A stretch of 64,000 bases of DNA from Bacteroidota bacterium (GTDB taxonomy: Bacteria > Bacteroidota > Bacteroidia > 2-12-FULL-35-15): the NCBI GenBank assembly GCA_947476185.1, contig CANJPX010000003.1:8707-72706 (forward strand), in the 5' to 3' direction. Within the stretch, counting starts at the first letter, position 1. Each line of letters opens with the position of its first letter. The notes beneath the pieces were generated by a model. The model did no database searches and had not been told where the DNA came from. It worked only from the letters and a program-made list of their open reading frames with translations. The position numbers were made by a program, and so were the translations under genes. Positions 1-64,000 of the stretch are shown here, piece after piece.

Positions 1-196
1 GGATAGGCACGATAAATCCACCGGCATGCATCATCCCAAGATAGTTTCCTTCTTTTGGATGACCCTCAGCATCAAAATTTCCCGGTGCTCCAAGAACGAA
101 CATATAAATTAAAATTCCGATCACAACTGAAACTACAATTGCTAAAAGTGCGGTCATAAAGTTAAATCCGCTAGAAGTTGTTTTTTGATTACTCAT
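1..196 (-). CDS. MotA/TolQ/ExbB proton-channel family protein, 5' part only (continues past left edge)
   Basis: Not in the ORF track because it runs off the window edge. The reverse complement from ATG at 196..194 reads MSNQKTTSSGFNFMTALLAIVVSVVIGILIYMFVLGAPGNFDAEGHPKEGNYLGMMHAGGFIVPI and stays open to position 1. It shows one TM helix followed by the GNYLG..GGFIVP stretch I associate with Bacteroidota ExbB N-termini. Confidence 0.6.
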   Translation of the reverse strand, partial: MSNQKTTSSGFNFMTALLAIVVSVVIGILIYMFVLGAPGNFDAEGHPKEGNYLGMMHAGGFIVPI

Positions 197-400
197 ATTT
201 ACTTGTTTTTGGTTTATTTTATTATTTAGTTTTAATACATACAAATTCTTAAAAAGAGTATACTTTTTCCTGAAAAAATTTTATTTAACAGGGGACCAAA
301 CATACTAAATCTATTCCGAAAGTAAAAATTTTTCATAAAACTTATCTTTATTATAATACAGGGTTAATAACCCCAAATTACCACAATAAATTGCATACAA

Positions 401-429
401 AAATTCCGTTTTATTAAATGGCGGAATTT
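401..429 (-). terminator. possible intrinsic terminator downstream of the first DedA gene
   Basis: Inverted repeat aaattccg (401..408) / cggaattt (422..429). On the minus strand it is followed by TTTTTG. The stem is short and the loop is 13 nt, so this is weak. Confidence 0.3.
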
Positions 430-476
430 CAGTAGTAATAGGTAGAATTTGCTATTTAGTGGTAACACGGTTCCTG

Positions 477-1100
477 CTAATTTACCGTTTTGTTTTTAAC
501 AAACAGAGAAGCTATTGTAGTGATAACCAAGGCAATAATAATGTATGAAATGTTTTGACTTACCCATGGAATGGCTCCGAAAAAATATCCGATGCAGGCC
601 AATGAGCCAACCCAAGTGAGGGCTCCAACAATATTATAAAGCATAAATTTTGCATACCGCATCTGTATCATTCCTGCAATTATGGGGGCAAATGTTCTAA
701 CAAGTGGTAAAAAACGGCCGATTATTAATGTTTTTCCACCATGATCATCATAATATTGAATTGTATGATCGACCACTTTCTTTTTAAAAAAGAAGACTTT
801 TGTCGTTTCGGTAAGCCAACTTGGTCCTAATTTTTTACGACCCCACCAATAGCCTATAAAATAACCGAGCATCGCTCCAAACGAAAGGGCTGCAACCAGC
901 ACAGGAAGGTTAACTCCAAGAATTTCGGGGTTCGAATTGCAAATAATTCCGGAAATAAAAATAAGAGCATTTCCAGGAAGAAAAAAGCCAATAACGAAGG
1001 AGCATTCAGAAAAAACGATAAAAGACAAAAGCAGCAAACTTCCTGAATTTATGAAATAGTGCGAGTCGGTAAGGTTCTTTAAAAAATCCAGGAAATCCAT
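477..1100 (-). CDS. DedA/VTT-domain family inner-membrane protein
   Basis: 207-aa ORF encoding a multi-pass hydrophobic protein. FFLPGNALIFISG and GRFLPLVRTFAPIIAG are the DedA (SNARE-associated/VTT) signature blocks. Confidence 0.85.
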   Translation of the reverse strand: MDFLDFLKNLTDSHYFINSGSLLLLSFIVFSECSFVIGFFLPGNALIFISGIICNSNPEILGVNLPVLVAALSFGAMLGYFIGYWWGRKKLGPSWLTETTKVFFFKKKVVDHTIQYYDDHGGKTLIIGRFLPLVRTFAPIIAGMIQMRYAKFMLYNIVGALTWVGSLACIGYFFGAIPWVSQNISYIIIALVITTIASLFVKNKTVN

Positions 1101-1198
1101 TTATTTGAAAATTTTTGCAAACTTACGAATATGTTTTTCGAAGAGCAATAACTTTTATTCGAATTAAAGCACAGCGATCATAGACTAAACGCTCGCTC

Positions 1199-1882
1199 CT
1201 AATGGGGATTTGTTGTTCCCTTTTTCTGAATACGATCCTTCAAAAAAGTGGTAATGATCGGAATGGTAGTAATGATAATAAGTCCGATCACGATATAGCC
1301 AATATTTTTCTGTACCCAATCATATGTCCCCAGATAGAATCCTATGCTGCATAATGAGCCAACCCATGCAATTGCTCCTACCATATTGTAAAACATAAAG
1401 ATCTTAAAATCTACTTTGATGACACCGGCTAAAATTGGAGCAAATGTGCGGATAATTGGTAAAAACCGGCCAATTATAAGTGTTTTACCGCCATTTTTAT
1501 TATAAAATGTACGTGTTAGCTCAAGATATTTCTTTTTGAATATTATGGAATCTCTTCTCCGGAATAATGGAAGTCCGACTTTTTTACCAAACCAATAACC
1601 GGCAATATTTCCTAGGATTGCTGCTACTGAAAGGCAAAAAATTAATAGAGGTAAATTAACACCAAGAAGTTGCGGCTTGGAAACGCATATCATCCCGGAA
1701 ATAAAAATCAGCGAATCACCGGGAAGAAAAAAACCAACCAGTAAACCCGTTTCTGCAAATACCACAAAAAGAAGCAATGCTAGTCCGCCAATTTGAATAA
1801 TGGATTGCGGATCGGTTAATTGTCGCAGAAAATCAAAAAAATGCACAACCCCTCCTCTCCTTCCCAAAGGGATGGAATTCAA
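1199..1882 (-). CDS. DedA/VTT-domain family inner-membrane protein (tandem paralogue)
   Basis: 227-aa ORF with FFLPGDSLIFISG and GRFLPIIRTFAPILAG, clearly a paralogue of 477..1100. Alignment with that paralogue (MDFLDFLKNL vs VHFFDFLRQL) suggests the true start may be the GTG at 1846. The first 12 codons overlap a GC-rich spacer-type motif. Confidence 0.8.
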   Translation of the reverse strand: MNSIPLGRRGGVVHFFDFLRQLTDPQSIIQIGGLALLLFVVFAETGLLVGFFLPGDSLIFISGMICVSKPQLLGVNLPLLIFCLSVAAILGNIAGYWFGKKVGLPLFRRRDSIIFKKKYLELTRTFYNKNGGKTLIIGRFLPIIRTFAPILAGVIKVDFKIFMFYNMVGAIAWVGSLCSIGFYLGTYDWVQKNIGYIVIGLIIITTIPIITTFLKDRIQKKGTTNPH

Positions 1883-1947
1883 TTCGCTTTAAAATATTAA
1901 TTCGCCTTTTCATTCAACAAATACTTTTTCAAGATAAAGAGAAGACA

Positions 1948-3195
1948 TTAATCTAACCTCAGTTTATCGATATTCGGATCGTGTTTAGGAACATGCAATT
2001 CCCCTTCCCATTTGGAGATCACAGCCGTGGCAACAGCATTTCCGACAACATTGGTTGCTGAACGTCCCATATCCAAAATTTGATCAATGCCTAATAACAA
2101 TAATAATCCGGCAACGGGAATATTGAAATGAGCCAACATACCGGCGATCACAACCAATGATGCACGAGGAATCCCGGCCATCCCTTTACTCGTTACCAAC
2201 AATATCAAAAGCATTGTTATTTGTTGTCCGACCGTCATTTCAATGCCGTATGCCTGAGCGATAAAAACAGTTGCGAAAGTCATATACATCATAGAACCAT
2301 CGAGATTAAAAGAATATCCAAGAGGTAAAACAAAACTCACAATTCGGTTTCCGCAACCAAAGCGTTCGAGGGACTCAATTGTTTTTGGCATGGCCGCTTC
2401 AGAGCTGGCTGTGCTAAATGCTAATAATATAGGTTCTTTGATGTAATTAAGCAATTTGAAAAATTTTATTTTCATTGCAAAACAGATCAAAAATAAAACA
2501 CCGAAGACAAATAAGAACAAGCCTAGATAAAAGGTTGCTATCAAATACAAATAACCCGCAAGCACACCCAACCCTTGCTTTGCGACCACCGCTGCCAATG
2601 CACCAAACACTCCGAGCGGAGCAAAAGACATGACATAGTTTGTAACTTTAAACATGATGTGAGAAACAGAATCAAAAAAATCAACCACCACTTTTCCTTT
2701 ATTACCAATAGATGCAGCAGCAACGCCAAAAAATAATGCAAAAATAACAATTGGCAAAATTTCATTTTTCGCCATAACATCTACAATACTTTCAGGTATG
2801 ATGTGGTTGATGAAATTTTTGGTGTCGAATTCTTTCCCTGCCTGGACATCAACTACAGCATCTGCTGCGGGCAATTCAAGATGCATTCTTTTTCCGGGAG
2901 CGGTGAAATTCACCAACATCAATCCTAATAATAAAGAGATAATAGCAGCAGTTGTAAAATACAAAAGTGTTTTGATTCCTATCCTACCTACCGATTTGAA
3001 ATCCCCCACTTTAGCAACACCAACAACCAACACAGAAAACACCAATGGCGCGATGATCATTTTTATGAAACGCATAAAAATATCGCTGAGGATGTGTAAG
3101 CTTGGTGCTGCATCTTTCCAGAAATAACCAACGATTATTCCCAGGGACATACCTGCAAATATTTGAACGATGAGTGAAGGTTTTTTAAATTTCAT
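1948..3195 (-). CDS. dicarboxylate/amino acid:cation symporter (DAACS, GltP/DctA-like)
   Basis: 415-aa polytopic ORF. The blocks FIKMIIAPLVF, TASSEAAMP, FNLDGSMMY and DMGRSATNVVGNAVAT match the conserved SLC1/DAACS motifs. Confidence 0.85.
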   Translation of the reverse strand: MKFKKPSLIVQIFAGMSLGIIVGYFWKDAAPSLHILSDIFMRFIKMIIAPLVFSVLVVGVAKVGDFKSVGRIGIKTLLYFTTAAIISLLLGLMLVNFTAPGKRMHLELPAADAVVDVQAGKEFDTKNFINHIIPESIVDVMAKNEILPIVIFALFFGVAAASIGNKGKVVVDFFDSVSHIMFKVTNYVMSFAPLGVFGALAAVVAKQGLGVLAGYLYLIATFYLGLFLFVFGVLFLICFAMKIKFFKLLNYIKEPILLAFSTASSEAAMPKTIESLERFGCGNRIVSFVLPLGYSFNLDGSMMYMTFATVFIAQAYGIEMTVGQQITMLLILLVTSKGMAGIPRASLVVIAGMLAHFNIPVAGLLLLLGIDQILDMGRSATNVVGNAVATAVISKWEGELHVPKHDPNIDKLRLD

Positions 3196-3311
3196 AGTAT
3201 GTGTTTTTGTCGCCCTTCGACTTCGTTCAGGGTAAACTCCGGATGCTAAGACGCTAAGATTATTTCAAACAAATATAGGTTTTATAGGACAATTATGAGC
3301 AAGAAAATAAG

Positions 3312-3328
3312 CCACAGATTCACAGATT
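3312..3328 (+). repeat. tandem CCACAGATT-type spacer motif (2 units)
   Basis: ccacagattcacagatt lies in the symporter/nuoN spacer. Related copies are at 4816..4832 and, reverse-complemented, at 44146..44172. Confidence 0.5.
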
Positions 3329-3376
3329 TTTTGGGAATAAATAATTATATCAGATTTATTGCCTTTGGTAATGATT

Positions 3377-3411
3377 AAAAATAAAAAAGCTCCTCAAAAA
3401 ATGAGAAGCTT
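3377..3411 (-). terminator. intrinsic terminator at the end of the nuo operon
   Basis: 20 nt past the nuoN stop. On the minus strand the stem is AAGCTTCTCA / TGAGGAGCTT (10 bp, one G-U pair) with a 5-nt loop, followed by TTTTTTATTTT. Confidence 0.65.
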
Positions 3412-3431
3412 CAAGTTTTTGTTGTCAGGAT

Positions 3432-4799
3432 TTATAACAAACTAATAATACAATCAGGCATCAAACCAAGAGCTATAATGGCAATTGCAATAACAATTAG
3501 TAACAGTTTGTGATTGCTTTCTACAGCAATTGTTTCATCAGAACTATGTTTGAAGAACATGGCGATAATGATTCGGAAATAATAATACACTCCAATCAAC
3601 GATGCGATGATGGCGATCAAAACCAAACTAACGTTACCCGCTACAAATGCAGAAGTGAAAATATAATACTTCGCGAAGAAACCTGCTGTTGGAGGAATCC
3701 CTGCTAAAGACAAAAGTGCAATCGTCATTACAACTGCTAACAATGGATTTGATTTTCCAAGACCATTAAACGAATCAACTGTGTCTGTACCTTTTGATTT
3801 GCTAATAATATTTACAATGGAGAACGTGGCAATTGATCCGATGGAATATGCAGCAGCATAAAACAAAATAGCGCTGTTCGAATAGCTGTTTCCAGCTAAT
3901 AATGCTAATAACATATAACCGGCATGTGCAACACTAGAATATGCCAACATGCGTTTTGTACTGGTTTGCATAACAGCAGTGATGTTTCCAACCAATAATG
4001 TTAGTGCGGCCATTACCCAAACAACATGCATCCAAGTTCCACTCACACTCATGAATGTTGTAGAGAACAATCGTAAGAAAGCTGCAAAGGCTGCAGTTTT
4101 TACGATAGTTGCCATAAACGCAGTTATCACTGTAGGTGCACCTTGATAAACATCCGGAGCCCAGAAATGAAAGGGAGCAGCAGAGACTTTAAATGCCATT
4201 CCGACTAACATTAACAAAACGCCCACATAAAATATTGATGATACAGCGCTTCCGTTTGTCACAGCAGCCGCTATACCGGCAAGGTCAAATGAGCCCGTTG
4301 CACCATAGATCAAGGCGATGCCGAATAGCAAGAAGCCCGTTGCAAAAGCCCCCATGATCAAATACTTAAATGCAGCCTCGTTGGAAGAGACATCTGTTTT
4401 ATTGCTACCTGCTAAAATATACATTGGAATTGAAAGGATCTCGATACCTAAAAACAACATTGCCATATTGCTGTAAGAAACCATAATTACCGCTCCGACA
4501 AGGGAAAATAAAACAAGAGTAAAATAATCTGTCTGGTTGGATTCTTCTTTAAAGAAGCCTTCTGCCATAATAAACCATAAAAATGCGATTACTATAATCA
4601 CGGCAGAGAATGCCACAGCATAGTTATCAAATTGCACCATTTTGAAATATAATTTATTGGTATCCCAATCAAAAATATTTAAAACGAATGTCGTGATAAG
4701 GCCAAGTAAAACGATTGGATACAATAGTTTTTTAAAGCTGAATATTTCAGCTAACAATGCAATTACACCTAATGAAGAAAGTAATATTAATGCTTTCAT
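3432..4799 (-). CDS. nuoN: NADH-quinone oxidoreductase subunit N
   Basis: 455-aa protein of about 14 TM segments, antiporter-like, and the last gene of the nuoA-N order. Confidence 0.9.
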   Translation of the reverse strand: MKALILLSSLGVIALLAEIFSFKKLLYPIVLLGLITTFVLNIFDWDTNKLYFKMVQFDNYAVAFSAVIIVIAFLWFIMAEGFFKEESNQTDYFTLVLFSLVGAVIMVSYSNMAMLFLGIEILSIPMYILAGSNKTDVSSNEAAFKYLIMGAFATGFLLFGIALIYGATGSFDLAGIAAAVTNGSAVSSIFYVGVLLMLVGMAFKVSAAPFHFWAPDVYQGAPTVITAFMATIVKTAAFAAFLRLFSTTFMSVSGTWMHVVWVMAALTLLVGNITAVMQTSTKRMLAYSSVAHAGYMLLALLAGNSYSNSAILFYAAAYSIGSIATFSIVNIISKSKGTDTVDSFNGLGKSNPLLAVVMTIALLSLAGIPPTAGFFAKYYIFTSAFVAGNVSLVLIAIIASLIGVYYYFRIIIAMFFKHSSDETIAVESNHKLLLIVIAIAIIALGLMPDCIISLL

Positions 4800-4815
4800 A
4801 TACTTTATTTTTTCA

Positions 4816-4832
4816 CCACAAATTTCACAGAC
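4816..4832 (+). repeat. CCACA(A/G)ATT-type spacer motif copy
   Basis: ccacaaatttcacagac lies in the nuoM/nuoN spacer. It resembles 3312..3328 with one indel. Confidence 0.4.
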
Positions 4833-4885
4833 TAATTAATATTTTTTTGTGAATCGTGTTTTTAATTTTTTTCTTACTCTAAATT

Positions 4886-6352
4886 TTATTTTCCTAAGGC
4901 CGCCTGCACTCCTTGAACCAATTGATCAACAGCCGGTCCTGAAATATCTAATAATGGTTTAGGAAACACTCCAAATGCAATAACTGCTGCACAAATAATT
5001 AACAATACCGCTTTTTCGCTATTCTCCAAAGGAGCAAAAGAAGAGGTGATAGAATTTGTTTCGCCTAACATGATCGATTGATAACTACGTAACATATAAA
5101 CTGCACCTAAAATAACTGACAACCCTGCAAAGGCTGCGATCCAGGCATTGTGTTGAAAAAGCCCATTGAGCAATAAAAATTCACCAACAAATCCATTCGT
5201 CAATGGCAAGGCCACACTTCCCAATAAAATGAACAGGAATAAAACAGCAAATTGAGGATTTACATTTCTGATGCCGCCTAATGATTGTATCTCGCGCGTA
5301 TTTGTGCGTCTTTGAATAATGTCAACGATAAAGAATAAACCAACCACATTCACACCGTGGCTCAACATCTGAATCATTCCACCCTGAACACCTTGAACAT
5401 TCATTGATAAAATTCCTGCAGCAATTAATCCAACGTGAGCAATGGATGAATAGGCTATTAATCGTTTGAAATCTTTTTGTACGATAGCAATACATGAAGC
5501 GTATACAATTCCGATCACCGCTAATCCGATGGCGGTATTTGCATAATGCTCAACCCCCAGAGGTGCGATTGGCAATAACCAGCGAACTAATCCAAAAGTT
5601 CCCATCTTTAACATGATACCTGAAAGCAGCATTGTGCCCTGTGTTGGAGCTGTTGTATAGGTATCAGGCTGCCAAGTGTGAAAAGGAAAAATCGGCATTT
5701 TTATTGCGAAGGCGATGAACATTGCCCAGAACACATACCCTTGATGAACTACATCCATTCCTCTTCCCGCAGCGTAAATAGCATCGATATTGAAACTGTG
5801 TGTTCCGGGAGTATGAAGATACAGGTAGATCAAGCCCCCTAACATGAAAAGACTACCGGCTAATGTGTAAACAAAAAACTTGAATGTAATTCTTGCTCTG
5901 TCTTCCCCGCCCCATAATAAACAAATGAAATAGATCGGCAGCAAAGCCAATTCCCAGAATACATAAAATAAGAATCCATCTAAAGAAACAAATACGCCTA
6001 GCAATGCCATTTGCATGAAAAGTATCAATGCATAAAACGCAGAAGGATTTTTGTGATCATTTTTAAAGGATGTCAGAATAATAACCGGCACAAGAAAGGT
6101 GGTCAGTAAAACAAGCAACATAGAAATACCGTCTATTCCAACATGAAAGGTAATACCCATTGATTGAACCCAAGCAGAATTCCACTCAAATTGCATTGAT
6201 GCATCCTGTTTAAATTGAGATAGCGCAAAAATTGCAATTGCAAATTCCAGTATAGCTGCTCCTAGTGCGATGTTTTTAACTTGTTGTCCTTTTACAAAAA
6301 ACAACAGTAAACTTGCAACTAAAGGAAATAATATTAAAAGAAGTGTGATCAT
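4886..6352 (-). CDS. nuoM: NADH-quinone oxidoreductase subunit M
   Basis: 488 aa. The HTWQPDTYTTAPTQGTMLLSGIMLKMGTFG block is typical of NuoM/ND4, and the operon position fits. Confidence 0.92.
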   Translation of the reverse strand: MITLLLILFPLVASLLLFFVKGQQVKNIALGAAILEFAIAIFALSQFKQDASMQFEWNSAWVQSMGITFHVGIDGISMLLVLLTTFLVPVIILTSFKNDHKNPSAFYALILFMQMALLGVFVSLDGFLFYVFWELALLPIYFICLLWGGEDRARITFKFFVYTLAGSLFMLGGLIYLYLHTPGTHSFNIDAIYAAGRGMDVVHQGYVFWAMFIAFAIKMPIFPFHTWQPDTYTTAPTQGTMLLSGIMLKMGTFGLVRWLLPIAPLGVEHYANTAIGLAVIGIVYASCIAIVQKDFKRLIAYSSIAHVGLIAAGILSMNVQGVQGGMIQMLSHGVNVVGLFFIVDIIQRRTNTREIQSLGGIRNVNPQFAVLFLFILLGSVALPLTNGFVGEFLLLNGLFQHNAWIAAFAGLSVILGAVYMLRSYQSIMLGETNSITSSFAPLENSEKAVLLIICAAVIAFGVFPKPLLDISGPAVDQLVQGVQAALGK

Positions 6353-6436
6353 ATCTTATAAAATTCTAAAATCTAAATATCTTTTTTTTATAAACTTTGC
6401 AAAGCCGTGCCCGCCATTGCGAGTATGACCTAGCTA

Positions 6437-8335
6437 CTAAAACAGTTGTGAAAACAAAATCAATACAATACTAACAACCATAACAAAAATATAGAACCCG
6501 GTGTTTCCGGTTTGCGCAAGCCGAATAGTACTGCTAAGCCATTTTACCGTTGAACCAACACCGTTTACAATCCCGTCTACAATTTGGTTGTCAACCAATT
6601 TATGAAATGCCTCTGAGATCATGTTCAAAGGTTTTGTGATCAGGTTCTCATAAATTTCATCTACCCAATATTTATTGAATACTAATTTATGTATCGGACT
6701 TGTTTCCTCGCCTTCGGCAGCAGGCAATGTGTTTTTCTTCACATAAACAGTGTATGCATAATAGATCGCAAGGATCATTATTAAGGTTGCTATACCCATT
6801 AACATGTATTCGGTTTCGTGTGAGGCAGCTTGAACAATACGGAAAGAGGAGAATTCAAATACAGGGCTTAGAAATGCTTCTAAAAAATGTGTTCCTCCCA
6901 ATGCTGCTGGAATACCCACTAAACCACCGACTACAGAAAGTATCGCTAAGACGATCAATGGTATCGTCATAGATTTTGGTGATTCATGCAAATGGTGTTC
7001 CTGTTCATGCGTTCCTCTGAACTTACCATGGAATGTAAGGAAGTACAATCTGAACATGTAAAAGGTTGTCATTGCAGCTCCTAGTATGCCAAGGAACCAA
7101 AGTAATTTATTGTGCTCATAAGCCTGAGCTAAAATTTCGTCTTTCGAAAAGAATCCTGAAAAGGGGAAACAACCTGCAATTGCAAGCGTTCCTAATAAGA
7201 ACGTAATGTGAGTTGTTGAAATGTATTTTTTCAATCCACCCATTTTCCTGATATCCTGCTCACCGCCCATTGCATGAATAACACTACCTGCACCTAGGAA
7301 TAATAATGCTTTGAAGAACGCATGTGTCATCACGTGAAATACCGCACCTGTATATGCACCAACACCCAATGCAAGGAACATATAACCTAATTGTGAAACA
7401 GTGGAGTACGCTAATACTTTTTTGATGTCATTTTGCGCTAAGCCTATTGTTGCTGCAAACAGTGCGGTACACACACCAACTATTGCCACAACATTCATAG
7501 CATCCGGAGAAAGTGTATATAAAACGTTTGAGCGTGCGATCATATAAATACCGGCAGTAACCATGGTTGCAGCATGTATCAATGCAGAAACGGGTGTCGG
7601 GCCGGCCATGGCATCAGGTAACCAAGTATATAAAGGAAGTTGAGCACTCTTACCCATCGCACCAACAAATAATAATAAAGCAATTGCAGTTAATGTAGGA
7701 TTTCCGGTAGCCATATTTTTTGCTTGCTCAAATACATCATGGTAGCCGATGCTTCCGAAGGTCACAAAAATCAAGATGATGCCCAATAGAAAACCAAGGT
7801 CACCAATACGGTTCATGATAAATGCTTTTTTTGCAGCATTGTTGAAGGCTGTATTCTTGAACCAGAAACCGATCAATAAATAAGAACACAATCCAACACC
7901 TTCCCAACCTACGAACATGATTAGGTAATTTGAGCCAAGCACAAGAAGAAGCATGAAGAAGATAAACAAATTCAGATACGCAAAGAAACGCGAGAACCCT
8001 TCATCATGACTCATATATCCGGTTGAATAAAGATGGATCAGGAAGCCGATACCTGTAATGATCAATAAAAATAAAGAAGACAGAGGGTCAATTAAAAAAG
8101 AAAATGGAATGGAAAGTTTTCCTGCAGAGATCCAATTAAAAAGTTCAATGGTAAATTCTTTTTGAGTACCTCCTTTTAATTCAAAAAATATTCCAAGTGC
8201 AACAGCGAAAGCAGCCAATACGGTTCCGCTTCCAATTGCCCCAACAATTCCTTTCGATAATTTTTTTCCAAATAATCCGATGATCACAAATCCTATCAAG
8301 GGAAGTAGCGGAACTAACCAAACTAATTTTATCAT
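6437..8335 (-). CDS. nuoL: NADH-quinone oxidoreductase subunit L
   Basis: 632 aa. It has the HLYSTGYMSHDEGFSRFFAYLNLF block and a long C-terminal extension typical of NuoL/ND5. Confidence 0.92.
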   Translation of the reverse strand: MIKLVWLVPLLPLIGFVIIGLFGKKLSKGIVGAIGSGTVLAAFAVALGIFFELKGGTQKEFTIELFNWISAGKLSIPFSFLIDPLSSLFLLIITGIGFLIHLYSTGYMSHDEGFSRFFAYLNLFIFFMLLLVLGSNYLIMFVGWEGVGLCSYLLIGFWFKNTAFNNAAKKAFIMNRIGDLGFLLGIILIFVTFGSIGYHDVFEQAKNMATGNPTLTAIALLLFVGAMGKSAQLPLYTWLPDAMAGPTPVSALIHAATMVTAGIYMIARSNVLYTLSPDAMNVVAIVGVCTALFAATIGLAQNDIKKVLAYSTVSQLGYMFLALGVGAYTGAVFHVMTHAFFKALLFLGAGSVIHAMGGEQDIRKMGGLKKYISTTHITFLLGTLAIAGCFPFSGFFSKDEILAQAYEHNKLLWFLGILGAAMTTFYMFRLYFLTFHGKFRGTHEQEHHLHESPKSMTIPLIVLAILSVVGGLVGIPAALGGTHFLEAFLSPVFEFSSFRIVQAASHETEYMLMGIATLIMILAIYYAYTVYVKKNTLPAAEGEETSPIHKLVFNKYWVDEIYENLITKPLNMISEAFHKLVDNQIVDGIVNGVGSTVKWLSSTIRLAQTGNTGFYIFVMVVSIVLILFSQLF

Positions 8336-8373
8336 AATCTTTTATTTTAAATTCAGAATACTATTCTGAAATA

Positions 8374-8691
8374 CTACCATTTCAATTTGTTCAACATATC
8401 GATATCCGATGATTTTGTATTCCGGTAAACCATCATCAAAATTGCAAGTCCTACCGCTACTTCCGCAGCAGCAACCGCCATAATAAAAAACACAAATACC
8501 TGTCCTTTGCTATCTGACAAATAACTAGAAAACGCTACCAGCAATAAGTTTACGGCATTCAACATAATTTCAATAGACATAAAAATGATAATTGCATTAC
8601 GTCTAAAAAGTACACCTAAAACACCGATGGTAAAAAGAACGGTACATAATAATAAATACCACTCTATCGGAACAACTTGTATTGCGCTCAT
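8374..8691 (-). CDS. nuoK: NADH-quinone oxidoreductase subunit K
   Basis: 105 aa with 3 TM segments and the conserved [12 protein letters not shown] block. Operon position fits. Confidence 0.9.
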
Positions 8692-8760
8692 ATCTTTTAA
8701 AAATTGAAGATCAAAAACTATAAAATTTTCAATCTGTACTATTAAACTATCAATCTATAA

Positions 8761-9261
8761 TTATTTAATACTTTTCTTGCCCAGCAAAACCGCTCCAACC
8801 ATTGCTGCTAATAGCAGAATAGAAGAAATTTCAAACGGCAATAAGAAATCCTGAAACAATGTTTTTCCAAGATTTTCAATTAGTCCGATGTTTGCATCAA
8901 AATTATTTGCTGCCATAATGTTTGTTGCGCCCTTTAATGAACCCACCAAAACCACCAATAATAAACCGGCTGCGATAACGGCAGAAAATTTCAACCAAGG
9001 ACTTTTGTGTGGTTCTGTCTCCTTATTCAAATTCAAAAGCATAATCACAAAAAGGAAAAGGACCATAATTGCTCCAGCATAAACGATAACGTGAACAGCT
9101 GCCAAGAACTGGGCGTTTAACAATACATAGTGCCCTGCAATCGTAAAAAAGGCCATCACCAGATACAGGACACTGTGCACAGGGCTTTTCGAAAAGACTA
9201 CCATCAATGCGAACATTATCGTAAGGAAGGAAAGGAAATAAAATAAATAAGTTGTGATCAT
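8761..9261 (-). CDS. nuoJ: NADH-quinone oxidoreductase subunit J
   Basis: The ORF in the track extends to 9315. The hydrophobic NuoJ body starts at MITTYLFYFLS (ATG at 9261), and the upstream 18 codons are basic spacer read-through. Confidence 0.85.
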   Translation of the reverse strand: MITTYLFYFLSFLTIMFALMVVFSKSPVHSVLYLVMAFFTIAGHYVLLNAQFLAAVHVIVYAGAIMVLFLFVIMLLNLNKETEPHKSPWLKFSAVIAAGLLLVVLVGSLKGATNIMAANNFDANIGLIENLGKTLFQDFLLPFEISSILLLAAMVGAVLLGKKSIK

Positions 9262-9339
9262 ATTTTTACATTTTTTGATCTTAGCTCTTGCTCTTGTGTA
9301 AACACAAAGAATCAAAACACTTTGATCTATAATCTTTTT

Positions 9340-9915
9340 TTATCGGTTGTGATCAAATTCTTTATGCTTCTTAAACTCCAACACAGCTGCTGTCTGGCGT
9401 CTGGTCACATCAATACGTTTTTCTTTTTCAACACCTTCCACTAAAATATCTTTTGCATAGAAAAAAGATCCACGATTGTTTTCAGGTTTAACTGTTCTAT
9501 CGGTCAGGAAAATTGCCTCTTTCGGACAAGCATCTTCACAATCGCCACAGAATATACAGCGTAACATATTTATTTCATATGTTGCAGCATATTTTTCTTC
9601 ACGATACAATTTCTCCTCGCCATTTTTACGCTCAGCAGCAACCATTGTAATTGCTTCAGCAGGACAAGCAACAGCACATAAGCCACAAGCAGTGCACCGT
9701 TCAGCACCATTTTCATCGCGCTTTAAAACATGTTGACCGCGATACGTTCCGCTGAATTCACGTTTTTGTTCAGGGTATTGAATCGTTGGTTTCTTTCTAA
9801 AAAAATGAGACATGGTAATCATCATCCCAGAAATAATAGCAGGCAGATAAATCTTCTCATACAAAGACATTTCTTTGTTAACAACAACTTTCGATCTATT
9901 TGTTAATGGTTGCAT
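9340..9915 (-). CDS. nuoI: NADH-quinone oxidoreductase subunit I (2x[4Fe-4S])
   Basis: Two ferredoxin motifs, CTACGLCAVACP and CIFCGDCEDACP. I chose the start at MQPLTN (ATG at 9915) because the longer ORF reaching 10020 would overlap nuoH by 94 nt. Confidence 0.88.
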   Translation of the reverse strand: MQPLTNRSKVVVNKEMSLYEKIYLPAIISGMMITMSHFFRKKPTIQYPEQKREFSGTYRGQHVLKRDENGAERCTACGLCAVACPAEAITMVAAERKNGEEKLYREEKYAATYEINMLRCIFCGDCEDACPKEAIFLTDRTVKPENNRGSFFYAKDILVEGVEKEKRIDVTRRQTAAVLEFKKHKEFDHNR

Positions 9916-9926
9916 TGTTTTTTTTC

Positions 9927-10976
9927 TTAAAAATTTAAATAAGCCATAATTTCGTGACGCATCATCCATGCGCCTGTCAATACAATATTTAATATTGACA
10001 AAGGGATCAATGCTTTCCAACCTAAATTCATTAATTGATCATATCGGAAACGTGGCAAGGTCCAGCGAACCCACATAAAGAAGAAGATACCGAAAAATAT
10101 TTTTGCAAATAAGAATACGACACCACAAAGCGTCAATAAATTAGGATCGTGAACAAACCGTCCTATGAAAGGCATGTTGTATCCACCAAAATAAAATGTA
10201 GAAATTACTGTCGCTGAAATGAACATATTAATGTATTCTGCAAAAAGATAAAAGCCCATCTTCATGGAACTGTATTCTGTATGGTAACCACCAACCAACT
10301 CTTGCTCACATTCAGGCAAATCGAAAGGAGCGCGGTTTGTTTCAGCGAATGCACAAATAATAAAGATCAAACAACCCAAAGGTTGAACCAACACATTCCA
10401 GTGCCAACCATGTTGTTGCGCTGCAATTTGTCCAACACTTAATGTTCCTGTTGTCATTATCAATGCAATGATAGACAAGCCCATTGCAACCTCGTAGCTG
10501 ATCATTTGAGAGGATGCACGCACAGCACCAAGTAAAGAATATTTATTGTTAGATGCCCAACCACCGATCATGATTCCATAAACGCCAATTGAAACAACAC
10601 CAAATAAATAAAGGATACCAATATTCACATCAGCAATTTGTAATGGAAAATTTTCTCCGAAAAGAGTGATCGTTGTTCCCCATGGAATTACAACACCCGT
10701 CATACAAGCGGTAAGTAAACTCAGTGCAGGCCCGATAATAAATAATGCTTTATTAGAAACGCTAGGAATTGTTTCTTCCTTCATGAACAACTTCACGGCA
10801 TCAGCAACCGGTTGAAGGATCCCAAACCAGCCTGCTCTGTTTGGCCCAAGACGGTCTTGTAAAAAACCCGCTACTTTTCGTTCAGCATACGTGCTGTACA
10901 TTGCTATTAACATTGTAAATGCGAATACCACAAGAACTAATATTAATTTATAAATTATATATGTTTGTAAGGCCAT
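9927..10976 (-). CDS. nuoH: NADH-quinone oxidoreductase subunit H
   Basis: 349 aa, polytopic, with the N-terminal block ERKVAGFLQDRLGPNRAG characteristic of NuoH/ND1. Confidence 0.92.
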   Translation of the reverse strand: MALQTYIIYKLILVLVVFAFTMLIAMYSTYAERKVAGFLQDRLGPNRAGWFGILQPVADAVKLFMKEETIPSVSNKALFIIGPALSLLTACMTGVVIPWGTTITLFGENFPLQIADVNIGILYLFGVVSIGVYGIMIGGWASNNKYSLLGAVRASSQMISYEVAMGLSIIALIMTTGTLSVGQIAAQQHGWHWNVLVQPLGCLIFIICAFAETNRAPFDLPECEQELVGGYHTEYSSMKMGFYLFAEYINMFISATVISTFYFGGYNMPFIGRFVHDPNLLTLCGVVFLFAKIFFGIFFFMWVRWTLPRFRYDQLMNLGWKALIPLSILNIVLTGAWMMRHEIMAYLNF

Positions 10977-10983
10977 AATCTAA

Positions 10984-11958
10984 TTATTTCTTATCGACTA
11001 TTTGTTTTTGTTGTTTTGCAATATCGATCTTCAATTTTGCAACTACATTTTCGTAATGATTTAAAGAGATCACCGAATGACGGTCGATGTGGCGAGGTCC
11101 TTCGATCACCCAATCCTTAATATCTTTTTTGTCAAAACGGCATTCATTACAGATCCATTCTTCTGATTCTCCCCATTTATCTTTTCTGGAAGTGACACGT
11201 AATACCTCGTTTCCTTTTTCCCAAAGAGCAACCTTGCCGGAGCACTTTTTGCAATCACGATGTGCATCCATTGGTTTTGTAAACCATACACGGCTTTTGA
11301 AACGGAATGTTTTATCAGTCAATGCACCAACAGGACAAACATCTATCATGTTGCCGGAAAAATCATTTATAATTGCTTTCTCAATATAAGTGCTGATCTC
11401 AGAGGCGTCTCCACGGAATAACATTCCATGAACTCTGTTATCGGTGATCTGGTCAGCTGTTTTTACGCAACGGAAACACATAATACAACGTGTCATATGC
11501 ATTTTGATGTTCGGACCGATATCGATCATGTTGAATTTTCTTCTCGGAAAATCGTAGCGAGTTTTTGCTGCTCCGTTCTCATATCCAAGATCCTGCAGAT
11601 GGCATTCTCCCGCTTGATCGCAAACAGGGCAATCCAAAGGGTGGTTGATCAATAAAAATTCTACAACACCTCTACGAGCTTCTAATACTTCAGCTGAAGT
11701 ATTATTTTGTACTTCCATTCCGTCCATCACAGTAGTGCGGCAAGAAGGAACAAGTTTTGGCATCGGACGGGGATCTTTTTCAGAACCTTTAGAAACCTTT
11801 ACAATACAGGTACGGCAATAACCACCGCTGGTTTTTAATTTTGAATGATAACACATTGCTGGTGGCACATTGTCTCCGCCAATCATACGTGCAGCTTGCA
11901 AGATGGTTGTTCCATCAGGCACTTCAATGCTTTCTCCGTCTATAGTTACTTTTGCCAT
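10984..11958 (-). CDS. nuoG: NADH-quinone oxidoreductase subunit G, short form (Fe-S domains only)
   Basis: 324 aa. It has N-terminal 2Fe-2S cysteines (CYHSKL..CRTCIVKV), HPLDCPVCDQAGEC (N5-type) and CIMCFRCV..CPVGAL (N4-type). There is no molybdopterin-like C-terminal half. Confidence 0.85.
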   Translation of the reverse strand: MAKVTIDGESIEVPDGTTILQAARMIGGDNVPPAMCYHSKLKTSGGYCRTCIVKVSKGSEKDPRPMPKLVPSCRTTVMDGMEVQNNTSAEVLEARRGVVEFLLINHPLDCPVCDQAGECHLQDLGYENGAAKTRYDFPRRKFNMIDIGPNIKMHMTRCIMCFRCVKTADQITDNRVHGMLFRGDASEISTYIEKAIINDFSGNMIDVCPVGALTDKTFRFKSRVWFTKPMDAHRDCKKCSGKVALWEKGNEVLRVTSRKDKWGESEEWICNECRFDKKDIKDWVIEGPRHIDRHSVISLNHYENVVAKLKIDIAKQQKQIVDKK

Positions 11959-11961
11959 TTC

Positions 11962-13293
11962 TTAACTAACTAATTCCTGTAAATGTTTAAACTCTTTTAT
12001 TCTTTCAGGATGATTGATATATTCTTCAAACTCTGCGCGGAAGTGGCGTATAGCGCTTGCTACCGGCCATGCAGCTGCATCACCTAAAGGACAAATTGTA
12101 TTTCCTTCAATTTTACGTTGTATATCCCAAAGCAGATCTGTATCACCATGTTTACCGTGACCTTCAACAATGCGATGAAGAATTTTTTCCATCCATCCCG
12201 TACCTTCACGGCAAGGCGAACATTGTCCGCAACTTTCGTGATGGTAAAAACGAGCGAATGTATATAGGTTTTTTACGATGCTTGTTGTTTCGTCATACAC
12301 CATGAATCCACCGGAGCCAAGCATTGTTCCTGTAGCAAAACCACCGTCACTTAATGATTCGTAACTCATCAAACGGGGCTCACCTTTTTCTGTTCTCAAA
12401 ATTAATTCAGCAGGAAGAATAGGTACAGAAGAACCACCGGCCACTACTGCTTTCAATTTTTTTCCATTTAAAATTCCTCCGCAATATTCTTCTGAATAAA
12501 TAAAATCTTCAACTGTTATTCCCATTTCAATTTCGTAAACACCGGGTTTGTTGATGTGTCCCGAAGCCGAAATTAATTTTGTTCCAGTGCTTCTTCCAAT
12601 CCCGATCTTAGCATAATCATCACCGCCATTCATTACAATATATGGAACAGATGCGATCGTCTCGACGTTATTTACAACAGTCGGACAACCATATAAACCA
12701 GCAACAGCAGGGAATGGAGGTTTGATACGAGGATTACCACGCTTACCTTCCAATGATTCTAACAATGCAGTTTCTTCACCGCAGATGTATGCACCAGCTC
12801 CAACCTGAACAAAAATATCGTGTGAGAAATTTGTCCCTAATATATTTTTTCCTAATAGTCCTGCTGCATATGCTTCTTCGATAGCTGCTTCAAGAATGCG
12901 GGAAACATAAAAATATTCACCGCGAATATAAATGCAAGATGTTTTTGCACCTAATGCGAAGCTGGAAGTTATCATTCCCTCAAGTAAAATATGAGGGATT
13001 TTTTCCATCAAGTATCTGTCTTTGAAAGTTCCTGGCTCGGATTCATCAGCGTTAACAACTAGATAACGCTCAACACCTTCCGGCTTTGCAAGGAAACTCC
13101 ATTTCATTCCTGTTGGGAAACCTGCACCACCACGACCTCTTAATCCCGACTTTTTCACCTCTTCAACAATCACATCAGGAGCCATTGTTTTTAAAGCCTT
13201 TTCAACAGAGGCGTAGCCGCCATTTTGACGATACACATCCAAAGATTTTATTCCGGGAACGTTAATGTGTTCTAATAATATTTTTTTACCCAT
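11962..13293 (-). CDS. nuoF: NADH-quinone oxidoreductase subunit F (NADH/FMN site)
   Basis: 443 aa with [16 protein letters not shown] (FMN/NADH site) and [12 protein letters not shown] (N3 cluster). Confidence 0.95.
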
Positions 13294-13442
13294 ACCTCTC
13301 CTAAATCCTCTCCAAAGGAGAGGACTTTTGATTTGTTTAAATTAAATGATTCCAGTCCTATTTTCCACTCGGATTTTTTTTATTTGTCAAGTATCTCACC
13401 TATCGCCCCCTCTCTTGTGGAGAGGGGATTAAGGGATGAGGT
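13294..13442. repeat. 149-bp nuoE/nuoF spacer carrying two GC-rich perfect hairpins
   Basis: Hairpin 1: tcctctcc (13306..13313) aaa ggagagga (13317..13324). Hairpin 2: cccctctc (13407..13414) ttgtg gagagggg (13420..13427). The surrounding sequence is AT-rich. Confidence 0.7.
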
Positions 13443-13982
13443 CTATAAAGTGTTTTTAAAATCCTGATCTGTGTAACTTTTTCTTTTTCCTTCAACACGA
13501 TAATTTTCAACAATATTATCTAGTTTATCCAATGTTAAATTTTCGTGGAACGATGCACCACACTGTAGCATTGGTGCGCCACCACAGCTTCCTAAACATT
13601 CCACTGATTTAATAGTGAACATTCCATCTTTCGAAGTTTCGCCAACTTTTATTCCTAATTTTTTCTCAAGATGCTTAATGATATCTTCTGAACCACGCGA
13701 CCAGCATGAAGAGGTGCGGCACACTTCCAAAATACATTTACCGACAGGTTTCAGATTATACATCGAATAAAACGATGCGACTTCAAAAACTTCAACAGGT
13801 TTTATCCTTAGTAAAGAAGCAACATATTCCATTGTTTCCGGACTTAACCATCCATCAAACTCTGCTTGAGCAATATGCAAAACAGGCAACAATGCCGATT
13901 TTTGTTTGCCTTCAGGATACCGCTTGATAATTTTATTTACCAAGGCAATTGTTTCTTCATTAAATTTTATTTCCTTACTCAT
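13443..13982 (-). CDS. nuoE: NADH-quinone oxidoreductase subunit E (2Fe-2S)
   Basis: 179 aa with a thioredoxin-like 2Fe-2S ligand pattern, CRTSSC ... CLGSCGGAP. Confidence 0.92.
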   Translation of the reverse strand: MSKEIKFNEETIALVNKIIKRYPEGKQKSALLPVLHIAQAEFDGWLSPETMEYVASLLRIKPVEVFEVASFYSMYNLKPVGKCILEVCRTSSCWSRGSEDIIKHLEKKLGIKVGETSKDGMFTIKSVECLGSCGGAPMLQCGASFHENLTLDKLDNIVENYRVEGKRKSYTDQDFKNTL

Positions 13983-14014
13983 TTCCAGATTTTCAAATTA
14001 CTACTTTTCAAAGT

Positions 14015-15265
14015 CTATGCATCCAATTCTCCTGCAATCACATTCATACTGCTCATTGTAAGAATTGCATCTGACAAGAAAGCGCCTTTTATCATTTCGG
14101 TATATGCCTGATAATAAATAAAGCATGGTCTGCGAATGTGCATACGGTAAGGAGTTCTTCCTCCATCACTGATAATATAGAAACCAAGCTCACCGTTTCC
14201 ACCTTCAACAGCATGATATATTTCTCCTTTAGGAATATTTATTTCCCCCATCACAATCTTGAAGTGATAGATCAAGGCTTCCATGTTGTTGTATACTTCT
14301 TCTTTCGGAGGAAGGAAAAAATCAGGAACATCTGCATGGAAAATTCCTGCAGGTTCTTTCTTAACTTTTGCAATCGCTTGTTGGATGATACTTAAACTCT
14401 GCCACATTTCTTCTTCACGAACCATGAAACGATCATAGGTATCACCATTTGTACCAACAGGAACAATGAAATCGAATTCTTCGTAAGATGAATAGGGGTT
14501 CATAACACGAACATCATAATCCACACCGGCAGCACGTAAATTTGGTCCGGTGAAACTATATTGTAACGCTTTTTCGGCTGAAATTGGACCACAACCAATA
14601 GTTCGATCCATAAAAATTCGGTTACGTACTAATAGATTTTCAAATTCCTTTAATGCAGCAGGAAGTTCTTTCATGAACACATCCAATATCGCCCAAACTT
14701 TTGGAGAAAAATCGCGTTCGATACCTCCAACACGGCCAATATTAGTTGTTAAGCGAGCACCACAAATTTCTTCGAAAATCTCATAAATTCGTTCACGCAA
14801 TTTGAAAATATAGAAATAAACTGTCAATGCACCTGTATCAACACCAATTACACTGTTACAAATAAGATGATCTGCAATACGCGACAACTCCATAATGATC
14901 ACACGTAGATACTGTGCACGTTTTGGAACTTCAATATTAAATAATTTTTCAACTGCCATGTGCCAACCCATATTGTTGATGGGAGATGAGCAGTAATTCA
15001 AACGATCGGTGAGTGTGGTGATCTGGTAGTAATTTCTGTGTTCAGCAATTTTTTCAAAAGCGCGATGTATATAACCAACTGTTGATTCTGCCTCAACAAT
15101 AATTTCACCATCCATTTTCAAAATGTTTTGAAAAATACCGTGTGTCGCAGGGTGAGTTGGTCCAAGATTAAGTGTAGAATATTCTTTTTCTTCAACCTTA
15201 GCTTCTGCATTAGTGACAGAAGTGTTACCCTTTTTAATTTTATCTATTTTATTTGTACTTGCCAT
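14015..15265 (-). CDS. nuoD: NADH-quinone oxidoreductase subunit D
   Basis: 416 aa with the LNLGPTHPATHG and SRIADHL blocks typical of NuoD/49-kDa subunit. Confidence 0.95.
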   Translation of the reverse strand: MASTNKIDKIKKGNTSVTNAEAKVEEKEYSTLNLGPTHPATHGIFQNILKMDGEIIVEAESTVGYIHRAFEKIAEHRNYYQITTLTDRLNYCSSPINNMGWHMAVEKLFNIEVPKRAQYLRVIIMELSRIADHLICNSVIGVDTGALTVYFYIFKLRERIYEIFEEICGARLTTNIGRVGGIERDFSPKVWAILDVFMKELPAALKEFENLLVRNRIFMDRTIGCGPISAEKALQYSFTGPNLRAAGVDYDVRVMNPYSSYEEFDFIVPVGTNGDTYDRFMVREEEMWQSLSIIQQAIAKVKKEPAGIFHADVPDFFLPPKEEVYNNMEALIYHFKIVMGEINIPKGEIYHAVEGGNGELGFYIISDGGRTPYRMHIRRPCFIYYQAYTEMIKGAFLSDAILTMSSMNVIAGELDA

Positions 15266-15321
15266 TCTTCTATTTTTTTAAACCTTTTTTCTTCTCCTAA
15301 AGAAAGAAGGAAAGGTTTCTT

Positions 15322-15831
15322 CTATCGTCCGAACATTTTATCATCTTTATCTTCGCGTGTTCCATCTTCCAAAGGATATTCTTTTCTCATTGGGTGATAA
15401 CCCAGATCATCCACATTCAAAATGCGTTTTAAATTCGGGTGTCCTTTGAAAACAATTCCGAAGAAATCAAACTCTTGTCTTTCCATCCAGTTTGCTCCTT
15501 TGAAAACAGGGGTGATTGAAGGAACATTTGGGTCGCTGATGCTAAAGAAAACTTTTAATCTGATTCTGTAATTTTTCGTCAGGCTGTGGATCTGATACAT
15601 CACACCAAGCTCCTGCCCTTTATTATCGGGATAATGAAGACCGGCTAATGTAGTAAGAAATTGAAAAGAAAGCTCTTCATCATTGTAAAGGAACTTTACA
15701 ACATCGCAAATGATATCGCGTCTAAGAGTAAAAACAGGGTAATCCACTAATAATTCTGATGAAAGAAGTCCATCGCCAAATTGCGCTTTTAATTTTTCTT
15801 CAACGGTTTTTAGTAATGTTTCTTTGTCCAT
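15322..15831 (-). CDS. nuoC: NADH-quinone oxidoreductase subunit C
   Basis: 169 aa with the ERQEFDFFGIVFKGHPNLKRIL block of NuoC/30-kDa subunit. Confidence 0.92.
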   Translation of the reverse strand: MDKETLLKTVEEKLKAQFGDGLLSSELLVDYPVFTLRRDIICDVVKFLYNDEELSFQFLTTLAGLHYPDNKGQELGVMYQIHSLTKNYRIRLKVFFSISDPNVPSITPVFKGANWMERQEFDFFGIVFKGHPNLKRILNVDDLGYHPMRKEYPLEDGTREDKDDKMFGR

Positions 15832-15838
15832 AATAGTA

Positions 15839-16396
15839 TTATTCCATTCCGTATTTTTCCATCAATGCTTTGTATTCAGGCTGATTTCTTCGTCGTGTAG
15901 TTTCTGATGCTGCAAGTTTTTGAATTTGCATTAACCCATCAATAACCTGTTCGGGACGAGGAGGGCAACCGGGGATATAAACATCTACCGGTATTATTCT
16001 ATCGATTCCTTGTAAAACGCTGTATGTGTCAAATATTCCTCCGCTTGATGCACAGGCTCCCATAGCCAACACCCAACGAGGTTCAGCCATTTGCTGATAC
16101 ACTTGACGAACAACGGGGATCATTTTTTTAGAGATGGTTCCCATCACCATTAAAAGATCAGCCTGACGCGGTGAAAAACTTAAACGCTCAGCACCAAAAC
16201 GACCAAGGTCGTAAGTTGCAGCAGCAGTTGCCATGAATTCAATTCCACAACAAGAAGTTGCAAACGGTAATGGCCATAATGAATTCTTACGCCCTAACCC
16301 AACAGCTTTATCCATGGTGGTTGCAAAAAAACCAGGACCTTCAACTCCATCAGGCGCTTTAACAATATTGATCTTTGATTTTTCTATTTCACTCAT
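15839..16396 (-). CDS. nuoB: NADH-quinone oxidoreductase subunit B (N2 cluster)
   Basis: 185 aa with the cluster N2 ligands [16 protein letters not shown] and GCPPRPE. Confidence 0.95.
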
Positions 16397-16437
16397 CTTA
16401 TAAATATGAATAAACGAATTAAATTTTTTCTATTAGA

Positions 16438-16815
16438 TTACTCCCACTTTAATGCACCCTTTTTAATGATGTAGTAAAACCCTACCAATAAAAGCGCAAC
16501 GAACGTTAACATTTCAACAAATCCTGTTAAGCCTAATGTTTTAAAATTTACAGCCCACGGATACATGAAAATAACTTCGACATCGAACAGCACAAATAAT
16601 ATTGCTACTAAAAAATATTTGATTGAAAACGGAATACGGGCGTTCCCCTGTACTTCGATACCACACTCAAAAGTATCATCTTTGATTTTGGTTGTTCTTT
16701 TTGGTCCTAACCAATGTGTAACAATCAAAAGAGCAACAACAACAGCCAGCGCTACAATAAACATTAAGGCGATTGGGAGGAAATCAAGCGGGGTACTTTG
16801 TACAGTTAACAACAT
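16438..16815 (-). CDS. nuoA: NADH-quinone oxidoreductase subunit A
   Basis: 125 aa with 3 TM segments and the FECGIE block. It is the first gene of the operon. Confidence 0.9.
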   Translation of the reverse strand: MLLTVQSTPLDFLPIALMFIVALAVVVALLIVTHWLGPKRTTKIKDDTFECGIEVQGNARIPFSIKYFLVAILFVLFDVEVIFMYPWAVNFKTLGLTGFVEMLTFVALLLVGFYYIIKKGALKWE

Positions 16816-16883
16816 ATGAAATGTTTTTATTTTCCGACTTCAATTTTAGGTATTTCTTTTTAAAGAAACCAATTTTTACGGGA

Positions 16884-16891
16884 CAAAATTA
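16884..16891 (-). promoter_or_regulatory. candidate Bacteroidota -7 promoter box (TAATTTTG) for the nuo operon
   Basis: Exact TAnnTTTG match on the minus strand, 69 nt upstream of the nuoA ATG and downstream of the preceding terminator. I found no well-spaced -33 TTTG. Confidence 0.35.
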
Positions 16892-16940
16892 ATGTTTTAT
16901 CAATACGAGAATGTACTTTTTACTTATTTATAATGAATCC

Positions 16941-16985
16941 AAAAAAGAAGATGTCCTACATCAGTGTTTGAGGTAGGACATCTTC
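16941..16985 (-). terminator. intrinsic terminator of the 2257-aa gene
   Basis: On the minus strand the stem is GAAGATGTCCTAC (16985..16973) / GTAGGACATCTTC (16959..16947), 13 bp and perfect, followed by TTTTTTGG. It starts 20 nt past the stop codon. Confidence 0.85.
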
Positions 16986-17004
16986 AAAAAAATGATCTTT
17001 GAAA

Positions 17005-20000
17005 TTAATACACGATGATCTTTTTAACTACTTCGTTTTTATCATTCGTTAAAGTGATAGTGTAAACACCTTTTCCATATTCAACAACACTTAATTGTTT
17101 TGAGTATGTTCCACTATAATCTTTCAATTCATCTTTATAAATCGACTGACCAAGTTCATTTGTCAGTTCTAACTTATAGGTTGATTTGACAGGAACATTA
17201 AATGAAATTGTAAAGTGACCATCATTTGGATTTGGGAAGATGCCTAATAAAAATGCATTGTCAGCATCTTGAATTCCAACATTTATGATTACTGTTGGTG
17301 CGGATGCTGCAGAAGAACATGGGCCTGTAGTTACCACCACCGTATACGTTCCGTTAACAGTGAATGTATAGTTTTGAGATGTAGCGCCCACGATAATAAC
17401 ACCATTTAAGTACCACTGATTTCCAGTTGCGGAACTCGATGTTAATGTTGTTCCGGCTTGTGAAATTGTTGGTGTTGCAGGTGTTGGATTAACCACCATT
17501 GTTATTGCAGGACTCGTTACCGATGCAGGACTTACACAAGTGGCATTAGAAGTCAAGATACATGTTACTACATCACCATTATTCAAAGTGGATGAAGTAA
17601 AAGTAGATAATCCCGTTCCGGCATTTACTCCGTTGATCTGCCATTGATAAACGGGCGCTGAACCACCATTCGTAATGGCTGCATCAAATGTAACCGCTTG
17701 TCCGGAACATGTGGGATTTGTTCCTGAACTAATTGAAATGGTGTCCGAAGGAACTAAAATTGGATCTATCACAACAGTGATCGCATTAGATGTTGCGTTT
17801 GGAACACTTGGGCACGTTGCGTTTGAAGTCATGCTACATGTTACAATGTCGCTATTAGCAAGAGAACTTGTTGAATAAACCGTTCCACCAGATCCAACAT
17901 TCAGTCCGTTCACTTGCCATTGGTATGTTGGTGTTGTTCCTCCATTTGTCGGACTAGCTGTAAATGTTACAGATGATCCAACACAAACTGCTCCTCCGGG
18001 ACTATCAATAATACTTACTGATGGAACAACAATAGGATTTACAATCATTGTGATTGCATTAGATGTTGCTGTTGTAGGTGCAGCACATGGTGAACTAGAA
18101 GTTAAGATACATGTTACAATATCTATATTTAATAATGCGGAAGAAGTAAATGTCGTTCCACCTGTTCCTGCGTTGATTCCATTTACTTGCCATTGGAAAG
18201 TAGGTGTTGTTCCACCACCACCGGCTGTAGCCGTAAATGTAACAGAAGTGCCGGCGCATATTGCTCCACTTGGACTAGCACTAATACTATTGGTTGGCAC
18301 AACACTAGCGCTAACGGCAACTACCGTTGTTCCAACCAAACTTGTACAACCAGATACTGTTACAGTTACACTATATGTTCCTGCCATGACAGCAGTAGCC
18401 GTCGGACGAGATGGATCTTCAAGACCAGATGTAAAAGTACTTGGCCCTGTCCAACTATATGTTGCCCCTGCAACTGTATTTGATGTCAATAATATTGTTG
18501 ATCCTAAACATACCGGAGAATTACTTCCTGCTGTAGGCGTTACAGGTATTGGGTTTACAACAACGGTTGTTGTTCCTGGTAAGCTTGTACAACCTCCTGT
18601 TGTAACCGTAACAGAGTAGGTACCTGCCATTGCAACTGTTGCGGCTGGGCGAGTAGCGTTACGTATTGCTGAAGTAAATGCAAGTGGGCCAGTCCAGCTA
18701 TATGTTGCTCCACCAACAGTTGGGGTTGATAAACTAATTGTTGCTCCTGCACAATAAGGACCGGTGTTGGTTGCAGGAGGTGTTGCAGGTAAAGCGTTCA
18801 CTACAACTGCTGTAGTTCCCATTAAACTGGCACAACCACCTGTTGTAACTATAACGGAATACGTCCCAGCCATTGCTACTGTTGAAGAAGGGCGCGTTGG
18901 ATTTTGAAGTGCGGATGTGAATGCACTTGGTCCTGTCCATGAATAAGTAGCGCCTGCAACTGTAGGTGTAGCCAAAGTTATGGTCGCACCTGCGCAATAC
19001 GGACCTGTATTTGTTGCTGTTGGTGTCGCAGGAACCGCATTTACAACAACAGTAGTTGTTCCCGCTAAACTAGTGCAACCTCCTGTTGTAATTGTAATAG
19101 AATATGTTCCAGCCATCGCTAATGTTGATGCCGGGCGAGTCGGATTTTGCAGCGCAGAAGTGAATGCGCTTGGCCCTGTCCAGGCATATGTTGCACCTGC
19201 TACAGTTGGTGTTGCCAAAGAAATTGTTGCACCTGCACAATATGGACCAGTGTTAGTAGCTGTAGGAGTTGCAGGTAATGCATTTACGACAACAGTTGTT
19301 GTTCCCACTAAACTAGTACACCCTGAAGCGTTTGTAATTGTAACACTATATGTTCCAGCCATTGCTAATGTTGAAGAAGGGCGTGTTGGATTTTGAAGAG
19401 CAGATGTGAATGCACTTGGACCTGTCCATGAATAAGTTGCACCTGCAACTGTTGGAGTTGCCAAAGTAATTGTTGCACCAGCACAATAAGGGCCTGTGTT
19501 TGATGCTGCAGGTGTTGCAGGTAATGTATTCACCACAACAGCTGTTGTTCCGGCTAAACTAACACAACCACCGGTGGTCACTGTTACAGAATATGTTCCT
19601 GCCATTGCAAGTGTTGCTGCTGGACGGGTTGGATTTTGAAGTGCTGAAGCAAAAGCGCTTGGACCAGTCCAAGAGAATATTGCACCAGCAACAGTAGGTG
19701 TAGCTAACGTAATAGTTCCACCAACACAATATGGACCGGTATTCGTTGCTGCTGGAGTTGCTGGTATAGCGTTTACAACAACAGTTGTTGTTCCTGCCAA
19801 ACTTGTACAACCTAATACGTTAACAGTGATCGAATATGTTCCTGCCATAGCAAGCGTTGCAGCTGGGCGTGTAGGATTTTGTAGCGCAGAAGTAAAGGTA
19901 CCTGGCCCTGTCCATACGTATGTTGCACCCGCTAAAGTAGGTGTAGCTAAAGTAATTGTTGCACCTGCACAATAAGGACCCGTGTTTGTCGCAGTTGGTG

Positions 20001-23000
20001 TTGCAGGCAGCGCGTTTACCACAACAGTTGTTGTGCCTGCTAAACTTGTACAACCGCTAGCGTTGGTAACTGTCACGCTATATGTTCCTGCCATAGCAAG
20101 TGTTGAACTTGCAATAGTTGGATTTTGAAGAGCAGAGGTGAAAGCAATTGGACCTGTCCAGGCATATGTTGCGCCGGCAACTGTTGGGGTTGCCAAAGTA
20201 ATAGTTGTACCTACACAATATGGGCCTGTATTAGTTGCTGCAGGGGTTGCAGGAAGTGCATTCACTGTCATAGTAATTGCGTTAGAGGTAGCAGGGCTTC
20301 CCGCAACACCCGGCAAATTAGATATCATAATACACGTTACAATCTGACCAGCAGTCAAAGTTGTTGTAGTAAAGGTTGAGGCTGTTGCACCACCAACGTT
20401 CACACCATTTATCTGCCACTGATAAGTTGGAGTTGTTCCTCCATTTGTAGGTACTGCGTTAAAGGTTACTGAAGTCCCCGCACAGATAATGTTATCTACA
20501 TCACTTGATGTAATCGCAACACTTGCAACAGGAGATCCTGTTCCGGTAATATTAATATTATCAAGATAAAGCATTTGCCCCCACCCGGATTTACTTTGGA
20601 ATTTCACCATTACGTTTGCCTGACCTGCATAAGGTGTCATACTCACTGTTTCTGTTCTCCACTGAGCAGCGGATGGCACAAACACGGTTGTAGCGTTATC
20701 AGGAGCGGTAGCCAATGCTGTTCCGCCGTTAGTGTAAACTCTTGACCATGTCGAACCGCAATTGGTTGAAACAAAAACAATTAAAGAGTCGAAATATGTT
20801 GCGTTATATCTGCAATAAGCGACATCGAATGTCATTGTTGCGGTGGAAACGCCCGTAAAATTATATTTTGGAGTGTGTAACTCGTCAATCGTACCTGCGA
20901 TAGAGGTTGCCGGTGTTAAGTTGTCCATTACCGCACTGTTTGTACTAGTAGAAAAACCACCAACTGTAGTGGATTGTGCCCAAGTCATATCACTATCAGG
21001 ATTATTCAAGAACCAACCTGTAGGAACAAAGGTGGCACCCTGGAACCCTTCAACTAATGGCAAAGCAATTGGAGCAGAAACGGTAATGTATAATGTTTTC
21101 GTCATCGTGTTGCTACCGTTTGCATTTGTAGCAATAAGAGAAACAGTGTAAGATCCGGCAGTGTTATAACAAATATTTGTCGGATTTTGAAGTGTGGACG
21201 ATGTTGTAGCAGCACCTGTGAATGTCCAAGCCCATGAAGTAGGCGAGCCATTTGACAGATCCGTAAAATTGATACAGTCGCCAACACAAATATTTGTTCT
21301 ATTTGCTGCAAAGTCGGCAGTTGGAGGTGAAGTGCCAGGGGAAGCCAAATCAGATTGCCAAATGCTCCTACCAAAAGTGGCTGCTCTTAATTTTAATGCG
21401 GTGTATTGAATTTCCAATTCTCTTACCGAAACATTCGGTAAGCCTGTATTATAGGCCGCCCAAGATCCAGCAGTATTATCACGATAATAAACTCCCACAT
21501 CCGTTCCAACATATAAAGGATCATTTACAGAACTTCCCTGGTATACAATACAGTTCGCAGGCAAATTAGGTAGTCCTGTAGAATAATTGCTCCAAGTTAA
21601 ACCTGCGTCAGCTGAATACCAAACCTTATTAGCAGCTGAATACCCCGAGAAAGTAACCCATACTCTACTTGCATTCAAAGGGTCAACAGCAATGTATGAA
21701 ATCGATGCAAAAGTAGTTGGTAAGCCTGCTGTTCTATCCGCAAAAGCAGCACCGGTAGTGCATGCATAAAACTTATCCGTTTTGGCAGCATAGATATAAT
21801 TGATGTTTGATGCTGCATTTGCAAGCGCAATAACATTTCCAGTACCGCCAGAAATAGTTCCAACTTGAGCCCAAGATGTTCCGCTGTTTGTACTTTTAAA
21901 AACCTGTGATTTTCCCACAAATAAAGTCGCGGCGTTACTTGGAGCCTCAATATAGGGTGTTACCCAATCACCATCCGCATTAACGGTGCCGGCTGCTCCA
22001 CCGCTAGCAACAATCTGCGTTCCATAAGTTGCACCTGATGTTGTTTTTCTGATATCGCCATAATATAACTCTCCGTATTGAACATTCGCATTAGACCAAT
22101 CGATAAGCGCTTCCATTCCATCACCGCCCAAAGGTCTTGTCCAGGTGGCTGTTCCGCTCCATCTTGCTGTTCCATTATCTTGCCAACCGGTATTTAAGAG
22201 GTTTGGGTTTGTAGCAGATAATCCTATTCTATAAGCTTGAGCAATTTGCAATCCATTACTAAGATCACCCCAAGTTGTCCCGGTATTTGTTGTATTAAAA
22301 CATCCGCCATCGCAACCTGCATAATAAGTTGTTGCGCTACCCGGTAAAAATTCTAAGGCATGAATATCTGCGTGAACATACGGTGCTCCTGTACCTGTCC
22401 ATTCTGCATTTAATGTCCAGGAGGTTCCGCCATTAGTTGACTTCCAAATATTGACACCACCAACAATAACCATGTTTGCATTTGTAGGAGCTACCGCAAT
22501 AGACAGGTCATACCAACCTTGCCCACCGGTAGTTGCACCGGTATTTGAATATCCCAAAATATTTGGAGTTGTTGACTTTGCGGTAAACGAGGTTCCGCTA
22601 TTAGTAGACAGGTATAATCCTTGAAAACCGAAAGCGGTGTTTGCGGCTAACACATAAACATCGACCGCAGCCGCTGCAGTTACACCAATTGCAAGTCGGG
22701 AAACAGATGCCGCAGCCGGTAAACCGGTTGCCGTTGTTACAAAGGACGTTCCGCCATTTGTAGATTTGTAGAACAATGTTGTAGAGCATGCATAAACCGT
22801 TGTGGTATCACCCGGTTTATATTCAATGTCTTTTATGTTGGCAATTGCGGTAGCAATTTGAGTCCATGCTCCACCTGCATTAATAGTACGATATACACCA
22901 TTGCTGGTTGCAGCAAAAATTGTATTTGGATTTTGCGGGTTGATCAATAATCTACTGATCGTTCTACCATTAGTAATAACCCATGTTAACCCTGTAGGAA

Positions 23001-23778
23001 GCCATGTTGTACCTCCATTAGTTGTCTTCAAAACCCCTATTGAATAGGTATCTTGCGCCTCACCGTCGCCGGTAGCCAAGTATTGGATCAAGGGGTTTGT
23101 TGGATGAATAACAAGGTCCGTTGTACCAATAACGGCCAAGTTATCCGTGCCGGTAGACCATGAAGTTCCGCTATTTGTACTTTTCCATAAACCTCCGCCC
23201 GGTGAACCAACATATATTGTTGTAGAGGCTAATGGGTCAAATCTCACAAAATTTACACGGCCGGCTCCACCACCACCAGTAGGTATAGAGGTTGTAGGTC
23301 CAATTAATGACCAGTTTGCGGACATTACCGTTGGAGTTCCGGTGCCAGGAGCCCTTGTACCGCTGGCAGAACCTGAATAATAATTATTCAAATAATCATT
23401 CCAGGCGTTAATCATGACAGAGCGGTCTCCAGAAGGATACAAACGAGGCGACATATAATTTTCCCAACGTTTATAGACCTCCCAGCCACCAGCTAATTCT
23501 TCTTCTTCCTTTTCGCCGGGAAGCAGTGTTGAGCCCCCTTTAACAGGGACAACAGAAACGGGGTGTTTCGCTGTTTTTTTTGCAAGTTCTTCACGTTCGC
23601 GAGCTTCATCCTTCCGATGCTCCTTCTCAGAATTTTTATAGTATTGGTTAAATGATTTCTGAACGTCATAAAAGTTGACATCTGGGTTTTGCATTTTTTC
23701 AACCCAAGTCTGCGAAATAGCAGTTTTTACTGTTAATGCAAGAATTGCAGATAAAGAAAAAAGAATAAATTTCTTCAT
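17005..23778 (-). CDS. giant T9SS type A cargo / surface protein
   Basis: 2257 aa. Domain order: signal peptide (MKKFILFSLSAILALTVKTAISQ); many Asp-box-like motifs (KSTNSGTSW, KTTNGGTTW, KSTNGGTSW, SADAGLTW); PKD (ADFAANRTNICVGDCINFTD..WAWTF); a MAM/'choice-of-anchor J'-like module; four T..TFTA..NGGTTPTYQWQ.NG modules; eight Ig-like repeats; and a C-terminal FPNPNDGHFTISF....KIIVY Por-type sorting domain. Confidence 0.9.
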   Translation of the reverse strand: MKKFILFSLSAILALTVKTAISQTWVEKMQNPDVNFYDVQKSFNQYYKNSEKEHRKDEAREREELAKKTAKHPVSVVPVKGGSTLLPGEKEEEELAGGWEVYKRWENYMSPRLYPSGDRSVMINAWNDYLNNYYSGSASGTRAPGTGTPTVMSANWSLIGPTTSIPTGGGGAGRVNFVRFDPLASTTIYVGSPGGGLWKSTNSGTSWSTGTDNLAVIGTTDLVIHPTNPLIQYLATGDGEAQDTYSIGVLKTTNGGTTWLPTGLTWVITNGRTISRLLINPQNPNTIFAATSNGVYRTINAGGAWTQIATAIANIKDIEYKPGDTTTVYACSTTLFYKSTNGGTSFVTTATGLPAAASVSRLAIGVTAAAAVDVYVLAANTAFGFQGLYLSTNSGTSFTAKSTTPNILGYSNTGATTGGQGWYDLSIAVAPTNANMVIVGGVNIWKSTNGGTSWTLNAEWTGTGAPYVHADIHALEFLPGSATTYYAGCDGGCFNTTNTGTTWGDLSNGLQIAQAYRIGLSATNPNLLNTGWQDNGTARWSGTATWTRPLGGDGMEALIDWSNANVQYGELYYGDIRKTTSGATYGTQIVASGGAAGTVNADGDWVTPYIEAPSNAATLFVGKSQVFKSTNSGTSWAQVGTISGGTGNVIALANAASNINYIYAAKTDKFYACTTGAAFADRTAGLPTTFASISYIAVDPLNASRVWVTFSGYSAANKVWYSADAGLTWSNYSTGLPNLPANCIVYQGSSVNDPLYVGTDVGVYYRDNTAGSWAAYNTGLPNVSVRELEIQYTALKLRAATFGRSIWQSDLASPGTSPPTADFAANRTNICVGDCINFTDLSNGSPTSWAWTFTGAATTSSTLQNPTNICYNTAGSYTVSLIATNANGSNTMTKTLYITVSAPIALPLVEGFQGATFVPTGWFLNNPDSDMTWAQSTTVGGFSTSTNSAVMDNLTPATSIAGTIDELHTPKYNFTGVSTATMTFDVAYCRYNATYFDSLIVFVSTNCGSTWSRVYTNGGTALATAPDNATTVFVPSAAQWRTETVSMTPYAGQANVMVKFQSKSGWGQMLYLDNINITGTGSPVASVAITSSDVDNIICAGTSVTFNAVPTNGGTTPTYQWQINGVNVGGATASTFTTTTLTAGQIVTCIMISNLPGVAGSPATSNAITMTVNALPATPAATNTGPYCVGTTITLATPTVAGATYAWTGPIAFTSALQNPTIASSTLAMAGTYSVTVTNASGCTSLAGTTTVVVNALPATPTATNTGPYCAGATITLATPTLAGATYVWTGPGTFTSALQNPTRPAATLAMAGTYSITVNVLGCTSLAGTTTVVVNAIPATPAATNTGPYCVGGTITLATPTVAGAIFSWTGPSAFASALQNPTRPAATLAMAGTYSVTVTTGGCVSLAGTTAVVVNTLPATPAASNTGPYCAGATITLATPTVAGATYSWTGPSAFTSALQNPTRPSSTLAMAGTYSVTITNASGCTSLVGTTTVVVNALPATPTATNTGPYCAGATISLATPTVAGATYAWTGPSAFTSALQNPTRPASTLAMAGTYSITITTGGCTSLAGTTTVVVNAVPATPTATNTGPYCAGATITLATPTVAGATYSWTGPSAFTSALQNPTRPSSTVAMAGTYSVIVTTGGCASLMGTTAVVVNALPATPPATNTGPYCAGATISLSTPTVGGATYSWTGPLAFTSAIRNATRPAATVAMAGTYSVTVTTGGCTSLPGTTTVVVNPIPVTPTAGSNSPVCLGSTILLTSNTVAGATYSWTGPSTFTSGLEDPSRPTATAVMAGTYSVTVTVSGCTSLVGTTVVAVSASVVPTNSISASPSGAICAGTSVTFTATAGGGGTTPTFQWQVNGINAGTGGTTFTSSALLNIDIVTCILTSSSPCAAPTTATSNAITMIVNPIVVPSVSIIDSPGGAVCVGSSVTFTASPTNGGTTPTYQWQVNGLNVGSGGTVYSTSSLANSDIVTCSMTSNATCPSVPNATSNAITVVIDPILVPSDTISISSGTNPTCSGQAVTFDAAITNGGSAPVYQWQINGVNAGTGLSTFTSSTLNNGDVVTCILTSNATCVSPASVTSPAITMVVNPTPATPTISQAGTTLTSSSATGNQWYLNGVIIVGATSQNYTFTVNGTYTVVVTTGPCSSAASAPTVIINVGIQDADNAFLLGIFPNPNDGHFTISFNVPVKSTYKLELTNELGQSIYKDELKDYSGTYSKQLSVVEYGKGVYTITLTNDKNEVVKKIIVY
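18311..20262 (-). repeat. eight in-frame tandem repeats of about 243 bp (79-81 aa Ig-like modules)
   Basis: Protein unit: NALPATPTATNTGPYC.GATITLATPTVAGATY.WTGPSAFTSALQNPTRP..TLAMAGTYSVTVT...GCTSLAGTTTVVV, eight copies. A landmark (gcatttac.acaaca) recurs 243 bp apart, at 19037 and 19280. DNA identity between neighbouring units is roughly 80-90% by eye. Confidence 0.85.
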
Positions 23779-24179
23779 TTTTGGAATAGTTTAGAGAGAT
23801 TTTAATATACGAACATAGTTTTAAATATTCAAAAAAACAAGCGTACTACCAAGTTTTAGATAAACACCACTTTTTAAGCGGTGGAATATTTTATTTCCAT
23901 TTTTTTCAAAGATTATTTCCGAGCAATAAGTTGCATTCACATAAATAGAACGTGCAAATTATTTTTAATTTCTAGCAGTTTACTTTTTTCAAGATCAAAT
24001 TAAAGAAATAACAACTTTAACAATGATATGTTAATTACTTTATCATAAGCACAGAAAACACCCGTTTATGTTTTATAGCTTTATGGCGAAACTAAACCGC
24101 TTTTCTCCACATATTCCTGTTTAGGGAAATATTGAAAATGTATAGTTTGTCGAATATCAACCTAAAAATTGCTCTGTTT

Positions 24180-25511
24180 ATGGTGAAAGAGAAAAAGATT
24201 TTCGTACTAGACACGTCTGTTATTATTTACGACCACATGGCCGCAAAAAGTTTTAAGGAACATGATGTTGTAATTCCTATCACCGTTCTTGAAGAGCTGG
24301 ACAATTTCAAAAAAGGCAATGACACCAAAAATTTTGCCGCAAGAGAATTTACACGTTATATAGACAAGATCTCAAACGGTATTATACTTCAGGATTGGAT
24401 CAATATCAATGGTAAAGGCCATGGAATGATAAAAATTGAAATGCATCAGGATTCCAAAATTGATGCAGAGAAAGTGTTTGGCGAAAGAAAGGCTGACCAC
24501 CGAATTTTAAATACCGCACTTTATTTATCGGAAAATTATCCTGACCGCAAAGTGATCATGGTTACTAAGGATATTAATCTGCGCATCAAAGCAAAATCAT
24601 TAGGATTAAATGCGGAAGATTATGAGACAGGAAAGATCAAGGATGTCAATGAACAGCTATATACCGGTCGAAGTGAAATTCAAAAAGTTTCGACTGAAGT
24701 AATTAACGAGATCTACGAAAAAGGATTTTGTACTTCATCTGCATTATTAAAAAAACAAAAACCAACATCAAATCATTTTTATGTTTTAAAGAATGGTACT
24801 AAATCAGTACTTGCTTCTTATAGTCCGAGTAAAGATGTATTGGAACGCGTGAAAAAAGTTACTGCCTTCGGAATTAATCCCCGCAATGCAGAACAAGCCT
24901 TTGCGTTAGATGCGATCATGAATCCAGATATCAAATTAGTTTCTATTCAAGGAGTCGCGGGAACGGGAAAAACATTGTTGTCATTGGCAGGAGCGCTTGA
25001 ACAACGCAGAACATTTCATCAGATATATTTAGCGCGACCGATAGTTCCACTGAGCAACAAAGACATTGGTTATTTGCCCGGTGATATTAAATCGAAACTC
25101 AATCCTTATATGGAGCCTCTTTGGGATAATTTGAAATTTATTAAAAACCAATTTACAGAAAAGGATAAGGAGTTTAAACAGATCACAGAGATGGTGGAAA
25201 ACGAAAAACTTGTTGTTTGTCCGCTTGCATATATCCGGGGAAGAAGTTTATCTGATGTGTTTTTTATTGTTGATGAGGCGCAAAATTTAACACCACATGA
25301 AGTAAAAACAATTATTTCGCGTGCCGGAGAGAATACAAAAATGATCTTTACTGGTGATATTCATCAAATCGACACACCTTATCTGGATTCACAAAGTAAT
25401 GGTTTATCTTATTTAATTGATAAACTAAAAGATCAAAACCTATATGCGCACATCACGCTTGAGAAGGGAGAGCGATCTGAATTGGCAAATTTAGCGAATG
25501 AGTTTTTGTAA
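24180..25511 (+). CDS. PIN-domain + PhoH-like P-loop ATPase fusion (PhoH2/YlaK type)
   Basis: N-terminal PIN (KIFVLDTSVIIYD ... VTKDINLRIKA) fused to a PhoH-like NTPase with Walker A GVAGTGKT and Walker B FFIVDEAQN. I chose the start at MVKEKK (ATG at 24180). The track ORF begins at a TTG at 24132. Confidence 0.85.
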   Translation: MVKEKKIFVLDTSVIIYDHMAAKSFKEHDVVIPITVLEELDNFKKGNDTKNFAAREFTRYIDKISNGIILQDWININGKGHGMIKIEMHQDSKIDAEKVFGERKADHRILNTALYLSENYPDRKVIMVTKDINLRIKAKSLGLNAEDYETGKIKDVNEQLYTGRSEIQKVSTEVINEIYEKGFCTSSALLKKQKPTSNHFYVLKNGTKSVLASYSPSKDVLERVKKVTAFGINPRNAEQAFALDAIMNPDIKLVSIQGVAGTGKTLLSLAGALEQRRTFHQIYLARPIVPLSNKDIGYLPGDIKSKLNPYMEPLWDNLKFIKNQFTEKDKEFKQITEMVENEKLVVCPLAYIRGRSLSDVFFIVDEAQNLTPHEVKTIISRAGENTKMIFTGDIHQIDTPYLDSQSNGLSYLIDKLKDQNLYAHITLEKGERSELANLANEFL

Positions 25512-25528
25512 ACAGATTTTCTTTTTAT

Positions 25529-25572
25529 AAAAAAGTCCCGATACATTTTGCATCGGGACTTTTTATTTTTTT
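25529..25572. terminator. bidirectional intrinsic terminator between convergent genes
   Basis: Stem aaaaagtcccgat (25530..25542) / atcgggacttttt (25552..25564), 13 bp with a 9-nt loop. It is flanked by an A-run and a T-run, so it can act on both strands. Confidence 0.8.
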
Positions 25573-25582
25573 ATAAATATTA

Positions 25583-26662
25583 CTATTCAGAAATCACAAT
25601 TTTTTTAGTTTCAACACCACTTAGTGTGCTCACTTTCAAGAAATAATTTCCTGATGAAAGTCCATATTTATCAAACATCACAGCGTGTTTTCCTGCAGAT
25701 TGATTTTCATCAGAAATCGTATTAATTAATTGCCCCGTAACATCAAATAATTGAATCGATACTTTTCCTACAACAGAAGTTTCATATTTTATTTCAGCAG
25801 ATTTACCAATTGGATTTGGGAAAACAGAAAGTTTCAATTTGTTTTTTTCTGACTCATAAACAGCAGTAGCTGCGCCGAAGTAATGGTAGGTTGTGTTATT
25901 TGTTGGCCCAGAATTACAATTCCCAAGTGTGTCAGTCAAGGTATTATAAAAAATCTCTGCAGGGTTACTTAAGCCTGTAACCACGGTAGTTGGCGAGGTA
26001 AAGGTGCTTGTGTATCTGGTAATTTTATTTCCAGTCCAAGAAGAAATATAAAAATTCCCAGCAAGATCCTGAGTAATCCCATCGCAATTTCCCAGTGTTG
26101 ATGTAATAATTGTTGTTATCGCACCAGTAGTTATATCCATTGCTTTGATAGGAGCAGAAGCGCCCCAACAAACAATTACACAGCGATTATTAGGCGCATC
26201 GTAAAGAATTCCATTTGGTTTAGCTGTTCCCCCTGTTGCAGGAACAAATACGCTGAACGCTCTTGTAGCAATATTAATACGATAAACTTTAAAAGCATTA
26301 AAATCTGTGGAATACAAATATGTATTGTCATGAGTTAATCCATTTAAAAATAATGCACCCATCGATATAGAATCAATAGCAGCAGCGGTATTTAAATTAA
26401 ACATCTTTATGTCTGCTCCTGCATTCACATATAGTGTATCATTTACAATTTCAATACCGTGTGGTCCACCTGTACAAGTTGCAAAAACTGTAACAACACC
26501 GGTTACACTGCTACGAGCAAGAATATTGTTTCCACTGTTATTTGCAATCAACCAACGGTTATGGGCATAGTCAAATTCAATACTTTCAGGGCTATTATAG
26601 GCTTGTGCAAGGCCTGTTGTTGAAAACAGCACAACTGATAAAATTGTAAATAATTGCTTCAT
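25583..26662 (-). CDS. secreted beta-propeller protein with T9SS type A sorting domain
   Basis: 359 aa. It has a signal peptide (MKQLFTILSVVLFSTTGLAQA), repeated strand-rich blades resembling NHL/SMP-30-like propellers, and a C-terminal LSVFPNPIGKSAEIKY....KKIVISE Por-type CTD. Confidence 0.7.
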   Translation of the reverse strand: MKQLFTILSVVLFSTTGLAQAYNSPESIEFDYAHNRWLIANNSGNNILARSSVTGVVTVFATCTGGPHGIEIVNDTLYVNAGADIKMFNLNTAAAIDSISMGALFLNGLTHDNTYLYSTDFNAFKVYRINIATRAFSVFVPATGGTAKPNGILYDAPNNRCVIVCWGASAPIKAMDITTGAITTIITSTLGNCDGITQDLAGNFYISSWTGNKITRYTSTFTSPTTVVTGLSNPAEIFYNTLTDTLGNCNSGPTNNTTYHYFGAATAVYESEKNKLKLSVFPNPIGKSAEIKYETSVVGKVSIQLFDVTGQLINTISDENQSAGKHAVMFDKYGLSSGNYFLKVSTLSGVETKKIVISE

Positions 26663-26842
26663 GAACCTATATATTAATTAACCTTTAGTGCCTTTTCTTT
26701 TTTTTCAATACTGGTGAATTTAAAAATACAATAAATAGTAGCACAAGTACGTTTTTTTTCAATTTGTTAATAATAAAATAGAAATTTATTGACTAATTTA
26801 CATATTTTTATAAACCAATGAATAAAGATTGAAACTAATAAT

Positions 26843-26850
26843 TATATTTG
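26843..26850 (+). promoter_or_regulatory. candidate -7 promoter box (TATATTTG)
   Basis: Exact TAnnTTTG match ending 36 nt upstream of the ATG at 26886. Confidence 0.35.
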
Positions 26851-26885
26851 TCGTCACCTCATTTTTAACATACTTAAAAGCTATA

Positions 26886-27158
26886 ATGAAAAAAATTCTC
26901 TTCGTTTTTTTATTTTGTTTTGGATTAACTTCAATTGGATACTCTCAGGCTGCAGGAAAAGGCAGCGCTGAAAAAAGTTCGGATTCAAAAGCCAAACCTC
27001 GTGGACAAATGCGCCACTTCGACAGACAAAAAAGAGATCCAAAAATGAAACATAACGGAACAGCGTTTAATAGAAGGAAAAAGAAAGAGTATCAAGTTGA
27101 CGGAGACGGCTTTAGCAACTCTCCCGGCAATGGCAAAAGAAGAAGAAAAAAGAAATAG
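26886..27158 (+). CDS. small secreted polybasic protein (hypothetical)
   Basis: 90 aa from MKKILFVFLFCFGLTSIGYSQA (signal peptide). The mature part is Lys/Arg-rich and ends in GKRRRKKK. A strong hairpin follows. The track ORF starts 19 codons earlier at a TTG. Confidence 0.55.
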   Translation: MKKILFVFLFCFGLTSIGYSQAAGKGSAEKSSDSKAKPRGQMRHFDRQKRDPKMKHNGTAFNRRKKKEYQVDGDGFSNSPGNGKRRRKKK

Positions 27159-27164
27159 AATCAT

Positions 27165-27198
27165 AAAAAATCCTCAGAAAAATTTCTGAGGATTTTTT
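27165..27198. terminator. bidirectional intrinsic terminator
   Basis: aaaaaatcctcagaaa / tttctgaggatttttt, a near-perfect palindrome with A- and T-runs. It lies between the convergent genes 26886..27158 (+) and 27305..28111 (-). Confidence 0.8.
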
Positions 27199-27304
27199 AT
27201 CTCACCAAAGTGACACAATATTTCATGCCACCGCTATATTTATAAATTTTTAAACATAATACTGTTCTACATTTTTACACAATTCCATTTTAAAGGTTAT
27301 TCAA

Positions 27305-28111
27305 CTATTTCCAAAGTTCAACGTTAATATGCGATTCCAAATTGTTTTCGAGCGAATCAAGAAGGAATGGGAAAAAGTTTATTTGCGTTAACCGTTCCAC
27401 AGAATCAATTGTAACTGCAAAATCAAAAATGGATTGCTTGCTTGCGTCGTTCGGCATTACAAAGGCAATTGCTTTTTTTTCTAAGCCGAATACATCCAAA
27501 ACAATTTTATAATAATATTTAGGTATTGCTACTTTGTTTTTTTTACCGATCATTGGCAAATCTTTTTCTAATACTCCTGCCGTAACGATATACAGTTCGT
27601 GATCTTCTTTCGCCCACACCCGAACTTGAGTCTCTAATTTTTTCCATATTCCACGATTAAACTTTGGTGCTTGCGGACTCATATTACTCATATAAAATGA
27701 TTCACTCATAGTTGTTTCGCTCCAGGCCATATCACCTGCCGGACAAAGGTGTCCGCGATCATACCCTGTTTTTTTATAATCATCAGGAGCGGCTGAACCA
27801 GTTTTTACAGACGGATCTTCTCTGAAATTATTTGTTCGCTCTTCATCTGAACTAACACACATTTTATCTGTTAGACGATATGCCACCCACTTTGCTTGCT
27901 CGTATTTTTCATCATAACAAAGTGCGTAAGCTGTATGTTTTATGATTTCCTCATTCTTTTCAAAATAAGGATAAAAATTTTTTGAAAACCCTTTGATGCT
28001 ATCAGGCAACATTGTATGAATGTTTTTTTTCTCAACGGGAGTTTTATCAGCGCTAAAAACGCAAAAAAAAGAAAAAAGAAAAACAGGAAAAATGAATCTT
28101 ATAAATGTCAT
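27305..28111 (-). CDS. secreted DNA/RNA non-specific endonuclease (NucA/EndoG family)
   Basis: 268 aa with an N-terminal hydrophobic signal. The active-site block YDRGHLCPAGD plus SNMSPQAPKFNRGIWKKLE match the beta-beta-alpha-Me Endonuclease_NS signature. Confidence 0.85.
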   Translation of the reverse strand: MTFIRFIFPVFLFSFFCVFSADKTPVEKKNIHTMLPDSIKGFSKNFYPYFEKNEEIIKHTAYALCYDEKYEQAKWVAYRLTDKMCVSSDEERTNNFREDPSVKTGSAAPDDYKKTGYDRGHLCPAGDMAWSETTMSESFYMSNMSPQAPKFNRGIWKKLETQVRVWAKEDHELYIVTAGVLEKDLPMIGKKNKVAIPKYYYKIVLDVFGLEKKAIAFVMPNDASKQSIFDFAVTIDSVERLTQINFFPFLLDSLENNLESHINVELWK

Positions 28112-28150
28112 ACTTTTACCATAGTTTACAGATGCTAAGATAGCTTAAAA

Positions 28151-28645
28151 ATGAAAACTCTTTATCTCATACGTCACGCAAAATCGGATTGGTCTATTGA
28201 TGGACTATCAGACATTGACAGACCTTTAAACAAAAAAGGATATAACGATGCGCACAAAATGAGTTTGATTTTAAAAGAAAAAAATGTTGTTCCCGATTTA
28301 ATAATAAGCAGTCCGGCTGTTAGAGCTATTTCAACTTCATTAATTTTTTGCAGAATTTTTGAATACAACCCAAAGTCAATTCTGATAAATAAAAATTTAT
28401 ATGATACTTCCGTAAAAGAGTATGTGCAAGCAATTTCAAAAATAGATGCTGAGCATCAAGTCGTTTTATTATTTGGCCACAATCCAAGTATTTCCAGCAC
28501 CTTTAGCGCACTAACGAATTTTACAAATCAAGAAATTCCGACCTGCGGAATTGTAGGAATACAGTCTAATATAACTAATTGGGGAGATTTTTCAAAAAAA
28601 AGCAACACCCTGATTTATTTAGATTTTCCGAAAAACCACTTATAG
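28151..28645 (+). CDS. sixA: SixA-type histidine phosphatase family protein
   Basis: 164 aa with LIRHAKSDW (RHG catalytic motif), SSPAVRAISTS and LLFGHNPS, as in phosphohistidine phosphatase SixA. Confidence 0.75.
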   Translation: MKTLYLIRHAKSDWSIDGLSDIDRPLNKKGYNDAHKMSLILKEKNVVPDLIISSPAVRAISTSLIFCRIFEYNPKSILINKNLYDTSVKEYVQAISKIDAEHQVVLLFGHNPSISSTFSALTNFTNQEIPTCGIVGIQSNITNWGDFSKKSNTLIYLDFPKNHL

Positions 28646-28731
28646 TACAGTTAAGAAATTGTTAAGGTTTTGTATGCCTGTTTGTTGTGTCTATAATTTT
28701 CACACTTTTAATAACAAAATTTTTAAAAATC

Positions 28732-29001
28732 ATGACTAAAAAAGAACTTCGCAAAGAACTCGAACTTACGTTGGTAAAAACAATTGAAGAAGTATTGAGT
28801 AAAAAAAATCCCGACAACGCAAAAAAATTGCGCAAAACAACTCAAGAGGCAAGCAAAGTAGTTGCTAAAAAATTTTATAAATCCTTGAAAGAAAAAGCGG
28901 TTGTTAAGACAAAAAACAAACCTGCCTTAAAAACAAAAAAGAAACCTGCTCTAAAAACAAAAGTCTCCACTCCTGTTAAGAAAGCGAAAATAAAAAAATA
29001 A
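28732..29001 (+). CDS. lysine-rich histone H1-like protein (hypothetical)
   Basis: 89 aa from MTKKELRKEL (ATG at 28732). The C-terminus has tandem KNKPALKTK KKPALKTK, encoded by a 24-bp direct repeat at 28918..28962, and ends KKAKIKK. It lies 35 nt upstream of the ppk ATG on the same strand. Confidence 0.6.
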   Translation: MTKKELRKELELTLVKTIEEVLSKKNPDNAKKLRKTTQEASKVVAKKFYKSLKEKAVVKTKNKPALKTKKKPALKTKVSTPVKKAKIKK

Positions 29002-29036
29002 AAACCACATTTTTGTGACGTTATTTTTTGTCGAAT

Positions 29037-31106
29037 ATGGCTAAGAAAAGTGTTGTTTTAATCAATCGTGAATTAAGTTGGCTGTCCTTTAATGAAAGGG
29101 TTTTGCAAGAAGCGGAAAACAAAACTGTTCCTCTAATTGAGCGTCTAAAATTTTTAGGTATTTATTCCAACAACAGAGATGAATTTTTTCGTGTTCGAGT
29201 AGCTACTCTTAAACGTGTTGTTAAACATCAAAAAAGGGCGGAAGAATTAATGGGTGAAAATCCTGTTCGCCTTTTGGAAAAGATTCAAAAAGCCGTAATT
29301 GCGCAGCAAGAAAAATTTGAACGTACCTACCAAGTCATTATTCGTGATTTAAATAAACACGGCATTTCAATAATAAATGAAAAGCAACTAACACCCATCC
29401 AAGGCGATTTTGTAAAGGATTATTTCAGAGAAAAAGTGAAGCCGTCTCTCTTTCCTATTATGCTGGACAACAAAGCACCTTTTCCTTATTTAAAAGACAG
29501 GTTAGGTTATTTAATTATAAAGTTTGGCAAAAAAGATGCAACTAAAAAAAGCAAGTTTGCCATCATTGAAGTTCCCACCGATAACATATCACGGTTTTTA
29601 GTATTGCCTAATGACAAAAATAAAAATTTTATTATTTTATTGGATGATGTCATTCGTTTTTGTTTGGATGACGTTTTTCAAAATTTCGAATACGATTATT
29701 TATACGCATACAATATAAAATTAACTCGTGATGCCGAAATTGATATGGACAACGATCTTGCAAAAAGTTTCGTTGAAAAAATTTCGAAAGGATTGAAAGC
29801 TCGCAAAAAAGGGCTGCCTGTGCGACTAGTTTATGACAGTGCGATTCCAAGCGACATGCTGGATTTTATTATGAAAAAAATAAAGTTGGGAAAAGAAGAC
29901 AACCCAATACCCGGAGGACGTTACCATAATTTTAAAGATTTTATTTCTTTCCCAAATGTGGGGAACCCCGATTTAAGTTATAAGAAAATTAAACCGATTA
30001 AACATCCCGATTTAAGTGACCAAACTTCCATTTTCAAAATAATAAAACAGAAAGATGTTCTTTTGACCTATCCTTATCAATCGTTTGATCACATTATCGA
30101 TTTTTTAAGGGAGGCTTCCATCGATCCGAAAGTACAAAGCATAAAAATTACCCTATACCGCGTTGCAAAACATTCTAGCATTGTACAGGCATTAATTAAT
30201 GCCTTAAAAAACGGCAAGCAAGTAACCGCTGTTATTGAGCTACAAGCAAGATTTGATGAAGAAGCAAACATATACTGGTCCGATAAACTAAAAGAAGAAG
30301 GTGCCAATGTTATTTACGGTGTGCCCGGATTAAAAGTACATTCTAAATTATTTTTGATTACCAGAAAGGAATCCGGAACAATCAATAAGTATGCTCATAT
30401 TGGAACGGGTAATTTTAATGGAGATACGGCAAAAGTATATACCGATCACACCTTGCTAACTTCAAACAAACAAATTACAGAAGAGGTTGATCGTGTTTTT
30501 AATTTTTATTTTGATAACTTTAAAGGTGGCAGCTACAAGCATCTATTAGTTTCTCCCTTTTTTATGCGCAAAAGGATTTATCAACTTATCAACAAGGAAA
30601 TTCAAAATGCTAAAGCAAACAAACCGGCTTCTTTGTGTTTAAAATTAAATAATTTAGTCGACCCAGAAATGATTCGGAAACTTTATGAGGCAAGTTCAGA
30701 AGGGGTTAAAATAAAATTAATTGTGCGTGGTATTTGTTCGCTTGTTGCTGGAGTGAAAGGGTTGAGTGAAAACATTGAAGCAATCAGTATTGTGGATAAA
30801 TATTTAGAGCATAGCAGGGTGTTCATATTTCATAACAACGGCGACGAAAAATACTTTATATCTTCGGCCGACTGGATGAGCCGAAATTTAGATTATCGTT
30901 CAGAAGTTGCTGTTCCTATTTATGACCAAAATATTAAAATACAATTGAAACAAATTATGGATGCTTTGTGGACAGACAATACCAAGGCGCGAATCTTGGG
31001 AAGCACACAAAATAACGTGTATCGTAAATCAACTAATAAAGTAAAAATTCGTGCACAGGAAGATATTATGTCTCTCTTAAAATCAAAACGAATAACTAAA
31101 CTTTGA
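29037..31106 (+). CDS. ppk: polyphosphate kinase 1
   Basis: About 689 aa. It has the N-terminal block NRELSWLSFNERVLQEA and two PLD-like HxK/HxR motifs (KVHSKLFLI, LEHSRVFIF). I chose the ATG at 29037. The track ORF starts at a TTG at 29028. Confidence 0.93.
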   Translation: MAKKSVVLINRELSWLSFNERVLQEAENKTVPLIERLKFLGIYSNNRDEFFRVRVATLKRVVKHQKRAEELMGENPVRLLEKIQKAVIAQQEKFERTYQVIIRDLNKHGISIINEKQLTPIQGDFVKDYFREKVKPSLFPIMLDNKAPFPYLKDRLGYLIIKFGKKDATKKSKFAIIEVPTDNISRFLVLPNDKNKNFIILLDDVIRFCLDDVFQNFEYDYLYAYNIKLTRDAEIDMDNDLAKSFVEKISKGLKARKKGLPVRLVYDSAIPSDMLDFIMKKIKLGKEDNPIPGGRYHNFKDFISFPNVGNPDLSYKKIKPIKHPDLSDQTSIFKIIKQKDVLLTYPYQSFDHIIDFLREASIDPKVQSIKITLYRVAKHSSIVQALINALKNGKQVTAVIELQARFDEEANIYWSDKLKEEGANVIYGVPGLKVHSKLFLITRKESGTINKYAHIGTGNFNGDTAKVYTDHTLLTSNKQITEEVDRVFNFYFDNFKGGSYKHLLVSPFFMRKRIYQLINKEIQNAKANKPASLCLKLNNLVDPEMIRKLYEASSEGVKIKLIVRGICSLVAGVKGLSENIEAISIVDKYLEHSRVFIFHNNGDEKYFISSADWMSRNLDYRSEVAVPIYDQNIKIQLKQIMDALWTDNTKARILGSTQNNVYRKSTNKVKIRAQEDIMSLLKSKRITKL

Positions 31107-31999
31107 AATTCGCGGCTATTGACATAGGCTCCAACGCCGTTCGATTATTGTTTTGTAATGTTTATGAAGACAATGGCAAAACCTACTATAAAAAAGCTGA
31201 GTTAATTCGTGTACCAATTCGCTTGGGAGAAGATTCTTTTCTGAACAAAAAAATATCCAATAAAAAAGCCGACAAACTAGTCACTGCCATGAAGGCTTTC
31301 AAACACCTGATTGATGTATATGACGCCATTGATTACCGTGCTTGCGCAACCTCTGCTATGCGCGATGCTGAAAACGGATACGATATTGTTACCCGTGTTA
31401 GAAAAGAAGCCGGAATAAAAATTGAAATCATTGATGGAAAAACAGAAGCGGATATTATTTTTTCAAATCACATAGAAGAACATTTAGACGAGGCAAACAA
31501 CTATTTGTACATTGATATAGGTGGAGGAAGTACAGAGATTACCCTGTTCTCCAAAAACAAAGTGGTTGTTTCACAATCATTCAACATTGGAACATTAAGA
31601 ATGTTGCACGAGCAAATTGACAAAGAATACTGGAGTTATTTTAAAAACTGGGTAAAAGAACAAACCGATGGCTATAAACCACTTATTGCAATTGGTTCGG
31701 GAGGAAACATCAATAAGCTTTTTAAAATGATTGGAAGAAAACCAAACAAGCCAATCTCAACACTTAAGATAAAAAATCTTTATGAAATTTTAGAATCCTA
31801 TTCTTACGAAGAGCGTATTCAAGTTTTTGGCTTGAACCCAGATCGTGCGGATGTAATTATTCCTGCATCAAAAATTTTATTGAGTGTTCTTAAAAAGGCA
31901 GATATCGAAAAAGTGTTAGTGCCACAAATTGGTTTGTCGGATGGAATTGTACACCTTTTATACGAAAAACATTTAGAGAAAAAAACAGAGAAGGGTTAA
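31103..31999 (+). CDS. ppx: exopolyphosphatase (Ppx/GppA family)
   Basis: 298 aa with the ASKHA phosphate motifs AAIDIGSNAVRLL and DIGGGSTEI. The TTG start overlaps the ppk stop (TTGA). The next in-frame Met would delete the first conserved motif. Confidence 0.88.
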   Translation: MKFAAIDIGSNAVRLLFCNVYEDNGKTYYKKAELIRVPIRLGEDSFLNKKISNKKADKLVTAMKAFKHLIDVYDAIDYRACATSAMRDAENGYDIVTRVRKEAGIKIEIIDGKTEADIIFSNHIEEHLDEANNYLYIDIGGGSTEITLFSKNKVVVSQSFNIGTLRMLHEQIDKEYWSYFKNWVKEQTDGYKPLIAIGSGGNINKLFKMIGRKPNKPISTLKIKNLYEILESYSYEERIQVFGLNPDRADVIIPASKILLSVLKKADIEKVLVPQIGLSDGIVHLLYEKHLEKKTEKG

Positions 32000-32085
32000 G
32001 TAATTATATTCTTTTTCTAGTCACCCTTCCACACAATTTTTTTTGTTTGATTTCGTACTTCTATAAAACTTCTCATATTGTTTGC

Positions 32086-32120
32086 AAAAAAAGGTCCGAA
32101 ATAATCCGGACCCTTTTTTT
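32086..32120. terminator. bidirectional intrinsic terminator between ppx and the 1399-aa gene
   Basis: Stem ggtccg (32093..32098) / cggacc (32107..32112), flanked by A7 and T7 runs. The T-run abuts the stop of the minus-strand gene. Confidence 0.65.
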
Positions 32121-35100
32121 AATTTTTCAATAATTGTACAAAACCTGTTGCTGTATATTCCTTATTATCAAACCCTATTGCCTTAATTAAATAATAATAC
32201 GTTCCGTCAGGGGCTTCTTTCCCGTTTATTTTACCATCCCACCCAACCGTTGGAGAACCGCTCCATTCTGCATCTTTTTTCCCCCATCGATTAAATATTG
32301 TACCACTTAATTCTTTTATTCCAACTGACTGAACAACAAAAATATCATTCTTTCCATCGCCGTTTGGAGTAAAAATATTTGGAACAATCATCGCAGCCAG
32401 ATCAAACACTTCTATGGTAATTAATGCTGTGTCTGAACATGCAAACGAACCATTATAGGCAACTAAAATTATTGTATAGCTGCCGTTTTGATTGTATATA
32501 ACCGACGGATTTGTAAAAGCGGATGATGTGCCATCACCGAAATCCCAAATATAGTTACTTGCACCATTTGATGTATTAGTTAGGTTAACAGTTAATGGGC
32601 TTGAGCCTGATGTTGGACTAGCAGAAAAAGATGCGCTTACACCCAATACACCGTTTACAACAACTGTTTGCGTTGATGTACACCCAATAGCATCTGTTAC
32701 CAGCAAAGTATACGACCCTGTTGCCAATCCCGAAAACGTAGCTGATGCTTGTGCCGGTCCTCCATTTAAAGAGTAAGTAAAAGGTGAAGCACCACCAGAA
32801 ACCACACCAGCAGTAATTGAACCGTCGGTATTTCCGCAAGTCGCATCCACTGTTGTAGCAGTTGCCATTGATAAAATATTGTTAACAGTTACCAAAACTC
32901 CTGCTGTATCACTACAAAATCCATTCGAAACAGTAACAGTATAAAATGTTGTTGATGAAGGTGTAGCAGTTGGAGTTGCCGATGTTGTAATGCTTAATCC
33001 TGCAGCAGGACTCCACAAATAGGTTCCTCCACCACCTGAAGCTAAAATTGTTGATGCACCATTACATATTACTACATCGGCACTCGCTGTTGCTGATGGC
33101 ACAGGATTTACCGTAACCACAACACTTGCTGTTGCCGTACAACCACTTCCACTGGTTACCGTTACAGTATAGTTGGTTGTTGTAGTCGGAGTTGCAACAG
33201 GATTTGATATTGTAGAACTGCTCAACAATCCTGACGGTGACCACAAATATGTTCCACCACCAGTTGCGCCTAATGTTGTTGAGGAGCCATTACATATACT
33301 TGCTGCAGAACCTGCGGAAGCAATTGGTAATGAATGAACAATTACACTTACAGTATCTGATGACGAACACCCATTGACATCAGTTCCAACGACAGTATAG
33401 GTTGTTGATGTTGTTGCACTTGATGTAGGATTAAAAATAGTAGAACTGCTCAAAGAGCTAGCAGGTGTCCAAACATACCCTATTCCACCGCTTGCACTCA
33501 AAATTGTTGTGGTTCCGTTACAAATTCCAACTGCGGTTCCTGCATTTATTAATGGCAAAGGATTAACTGTTACTGTAACATATGCTGTGTCTATACATCC
33601 CGAACCAGCAGTACCAACCACGGTATAGGTTGTTGTGCTCGTTGGCGAAGCAATCGGATTTGCTATTATTGCACTGCTCAATGACGCTGCAGGAGACCAT
33701 GAATAGGAGGTTGCTCCAAAACCGGTCAAGGCTGTATTACTTCCATTACAGATAGATGCACTTGCACTGCTTGCTGTAACAGCAATTCCACTTAAACTAA
33801 TTGTTACAAAATCTGAAGAGGAACACCCGTTTACATCCGTTCCGATAACGGTATAAGTAGTTGACAAGGGTGGTGTTGCAACCGGACTTGCAATCAAAGA
33901 ATTATCAAGTGTAGCAGCAGGAGTCCAAACATATGTTGATCCGCCAGTTCCAGATAATGTAGTACTTGCACCGGGGCAAATACTTGTATTTATTCCAGCA
34001 TCTATTAGTGGCAAAGGGTTAACTGTAACTAAAACATTATCTGTTGCAGAACAACCATTACCGTCTGTTCCAACTATTGTATATGTTGTTGTTGTTAAAG
34101 TACTTGAAACAGGATTCGAAATAACAGTGCTACTCAACGATCCTGCAGGAGACCATACATAACTAACTCCACCACTTCCATTTAAAGTTGTGGTAGCGCC
34201 TATGCAAATTGAAGTTGCTGCACCTGCATCTATTAGTGGCAAAGGGTTTACAGTAACAGTTACATAAGCAGTATCCTTACAACCGGTTGAGCCGGTGCCA
34301 ATTACCATATAAGTGGTGGTGGTGGGGGGGGTTGCTACAGGGCTCGAAACCGTTGAATTACTAAGCGATCCGGCGGGTGACCATAAATAATTTGATGCAC
34401 CAAAGGCGCTCAAAGCTGTATTTGCACCAGCGCAAATTGTTGCTGTTCCGCCTGCAATAACGTTTATGGGGTTTATTGAAATGGTAACCACATCTGACTT
34501 CGTACAACCGTTTAAATCGGTTCCAATAACAGAGTAAGTTGTAGTTACTGTTGGCGAAGCAACGGGATTTGAAATTGTCGGATTACTTAATGAACCAGCA
34601 GGAGACCAAACATAACTGCTTGCCCCCGAACCGTTCAGCGTAATAGTCGAACTAGGACAAATTGTTGTATTGGCCCCTGCATCAACTATCGGTAAAGGAT
34701 TTACGGTGATAACAACATTGTCTGTTGCAGAACATCCATTTCCATCTGTTCCAACCAACGTATATGTAGTGGTTGTGCCGGCACTTGACACAGGATTTGA
34801 AATTACTCCACTACTCAATGACCCTGCCGGTGTCCAGGCATAAACAGTTGCTCCAGACCCAGATAATGTGGTGGTCGTTCCAGCACAAATAGTCGCTGCG
34901 GCACCCGCATCCACTATCGGTAAAGGGTTTACGGTTATTGTAACTGTAGCTGTAGAAGTGCATAATAATGCACCTTGACTAACTGTAACAGTATAAGTTG
35001 TAGTTGTTGTTGGACTAGCAACAGGATTTGAAATTGCAGGATTACTCAATCCTGTAATGGGGCTCCAAGAATATACTGATCCGCCTGTAGCACCTAATGT

Positions 35101-36318
35101 AGTTGAAGATCCCGAACAAATTGTAGCATTTGGTCCTGCTATTGCAATTGGATTTGCAATAGCAACCGTAACTGTATCTGACCCTGTACAACCGGAACCA
35201 TCCACAACAGAAACGGTATATGTAGTAGTAGTTCCCGGTGTTGCGATAGGATTTGAAATGGCGGGATTACTTAAACTTCCTGCCGGGGACCATGTGTAGC
35301 TAATTGCTGTTGCTGAGATTGCTGCCAAACTTGTCGATTGTCCCGAACAAATAGGCGTATAAGCTCCTGCATCAACTGAAGCGTTGCCGGCAAGAACGAC
35401 CACAGTATCTGTATTCGTTCCCGCGATAGATGCACTACAGCCGTTTGCGTTTAACACCTCTGCATAATAATATTGTGGCGTTATCAGAGGAGTAACCGTA
35501 ATAGGAGTCCCTGTTCCAATTAAAATGTTTGCTGGTAAAATATACCAGTTTATTGTATATACAGGGGTGCCATTGGGTGTAAAACGTGTTGATTCATTCG
35601 TTGCAGTCCACTGGGTATTATTTCTTCCCGGAACAATAACGGCTAGAGTTCCTGTGGAATTATGTAACCCATGAACAGCGTTGCCGCTATTCCATGTTGT
35701 ACAAAGAGATTTATTTGCGATATGAGTCTCAATAATGTTTGTTGTTTCGTAAATTGTTATTTGACTTGAATACAACTGGCCTGTGCAAGAAAACATGGGG
35801 ACATTATTCCACGAAACAGACAGTCTACGAAAAGGAGCTGTTCCGTATAGTGCATAAGAAACTGATCCTCCCACTCCGGGATTAATATCTTGCCAAGCAC
35901 CCATAATTGTATTCTTTGGAGCTGTCCCAGATGCGTTAGGAATTGCAGTTGTTACCCAAGTGGATGTTTCTCCAGATTGAAATCCTATCCAGTTATTTGA
36001 TCCTATAATAAATTGTGTATATGTGTTCCCAAAAAAACAGAAGGAGAATCCTATTGGCAAAAACCCAGTTTGAGAATCATCTGATAACGTAACCCCTGTT
36101 CCACCTGTTAGGGGATCAGGAGCATAAGGTATTGAACTAATATTATAGTTGTCTGTGGGCAAACTTCCACTCGCGCCTGCCGGTATCACTACTGCTGAAA
36201 GTGTTGCGCTGCTTCCACCACAAACTGTTTGTGTTTCCGGTGAAGCATCAATAGTTTGAGCAAATGTTTGGATTGTTCCTAAAAATAATCCCCAAAAAAG
36301 AACAGTAATTTTTTTCAT
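32119..36318 (-). CDS. giant T9SS type B cargo (gliding-motility-associated C-terminal domain protein)
   Basis: 1399 aa from MKKITVLFWGLFLGTIQTFAQ (ATG at 36318). It has a roughly 300-aa N-terminal domain, 11 Ig-like repeats, a SprB-type repeat (DATCGNTDGSI..FTYSLNGG), PKD (WDFGDGTSS) and a C-terminal NIFTPNGDGKNDIFVV...WDGK..G...PDGTYYYLI...VQLLKN (CHU_C / type B CTD). Confidence 0.9.
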   Translation of the reverse strand: MKKITVLFWGLFLGTIQTFAQTIDASPETQTVCGGSSATLSAVVIPAGASGSLPTDNYNISSIPYAPDPLTGGTGVTLSDDSQTGFLPIGFSFCFFGNTYTQFIIGSNNWIGFQSGETSTWVTTAIPNASGTAPKNTIMGAWQDINPGVGGSVSYALYGTAPFRRLSVSWNNVPMFSCTGQLYSSQITIYETTNIIETHIANKSLCTTWNSGNAVHGLHNSTGTLAVIVPGRNNTQWTATNESTRFTPNGTPVYTINWYILPANILIGTGTPITVTPLITPQYYYAEVLNANGCSASIAGTNTDTVVVLAGNASVDAGAYTPICSGQSTSLAAISATAISYTWSPAGSLSNPAISNPIATPGTTTTYTVSVVDGSGCTGSDTVTVAIANPIAIAGPNATICSGSSTTLGATGGSVYSWSPITGLSNPAISNPVASPTTTTTYTVTVSQGALLCTSTATVTITVNPLPIVDAGAAATICAGTTTTLSGSGATVYAWTPAGSLSSGVISNPVSSAGTTTTYTLVGTDGNGCSATDNVVITVNPLPIVDAGANTTICPSSTITLNGSGASSYVWSPAGSLSNPTISNPVASPTVTTTYSVIGTDLNGCTKSDVVTISINPINVIAGGTATICAGANTALSAFGASNYLWSPAGSLSNSTVSSPVATPPTTTTYMVIGTGSTGCKDTAYVTVTVNPLPLIDAGAATSICIGATTTLNGSGGVSYVWSPAGSLSSTVISNPVSSTLTTTTYTIVGTDGNGCSATDNVLVTVNPLPLIDAGINTSICPGASTTLSGTGGSTYVWTPAATLDNSLIASPVATPPLSTTYTVIGTDVNGCSSSDFVTISLSGIAVTASSASASICNGSNTALTGFGATSYSWSPAASLSSAIIANPIASPTSTTTYTVVGTAGSGCIDTAYVTVTVNPLPLINAGTAVGICNGTTTILSASGGIGYVWTPASSLSSSTIFNPTSSATTSTTYTVVGTDVNGCSSSDTVSVIVHSLPIASAGSAASICNGSSTTLGATGGGTYLWSPSGLLSSSTISNPVATPTTTTNYTVTVTSGSGCTATASVVVTVNPVPSATASADVVICNGASTILASGGGGTYLWSPAAGLSITTSATPTATPSSTTFYTVTVSNGFCSDTAGVLVTVNNILSMATATTVDATCGNTDGSITAGVVSGGASPFTYSLNGGPAQASATFSGLATGSYTLLVTDAIGCTSTQTVVVNGVLGVSASFSASPTSGSSPLTVNLTNTSNGASNYIWDFGDGTSSAFTNPSVIYNQNGSYTIILVAYNGSFACSDTALITIEVFDLAAMIVPNIFTPNGDGKNDIFVVQSVGIKELSGTIFNRWGKKDAEWSGSPTVGWDGKINGKEAPDGTYYYLIKAIGFDNKEYTATGFVQLLKN
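32884..35385 (-). repeat. eleven in-frame tandem ~227-bp (~76-aa) Ig-like modules with a 3-module higher-order duplication
   Basis: Unit: NPLP..AG....IC.G..T.L.A.GG..Y.WSPA..LS...ISNPVA.P..TTTYTV.G.D..GC...D.V.VTV. Modules 3-4-5 and 6-7-8 are pairwise most alike (…DGNGCSATDNVVITV/…DGNGCSATDNVLVTV; …CKDTAYVTVTV/…CIDTAYVTVTV). NPLP boundaries fall near 34925, 34695, 34245, 34015 and 33555. Confidence 0.8.
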
Positions 36319-36347
36319 ACTTACCTGCATATTAATAAATTCATACA

Positions 36348-36355
36348 CAAAGGTA
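36348..36355 (-). promoter_or_regulatory. candidate -7 promoter box (TACCTTTG) for the 1399-aa gene
   Basis: Exact TAnnTTTG match on the minus strand, 30 nt upstream of the ATG at 36318. Confidence 0.4.
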
Positions 36356-36395
36356 GCAAGAGGAGTGAACCCTGTCTATTTTTTTAGACGAATAG

Positions 36396-36435
36396 ATCAA
36401 AACGTAACCTCAAAGAGCATTTGAAGTTACGTTTT
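36396..36435 (-). terminator. probable intrinsic terminator after the 1100-aa gene
   Basis: On the minus strand, AAAACGTAACTTCAAA / TTTGAGGTTACGTTTT (one G-U pair, 5-nt loop) lies directly after the stop at 36437. The U-tail is short and partly within the stem. Confidence 0.45.
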
Positions 36436-36436
36436 A

Positions 36437-39400
36437 TTACTTTCCTAAAAGCTGCAAATAACCTTTGTTATCAAACTTTTTCCCGTTTATAGATTCTGCT
36501 GAAATGATGTAGAAATATGTTCCATCATGTGCGTTAGAGCCTGTCCAGCTTTTGGTGATGTCATCAGATTCAAACTCCTTTTTACCCCAGCGATTATAAA
36601 TTACAATAGAATATGTTTTTATTCCGTTAGCAGTTATTTTGAACTCATCATTTTTGCCATCTCCGTTTGGTGTAAATATATTTGGGATTGTCAAATCACA
36701 ATCCAGTAAAATGTCAACCATCACAGTGTCTATTGTTACCACCCCACAAGCATCTGTAACGATAACCTGATACACATTTGTCGCCGGTGCAGAAGGCGTT
36801 ACGTGTGCCGTTGAAGAATTTGAATTATAAATAGAATCTGCAGAAAGTCCGGATATTAAGGTCCAGGAATAACTATTTCCTCCATATCCTCCAGCAACGA
36901 TTGACTCCAAATTAAACATTGACCCAACACACACCTCCTGGTTGTTCCCTGCATCTATTGTCAATGGCGAAACAAGTGGCACTATTACAGTAACGCTGTC
37001 TATTGAGGCACCAGCTGCGCACTGACTTGTTCCGGAAACGGTATACGTTGTTGTTACAGCCGGATTTGCAAATGGATTTGAAATTAATGGATTTGAAAGC
37101 GTTCCGATTGGCGACCATACATATTGCGAAGCACCGGTTGCATTTAACATTGTTGGTACACCCGGACAAATTGTTACATCATTACCTGCATCAACAGAAA
37201 GTATAGATACGTTTGCAACTACATCCACATATGCCGTGTCAAAACATCCGCTAACGGTGTCTGTTACGATCACATAATATTGCGTATTTGCAGCCGGTAC
37301 AGCTCCCGTTGTTTGATTTGTAGGAGTAAATATTCCGATTGGAGGCGCCCACAAATAACTATATACACTGGAATCAGGTGCTGCACCACAATAATAGAAA
37401 CGGATGTTTGGTCTGTTACTGATAGCTGTAGCTGAGCCCAAGTCGGGACACATTGGTGACGAGTCGCTATAATTATACAAACATGAAACAAACGGTGTTG
37501 TTGTATAAGGAGAGGTGCAACTCTGAGTATAATTAGGATATGGAGGGCCTTCGTTGAAACAGATCTCTACGACTAAATTTGAAATTCCATCCCATTCGTA
37601 AGCCATATCAAAGTTGTGTGCATTCCATCCAACGGTAACTGTAAAATTTTTAGGAGTATAAACATTGGACAACCCTGTAACCCAGGTTGTGAGTGCGGTT
37701 AGGTTGGTACAACCCATATTAATTGTATAATTATGATATAAAGAAATACCGTTTATCGCAATCACATCAAAGTCTATCTGATCAATTTTTCCACCTGAAA
37801 TTCCTGCTGCATTTAATTCAGAAGCTAAAAACAACATTTGATGTTTTCCGGAGGTATACCAGTTTGCATAAGGCGCCGGCCATGAAGTGGGTGTGTTTGT
37901 CGCAACTCCTGCTCCCACCTGGGCCATCAGTGTTGCTGCACAACCTACCGGATTTGTTCCACATACTGATGGAACACTCGCTCCAAAAGTTACCCCTAAC
38001 AGAACAGTGTCACCAACACAGACAATCGAATCGGAAATATAAGAAACCGGGTTTGGTGGATAGCTGGCATTAATAACTATTGAGGCTGTGTCTGTTTTTA
38101 CGCAACCCAAAGGACTGGTAATATTAACATAATAAGTATAAGTACCAGGGCTCGTAATTGTTGCTGTCGGATTTGAAATACTTGGATCATCTAAATAGGT
38201 TGATGGAGACCAAGAATAAGTATATGTTCCACCCGGAGTTGCAGAAGCGTCAAACTGAATTGGCTGCAACAAACAAGATGTTGAAGCACTTTGAACGGTT
38301 GTCAAACTAAAATCGGCAACAACAGTAACGGTCACAGTGTCTTTGTTTACGCATGTTCCGCTAAGATCGCTAACAACTTCGTATGTAGTAGTCGCAGATG
38401 GCGAAGCAAGGGGATTCGAGCAGGGATTACAAGAAAAATTCGTTCCAACGACCATTGGAGGTCCGCTTATTACACTCCAATTGAACACACTTCCACCTGT
38501 GCCGGCGAGCGAGGCTGTTTGAGTACCACAAATTATCTGATCTGAACCGCCAAGGGTTCGGGGATTAACATTCACATCATAAACAAACGTTTGTTGTCCG
38601 AGTACAGGGCATGCGCCATCGTTGATTGTAACAGTGAAGGTGGTGTTTGTTCCTGCGCTTCCGCCGGGAGCGATCCAGCTAATTGTTATTATGAAAGGAT
38701 TTGTTCCACTGGTAGTTACTATTGCACCAGGCAATACAGCTAATATATTAGAAATATAGGAAAGGGTGTCGCCAAGGTTTGAATCCGTGAATGTTGCGTT
38801 GAATGAAAATGTTGAACCTTCGCACATCTCGAGTGAATATGGGCCTGAAAGCACAGCTGTTCCCGTTAACCCGGCAATAGAGCCAGCCACAGGGGCGGGG
38901 TCCGGGACAATGTTTGAACACGCCTGAACAATGAATTGAATATCACGCATAACTGTTCCAATAAGATTTCCTGCCGCATCATATTCCTTAACAAGCACAA
39001 CAACAACAAAGTTCCCAAGTGTTAGAGGAGTAAATGTTAACTGTCCTGTATTCGGATCGATAACGATTCCGGGTATGGGAGATGTTGCGGAATAACCGGC
39101 GGTATAAACTAGTGGTGCTGCTCCAGCATCCATCGCATTGATCAAAGAAAAATATAGTGAATCGCCATCTGTTTCAACTACACCATAATTATAATTTACC
39201 AATTGCCCCTGACAAACATAGGGAATGGGTTGAGATGTAAATGAAGGGGAGTTGTTGCATAAAGAAGTACTGCTATTTAAGGTTGCTTCGATATAACTAC
39301 CAAAACTTGAGGGTGTAACAAGGTTAAGAATTGCCGCATTTCTGCAGCATGTTGTCCAACTCATTGTCCATGTGTCGCAAGGAGCAACAAGTGTAACGAT

Positions 39401-39739
39401 GCCGGTAAAGTGAAACACCCACATTCCGGGTAATGTTCCTCCACTACAAGTACTGCTACCTATTTGAGCAGGACATAATTGTGAAATTTCTGTTCCTCCA
39501 GGATTTGTAACATTAACGGTTGCAAGAACATTTCCACCGCAAGTGCTGGTACAGGTTATCGATTGTGAAACACCGGGATCAAAACCAAGGCAATCCACAA
39601 ATAAATTTAGATTAAGTTGATATTGATTTCCGCCTAAACAAACATAGCTTAAGTCGCCACCTGCAATGTGGGAAGCTTTTAATGTTTGAGAAAAAAAGAT
39701 TGTACTGGCAAAAATGATCAGGGGGAGGATTTTTTTCAT
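36437..39739 (-). CDS. giant T9SS type B cargo (gliding-motility-associated C-terminal domain protein)
   Basis: 1100 aa. It has a signal peptide then SHIAGGDLSYVCLGGNQYQLNLNLFVDC, an N-terminal block common in this protein class. It also has several Ig-like modules (..ICPGVPTMLNATGASQYVWSP..) and a C-terminal NIFTPNGDGKNDEFKI...WTG...HDGTYFYII...LQLLGK CTD. Confidence 0.9.
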   Translation of the reverse strand: MKKILPLIIFASTIFFSQTLKASHIAGGDLSYVCLGGNQYQLNLNLFVDCLGFDPGVSQSITCTSTCGGNVLATVNVTNPGGTEISQLCPAQIGSSTCSGGTLPGMWVFHFTGIVTLVAPCDTWTMSWTTCCRNAAILNLVTPSSFGSYIEATLNSSTSLCNNSPSFTSQPIPYVCQGQLVNYNYGVVETDGDSLYFSLINAMDAGAAPLVYTAGYSATSPIPGIVIDPNTGQLTFTPLTLGNFVVVVLVKEYDAAGNLIGTVMRDIQFIVQACSNIVPDPAPVAGSIAGLTGTAVLSGPYSLEMCEGSTFSFNATFTDSNLGDTLSYISNILAVLPGAIVTTSGTNPFIITISWIAPGGSAGTNTTFTVTINDGACPVLGQQTFVYDVNVNPRTLGGSDQIICGTQTASLAGTGGSVFNWSVISGPPMVVGTNFSCNPCSNPLASPSATTTYEVVSDLSGTCVNKDTVTVTVVADFSLTTVQSASTSCLLQPIQFDASATPGGTYTYSWSPSTYLDDPSISNPTATITSPGTYTYYVNITSPLGCVKTDTASIVINASYPPNPVSYISDSIVCVGDTVLLGVTFGASVPSVCGTNPVGCAATLMAQVGAGVATNTPTSWPAPYANWYTSGKHQMLFLASELNAAGISGGKIDQIDFDVIAINGISLYHNYTINMGCTNLTALTTWVTGLSNVYTPKNFTVTVGWNAHNFDMAYEWDGISNLVVEICFNEGPPYPNYTQSCTSPYTTTPFVSCLYNYSDSSPMCPDLGSATAISNRPNIRFYYCGAAPDSSVYSYLWAPPIGIFTPTNQTTGAVPAANTQYYVIVTDTVSGCFDTAYVDVVANVSILSVDAGNDVTICPGVPTMLNATGASQYVWSPIGTLSNPLISNPFANPAVTTTYTVSGTSQCAAGASIDSVTVIVPLVSPLTIDAGNNQEVCVGSMFNLESIVAGGYGGNSYSWTLISGLSADSIYNSNSSTAHVTPSAPATNVYQVIVTDACGVVTIDTVMVDILLDCDLTIPNIFTPNGDGKNDEFKITANGIKTYSIVIYNRWGKKEFESDDITKSWTGSNAHDGTYFYIISAESINGKKFDNKGYLQLLGK

Positions 39740-39780
39740 TTTATTCTATGTGAAGTGAAATTAAAGTTATGCAATAATAC

Positions 39781-39831
39781 AATAAAAACAAAAACGGTAT
39801 CAAGACCTAAAAATAGTTTTGATATCGTTTT
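39781..39831 (-). terminator. weak hairpin / possible leaky terminator after the anti-sigma-like gene
   Basis: aaaacggtatcaagac (39791..39806) / gttttgatatcgtttt (39816..39831). On the minus-strand RNA the stem has two A-C mismatches and is followed by TGTTTTTATT. Confidence 0.3.
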
Positions 39832-40016
39832 GTTAAACACCTATTGGAGTACCAATAAATCTCAAAATATTTTTAAAAAATTGGAAACACCGGCAACAAA
39901 AATCATGCATGTAGTGGTGGTAGAGCTAAAAACAGGATTAATATTTTTGAATTTTTTTGCCTGACGTTGGATCATGCAAATACAAATTCTTCCCGATGCC
40001 CCAATCTTTTTTGTTT

Positions 40017-40973
40017 TTATCTTGTTAAATTAATCTTTCCTTCTTGTTTATATTTTTTCCCATCAGCACCAATCGCAGAAATTATATATAAATAAGTTCC
40101 CTCTTTTGCTTTTTCACCTTTCATATTTTTTCCATCCCACTTTCCATCAATTCCTTTGTAATCATAAACAATATTTCCCTTTTTATCATAAATGGTTGCA
40201 CTCATGTTCACAATGTTTTTACTCTGAAATGCAAAAAGGTCATTTACTCCATCATCATTCGGTGAGAATTCTCTCTGATTTGAGTAAATAGAAGAGTTAC
40301 TAAATGCTTCAACCCTTAAGCTATCAATGGCTGTTTTCCCATCTGCCCCAGTAGAAGTAAGCGTAATGGTATAAATTCCGGGTTCATCAAAATATTTTAC
40401 AGGATTAGCCCCGGCCATTGGTTTAGTACCATCATTGAACGTCCATTTGTTTATTTTACCATTACCTATATTAGAAAGATTGATTATCAAAGGAACTGCA
40501 CCGCCAACACAACTTGAAGAAATAGAGGCAATCCGTTCATCTGACAATAATGCTTCGATCGCTTTTTTATCCTTTTTAATTGTTACTGCAACTTTTGTAT
40601 CAATTGATTCTGTCGCGTTCTTAACAACAGGGGTTTCTTTTGTAGTATTTGAAAGGAAATTTTTTATTTCATCTACTGTAGGTTTTGGCGTTTCTAAAAT
40701 TACAATCGGTTCAGTCTTCGCTTTTGTCACTTTAGTACCATTCTTATTATCTGTTCCGTTCATAACAAAAACAGTTGTAAGCACTGCGGCGGCAGAAGAC
40801 ACAACTGCAATAATCGCATTTGAACCTATTTTGTTAAGTAGCATTTTAGCAATAACGCCCAACCCGACACCCTTCAGACCTGTTTGGATATTTTTCCAAA
40901 CACTCGGACTAACCTCTGCTTCAAAGTTTTCGAAAGAATCTTTGAAAAAATCTTCTAAATTGTTTTTCTTCAT
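40017..40973 (-). CDS. single-pass membrane, anti-sigma-like protein with PKD module and T9SS type B C-terminal domain
   Basis: 318 aa. Its start lies 5 nt after the sigma-factor stop. It has a polar N-terminus MKKNNLEDFFKDSFENFEAEVSPSVWKNIQTGLKG, hydrophobic AIIAVVSSAAAVLTTVFVM, a K/T/E-rich linker and PKD-like WTFNDGT..GIYTITLTS. The C-terminal FSPNDDGVNDLFAF...WDGKNMKGEKAKEGTYLYIISAIG...INLTR aligns with the CTDs of the giant proteins. Confidence 0.75.
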   Translation of the reverse strand: MKKNNLEDFFKDSFENFEAEVSPSVWKNIQTGLKGVGLGVIAKMLLNKIGSNAIIAVVSSAAAVLTTVFVMNGTDNKNGTKVTKAKTEPIVILETPKPTVDEIKNFLSNTTKETPVVKNATESIDTKVAVTIKKDKKAIEALLSDERIASISSSCVGGAVPLIINLSNIGNGKINKWTFNDGTKPMAGANPVKYFDEPGIYTITLTSTGADGKTAIDSLRVEAFSNSSIYSNQREFSPNDDGVNDLFAFQSKNIVNMSATIYDKKGNIVYDYKGIDGKWDGKNMKGEKAKEGTYLYIISAIGADGKKYKQEGKINLTR

Positions 40974-40978
40974 TTTAA

Positions 40979-41506
40979 TTACCTGTCTATTGGTATAATT
41001 TTCTGTAAATATGCTTTTGCTCTTGAGTACTGTGATTTGGAGGTGCCTTCCGAAATATTAAGCATTTCCCCAATCTCCTTATGTGAATAACCTTCAATGG
41101 CATAAAGGTTAAAAACTGTTTTAAATCCAAGAGGCAGCGTTTGTATTATCTTTAATAAATCTTTCGCTGCAAAATTGTCATTAATATATGTATTAGATGG
41201 AAGCATGAACTCAACGCTATCCAGCTCAATGTTTTGTTTTAATTTTTTATTCTTACGAATATTGGTAAGCGCTGTATTTACCATTATTTTTCTTACCCAC
41301 CCCTCCAAAGAACCTGTACCCTTAAATGACCCTATGTTTTCAAAAACACTTATAAAACCATTTTGTACTACATCCTCCGCTTCCTCCGTGCTATCGCAAT
41401 ATCGAAGGCAAACACCCATCATTTTACGAGCAAATTTTTCGTATAAGTTCTTCTGAGCAATTGCATTCTTTTCGATGCACCCTTTTACTATTTGCTCATC
41501 AGTCAT
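40979..41506 (-). CDS. RNA polymerase ECF-type sigma-70 factor
   Basis: 175 aa from MTDEQIVKG (ATG at 41506). It has region 2 (AEDVVQNGFISVFENIGSF) and a region 4 HTH (FNLYAIEGYSHKEIGEMLNISEGTSKSQYSRAKAYLQ). The longer track ORF, reaching 41719, overlaps rnr and is not credible. Confidence 0.88.
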   Translation of the reverse strand: MTDEQIVKGCIEKNAIAQKNLYEKFARKMMGVCLRYCDSTEEAEDVVQNGFISVFENIGSFKGTGSLEGWVRKIMVNTALTNIRKNKKLKQNIELDSVEFMLPSNTYINDNFAAKDLLKIIQTLPLGFKTVFNLYAIEGYSHKEIGEMLNISEGTSKSQYSRAKAYLQKIIPIDR

Positions 41507-41622
41507 ATTCGATTTCTGTTGTGTAGATGCAAAGTTGCAATATTTGGTTGCACGAAGAAAAATTTTTTTAGATTTTATCAACAAATCACTATTTATCCAT
41601 AAATCAATAGCACTTTTGGTGT

Positions 41623-44046
41623 ATGGCAAAGAAGTATAGTAGCAAACCAGAAGGGAAAAAAAAGAGTTTTTTTTTCGAAGAGATACTAAAAGTATTGTCT
41701 TCAAACAGAAATAAATCACTCAATTACAAGCAGATAGCTTCGGAACTCCATATTACAGATTTTGCTCAACGACAAATTATCAATGTTGTTTTAGAGGAAT
41801 TAAAAAACAAAGGCCTGGTTCAAGAGCCTGAACGAGGAAAATTTATTATAAAAAGTGTTGAGATGTTCATTACCGGCAAAGTGGATATGACATCTTCAGG
41901 CAACGCTTATATTATTTCGGAAGAAACGGAAGAAGATGTTGTTGTTGCGCCTAAAAAGACACTCAATGCAATGCATGGTGATATTGTTAAGGTGCGGATA
42001 TTCCCAAAGGGCAAGGGAAAACAGGAAGGTGAAATAGTTGAAGTACTTGAAAGAGCTAAAATAAAATTTGTTGGAACAATTCAAATCTCTCCTCGTTTTG
42101 CTTTTCTTGTGCCAAGCAATAACAAGGTCCATGTCGATATTTACATTCCTCTTGACAAGTTAAATCGCGCTAAAAACGGGCAAAAAGCAATTGCCAAGAT
42201 CACTGAATGGCCAAAAAATGGGGTGAATCCTATTGGAGAAATTATTGAAGTGCTTGGTGACGTAGGGGAAAACAACACAGAAATGCATGCCATTCTTGCT
42301 GAATTTGGCTTGCCATACGAGTTTCCAAAGGATGTAGAACGGTCGGCAGATCTTATTCCTATTAAGATAACTGCAGAAGAGATTTCTAAAAGGCGTGATT
42401 TCCGAGATATAACAACATTTACCATCGACCCTGTTGATGCAAAAGATTTTGATGATGCTTTATCGATACAAAAATTAAAAAACGGAAACTGGGAAATAGG
42501 CGTTCACATTGCTGATGTAAGCCATTATGTAAAACCTTCCTCCATGATCGACCAGGAAGCAATTTCACGCGCTACCTCCGTTTACCTTGTTGACAGAGTT
42601 GTTCCAATGCTTCCGGAAGTTTTATCAAACAACGTTTGTTCTCTTCGCCCACACGAAGAAAAATTATGTTTCTCGGCCGTTTTTGAAATGACCGATGATG
42701 CAGAAGTTGTTGCGGAGTGGTTTGGCAGGACCATCATCAATTCTGACAGACGCTTTACATATGAAGAAGCCCAGCTGGTGATCGAAACTGAAGAAGGCGA
42801 TTTCTGTGATGAAATTCTGACACTAGATAAATTATCAAAAACATTAAGAGCCAATCGTTTTAAAAAAGGTAGTATCGCATTTGAAAAACTGGAAGTTAAA
42901 TTTCATCTTGATGAGAATGGAAATCCTACCGGTGTATTTTTCAAGACAGCAAAAGATTCTAATCAGTTGATCGAAGATTTTATGCTTCTTGCTAATAGAA
43001 AAGTAGCGGAATTTGTAGGTAAGAAGAAACAAGAGCCAAGAACAAAGGGTCAAGAGCCTAAAGAAAATAGCAAAGAGTCCCAAAGGCCTTTTGTATATCG
43101 GATTCACGACAAACCTAATCCGGATAAACTTGCAAACTTTTCGGAGTTTGTTGCAAAATTCGGGTATAAATTAAATGTAAAAAACATCAATACAGTTGCC
43201 GATTCTTTAAATAATTTACTGAAAGAAGTGAATGAGAAAAAGGAATCAGGGATGATCGAGATGCTTGCAATACGTACTATGGCGAAAGCGGTTTATACTA
43301 CAAAAAATATCGGCCATTACGGATTGGGTTTTGATTATTATACTCACTTTACTTCACCAATACGCAGATATCCTGATGTGATGGTACATCGATTACTACA
43401 ACATTATTTGGATGGCGGCAAAAACCCTGATATCGATAAATTGGAAGAACAGTGCAAACACTCTTCCGAAATGGAAAAACTTGCAGCTGATGCGGAGCGG
43501 GCTTCCATTAAATACAAACAGGTCCAATATTTAACAGATAAAATAGGTCAGGAATTTGATGGTGTCATTTCGGGTGTAACAGAGTGGGGGATTTTTGTGG
43601 AGATCATCGAAAATCATTGCGAAGGAATGGTTCGTTTGCGCGAATTGCGTGATGACAATTATTATTTTGATGAAGATAATTATTGTTTACGTGGCAGAAA
43701 ATTTGGAAAAGTATTAACGCTTGGCGATACTGTTAGAATAGAAATAAAGCGTGCCGACCTTGTTAAGAAACAACTGGATTTTGCATTGGTAGAAGTGTTT
43801 GAAGAAACAAATAAGAATCAAGAATCAAGACACAAGAATCAAGACAAAGGACAAAACAGCAAACTTTCAAAACGCGAACAACACAAAGCGAAAAATAAAA
43901 ACTTTAAAGAGGAAATGAAATCCGCAACTGAGCGAAATTCACAAAATAAAAAACCGCTGGACTCAGAGGTTGCAAAGCCTGAAAATAAACGACAAAAACC
44001 TTCTACCGGAAATCCGTTTGTTGATGAATGGGGGTTTGAGGTTTAA
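41623..44046 (+). CDS. rnr: ribonuclease R
   Basis: 807 aa. It has an N-terminal HTH-like region, cold-shock domains, and RNB catalytic blocks FTIDPVDAKDFDDALS and HYGLGFDYYTHFTSPIRRYPDVMVHR. It also has an S1 domain (GVISGVTEWGIFVEI) and a Lys/Gln/Asn-rich tail. Confidence 0.93.
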   Translation: MAKKYSSKPEGKKKSFFFEEILKVLSSNRNKSLNYKQIASELHITDFAQRQIINVVLEELKNKGLVQEPERGKFIIKSVEMFITGKVDMTSSGNAYIISEETEEDVVVAPKKTLNAMHGDIVKVRIFPKGKGKQEGEIVEVLERAKIKFVGTIQISPRFAFLVPSNNKVHVDIYIPLDKLNRAKNGQKAIAKITEWPKNGVNPIGEIIEVLGDVGENNTEMHAILAEFGLPYEFPKDVERSADLIPIKITAEEISKRRDFRDITTFTIDPVDAKDFDDALSIQKLKNGNWEIGVHIADVSHYVKPSSMIDQEAISRATSVYLVDRVVPMLPEVLSNNVCSLRPHEEKLCFSAVFEMTDDAEVVAEWFGRTIINSDRRFTYEEAQLVIETEEGDFCDEILTLDKLSKTLRANRFKKGSIAFEKLEVKFHLDENGNPTGVFFKTAKDSNQLIEDFMLLANRKVAEFVGKKKQEPRTKGQEPKENSKESQRPFVYRIHDKPNPDKLANFSEFVAKFGYKLNVKNINTVADSLNNLLKEVNEKKESGMIEMLAIRTMAKAVYTTKNIGHYGLGFDYYTHFTSPIRRYPDVMVHRLLQHYLDGGKNPDIDKLEEQCKHSSEMEKLAADAERASIKYKQVQYLTDKIGQEFDGVISGVTEWGIFVEIIENHCEGMVRLRELRDDNYYFDEDNYCLRGRKFGKVLTLGDTVRIEIKRADLVKKQLDFALVEVFEETNKNQESRHKNQDKGQNSKLSKREQHKAKNKNFKEEMKSATERNSQNKKPLDSEVAKPENKRQKPSTGNPFVDEWGFEV

Positions 44047-44105
44047 GCACTTCGGATTACAAGTGTTTACACGGATAAAAAAATAAAAACTATATAATTA
44101 AAAAC

Positions 44106-44138
44106 AAAAACGCTCCGAAATTATCCGAAGCGTTTTTT
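44106..44138. terminator. bidirectional intrinsic terminator between rnr and the response regulator gene
   Basis: aaaaacgct (44106..44114) / agcgttttt (44129..44137), with an inner cg/cg extension, an A-run on the left and a T-run on the right. Confidence 0.65.
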
Positions 44139-44145
44139 AAAATAT

Positions 44146-44172
44146 ATCTGTGTAAATCTGGATAATCTGTGG
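44146..44172 (-). repeat. three tandem CCACAGATT-type units (reverse strand)
   Basis: The reverse complement reads ccacagatt atccagatt tacacagat, with a 9-10 bp period. It sits between the terminator and the stop of 44181..44933. Confidence 0.5.
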
Positions 44173-44180
44173 TTAAACCC

Positions 44181-44933
44181 TTAGATCATATTCAATCTTT
44201 TTGCAAGGTCATCTTTATAAGAACCACCGATCGGAATTAATTTTTTGTCTTCTTCCAAAATTAAATTCGGTTGTTCGATAGCAACGATCTTATCGATACG
44301 CACAATAAAAGAGCGGTGAACACGGATAAAATCACTTGCTGGTAATTTTTTCTCGATATCCTTCATCGTAGAGTGGATCGTATATCTGGCACTGTTGGTA
44401 TTAATTACTACATAATCTTTTAGTGCCTCAACAAAAAAAATATCGCTGGTCTTTACCTTCACCAAACGAGAATTTGATTTCACAAAAATGATATCTTTCG
44501 ATTCTTTATTTTCAACAATAGAATATAAGAAATCTCTTTCTTTTTTTACATCTGTTTCTTTCTCGTGCTTATAGATGGCCATTTCAATTGACGTATGCAG
44601 ATCAATTTCTTTAAATGGCTTGATGATATAACCGTATGGTTCCGAAACTTTTGCTTTGCTTAAGGTACTTTCATCCGCATAAGCGGTAAGGTAAATAATC
44701 GGAATATTAAGTTTTTCGCGAATTTGTCCGGCCGCTTCAATCCCGCTCATGTCGCCTTTTAACATGATATCCATTAGCACAAGATCCGGTTTTAATTCTT
44801 CCGCAACCTTGATCGCATCTTCACCTGTTGAACACATTCCAACTACAGTATATCCAAGTTTTTTGAGGCTATGTTGAATGTCTTTGGCAACAATGCTTTC
44901 GTCTTCAACTATTAGAATGTTTGTTTTTGACAT
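44181..44933 (-). CDS. LytR/AlgR-family response regulator (receiver + LytTR DNA-binding domain)
   Basis: 250 aa. The receiver has DLVLMDIML and a conserved K (IIKPF). The C-terminal LytTR block is FIRVHRSFIVRIDKI. Confidence 0.9.
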   Translation of the reverse strand: MSKTNILIVEDESIVAKDIQHSLKKLGYTVVGMCSTGEDAIKVAEELKPDLVLMDIMLKGDMSGIEAAGQIREKLNIPIIYLTAYADESTLSKAKVSEPYGYIIKPFKEIDLHTSIEMAIYKHEKETDVKKERDFLYSIVENKESKDIIFVKSNSRLVKVKTSDIFFVEALKDYVVINTNSARYTIHSTMKDIEKKLPASDFIRVHRSFIVRIDKIVAIEQPNLILEEDKKLIPIGGSYKDDLAKRLNMI

Positions 44934-44934
44934 T

Positions 44935-47900
44935 TTATATTCGGTTTTTTATTTGATTTTGTTTAAACTTAATGCGATAGTTTGTTCCTTTTTCAACATT
45001 CAATTCTATTGTTCCACTCAACTGATCGGTCAAAGTAACGACTAATTGCAATCCAAGCGATTCTGTGTTTCTGAAATCAAGATCTGCAGGCAACCCTTTA
45101 CCATTATCTCCGATATTTAATACAAGGTCATCCTCAACAACTTGCATCTTAATGGTTATCTCTCCATCCCGACTGTTTTCGACAAAAGCGTACTTTAATG
45201 CGTTAGAAACTATTTCATTAATGATTAACCCGCAAGGAATTGCCAGGTCTAAATTAAGAAAAACATTTTGAATGTCAAGGTTTAATTTAATTTCATTGTC
45301 AAAATTCGAATACGAGTGAATCAAATTTTGTGAAAGATTTACAACATATTCGGTAAAATTAATGCTTGAAAAGTCTTTTGTTTGGTATAAACTTTCGTGA
45401 ATAAAGGCCATTGACTTGATCCTATTCTGGCTTTCTTTTAAAATATCAAGTGTCGCTTCATCTTTCACATAAGAAGATTGAAGGTTCAGTATACTTGAGA
45501 TCACCTGTAAATTATTTTTTACACGATGGTGAACCTCTTTTAATAGTATTTCTTTCTCTTGTAAGGATTGGCGTATGCGTTCTTCCGATATCTTTTTCTC
45601 TGTAACATCGTGGCCTATGCCGGAAACTTCCAGAACCTGTCCGGAATCATCAGATATAGGATTTAAATAAATTTCACTCCAACTTTCATTTCCATTTTTT
45701 TCGATGAATTGAGTTTCAAAATATTGCGGCTCACCGGCAAATGCTTTTTCATATTTTTTTATCCAAAAATTATTATGCTCCTGGGATGAAACAGAGTCTC
45801 CGGAGATCATCGATAATCCAACTTTCGCACGAATCCCATATCTGTTCATCAATTGTTTGTCGTAATTATGGTTATAGGTAGTCAGACAAATGTTTTTGTC
45901 AACAGTCCAAATAACGTGGGAGCTACTTTCGATAATTGCATTAAATTTTGCCGATTGAGAGCGTAACGTTTCATCTGCTTTCTTCAATTGTGAGATGTCC
46001 CTAGAAACACCCATTGCACCGATCACTTCTCCTTCATCATTTTTTAGAATAGAGGCAGACAAATAGGCAACGAATTTTTCTCCATTTTTTCTGATATTGG
46101 TTACCTCTCCCGCATATACCCCTTTTTTATATAACTCTTCATCGGTAATTTTTATCCTCTCGTTTGGATCCTCGTATAGCATGCTCACGTGTTTCCCTAA
46201 TACTTCACTAGCTGTGTACCCAAATGTATTTTGTGCTGCCTGATTAAATTCTGTTATCAACCCTTTACGATCAGACGCGCAAATCATGTCGATAGAACCG
46301 TTGATAATTAAACGGGTATATTTTTGAGATTCTAATAACTTTAATTGTATTACTTTCCTTGTGGTAATTTCTTGCTCCAACAATGCATTGGTTTCTTCGG
46401 CCATTTGAGCTCTTAACTGCTCTTTGGCAAGTTGTTTTTCTATTCCGATCTTATGCATTGTTACCTGAATAGCTTCGATTCCATCGTATCTAACGTGTTC
46501 GGCCTGTAATTCTAACTCCACCATATTCCCTTTTGCCGTTTTTACTGTCGTCACTCTGAAAGTGCGAGACTCCAGAGGATAGTTGGCCTGCATACGCCCC
46601 TTCACCTCCTCATGAAATTCGGGATGAATGAAATCCAAAACTGTTTTGTTTTTCAGGTCTTCATACGAATTTATTTCTACTATACTAAATGCACTTGGGT
46701 TAGCAAATGCTATTTTGCCATCGATTGGATTAAATATAAAGATCCCATCAGGAGATTTGTCAACAAGGTTTTTATAGTTTTCTCCGCTTTGTTTCAGTTC
46801 TGATTCGTAACGTTTTTTTTCATCAATATCTAAAACAAAACCTTCCAAAAACAAAAGCTTTCCATCTTCAGAAAAAACACCTTCCCCTTTTTCCAATACC
46901 CACTTTGTTTCACCTGAGGCCATAATTATCCTATATTCAATTTCAAAAGGGCATTTGTTCTTAAACGCTTTCTGAATTTTTTCTTTTAGCAACTGTGCGT
47001 CATCAGGGTGGGTAATATCCGCAAACGACATTTTTTTATTATCTACAACATCTTTTGGGTCGTACCCGGTAAGCTCTTTAAACCCTTTACTAACAAAACG
47101 CATTGTCCAATTTTTATCATTGTCGCAACGATATGCCATTCCCGGAAGGTTATTCATCAAAGTGGAGAGGGCTCGCTCACTTTCTTTTAATATTCTTTCA
47201 GTGTTTTTCCGCTGTGAAATATTATTAAAGATCGTTTGTATTCCCTTTTTTCCCTTGTGGAAAACCAGTTTAGACTTGATCTCAATGTCTAATATCTCAC
47301 CGGCCGGTGTTTTAACCTCAATTTCAAAAAAGTGCAATATTTCACCATTCAATACACGTTTTGCACGATCAGTTATTTCTTTGTGATATTTTGGAAGGAT
47401 GTAATTATGAATGTTCAGGTTAGTAACCTTTTCAATATTTTTCTCCTTTATACCGAAAATTTCAAAAGCCGCCTTGTTAGCAAAAACAACAACAAAGTCA
47501 ACATAAATTATTACACCACTTGGAATTTCCTGTAAAAAGTGAATGTGGCTTTCTTCGCCTTCTCTTGATTTCTCTTCGCTTAATTTTTGTGCTGTGATAT
47601 CTCTTGAGATCCCTTCAATAGCTACCATGCGTTTATTGTCATCAAACACAGGTTTACTCCGTGTTTCCGTCCAAATGATGCTGCCGTCTTTTTTGATCCA
47701 CCTGACAATAATTTCCGGGCCCTTGATATTGCTGACCTTTGCTTTGCTTTTTAATAATTTTTCTGACTCACCCAGCAAAGGGACATCATCCGGGTGAATA
47801 ATTTTGAATCCTAAAAAAGGGTCTTTATAAAAATCTTCCGCTGAGTAGCCGGTAATGTCTTTCACAGAGGGGCTAACATATTCATACCGAACTTCAGGAA

Positions 47901-48813
47901 AAACGCTACACCTATATATCAGGTCAGTCGCATTTTCTGCAAGCATTCTGAATTTCTCTTCACTTTCCTTTATCTTCTTTTCGTTTACTTTAAACTTGCT
48001 AATGTCGCGGATAGAAGTAACGCGGGCCGGTTCTCCTTTATAAATAATTTCAGTGCCTAATAATTCTGCCCAAAACGCTTTCTTTCCTTTGCGAAGCATT
48101 TGAACTTCATAGGGGGTTTCAATTTTGTTTTTTACATTCTCAAAAACGATCTTATGAAAATCGGGGTGAATAAATTTTAAAATAGGTTGATTTATCAGCT
48201 CTTTATCCGTGTATTGAAATGTTTTTCGCAGTGCGTTGTTTACTTCAACCACTTTCCCTTCCTTATGGATTGCAATACCTTCAAAAGCTGAATCGGAAAG
48301 TTTTTTAAACTTTTCTTCACTATTCTCCAGTGCTTTTTTTGTTAATATAACCTCAGTAATATCAATGATATCAACAATCGCGGCAACCACTTTTTTATTT
48401 TCAAAATGCGGGGTTACCCTTGAAGAATAAAATGCTTTTTGTCCCTTTTTGCCTAGACCGGAAATTTCATATTGTTGATACTTGCCTTTAGTAAAAACAA
48501 TATTCAGCGCCTTCTTAACAACAGAGTGGTATTCTTTCTCAATAAATTTATAGGCAGACTGTCCAATTATTTTATCCCTGTTGGCGCTATTAATGAGATC
48601 GTTATTGTCAATAATGCAGCCTTTTTTGTCAAGAACTAAAATGGTGTGTTCAGAATTTTTGAAATACGAATCCCATTTGGAATCCTTTGTTGAAGAGATT
48701 TTTTTTTCTTTGTCCGCAATCGTTTTCTTTTTTTGTTCCAACAAACCAACCTTCCTCTGAAGTTTTTTCACTTCAGAAATTAATTGGTCCTTTGATTTTT
48801 TTGAGAGCGTCAT
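44935..48813 (-). CDS. soluble multi-PAS sensor histidine kinase (HisKA_2 + HATPase_c)
   Basis: 1292 aa with no TM segments. It has an N-terminal coiled coil, roughly eight PAS/PAC modules, the H-box HHRVKNNLQVISSILNLQ (HisKA_2 type), N-box INEIVSNALKYAF and G-box GDNGKGLP. Its stop lies 1 nt before the regulator start. Confidence 0.88.
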   Translation of the reverse strand: MTLSKKSKDQLISEVKKLQRKVGLLEQKKKTIADKEKKISSTKDSKWDSYFKNSEHTILVLDKKGCIIDNNDLINSANRDKIIGQSAYKFIEKEYHSVVKKALNIVFTKGKYQQYEISGLGKKGQKAFYSSRVTPHFENKKVVAAIVDIIDITEVILTKKALENSEEKFKKLSDSAFEGIAIHKEGKVVEVNNALRKTFQYTDKELINQPILKFIHPDFHKIVFENVKNKIETPYEVQMLRKGKKAFWAELLGTEIIYKGEPARVTSIRDISKFKVNEKKIKESEEKFRMLAENATDLIYRCSVFPEVRYEYVSPSVKDITGYSAEDFYKDPFLGFKIIHPDDVPLLGESEKLLKSKAKVSNIKGPEIIVRWIKKDGSIIWTETRSKPVFDDNKRMVAIEGISRDITAQKLSEEKSREGEESHIHFLQEIPSGVIIYVDFVVVFANKAAFEIFGIKEKNIEKVTNLNIHNYILPKYHKEITDRAKRVLNGEILHFFEIEVKTPAGEILDIEIKSKLVFHKGKKGIQTIFNNISQRKNTERILKESERALSTLMNNLPGMAYRCDNDKNWTMRFVSKGFKELTGYDPKDVVDNKKMSFADITHPDDAQLLKEKIQKAFKNKCPFEIEYRIIMASGETKWVLEKGEGVFSEDGKLLFLEGFVLDIDEKKRYESELKQSGENYKNLVDKSPDGIFIFNPIDGKIAFANPSAFSIVEINSYEDLKNKTVLDFIHPEFHEEVKGRMQANYPLESRTFRVTTVKTAKGNMVELELQAEHVRYDGIEAIQVTMHKIGIEKQLAKEQLRAQMAEETNALLEQEITTRKVIQLKLLESQKYTRLIINGSIDMICASDRKGLITEFNQAAQNTFGYTASEVLGKHVSMLYEDPNERIKITDEELYKKGVYAGEVTNIRKNGEKFVAYLSASILKNDEGEVIGAMGVSRDISQLKKADETLRSQSAKFNAIIESSSHVIWTVDKNICLTTYNHNYDKQLMNRYGIRAKVGLSMISGDSVSSQEHNNFWIKKYEKAFAGEPQYFETQFIEKNGNESWSEIYLNPISDDSGQVLEVSGIGHDVTEKKISEERIRQSLQEKEILLKEVHHRVKNNLQVISSILNLQSSYVKDEATLDILKESQNRIKSMAFIHESLYQTKDFSSINFTEYVVNLSQNLIHSYSNFDNEIKLNLDIQNVFLNLDLAIPCGLIINEIVSNALKYAFVENSRDGEITIKMQVVEDDLVLNIGDNGKGLPADLDFRNTESLGLQLVVTLTDQLSGTIELNVEKGTNYRIKFKQNQIKNRI

Positions 48814-48830
48814 TAATTTTAATCGTTCTT

Positions 48831-50408
48831 TTATTTTATACTAGGCTCGGATGTAGATGTTTCGGGAAGCACCTTTATTCCGTCAAACCTAATTTCTATG
48901 TCGTTTTTATAAAGAATTGTCAAAAATAAAAATCCCGCCTCATCATAATACTTCCATTCACCTTCTTTCAATCCACCTAAATATTTTCCTGTTTGACGTT
49001 CTTTGCCATTCAGATAATAATATATCTGCATGCCATCAGGAACACCGTCAATAAATTTTCCGATAAAGCGAAGCTTGCCGTTTTCTGTAAAATAGTGTTT
49101 CCACTCACCCTCTCTTTGATCGTTCTTAAAATTTCCTTCTTCTTTATACTCTTGCAATTCCAACATCCACGGGCCTTCTTTTAAGCCATCGATAAAATCT
49201 CCTTTTGTTATTACTTTCCCGGAATCACAATATTCTGTCATCGTTCCATCTTGCAGATCGTTGCGATAATTTTCTTCCCGTAATAAATTTCCGCTTTCGT
49301 AATACCACTTCCATGGTCCTTGTGCTCTGCCTTTCTTATCGTATTTCCCCACTTGTTCAATTTTAGTATTAGGATGATAAAATGTCCAGTCACCAATTCT
49401 TTTCCCGTTCAGATATTCGCCTTTAGATTTTAATTCTCCGTTGGGATGAAATTCTTTCCACGGACCTTGCTGCCGGCCGGCTGTATCCAGTATTCCTTCT
49501 CCGGTTAAAACTCCATCCACATAAACTTTAGCGTCTATCACATTTCCGTCAGGCGAAAACTCCCGATGAATTCCTTCTGCAACGCCATCACGATAAGTTC
49601 CAGTAAATTTTACGATCCCCGATTCATAGTAGGCTGTTTTTACATCCAACTTTGCTAGTTCCGGAGCGTTTGTTTGTATTACACCGTTGATATATTTTGT
49701 GGTATTTAACAAGCTTCCATTGGGCCCATATTCTTTAAAGTAGCCGTTCATCTTATCATCAGAAAAGTTTACCTCGTTTTTCACGATTCCTGATTTATAA
49801 AACTCTTTCCACATTCCCTGCTTTAAACCGTTGCCATCTCTACGGTTCACCTTTTCTTCACGTTGAATAAAACCCATTTTGTATTGCGTGATCGTAATGA
49901 CAGTGCTATCCAAAGAAAGCTCGTATCCCTGTCCCTCTTCTTTTCCGGTAACAAAAGGAATCACCTGCTTCACTTTAACAGGCCCAAAAGTAGAGTCCGC
50001 AAGTTTTACCGGCTTATGAAAAATGGTTGAGTTTCCTTGTTTGACGTCGTTTTCAAAGTTTTCAGAAACGATGATATTGCCATCTTTTGTATCGTAGGTA
50101 TTCTTTAAACCGGTTTTTTTACCGTCTTTGTAATTAAACTCAAAAGCTAATTTCCCTTGTTCACTATAAAATTTCCATACGCTATCCAACTGGAAATTTT
50201 TCCTGTTGCCTTCTGATTTTAAAACACCTGTTTGTGAATATGTTTTCCAGTAGCCGTCAGGCTTCCCCTCACGCATCGGGCCTTCACTGGAAATCTTTCC
50301 GTTATCGTAATAAAATTTGTTGTATCCGTTCGGATCGATGTTTTGTTTCGTTTGAGAAAACAAAACAACAGGAAATAACAAAAAAAGAATTTTTATAATA
50401 CTGCGCAT
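48831..50408 (-). CDS. secreted MORN-variant repeat protein (YwqK-like repeats)
   Basis: 525 aa with a signal peptide (MRSIIKILFLLFPVVLFSQ). The rest is iterated ..G.W..Y...G.l...g.y.nG...G.. units (for example GKPDGYWKTYSQTGVLKSEG and GPWKEFHPNGELKSKGEYLNGKRIGDW). Its stop lies 17 nt before the kinase start. Confidence 0.75.
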   Translation of the reverse strand: MRSIIKILFLLFPVVLFSQTKQNIDPNGYNKFYYDNGKISSEGPMREGKPDGYWKTYSQTGVLKSEGNRKNFQLDSVWKFYSEQGKLAFEFNYKDGKKTGLKNTYDTKDGNIIVSENFENDVKQGNSTIFHKPVKLADSTFGPVKVKQVIPFVTGKEEGQGYELSLDSTVITITQYKMGFIQREEKVNRRDGNGLKQGMWKEFYKSGIVKNEVNFSDDKMNGYFKEYGPNGSLLNTTKYINGVIQTNAPELAKLDVKTAYYESGIVKFTGTYRDGVAEGIHREFSPDGNVIDAKVYVDGVLTGEGILDTAGRQQGPWKEFHPNGELKSKGEYLNGKRIGDWTFYHPNTKIEQVGKYDKKGRAQGPWKWYYESGNLLREENYRNDLQDGTMTEYCDSGKVITKGDFIDGLKEGPWMLELQEYKEEGNFKNDQREGEWKHYFTENGKLRFIGKFIDGVPDGMQIYYYLNGKERQTGKYLGGLKEGEWKYYDEAGFLFLTILYKNDIEIRFDGIKVLPETSTSEPSIK

Positions 50409-50427
50409 AAAAATAGTTCGTCTCCTA

Positions 50428-50435
50428 CAAAATTA
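50428..50435 (-). promoter_or_regulatory. candidate -7 promoter box (TAATTTTG) for the MORN/kinase/regulator operon
   Basis: Exact TAnnTTTG match on the minus strand, 20 nt upstream of the ATG at 50408. Confidence 0.4.
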
Positions 50436-50521
50436 AACAATTTGAGCGATTTTTAAAAGGAAAAAATAGAGTGGATTATTCTTACCCTGCAATTACAAAA
50501 TGATTGCGGAAGAAAAAGAAA

Positions 50522-52489
50522 TTATTCTTTGTTGGAAGAAAACGTTGAAATAGCAATGATCTGGATCTTTCGTTCCAAAGCAGCCGCAGGATTATAGATC
50601 GAGTTTTTTGTGTCGTAATAGTCGTCACTCACATTTGGCCGGGCCTTTAGCTCGCCGATGTCTTCGTTAAAAAATGTGATCTTGCCTTCTGCGGGATTCG
50701 GATTGTCAATATACTTTACAAGAATGCCGCCTTGATATTCGATAAAATAATTCCTTAAACTTGAGATTCTTCTTTTTGCAAGATTTACGTTATAATCTGT
50801 GGAAGCAAGCGGGCTGCAATAACCTTTCATGGTAATTGTCACTTTTTCGTTATCCTTTAACACCTTTACTAAAAGCTGTGCAAATTTATCCAGATCCTGC
50901 ATTCCTGCATCAACAGAGTCTTCAAACAGGTTATCAATGTCGCCATAAGACCTTTCAATATCATCACCCTTTGCTCCTTTGGAATATTCCTTTTTATACA
51001 ACTCGTGCATAGCAGAATAATCTTCATATGTTTTTCTGTAATTTTTTGTTGTCGTGATGGCAAGTGTTTTTTTGTCCGGCTCGTCATTATGAAAATACAA
51101 CGTCAGGGGCACAAGCAATTTCATCTGGGTAACGAAAACTTGTGTGCTATCAACTTTTTTAGGTGGTTCTTCAATTTTGGGAAGTTTCACCATATAAATA
51201 TCATTGCAGCAACTTTCTTTTTCTTCGAAGAAAGAACCTGTGCGATTAGAGGAAATAAATGCTTCTGTTTTTTTTGAATTGATAGAAAAATAAATGTCGT
51301 TGAAATTACTGTTGAATGGCAATCCCAAATTTTTAGGTTCTCCTAATTCGTTATTCTTAAAATCACTTTTAAATATGTCGAAGCCACCCAATCCTTTGTG
51401 CCAATTGGAACTAAAAAATAATTCCTGACAAGGTTTGCAATAATACGGAGTGATCTCATCATCAATGGAATTAACCTTTTTTCCTGCATTTATTGATTTG
51501 CCATACGATCCGTCCTTATTAATTTTGCTGTACCAAATATCCATTTTACCTTCTCCCCCGGGACGATTTGATGCGAAGAACAACACCTCTTCTTCTCCCA
51601 AAAATCCGATCGCAGGTTGTGTATTTGTATAATTTTTGACATTTATTTCCGGAGGTAATTTCTGCAAAGCACTCCATTGGCCGTTCTTAAATTCAGAAGA
51701 ATAAATTTCACAATTAAAATCCATTGAATTTTTTTGAACACATCGTGTAATAAAAACTTTTGTAAAATCCGCATTAAACGCTGTATTGGCATTATGAACA
51801 CCCTGATGATTAAAAAGTGTATCTAGCTCAACAACCTTTTTCCATTTTACAGAATCCTGAATTGAAGTATAAATTTTATTGTAATTAACGCTGTGTTTTT
51901 TATCACGATCTTTTCCATCACGCAAGGAAGAAAAATATAAAAGGCTGTCTACTTGTATTGGTGCATATTCTGATACTTTACTATTTACGGTACTATCCAG
52001 ATGTATGATGTTAACACTTTTATCCGGACTTGCCATCAGCAATTGAGCGAAGTCACAAGCAGCAACTTCCTGAATTGCCTTTTTCACAAAATAACTGTCC
52101 TTCTTTTTTTTGTTCTTCTTAGCATATTTATCGAACATCTTTTTTGCATCCTTATAATTCCCTCTGTTCTTCTTGATTGTCGCTAACCAAAAAGAGCATT
52201 CCGGATAAAGTTTTCCCATCGCATCTTTCTTGATCACCTTGGAATACCAATGTTCTGCAATAGCATAATCAAAGTTTAAACGACTTGCTTCTGCATATTT
52301 GTATTGAAGAACGATATCGCTGGAATCCTGGAGGATGGCTTTATTGTAGTATGCTGCGGCAGAAAAAAAATCGTTATCAGCGAATGCTTTGTCACCATCC
52401 GCAAGAAGCGTTTTTGTTTTTTGAGCGAAAATGGAAGAGCCAAGACAAAAGAAATATGCAACAAGAACACAAAGAGTTTTTGCATTCAT
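50522..52489 (-). CDS. OmpA-like domain protein with N-terminal TPR and TolB-like repeats
   Basis: 655 aa from MNAKTLCVLVAYFFCLGSSIFAQ (ATG at 52489). It has a TPR-like N-terminal region, WD40-like 'PD40' units (SEYAPIQVDSLLYFSSLR, ..LFFASNRPGGEG) and a C-terminal OmpA-like block GYCSPLASTDYNVNLAKRRISSLRNYF. Confidence 0.7.
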   Translation of the reverse strand: MNAKTLCVLVAYFFCLGSSIFAQKTKTLLADGDKAFADNDFFSAAAYYNKAILQDSSDIVLQYKYAEASRLNFDYAIAEHWYSKVIKKDAMGKLYPECSFWLATIKKNRGNYKDAKKMFDKYAKKNKKKKDSYFVKKAIQEVAACDFAQLLMASPDKSVNIIHLDSTVNSKVSEYAPIQVDSLLYFSSLRDGKDRDKKHSVNYNKIYTSIQDSVKWKKVVELDTLFNHQGVHNANTAFNADFTKVFITRCVQKNSMDFNCEIYSSEFKNGQWSALQKLPPEINVKNYTNTQPAIGFLGEEEVLFFASNRPGGEGKMDIWYSKINKDGSYGKSINAGKKVNSIDDEITPYYCKPCQELFFSSNWHKGLGGFDIFKSDFKNNELGEPKNLGLPFNSNFNDIYFSINSKKTEAFISSNRTGSFFEEKESCCNDIYMVKLPKIEEPPKKVDSTQVFVTQMKLLVPLTLYFHNDEPDKKTLAITTTKNYRKTYEDYSAMHELYKKEYSKGAKGDDIERSYGDIDNLFEDSVDAGMQDLDKFAQLLVKVLKDNEKVTITMKGYCSPLASTDYNVNLAKRRISSLRNYFIEYQGGILVKYIDNPNPAEGKITFFNEDIGELKARPNVSDDYYDTKNSIYNPAAALERKIQIIAISTFSSNKE

Positions 52490-52528
52490 AAAACGGTTTC
52501 CTATAGTTTGTTTATCACATTTCATAAA

Positions 52529-53545
52529 CTACATATAAATTGGGCAAACTCGTTTTTTGGCAACAAATGGGGCGACTTTTTTAAGAATGTAGATCACGGA
52601 AATTTCAAAACCTCCTCTGTGATTTGTTGCTGCAATCAGCTTTGACATATTAACATCGTAACTCACTCCCACATTAAAACTTCTATAATCCATATTCGCC
52701 ACCAAAATAAATGCATCTTTCATGCGATAGAACCCTCCGAGAGAAACAGCGGTTGTCATTCCATCCACAGGTCTCAAATGGTATTTTCCAAAAAGACCGA
52801 AAACGGTTTCCTGAAATTTTCCCTGACGTTGATATAACACTGTTGGCAAAACATCTAATTGTCCGGAAACAGGAAATTCTGCTATCCCGCTAATGGACGT
52901 TTTTACATCCAAACGAATTCCATCATTGTTGAAGAAGGACTGTTTTGGCTTGTTCATATGTAAAGCAGACACGCCAATATTTACAAGCGTACGATTATTT
53001 TTTCTCCAAAGGTAGGCCAAGCCTCCACCAAGATCGAGGTAGGTAATTCTTGTTTTTGGAAAATTTTCACCACTTGGTAAGGAAGCATTATAACTATCCC
53101 CATCATATTGATTGTCGAATGTTAATGCAGCAACGTTAAAACTTTTTGAGGTTATTCCAGGCTGAAACCCAACAGATATAAAATGAGTGGAATCTTTGTT
53201 TAATTTTTTTATGTATGCTCCCGAAACAAAAATTTGCGTTGTTGTAAATTTCGAGTCTCCCGATTTATCAGTATTTATAACCAACCCAACAGCCGGGGCG
53301 TCATTTTCTAATTTCGTTTTCAGGCGGGTGTCTGTTGCCAAAGAAAAAGTTCTGTAGGGAACAGGGATCACCGACCATTGACTTCTGAAATTTCCAACAA
53401 ACCTCCAGTCTCCATCAAACAAGCCTGTTTGAGCAGGATTAAGATTTTGTGGCGAAGCGTTGAATTGGGAATAATGAATGTCCTGAGCATGAATAAATTT
53501 CACACTAAAGACAATTAAAAATAATATGATCTTATTTTTTTTCAT
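52529..53545 (-). CDS. type IX secretion system membrane protein, PorP/SprF family
   Basis: 338 aa with a signal peptide then QDIHYSQFNASPQNLNPAQTG, the family's N-terminal signature. It looks like a beta-barrel with alternating hydrophobicity. It lies 7 nt downstream of a type B cargo gene. Confidence 0.85.
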   Translation of the reverse strand: MKKNKIILFLIVFSVKFIHAQDIHYSQFNASPQNLNPAQTGLFDGDWRFVGNFRSQWSVIPVPYRTFSLATDTRLKTKLENDAPAVGLVINTDKSGDSKFTTTQIFVSGAYIKKLNKDSTHFISVGFQPGITSKSFNVAALTFDNQYDGDSYNASLPSGENFPKTRITYLDLGGGLAYLWRKNNRTLVNIGVSALHMNKPKQSFFNNDGIRLDVKTSISGIAEFPVSGQLDVLPTVLYQRQGKFQETVFGLFGKYHLRPVDGMTTAVSLGGFYRMKDAFILVANMDYRSFNVGVSYDVNMSKLIAATNHRGGFEISVIYILKKVAPFVAKKRVCPIYM

Positions 53546-53552
53546 TCTTCTT

Positions 53553-56500
53553 TTATCTGATCAACGTTGTATTTCCCTGCTTTTTCAGTTCATCACCATT
53601 ATAGCATTTCGCTGTTAAATACCAGGCAAATACAGCCGGATCAGCTTTCATACCCTTATAAACTCCATCCCAACCAACATTTTGATCTTTTGTTTCAAAA
53701 ACCAATTCGCCCCAACGGTTATAAACTGCGAAATATAATTCGGAGATCATATTACCTCTTACGTATAAAATATCATTTTGACCGTCATTATTTGGCGTAA
53801 AAGTATTTGGAACAAAAACATCGGCGGGATTGCATTTCATCGATAACACATAAATTGTTATTGTTGCTGTTTTCGGACAACCGGATGAATCTATTACAGT
53901 CAATGTATATGTTGTTGTGCTTGTCGGAGAAGCTGTTGGGTTGAATGAAGTGGGATCGCTTAATCCGGTTGAAGGGCTCCACAAGATCGTTAAAGTGGGG
54001 TCCGTGATCGCATGAATAATTGTTGAAGTTCCTTCAAAAATACTGTCCGCATCCGCTGAGGCAGAAATAGGGAATAGTGCAGGGTCAATAACTGTAACTG
54101 TTGTAGACAATGTCACAATACAAGTATCACCTAAAGAATTCACGGTTGAAATATTCACGGTATAGGTGGTTGTAGCTATAGGACTTGCAACAGGATTAGA
54201 AATAGTTGCGTTATTTAAACTCGATGAGGGTGACCAGCTGTATGCAAAACCTCCTGTGGCCAATAAGGGCGCGCTTCCACCATCGCAAATTATTGTATTC
54301 GGATTTATTGTTGCGCCTCCGGAATTGTCAAAGCTGACTGAAGTTGTATCAGCACACCCATTCGCAGTAGTTGCAATTAAAGTTACCACATAGTTTCCTG
54401 ATGAAGGATAAGAATGATTTGGATTTGGAAGTATGGAGGTGGCTCCATCACCAAAATCCCATTGCCATGAAGTCGGACTTGTTGCCGAGGAATCCGTTAA
54501 GGAAATGTTGTTTGAGCAAGGCGGACTTGCCAGGCCAAAATCTGCAGTGATACCTGGATAAACAGTTATTATTGTGAAGGCTGTATCTGAAATTTTACAA
54601 GCATTATTATATAAAATCAAAGTAACAGTATACGTTCCGGGTGTTGGAAAAACGTGTGTGGGATTATAGATCAACGAAGTAGTGTCTCCTCCCCCAAAAT
54701 CCCAAAGATAGGTGCCAAACGCAGAACTTTGATTGCTGAAGGTAACAGAAAAGGGAGCGCAGCCCGATGCTGTATCAATTGTAAAATCAGCATTTACGGG
54801 AGGTACTTGAAAATCAAATTTAAATGTTCCGTTATTACAATTAGTAGCGTGATTTACGTTAGCGCCTGTATTCGGCCAGGACCCTGGTGTTACGGGAAAA
54901 TCATCGTTTCCACCACACCCTGCGCAAACGGATTGGTAAATTATTCCTTTTTTATCAAATCGGCTGGTGCCTCCATCCACGTGCTCCCAGCTGGTTGCAC
55001 CACCAAAATAAGTAGCATACACGAGAGAAGATGCATCAGCAGAAAGTACAATCAAATAAAAATTGTGACCATCTGTAATCGGCTGGATAGCGTCAGCTGT
55101 CAATGGCATTCCAGTGGTGTTTGTAACAGGAGGCACAATCTTTCCACCCCAACCGGAGACATAAATATTCTTACAATCGTCCACCAAAAAGGCAGATGGA
55201 GATATGTTTGGCGTTCCGCTGCCATTACCAAAAACAGTTGAAAAACCAAGCGTGGTAAGCTTTGAGTTCATTCTTGTGATAAACTGTCCGCTGTTCGCAT
55301 TGTTGTATACACCAGTCGTAACAGGCATCAACCCTTCTGTTTGGCCCACAACATAAATATTGCTATCCTTATCGATCTGAATAAAATAGCATTGGTCGTA
55401 GGCCGGTGTTCCCCAATAAGTAGATGCAAGAAGTACTGTTCCGTCCTTTTTTATTTTTGCAATATAACCATCCGCTTTCCCTCCTTGATAGGTTGTGTGA
55501 AGAACTCCCGGCGTTGAAGGAAAATTGTTGCTTCGTGTTCCTCCAGTTATATAGACATTTAATGAATCGTCAAGAGCCAGAGCATATCCGGCATCATTAT
55601 CAGTGCCACCCAAATAAGTGCTCCACAGCAATACAGAAAAATCTGGGTTAAATTTAAAGGCGACCGCATCCTGTTCTCCTCCCATTGTGTTGTCGAAACC
55701 ATTCACTATCGGAAAATTACCAGATCTGGTAGAACTAGCAATATACGCGTTTCCTGCAGCATCAACATTGATCTCACCACGATATTGGTCACCATAATTA
55801 TATTGTAAAGAGTCGGCCGGAAACTCATAGGTGGTTCCCGAAAAAAGCACACTGTCATTGTTCACATTTACTCCATCATTCATTGTCCCTCCGATAAATG
55901 TTGAAGCCATTAATGTGGTTCCGGTCGGATTAAATTTTGCAACATAGATATCCGTTCCGTTATCGAAAAAAGATCCATTATAGATAAAATGAAGCAATAT
56001 TCCACCGTTAAATGTTGTGTCGTAAGCGGTGGGTGTAACAGGAAAATCAGATGACCCCGTTGCTCCGTAAAGCAAAAGATTTTCTGAATTATCAACAACC
56101 AGACTGGTAACAATTTCTGTTCCGTTAGCGCCTCCGATATAAGTAGAGTATTGCAAAAACGTTCCTGAAGAATCATATTTTGTAATTACCACATCTGTTA
56201 TTCCGTAAGCTGGTGCCCCATTGAAGGTCACATCATATGCACCAAGCGTTGTTGGAAAACCGATATCGAAACACGTTCCTCCGGAATAAAGATCGCCATC
56301 CGAATCGTATGTTGCAGTCATTCCAAAATTATCTGCTGTTGACCCCGAAGAACAAGCAAACACAAGGATCGGGTCAATAACCAGTTCCACATTTTTGTTA
56401 TATCCATCAGGAAAGCGGAAGGTAACAGTATTGTTTTTCAAAACAAATTCACAAGGCACCTCCACCTCGTATCCGTCAATAAATTGATAGGCATAAGGCT

Positions 56501-57116
56501 TCTGCTCTAGCAGTTCATTCACACTTGTCTGTAACTGAAGGTTTCCTTTTTCAATATTTATTTTATCAAGCCCTTCATAAAAAAGTGAAATATCCTTAGG
56601 GTTTGCATTTGGTGCTACAATCAAATTATACTTCACACTATTTTGCATTCCCAATACCTGAAGATCGATCCCCGGATATAAATGTTTGTAATTTACTTCT
56701 CTGAAATTTTTTGCATTTCCCGCCCATTTATTTTTGTCTTTACCAATAAAATAGTTGCAATAATCAGTAGTTAGCTGCTTTGATGAAGTTTGCACTGATG
56801 CTGAAGCATTTAAAAAAGTCATACGAAAAGCGTGTGACCGAACGGGCTTGCCAAGATTCTTTTTGTTTCTCCCTAAGTGATTGTTGCGTAGCGTTTCTTT
56901 GTCGTAAAAATTATAGGTAAATGCATTTTTTTGAAGAAAAAGGGCACCTCCATCCAACTGAGCTCGGTAAAGAATTTTACTGTCCCATTGGTTTTTGTTT
57001 TCTGTAAACTTTATAGCACTTTGCGATTCGTTGCTTTTAGTATGCTGGGCAGAGGCATTTAAAACAAACAGACACAGGAAAAGAAAAGTATAATATTTTT
57101 TAACTGTGAATGTCAT
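53553..57116 (-). CDS. giant T9SS type B cargo with SBBP-type beta-propeller repeats
   Basis: 1187 aa with a signal peptide and repeated ..STY(I/L)GG...D.g..ia.D..gN.Yi.G.T.S.nFP.T.gA.. units (SBBP-like). It has two PKD modules (WDFGGGDTT, WQWDFGDGAT), two Ig-like modules and a C-terminal NTFTPNNDGQNDILYV...WDGVYKG...AVFAWYL...NTTLIR CTD. Confidence 0.88.
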   Translation of the reverse strand: MTFTVKKYYTFLFLCLFVLNASAQHTKSNESQSAIKFTENKNQWDSKILYRAQLDGGALFLQKNAFTYNFYDKETLRNNHLGRNKKNLGKPVRSHAFRMTFLNASASVQTSSKQLTTDYCNYFIGKDKNKWAGNAKNFREVNYKHLYPGIDLQVLGMQNSVKYNLIVAPNANPKDISLFYEGLDKINIEKGNLQLQTSVNELLEQKPYAYQFIDGYEVEVPCEFVLKNNTVTFRFPDGYNKNVELVIDPILVFACSSGSTADNFGMTATYDSDGDLYSGGTCFDIGFPTTLGAYDVTFNGAPAYGITDVVITKYDSSGTFLQYSTYIGGANGTEIVTSLVVDNSENLLLYGATGSSDFPVTPTAYDTTFNGGILLHFIYNGSFFDNGTDIYVAKFNPTGTTLMASTFIGGTMNDGVNVNNDSVLFSGTTYEFPADSLQYNYGDQYRGEINVDAAGNAYIASSTRSGNFPIVNGFDNTMGGEQDAVAFKFNPDFSVLLWSTYLGGTDNDAGYALALDDSLNVYITGGTRSNNFPSTPGVLHTTYQGGKADGYIAKIKKDGTVLLASTYWGTPAYDQCYFIQIDKDSNIYVVGQTEGLMPVTTGVYNNANSGQFITRMNSKLTTLGFSTVFGNGSGTPNISPSAFLVDDCKNIYVSGWGGKIVPPVTNTTGMPLTADAIQPITDGHNFYLIVLSADASSLVYATYFGGATSWEHVDGGTSRFDKKGIIYQSVCAGCGGNDDFPVTPGSWPNTGANVNHATNCNNGTFKFDFQVPPVNADFTIDTASGCAPFSVTFSNQSSAFGTYLWDFGGGDTTSLIYNPTHVFPTPGTYTVTLILYNNACKISDTAFTIITVYPGITADFGLASPPCSNNISLTDSSATSPTSWQWDFGDGATSILPNPNHSYPSSGNYVVTLIATTANGCADTTSVSFDNSGGATINPNTIICDGGSAPLLATGGFAYSWSPSSSLNNATISNPVASPIATTTYTVNISTVNSLGDTCIVTLSTTVTVIDPALFPISASADADSIFEGTSTIIHAITDPTLTILWSPSTGLSDPTSFNPTASPTSTTTYTLTVIDSSGCPKTATITIYVLSMKCNPADVFVPNTFTPNNDGQNDILYVRGNMISELYFAVYNRWGELVFETKDQNVGWDGVYKGMKADPAVFAWYLTAKCYNGDELKKQGNTTLIR

Positions 57117-57156
57117 TATTAAAGAGTCGTTTTTGTTTCAATGCTAATGCTAGTAT

Positions 57157-57164
57157 CAAAAATA
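57157..57164 (-). promoter_or_regulatory. candidate -7 promoter box (TATTTTTG) for cargo/SprF/OmpA genes
   Basis: Exact TAnnTTTG match on the minus strand, 41 nt upstream of the ATG at 57116, inside the 71-bp gap after the TMTC-like gene. Confidence 0.4.
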
Positions 57165-57187
57165 AGAAAATTAATCCGTTTTTCAAG

Positions 57188-59077
57188 CTATTGAGGCGGC
57201 AGGGCTTTAATACCGTCTTGTGCCTGAAGATGACCTGGTTTTAGTTGCAGCGTTTTGTCCCAAGCGATTCTTGCTTTTTTAAAATCTTTAATTGTAAAAC
57301 TTGCACCGCCTATGTTATACCAATACTCCGCATTAGTAGAATCTATGCTCACCGCTTTTTCCATCAGTTTTATCGCTTCCGGAATATTCTTCCCTCCTAT
57401 AGACATCCCTTGATTAAAATAGGTTGCACCAAGCAGATCGAAATTACGTTTTATTAAAGGGTTACTTGGATAAATTTCTTTTGCTTTGTCCCAATACGCA
57501 TTCGCCTTTTCGTAATCCTTTAACTTGAAATAAGCGACACCTAAATTCAAATAACCATTCACATATTTATCATGAACGCTCACAGACCTATTCAGATAAA
57601 ATATTCCTTTATTGATCAATTCTAGTTCGCGTGCTTTATTCTCGGGCTTTTCCGACATATCAATAAAAGCTTTTCCTGCATTTCCGTTTACCAAAGCGCT
57701 ATTTGGAACCGTTTTAGCATCGGCAATAAATAATATCTGGTCGTTTTTCCATTCCGCATTTCGCTGTATCGTTTTTGCTCCACACCATATAACTAAAAGA
57801 CATCCAAAAGATACAGCAACAATTTTTTTTGTTTGTGCTGAAAACAGCTTTTTTAATATCAGCGAAATAATAACGGCAAGGATTATCGCGAAACCAAATG
57901 AAGAGTGGTATACCATCCTTTCGCCCATTGTTGCTCCAACATTGAATATTAAGTTGGAGATAAGGAGCAGGTGCACCAAATAAAAAGCAATGGCAAACGA
58001 AAGAATGTTTCTTTTAAAAAATAAAACAACGGCAGCAACACACATTGAAATATGGATAAGAATAGAAGCCCAGACAATTCCATAACTAAAATTTACAAAA
58101 GGTATTGTGCTGTATGAGTAGTCGCTTGAAAGCGGGGTTGGATAAAAAAGCATTTTCAAATAGCGCAAAAGCACTTCTATTTTTGTTGCAAGTTTTTCCG
58201 GTTGAGTGGCATATATATACGGATTATTAAGAACATCAGGGTTTTCAAATTTTGCACCTGCACCAACAATTGAAAAACGTATTCCCACATATAAAACAGC
58301 CACAATGGCAAATGGTATCATCAATTGTATAATGCTTGAAAAACGCTCTTTCAAAATAATATACAACAACATAGGAATCAACACCAAAAGTGTGATCGCA
58401 TATTCTTTCGAAAGCAAGGCTAAAAAATAAAACAAAAGCCCAAATAACAGTTGTTTCGTATTTTTTGATTCCCGATATCGAAAAACGGCAATGAAAGTCA
58501 GAATGATAAATAAGAAGGACAGAATCTCATCTCTACTTTTTACATTCGCAACAACCTCGGTATGCATCGGATGAATTAAAAAGATTAGGCAGGCAATAAA
58601 TGCAGTAAGAGGATCTTCTTTAAAAATATAATTTTTTAAGAAGTAAAGTAAAACAACAATAGATAAAAGGTAATACACCACATTCATAAAATGCCTGACA
58701 AATGCCGCATCATCAGGAGGTTTTATTGCGGCATTGCTACCGAATAATTGCTGTTCAATTGCAAAGGTAACAACAGAAAGTGGCCGGAAGCGGCCTCCTG
58801 ATAATTGTTGTTTTGCGCCCATATGTCTGTAAAAACTATCATATGCATCTGTGCTAAGTATTTTCGGAATACCGCGGAAACCTTGCTGAACATAGTCGTT
58901 ATTCTGAATAACAATTCCGTCATCCAAAGCATATTCATTAACTAATGTGTTAGCGTAAAACAAAAAACCAATAAACACAAGAATGAATGCTTGTGTCCTA
59001 AAATCATTTAACCCCCATGTTGTGGATTTCTCAAGAGGCAATGATCTTGCCGTCTTTTTCTCTTTTTGTCTAGCCAT
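57188..59077 (-). CDS. TMTC-like GT-C fold membrane glycosyltransferase with C-terminal TPR repeats (DUF1736-type)
   Basis: 629 aa with about 10 TM segments. The first loop, NEYALDDGIVIQNNDYV....SGGRFRPLSVVTFAIE, resembles the DD..(I/V)..N ... YRPL..(L/T)F pattern of TMTC/PMT-type transferases. The C-terminal ~170 aa are TPR units (YLNLGVAYFKLKDYEKANAYWDKA, YWYNIGGASFTIKDFKKARIAWDKT). Confidence 0.65.
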   Translation of the reverse strand: MARQKEKKTARSLPLEKSTTWGLNDFRTQAFILVFIGFLFYANTLVNEYALDDGIVIQNNDYVQQGFRGIPKILSTDAYDSFYRHMGAKQQLSGGRFRPLSVVTFAIEQQLFGSNAAIKPPDDAAFVRHFMNVVYYLLSIVVLLYFLKNYIFKEDPLTAFIACLIFLIHPMHTEVVANVKSRDEILSFLFIILTFIAVFRYRESKNTKQLLFGLLFYFLALLSKEYAITLLVLIPMLLYIILKERFSSIIQLMIPFAIVAVLYVGIRFSIVGAGAKFENPDVLNNPYIYATQPEKLATKIEVLLRYLKMLFYPTPLSSDYSYSTIPFVNFSYGIVWASILIHISMCVAAVVLFFKRNILSFAIAFYLVHLLLISNLIFNVGATMGERMVYHSSFGFAIILAVIISLILKKLFSAQTKKIVAVSFGCLLVIWCGAKTIQRNAEWKNDQILFIADAKTVPNSALVNGNAGKAFIDMSEKPENKARELELINKGIFYLNRSVSVHDKYVNGYLNLGVAYFKLKDYEKANAYWDKAKEIYPSNPLIKRNFDLLGATYFNQGMSIGGKNIPEAIKLMEKAVSIDSTNAEYWYNIGGASFTIKDFKKARIAWDKTLQLKPGHLQAQDGIKALPPQ

Positions 59078-59150
59078 TTTCTTTGGTACAATTTCTGTGG
59101 CTGAATGTGCCTTGTTTATTTATTTTATTTGCACCTTTGTTTTGTTGATA

Positions 59151-59158
59151 CAAAACTA
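59151..59158 (-). promoter_or_regulatory. candidate -7 promoter box (TAGTTTTG) for the TMTC-like gene
   Basis: Exact TAnnTTTG match on the minus strand, 74 nt upstream of the ATG at 59077. Confidence 0.3.
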
Positions 59159-59194
59159 TTCTAAAGCAGTAAATGTAATTAATTATCATTTTTC

Positions 59195-62100
59195 TTGAAA
59201 AATATTTTTAAAAATAAATATTTCCTTTTAGTTCTGGCTCTAGCATTTTTCGCTGCCGGGACCCTGCTTTATTATACCTATTCGGGGGGGGCTGAACCGA
59301 CAATAAGCGGCTTCGAAAGTGTTTTACATAAAAAAGAAAAACGCCTGAATGAAGAAATGTTGTCTTTGGCTAAGCGGGCAGAATCGGAAAACTATAATGA
59401 CCTTTTCTCGAAAAATCCTTCTTATTATAATTTATTGATGCAGGAAGAGGGGATTGCGCTTCTCATTTATGAAAACGACACCTTAAAGTTTTGGAGTGAC
59501 AATTCTATTGCTGTTGAAAATTGGGTAAAAGAGATTTGCCTCGATTCAAAAATGGCCAAGCTTCACAATGGGTGGTTCGAGGTTGTTCGACCGCACACCA
59601 ACGCTACAACAACAAAAGCAATCGTTGGGTTGGTTCTGGTAAAAAACGAATACCCTTATCAAAATAAATACCTGGTCAATGAGTTTCAAAAAGATTTTGC
59701 AGTTCCTGCAGAAACAAAACTGATCACCGATAACCCGAATGCAACAAACGGAGTAAAAAATTACAAGGGCGAATACCTGTTCTCGCTTGAATTTGATCCG
59801 GCAAACAACTCTATTTCACTTGTTTCCTATGTTTCAGTTTTTCTGAACCTTTTGGCTTTTATTTTTCTGATCCTCTTTTTCAAGGCTTTTTGCTCCAGCT
59901 TTTTCATGCCATATAGTAAAAATTTTTCTACACTGGCATTCGTGCTTCTGGCTGTTTCTGTCCGTTATTTTTTAATCAAATTCAGTTTCCCGGAAAGTTT
60001 TTATTCCTTCGATCTGTTCGGTCCTAAAATTTTTGCAAACGCCAGCTCTGTATGGTTAACATCGTTGGGCGACCTATTAATAAATGTCGTCTTACTATTT
60101 TATTTAACATTTGTTTTTTTAAACAACCTTGAATTTGATGTGCTTGTAAGTCAATTAAAAAAAATGAACAAGCTCGTTATTTCTTTTTCATTCTTTCTTG
60201 CTTTCTTTTGGTTTTCGTGGGCCTTAAACGTTTTATTCATCGGATTAATAAAGAACTCAAATATTCCATTCGGCATAAACAATCTCTTTACTCTCAACCA
60301 ATATAGTTATGTTGGTATCATCATTATAGGGCTGCTTCTCTTCATTTATTTTTTACTTGCAGATAAAATGGTTTCTGTATTAAAGCTGTTAAAACTCAAT
60401 AACAATCAATATGCTTTTGTATTCATCATTTCTGCGGCAATCCACACAATTATTTCACATTTTCTCGGAACGCTTGATCTGATCGTAATTTTCTGGCCTT
60501 TCCTCTTGGTCCTTTCAATAGCAATCATCAAGAAGAAACAAACTATCTATCCATTTTCAAGCATCATATTCCTGGTGTTTCTTTTCTCTCTTTATGCTGT
60601 GCACGTTTTTATAAAACACGCTGCGATCAAAGAAGTAGAGAGTCGAAAAATTTATGCAGAAAAACTTGCTGCAGAACAAGATCCTGTTGCAGAACTTTTG
60701 TTTCAGGATGTAGACAAAAAACTTCGTGCCGATACTATTCTTCTTTCGTTGATCAGTGGATTTGAAAAATACCCCGAAGAATTTGAGAAACGCATAAAAC
60801 AGCAATATTTCAGTGGTTTCTGGGAAAAATATGATGTCCGGGTGGCCTTATTTGACAGCGCTTGTGCACCTGTCATCCGTTCACAAAACCCGGTTTTCGA
60901 CAACAACTTTTATTTTGATGAGTTAATTGAAAAGAAAGGTCAAAAAACTTCTTTTGCGGGATTTTATTTCATCAATAATTCTTCGGGGAAAATTAGTTAT
61001 CTGGCAAAAATACCGTTGTATAAACATCCACGAGAAGATGCTAAATATGGAACAATTTACATTGAATTGGATGCAAAATTTATTTCTGATGAAGTTGGTT
61101 TTCCCGAATTGCTTCTCGACAGAAACATCGGCTTATCTCAAGAGTTGAGCAATTATTCATATGCAAAATACAAACACAATCAATTATTAAATCAATATGG
61201 AAAATATTCCTATAGCTTAAATGCCGATGATTTTAAATTCACAAAAACTGAATTTGACTTTCAAAATAAAGAAGAATTCAACCATTTGTTATATCGGCCA
61301 AACTCGGAAACCCTCATTGTTTTGAGCAAAAGAAATGACGGTTTGATCGGAAAGATCACCACTTTCTCCTACCTGTTCGCATTTTTTAGCTTGCTTTTAT
61401 TGTCTATCCTGGTATTCCGGCAGATCTCTTTAGGGCAACTATTCGAACATTTTAGTTTTAAATACCGAATACAGGTCTTGCTTGTTTTAATTGTCCTTAT
61501 TTCACTGGCATTATTTGGTGGTGGCACCATCTATTATATCAAACAACAATTTGAGGTAAAGAATAAAGAAAATATCAGTGAAAAAATTCATTCTGTTCAA
61601 ATTGATGTCGAAGGAAAGTTGTCAGCCGAAAACAGTTTCGGGAAAGGCCTGACGGAATACGTTTCGTTTATTTTGAAAAAATCTTCTTCTGTTTTTTTTA
61701 CTGACATCAATTTTTACGATGTGCAAGGAAACCTTTATGCTTCATCTCGTTCCAAAGTTTTTGACGAGGGCTTAACCTCCAAAAAAATGAATCCGGAGGC
61801 CTTTTTGCAAATTGCAATTTTAGGAAAAACAGAGTTCATTCATGATGAACGAATTGGAAAGTTGGAATATTTATCGGCCTATATTCCATTTAAAAACAAA
61901 GACGGTAAACTGCTTGCCTACCTCAATTTACCATACTTTGCCAAGCAAAGCGAATTAGAAAAAGAGATTTCCGGATTCTTGGTTGCCCTGATAAACATTT
62001 ATGTTTTACTGTTTGCATTATCCATCGTTACCGCAATATTCATATCGAATTACGTAACGAAACCATTAAAATTAATTCAAGATAAACTCAGTAAAATAAA

Positions 62101-62902
62101 GTTGGGGAAAACAAATGAACCTATCGATTGGAAAGAAAATGACGAGATTGGAAATCTTGTCAGCGAATACAACAGAATGATTGCAGAACTTTCGAAAAGC
62201 GCTGATCTGCTGGCAAAATCTGAGCGCGAGAGCGCCTGGAGAGAAATGGCAAAACAGGTTGCCCACGAAATCAAGAACCCGCTAACCCCTATGAAATTAA
62301 GTGTCCAGCACTTACAACGGACATGGAAAGACGGTGCACCGGATATGGACCAAAAGATGGAGCGGTTAACAAAAACCATCATTGAACAAATTGACACGTT
62401 GTCGAATATTGCAACCGAATTTTCAAATTTTGCAAAGATGCCAAAGGCTAATTTGGAGAAAATAAATATCAAAGAGATCATTGTAAATACGATTGCCTTA
62501 TTTCATGATTCGGAAAACCTTACAATCACTTTTGAAACCGAAATTTCAACAGAGGCCTTTGTTTTCGCAGACAAAGAACAGTTGTTACGGGTGTTCAACA
62601 ACCTTATTAAAAATGCCGTACAAGCCATCCCGGAAGAAAAAAGGGGAGAAATAACCGTTTCATTAAAAAGAGAAAAACAACAGTTCCTGATCTCTGTATC
62701 CGACAATGGAAATGGAATAGATGACGATGTTTTTGATAAAATATTTGTACCAAATTTTACTACAAAAACGGGAGGAATGGGCCTTGGTTTAGCAATGGTA
62801 AAAAACATTGTAGAAACAGCCAACGGAAGGATATGGTTTGAAACCAAATCAGGAAAAGGAACAATATTTTATCTAACCCTACCCTGCTTTGTGGAGGAAT
62901 AA
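59195..62902 (+). CDS. large polytopic NtrY-like sensor histidine kinase
   Basis: 1235 aa with several TM clusters and a large extracytoplasmic region. It has a HAMP-like segment after the last TM, H-box WREMAKQVAHEIKNPLTPM (NtrY-like), N-box NLIKNAVQA, G1 SDNGNGI and G2 GGMGLGLAMV. Only a TTG start is available near the 5' end, so the start is uncertain. Confidence 0.85.
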   Translation: MKNIFKNKYFLLVLALAFFAAGTLLYYTYSGGAEPTISGFESVLHKKEKRLNEEMLSLAKRAESENYNDLFSKNPSYYNLLMQEEGIALLIYENDTLKFWSDNSIAVENWVKEICLDSKMAKLHNGWFEVVRPHTNATTTKAIVGLVLVKNEYPYQNKYLVNEFQKDFAVPAETKLITDNPNATNGVKNYKGEYLFSLEFDPANNSISLVSYVSVFLNLLAFIFLILFFKAFCSSFFMPYSKNFSTLAFVLLAVSVRYFLIKFSFPESFYSFDLFGPKIFANASSVWLTSLGDLLINVVLLFYLTFVFLNNLEFDVLVSQLKKMNKLVISFSFFLAFFWFSWALNVLFIGLIKNSNIPFGINNLFTLNQYSYVGIIIIGLLLFIYFLLADKMVSVLKLLKLNNNQYAFVFIISAAIHTIISHFLGTLDLIVIFWPFLLVLSIAIIKKKQTIYPFSSIIFLVFLFSLYAVHVFIKHAAIKEVESRKIYAEKLAAEQDPVAELLFQDVDKKLRADTILLSLISGFEKYPEEFEKRIKQQYFSGFWEKYDVRVALFDSACAPVIRSQNPVFDNNFYFDELIEKKGQKTSFAGFYFINNSSGKISYLAKIPLYKHPREDAKYGTIYIELDAKFISDEVGFPELLLDRNIGLSQELSNYSYAKYKHNQLLNQYGKYSYSLNADDFKFTKTEFDFQNKEEFNHLLYRPNSETLIVLSKRNDGLIGKITTFSYLFAFFSLLLLSILVFRQISLGQLFEHFSFKYRIQVLLVLIVLISLALFGGGTIYYIKQQFEVKNKENISEKIHSVQIDVEGKLSAENSFGKGLTEYVSFILKKSSSVFFTDINFYDVQGNLYASSRSKVFDEGLTSKKMNPEAFLQIAILGKTEFIHDERIGKLEYLSAYIPFKNKDGKLLAYLNLPYFAKQSELEKEISGFLVALINIYVLLFALSIVTAIFISNYVTKPLKLIQDKLSKIKLGKTNEPIDWKENDEIGNLVSEYNRMIAELSKSADLLAKSERESAWREMAKQVAHEIKNPLTPMKLSVQHLQRTWKDGAPDMDQKMERLTKTIIEQIDTLSNIATEFSNFAKMPKANLEKINIKEIIVNTIALFHDSENLTITFETEISTEAFVFADKEQLLRVFNNLIKNAVQAIPEEKRGEITVSLKREKQQFLISVSDNGNGIDDDVFDKIFVPNFTTKTGGMGLGLAMVKNIVETANGRIWFETKSGKGTIFYLTLPCFVEE

Positions 62903-62982
62903 AAGGGATTCGTGATATGCGAAAAAATAGATTTCCTAACCAATACATTTCGTATATTCGTAACCAATAATTTGTTGTAATT

Positions 62983-63390
62983 ATGAAAAGACCAATACGT
63001 ATCTTAGTTGCTAAAGTTGGGCTGGACGGGCATGATCGGGGGGCAAAGGTTATCGCTTCTTTTTTGCGGGACGCAGGAATGGAAGTGATCTACACCGGAC
63101 TTCGTCAGACTCCTGAAATGGTTGTAAATGCAGCTCTACAGGAAGATGTGGATGCTATTGGCATCAGCATTTTATCCGGAGCCCACAACACCGTATTTCC
63201 AAAGGTTATGTCGTTAATGAAGGAAAAGGGCTTAAATGATGTCTTATTGACCGGTGGTGGAATTATTCCTGATAAAGATATTCATAAACTGAACAAGCTT
63301 GGTGTTGGTAAACTTTTTCCTCCGGGCACAGACACGAAAGAGATTGTTGAATACATCACAAATTATGTTAAGGAAAAAAGAAACTTTTAA
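62983..63390 (+). CDS. stand-alone cobalamin (B12)-binding domain protein, methylmalonyl-CoA-mutase C-terminal type
   Basis: 135 aa. [21 protein letters not shown] contains the DxHxxG base-off/His-on motif. SILSGAH and LTGGG are the other Rossmann-like B12-binding blocks. Confidence 0.85.
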
Positions 63391-63400
63391 TTCACCCGTT

Positions 63401-64000
63401 ATGACATTTGAAAACCTATTAACAGCTAGCGAAAACAATGTTTTTATAATTACTATCAATCGTCCTGATAAACTAAATGCATTGAATAAAAAAACAATTG
63501 AAGAGCTTAGTCAAGCGCTTCTTTTTGCAGAAGGTGATATTAACATTCGTGCTATCGTTTTAACAGGGTCAGGGCAAAAAGCATTTGTTGCGGGAGCCGA
63601 TATTTCAGAATTTGCAAACTTCAGTATCGAACAGGGAAAAGCGTTAAGTGCTGAAGGACATGACAAACTTTTTAATTTGGTCCAAAACCTAAAAACACCT
63701 GTTATTGCTGCTATTAATGGATTTGCTCTTGGCGGAGGGCTGGAGTTAGCGATGAGCTGTCACATTCGCGTTGCTTCTGATAATGCTAAAATGGGGTTGC
63801 CGGAAGTGTCGCTAGGTGTTATTCCCGGCTATGGAGGAACACAGCGACTTGCACAACTTGTTGGAAAAGGAAAAGCACTAGAAATGATCATGACTGCCGA
63901 TATGATTTCAGCAGCTGATGCATTGACTTGGGGCTTGGTGAATTATGTAACAACACCAGAAACATTGCTCGCAAAATGCAATGAACTAGCCGTAAAAATA
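63401..64000 (+). CDS. enoyl-CoA hydratase/isomerase (crotonase) family protein, 5' part (runs off right edge)
   Basis: Not in the ORF track because it has no stop. From ATG at 63401 it reads MTFENLLTASENNVFIITINRPDKLNALN ... VAGADISEF ... INGFALGGGLELAMSCHIRVAS ... and stays open for 200 codons to the window end. The oxyanion-hole motifs of the crotonase fold are present. Confidence 0.85.
   Translation, partial: MTFENLLTASENNVFIITINRPDKLNALNKKTIEELSQALLFAEGDINIRAIVLTGSGQKAFVAGADISEFANFSIEQGKALSAEGHDKLFNLVQNLKTPVIAAINGFALGGGLELAMSCHIRVASDNAKMGLPEVSLGVIPGYGGTQRLAQLVGKGKALEMIMTADMISAADALTWGLVNYVTTPETLLAKCNELAVKI

What the first reader, a model, noticed from the sequence alone, without database searches (positions are those of the whole stretch)
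40017..41506. ECF sigma factor paired with an anti-sigma-like membrane protein that ends in a T9SS type B sorting domain: possible secretion-coupled checkpoint for adjacent adhesins
**Seen in the sequence.**
- The sigma gene (40979..41506) stops 5 nt before a 318-aa ORF.
- That ORF has a polar ~33-aa N-terminus, FFKDSFENFEAEVSPSVWKNI. From memory, this is a pattern common in proteins following Bacteroidota ECF sigmas.
- It has a hydrophobic anchor (AIIAVVSSAAAVLTTVFVM) rather than an obvious cleavable signal peptide.
- It continues with a K/T/E-rich linker and a PKD-like module.
- Its C-terminus, FSPNDDGVNDLFAF…WDGKNMKGEKAKEGTYLYIISAIG…INLTR, aligns block for block with the type B (CHU_C) sorting domains of the three giant proteins in this window.

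**Inference.**
- The topology is that of a single-pass anti-sigma factor, yet the periplasmic end carries an outer-membrane export signal.
- Engagement or cleavage of that CTD by an active T9SS could extract or destabilise the protein and release the sigma factor.
- That would couple transcription to secretion competence, analogous to FlgM export in flagellar assembly.
- The next two same-strand genes are 1100-aa and 1399-aa type B cargo. Unlike the cargo at 53553..57116, they have no PorP/SprF partner beside them.

**Caveats.**
- A hairpin (39781..39831) and a 277-bp spacer separate the pair from the adhesins.
- Both adhesin genes have housekeeping-type -7 boxes (near-match TAACTTTA at 39762..39769, exact TACCTTTG at 36348..36355).
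- I could not recognise an ECF-type promoter, so the regulatory link rests on adjacency only.
Basis: partly seen in the sequence, partly recalled or inferred. Interest (0 to 1): 0.7.

Follow-up and report, generated by a model that had tools for sequence, protein, structure and literature searches.

The report
Anti-sigma factor carrying T9SS sorting domain
A conserved two-gene switch in uncultured Bacteroidota pairs a small sigma factor with a membrane-anchored partner whose outer end is a type IX secretion sorting signal, so the cell may read its secretion machinery directly, but nothing ties it to the neighbouring adhesin genes.

Summary
40979..41506(-) encodes an ECF sigma factor. Five nucleotides downstream, 40017..40973(-) encodes a 318-aa protein with four parts: a conserved 45-aa N-terminal module, one hydrophobic span at residues 53-71, a roughly 75-aa disordered tether, and a PKD domain plus a type B (CHU_C) T9SS domain.

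The architecture is not a one-off:
- A profile of the N-terminus alone finds 383 cluster representatives.
- 90 of 98 distant ones end in CHU_C. A few end in an outer-membrane beta-barrel instead.
- A sigma factor of the same group (47-99% identical) lies directly upstream in all 43 distinct loci examined.
- The N-module matches no Pfam, NCBIfam or PDB entry.

I found a conserved ECF-type promoter, TGCAAC-N17-CATCT, in front of the sigma gene. It persists in distant loci whose spacers differ.

The proposed link to the adjacent adhesins is not supported:
- No such promoter precedes them in the window or in any of 20 related loci.
- They carry housekeeping -7 boxes behind a conserved hairpin.
- They are absent from 13 of 33 close loci and 8 of 9 distant ones.

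Best reading: an autoregulated sigma/anti-sigma pair whose sensor is a tethered T9SS signal. Secretion-coupled release is plausible, given the PorA-PorY precedent, but untested.

The parts
41525..41552 (-). Candidate autoregulated ECF-type promoter TGCAAC-N17-CATCT, ending 19 nt before the sigma ATG
   Evidence: The strict motif is present 6-30 nt upstream of the sigma ATG in the window and in most of the 34 close loci. The rest (e.g. L002, L027, L030) keep TGCAAC-N17-(C/T)ATCA. In distant loci L048, L049, L054 and L056 (and as GACAAC in L050) the two boxes and the 17-nt spacing are kept while the spacer sequence differs. It is the only intergenic strict match in the 64-kb window.
40979..41506 (-). 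ECF sigma factor, 175 aa
   Evidence: Sigma70_r2 2.3e-15, Sigma70_r4_2 5e-13, TIGR02937 1e-25. It falls below the cutoffs of the named Bacteroidota subfamilies. Orthologues are 76-99% identical in L001-L034, and sigmas beside distant partners are 47-58% identical. The closest solved structures are ordinary ECF sigmas.
40839..40973 (-). N-terminal cytoplasmic module (residues 1-45), the putative sigma-binding domain; consensus NIEDLFKDSFENFEAEVxPSVWKNIQ
   Evidence: F10, F14, F17, E18, W26 and K34 are invariant in 92 sequences. The profile finds 383 representatives. There is no hit in Pfam, NCBIfam or PDB sequences. AF2 predicts helices at 4-15, 23-35 and 38-47 with low confidence.
40761..40817 (-). 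Single transmembrane anchor (residues 53-71)
   Evidence: KD 2.34. The position is constant (start 53-56) in 92 close members and at residue 41 or later in 98 distant ones. Flanking charge fits N-in topology. S59, S60, T67, M71 and N72 are conserved.
40533..40760 (-). K/T/E-rich periplasmic tether (residues 72-147)
   Evidence: Sequence is poorly conserved but length is kept. pLDDT is below 50 except for two short helices. The distance from the TM end to the CTD is 163-189 aa in the close family and 128-239 aa in distant members.
40299..40526 (-). PKD-type Ig-like domain (about residues 150-225)
   Evidence: PKD_4 6e-9. AF2 pLDDT is 80-94 and the fold is all-beta. Foldseek returns tandem Ig/FnIII folds.
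40020..40277 (-). Type B (CHU_C) T9SS C-terminal domain (residues 233-318)
   Evidence: PF13585 62 bits (cutoff 27). TIGR04131 34.4 bits (cutoff 35). It is 29-40% identical to the cargo CTDs in the window. AF2 pLDDT is about 85-93.
39787..39834 (-). Hairpin plus T-run after the pair (probable operon end)
   Evidence: -13.7 kcal/mol, z = -1.85. A stronger equivalent hairpin followed by TTTTTGTTTTT is conserved in L003, L004, L008, L009, L021, L022 and L024.

Best explanation
**What it is.** This is a self-contained, autoregulated ECF sigma/anti-sigma operon.

The 318-aa protein is a single-pass inner-membrane anti-sigma factor of a previously uncatalogued type:
- a short cytoplasmic N-module holds the sigma factor;
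- one transmembrane helix anchors it;
- a long flexible tether carries a PKD domain and a genuine type B T9SS sorting domain into the periplasm.

**Proposed mechanism.** The sorting domain is most likely the sensory input. It is long-tethered enough to reach the outer-membrane T9SS components that normally bind type B CTDs: PorP/SprF-like barrels or the SprA translocon. Whether it is captured, or left unengaged, then determines the stability of the anti-sigma factor. Because the protein is membrane-anchored, release of the sigma factor would go through regulated proteolysis of the tether and anchor, not through export of the whole protein. The freed sigma transcribes its own operon from TGCAAC-N17-CATCT, plus a regulon that lies mostly outside this window.

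**Shown:** the domain architecture, its wide conservation, strict sigma linkage, and the conserved promoter.

**Inferred:** sigma binding by the N-module, N-in topology, contact with the T9SS, and proteolytic release.

**Not part of the module on present evidence:** the adjacent adhesin genes.
For: **Sigma linkage.** A sigma gene lies directly upstream, with a 5-nt gap here and overlaps or gaps of 15 nt or less elsewhere, in 34 of 34 close loci and 9 of 9 distant loci. Those sigmas form one group, 47-99% identical, while their partners fall to about 15-25% identity.

**Architecture.** A profile built from the N-terminus only retrieves 383 representatives. Of 98 distant ones, 90 carry CHU_C and about 54 carry PKD.

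**Anchor.** The hydrophobic span sits at residues 53-71, never at a signal-peptide position. The N-terminus is far more conserved than a signal peptide would be. Met45 is not conserved.

**CTD quality.** It scores as well against PF13585 as true cargo in the same window.

**Tether.** At least 128 residues always separate the TM span from the CTD. AF2 shows a disordered tether and two confident beta-sandwich domains.

**Promoter.** The bipartite motif is conserved with fixed spacing and variable spacer sequence.

**Published precedents.**
- Type B CTDs bind PorP-like outer-membrane barrels and are not cleaved (PMC9143113).
- An ECF-type motif precedes T9SS genes in Flavobacterium psychrophilum (PMC9723704).

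**Variants.** Members with 4-5 tandem N-modules and an outer-membrane beta-barrel C-terminus again pair this sigma group with an outer-membrane-destined domain.
Against: - No direct evidence shows that the N-module binds the sigma factor. It resembles no known anti-sigma domain, and a complex prediction could not be run.
- AF2 confidence for residues 1-50 is low.
- A membrane-anchored protein cannot be a normal T9SS substrate.
- No PorP/SprF gene is next to the pair.
- TIGR04131 falls 0.6 bits below its cutoff.
- The regulon is unknown. In about 800 kb of related sequence the strict motif recurs only at the sigma gene, plus one site upstream of a giant type A cargo in L006.
- The CHU_C fold is a generic beta-sandwich and could have been co-opted for another ligand.
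Confidence: 0.5

Rival explanations
1. A sigma/anti-sigma pair whose PKD-CHU_C region is only a generic periplasmic Ig-like sensor or stability domain, co-opted from cargo. It has no contact with the T9SS, and the signal is some other envelope cue.
For: CHU_C is a plain beta-sandwich, and Foldseek returns only generic tandem Ig/FnIII folds. The protein is membrane-tethered. No PorP/SprF gene is adjacent. TIGR04131 is just under its cutoff. Neighbourhoods of distant pairs show no recurrent T9SS genes.
Against: The domain keeps every conserved block of true cargo CTDs and matches PF13585 as well as they do. It stays strictly C-terminal in 90 of 98 distant relatives. The only alternative C-termini are outer-membrane beta-barrels, which are again outer-membrane-targeted. 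A long tether is always kept. PorA shows that a CTD can signal from the periplasm (PMC12152298).
Confidence: 0.3
2. One reading: the sigma factor drives the two adjacent type B adhesin genes, and the T9SS-sensitive anti-sigma factor acts as their secretion checkpoint.
For: Orthologues of the 1100-aa and/or 1399-aa adhesins follow the pair in 20 of 33 close loci. One distant pair (L056) is also followed by a SprB/PKD/CHU_C cargo. These adhesins lack their own PorP/SprF neighbour.
Against: There is no TGCAAC-N17-nRTCT site upstream of any adhesin gene in the window or in the 20 loci, nor in L056. Conserved sigmaA-type TAnnTTTG boxes and a hairpin plus T-run separate them from the pair. The adhesins are absent in 13 of 33 close loci and 8 of 9 distant loci, while the pair itself is invariant. 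The whole block HK-RR-RNase R-sigma-antisigma-(adhesins)-ppx-ppk is syntenic in this lineage, so adjacency carries little weight.
Confidence: 0.1
3. An ordinary small T9SS cargo with an unusually long, conserved extended signal peptide (as in some autotransporters) that is cleaved. The sigma gene is merely a neighbour.
For: The protein has PKD plus CHU_C like other cargo. A small-residue run, SSAAA, lies inside the hydrophobic span.
Against: The N-module is found next to the same ECF sigma group in 43 of 43 loci with tight coupling. Other CHU_C cargo in the window use normal signal peptides. The N-module occurs as 4-5 tandem repeats in some variants. The hydrophobic span starts at residue 41 or later in all 190 members, and no A-x-A site follows it.
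Confidence: 0.05

Closest known systems
PorA - PorXY - SigP pathway of Porphyromonas gingivalis (PMC7712824, PMC12152298)
   Same: A T9SS C-terminal sorting domain doubles as a periplasmic signal that ends in activation of an ECF sigma factor. Inner-membrane-tethered PorA still signals.
   Different: PorA is a free type A cargo that binds a separate histidine kinase, PorY, and SigP is reached through PorX. Here a type B CTD is fused in one polypeptide to the putative anti-sigma factor. No two-component step is implied, and the sigma factor is not SigP by the NCBIfam cutoffs.
FecR/FecI-type trans-envelope signalling (and SusC-linked ECF/anti-sigma pairs of Bacteroidota)
   Same: A single-pass inner-membrane anti-sigma factor whose periplasmic part reaches an outer-membrane barrel protein. 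The sigma factor is released by proteolysis, and the operon is autoregulated.
   Different: There is no FecR domain and no TonB-dependent transducer. The N-terminal sigma-binding region is about 45 aa and unrelated to FecR_N. The periplasmic end is a secretion signal rather than a receptor-binding domain.
FlgM - sigma28 flagellar checkpoint
   Same: Conceptually, activity of a secretion machine is read through a secretion signal carried by the anti-sigma factor.
   Different: FlgM is soluble and is exported whole through the flagellar T3SS. This protein is membrane-anchored, so it cannot leave without cleavage. There is no sequence relationship.
RsgI - SigI systems of cellulolytic clostridia
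   Same: A membrane anti-sigma factor with modular extracytoplasmic sensor domains borrowed from the secreted proteins it relates to.
   Different: That is a Gram-positive system whose sensors are carbohydrate-binding modules. The N-terminal domain family (RsgI_N) is different.
Type B CTD cargo such as SprB and PG1035, with PorP/SprF partners (PMC9143113)
   Same: The same C-terminal domain family (PF13585/TIGR04131), preceded by a PKD domain.
   Different: This protein lacks a cleavable N-terminal signal peptide and an adjacent PorP/SprF gene. It is small (318 aa) and is always coupled to an ECF sigma gene.

Membership tests
ECF (group 4) sigma-70 factors | Only regions sigma2 and sigma4 are present, about 170-200 aa | tested here: met
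   Sigma70_r2 2.3e-15, Sigma70_r4_2 5e-13, TIGR02937 90.3 bits against a cutoff of 42.9; 175 aa
ECF (group 4) sigma-70 factors | Autoregulated promoter with an AAC-containing -35 box and a CGT-like -10 box at fixed spacing | tested here: met
   TGCAAC-N17-C(A/G)TCT is conserved upstream of the sigma gene in close and distant loci. Function was not tested.
Named Bacteroidota ECF subfamilies (sigma_PG0214/GFO_1088 NF058625; Sig70_bacteroi1 TIGR02985) | Score above the curated cutoff | tested here: not met
   74.8 bits against 130, and 84.5 bits against 126.4
Membrane-bound anti-sigma factor | Gene immediately downstream of, and coupled to, the ECF sigma gene | tested here: met
   5-nt gap here. 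Adjacent in 34 of 34 close and 9 of 9 distant loci.
Membrane-bound anti-sigma factor | Single TM span with a cytoplasmic N-terminus | tested here: inconclusive
   There is one hydrophobic span at 53-71 (KD 2.34). The net charge of the flanks favours N-in. No dedicated topology predictor or experiment was available.
Membrane-bound anti-sigma factor | Recognisable anti-sigma domain (zf-HC2/RsrA-like class I, class II, FecR_N, RskA and similar) | tested here: not met
   No Pfam or NCBIfam hit even at E = 10. No PDB sequence hit.
Membrane-bound anti-sigma factor | Physical binding and inhibition of the cognate sigma factor | not testable with these tools
T9SS type B CTD cargo | C-terminal CHU_C/TIGR04131 domain | tested here: met
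   PF13585 62 bits (cutoff 27). TIGR04131 34.4 bits (cutoff 35, marginally below). 29-40% identity to cargo CTDs.
T9SS type B CTD cargo | Cleavable N-terminal Sec signal peptide giving a soluble periplasmic intermediate | tested here: not met
   The hydrophobic span begins at residue 53, after a conserved polar module. Cargo in the window have signal peptides at residues 1-22. SignalP was not available.
T9SS type B CTD cargo | Cognate PorP/SprF-like gene nearby | tested here: not met
   The only PorP_SprF gene in the window (52529..53545) sits beside the 1187-aa cargo. None was seen next to the pair in the distant loci.
T9SS type B CTD cargo | T9SS-dependent surface localisation | not testable with these tools
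   Needs experiment

The most novel reading that the evidence does not exclude
The family is a built-in reporter-substrate sensor. An anti-sigma factor displays a decoy T9SS type B sorting signal on a periplasm-spanning tether, or in sister variants an outer-membrane beta-barrel. Capture or non-capture by the outer-membrane secretion or assembly machinery then directly sets the activity of a dedicated ECF sigma factor. That would be a one-polypeptide trans-envelope pathway for monitoring T9SS capacity, widespread in environmental Bacteroidota and using an uncatalogued 35-45-aa sigma-binding module.
Probability: 0.3. Interest if true: 0.8.

Novelty: new variant of a known kind. Interest (0 to 1): 0.6.

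Why it matters
How Bacteroidota sense the state of their type IX secretion and gliding apparatus is largely unknown outside the PorA-PorXY-SigP pathway of P. gingivalis.

A widespread anti-sigma factor that physically carries a T9SS sorting signal would give a simple, genetically tractable handle on that question. Delete the CTD, or the T9SS or PorP-like genes, and read a reporter on the TGCAAC-N17-CATCT promoter.

It also does three other things:
- It defines an uncatalogued short anti-sigma module and its ECF group.
- It cautions that proteins annotated as "gliding motility-associated C-terminal domain" proteins are not all cargo.
- The negative result matters too. The neighbouring giant adhesins should not be assumed to be its regulon.

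Tried and rejected
**Internal start at Met45 giving a normal signal peptide.** Rejected. Met45 is not conserved, and residues 1-44 are the best-conserved part of the protein.

**ECF promoter upstream of the adhesins.** Searched with strict and loose patterns in the window and in 45 loci. None was found.

**Second regulon member upstream of the 2257-aa type A cargo.**
- There is an exact N17 match in L006 and an N15 variant in the window.
- It is absent upstream of three more distant homologues, L059-L061.
- It is left as a weak lead.

**Homologous-protein searches.**
- An N-terminal alignment and P0147 both timed out.
- A 40-aa consensus found no candidates.
- As a result, the taxonomy of the distant relatives and their presence in cultured model species remain unknown.

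**Foldseek against the PDB.** It gave only generic tandem Ig/FnIII matches, with PorU on top, and was not discriminating.

**The F. psychrophilum SM6-linked anti-sigma factor THC0290_1773.** At 149 aa it is too short to be a member of this architecture.

**ECF-classification paper.** No supplement was held, so the ECF group number could not be assigned.
Full report
**1. What is in the sequence**

On the minus strand, 40979..41506 encodes a 175-aa protein with sigma-70 regions 2 and 4 only: Sigma70_r2 2.3e-15, Sigma70_r4_2 5e-13, TIGR02937 1e-25. It does not reach the curated cutoffs of the named Bacteroidota ECF subfamilies (NF058625 at 74.8 of 130 bits; TIGR02985 at 84.5 of 126.4 bits). Its stop codon is followed by 5 nt and then the ATG of a 318-aa ORF at 40017..40973.

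That ORF matches CHU_C (PF13585) at 6e-17 over residues 235-314 and PKD_4 at 6e-9. It scores 34.4 bits against TIGR04131, whose cutoff is 35. Its PF13585 score of 62 bits lies within the range of the three bona fide type B cargo proteins of the window (54.1, 65.4 and 69.5 bits). Its last 90 residues align with theirs at 29-40% identity.

**2. Signal peptide or anchor**

The only strongly hydrophobic stretch is residues 53-71, with a Kyte-Doolittle mean of 2.34. The four T9SS cargo proteins in the window have ordinary signal peptides starting at residue 1-4.

In 92 close and 98 distant family members the hydrophobic span never starts before residue 41. Its flanks have a net charge pattern compatible with a cytoplasmic N-terminus.

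Residues 1-50 are the most conserved part of the protein, with F10, F14, F17, E18, W26, K34 and K48 invariant in 92 sequences. Met45 is not conserved, which rules out a mis-called start.

AlphaFold2 with a 92-sequence alignment gives the following:
- confident PKD and CTD beta-sandwiches (pLDDT 80-94);
- a disordered tether;
- low-confidence helices at 4-15, 23-35 and 38-47.

I could not run SignalP or DeepTMHMM, so the anchor is well supported but not proven.

**3. How general the architecture is**

The full-length protein has at least 190 full-length relatives of about 320 aa at 41-80% identity. All come from uncultured Bacteroidota/Bacteroidia.

A profile made from the first 75 residues only, searched against 1.84 billion cluster representatives, returns 383 hits at E of 1e-3 or better. 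About 27 are close; the rest are distant.

Of 98 distant hits of about 200 aa or more (mean column identity 13%), the C-terminal domains are:
- CHU_C in 90;
- PKD in about 54;
- an outer-membrane beta-barrel domain instead in about 5;
- Por_Secre_tail in 1.

Because the query contained no C-terminal sequence, this coupling between the N-module and a type B CTD is a real evolutionary association. Between the anchor and the CTD there are always 128-239 residues.

The beta-barrel variants carry 4-5 tandem copies of the roughly 35-aa N-motif. The N-module has no match in Pfam or NCBIfam even at E = 10, nor in PDB sequences.

**4. Sigma linkage**

In 34 of 34 genome loci with a full-length orthologue, the orthologous sigma gene (76-99% identical) lies immediately upstream. 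In nine distinct distant places an ECF sigma gene again lies directly upstream, overlapping or within 15 nt. These are L048, L049, L050/51, L052/53, L054, L055, L056, L057 and L058, and they include three beta-barrel variants.

Those sigmas are 47-58% identical to the window's sigma, while a second ECF-like gene in L048 is only 33% identical. So one ECF group has co-evolved with this N-module. Together with tight gene coupling and the single-pass layout, this is the classical signature of a sigma/anti-sigma pair.

**5. Promoter**

Aligning the region upstream of the sigma gene shows a block, TGCAACCAAATAATGCAACTTTGCATCT, ending 18-30 nt before the ATG in most loci.

In distant loci the spacer sequence differs but the two boxes and their spacing persist:
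- L048: TGCAAC-N17-CATCT
- L049: TGCAAC-N17-AGTCT
- L054: TGCAAC-N17-AGTCT
- L056: TGCAAC-N17-CATCT
- L050: GACAAC-N17-CATCT

This is the usual shape of an ECF promoter, with AAC in the -35 box and a CGT-like -10 box. It resembles the ECF-type SM6 motif mapped by TSS sequencing in Flavobacterium psychrophilum, where it precedes gldN, porU and an ECF/anti-sigma operon (PMC9723704; examples).

In the window it lies at 41525..41552(-) and is the only intergenic strict match in 64 kb.

**6. Are the adjacent adhesins its targets?**

Three independent lines say there is no evidence for this.

- *Promoter motif.* Across the window and 45 related loci the strict motif occurs upstream of the sigma gene and never upstream of an adhesin gene. 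That includes the 20 loci that carry orthologues of the 1100-aa or 1399-aa proteins and L056, where a distant pair is followed by a 902-aa SprB/PKD/CHU_C protein.
- *Own promoters.* The adhesin upstream regions carry conserved housekeeping -7 boxes (TACCTTTG, TACTTTTG, TAACTTTG, TATCTTTG). They are preceded by a hairpin plus T-run that is conserved after the anti-sigma gene. In the window that hairpin is modest: -13.7 kcal/mol, z = -1.85.
- *Variable presence.* The adhesins are a variable insert. They follow the pair in 20 of 33 close loci with enough downstream DNA. In the other 13 the pair is followed by ppx/ppk, an epimerase, an OMP-uppS-bamA-ompH cluster or unrelated genes. In 8 of 9 distant loci the downstream genes are unrelated or convergent.

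The whole region (PAS kinase - LytTR regulator - RNase R - sigma - anti-sigma - [adhesins] - ppx - ppk) is syntenic in this lineage. Adjacency by itself therefore means little.

**7. A weak lead for a target**

One other intergenic strict match exists in the whole set. It lies 132 nt upstream of the orthologue of the 2257-aa type A CTD protein in L006.

The corresponding window site, 23910..23935(-), reads TGCAAC-N15-AATCT, which is two bases too short. Three more distant homologues of that protein have no such site. This is recorded but not relied on.

**8. Mechanism**

*Shown:* an autoregulated-looking ECF operon, and a partner protein made of a conserved N-module, a TM anchor, a long tether, a PKD domain and a type B CTD. 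This layout is kept over very large evolutionary distances.

*From the literature:*
- Type B CTDs bind PorP/SprF-like outer-membrane barrels and stay uncleaved (PMC9143113).
- A T9SS CTD can act as a periplasmic signalling ligand. [quoted passage not shown]

*Inferred:*
- The CTD of this anti-sigma factor reaches outer-membrane T9SS components. About 75 disordered residues plus a PKD domain is roughly the width of the periplasm.
- Capture or failure of capture changes the stability of the protein.
- Because of the anchor, sigma release would require site-1 and site-2 proteolysis rather than FlgM-like export.

The direction of the signal, whether an idle or a jammed T9SS activates the sigma factor, cannot be decided from sequence.

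The sister variants that end in an outer-membrane beta-barrel fit a broader idea. In that idea, this ECF group monitors delivery of an outer-membrane-destined reporter domain.

The main rival is that the CTD is merely a recycled Ig-like sensor fold with no T9SS contact. The equal PF13585 score, the strict C-terminal position and the conserved long tether argue against it but do not exclude it.

**9. Comparison with known systems and novelty**

In function it is closest to the PorA-PorXY-SigP pathway and to FecR-type trans-envelope anti-sigma factors. In concept only, it resembles FlgM.

It is not a member of any catalogued anti-sigma domain family. It also fails two defining features of T9SS cargo: a cleavable signal peptide and a PorP/SprF neighbour.

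Full-text searches for anti-sigma factors combined with type B CTD or gliding-motility C-terminal domain terms found no description of such a fusion. I therefore rate it a new variant of a known kind, namely ECF sigma/anti-sigma signalling with a new sensor logic and a new N-module.

**10. Verdict**

The adhesin-checkpoint interpretation is not supported. The idea of T9SS-coupled control of the sigma factor remains a reasonable, testable hypothesis (probability about 0.3-0.5).

Interest is 0.6. The system is widespread, previously uncatalogued and directly testable. It is tempered by the PorA precedent and by the absence of any functional or regulon evidence.

Noticed in passing
window 23910..23935 (-); L006 16500..16527: An ECF-like site, TGCAAC-N15-AATCT, lies 132 nt upstream of the 2257-aa type A CTD (Por_Secre_tail) giant protein. 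The orthologous site in L006 has the exact N17 spacing of the sigma promoter. It is absent upstream of three more distant homologues (L059-L061).
   Followed up: partly
window 50522..57116 (-): A classic type B cargo cluster: a 1187-aa DUF7948/SBBP/PKD/CHU_C protein, a PorP/SprF gene (52529..53545, 6.9e-37), and a 667-aa protein with a weak OmpA-family match that may be PorE-like.
   Followed up: partly
P0146, P0216, P0230; loci L052/L053, L055, L058: Sister variants of the anti-sigma-like family carry 4-5 tandem copies of the roughly 35-aa N-terminal motif before the TM span. They end in an outer-membrane beta-barrel domain (OMP_b-brl/OMP_b-brl_2) instead of PKD plus CHU_C. The same ECF sigma group (about 47% identity) lies directly upstream.
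   Followed up: partly
window 41525..41552 (-) and orthologous sites in L001-L034: In the close lineage the promoter spacer is itself conserved. It contains a second TGCAAC and a palindrome, ATGCAA-CT-TTGCAT, overlapping the -10 box. This is not kept in distant loci. It may be an additional regulator site, or only recent common ancestry.
   Followed up: no
window 44181..48813 (-) and 41623..44046 (+): A 1292-aa multi-PAS histidine kinase, a LytTR response regulator (92-98% identical across loci) and a divergently transcribed RNase R are syntenic with the sigma/anti-sigma pair in most related MAGs. No functional link was examined.
   Followed up: no
L033 10001..10766; L026 11142..11390: In L033 the anti-sigma orthologue is interrupted (127 aa, then the match resumes in another frame), which is either a pseudogene or an assembly error. 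In L026 an extra CHU_C-only fragment follows the anti-sigma gene.
   Followed up: no
window 17005..23778 (-): The largest protein of the window carries a type A (Por_Secre_tail) sorting domain, not type B. The window therefore holds both T9SS cargo classes.
   Followed up: yes
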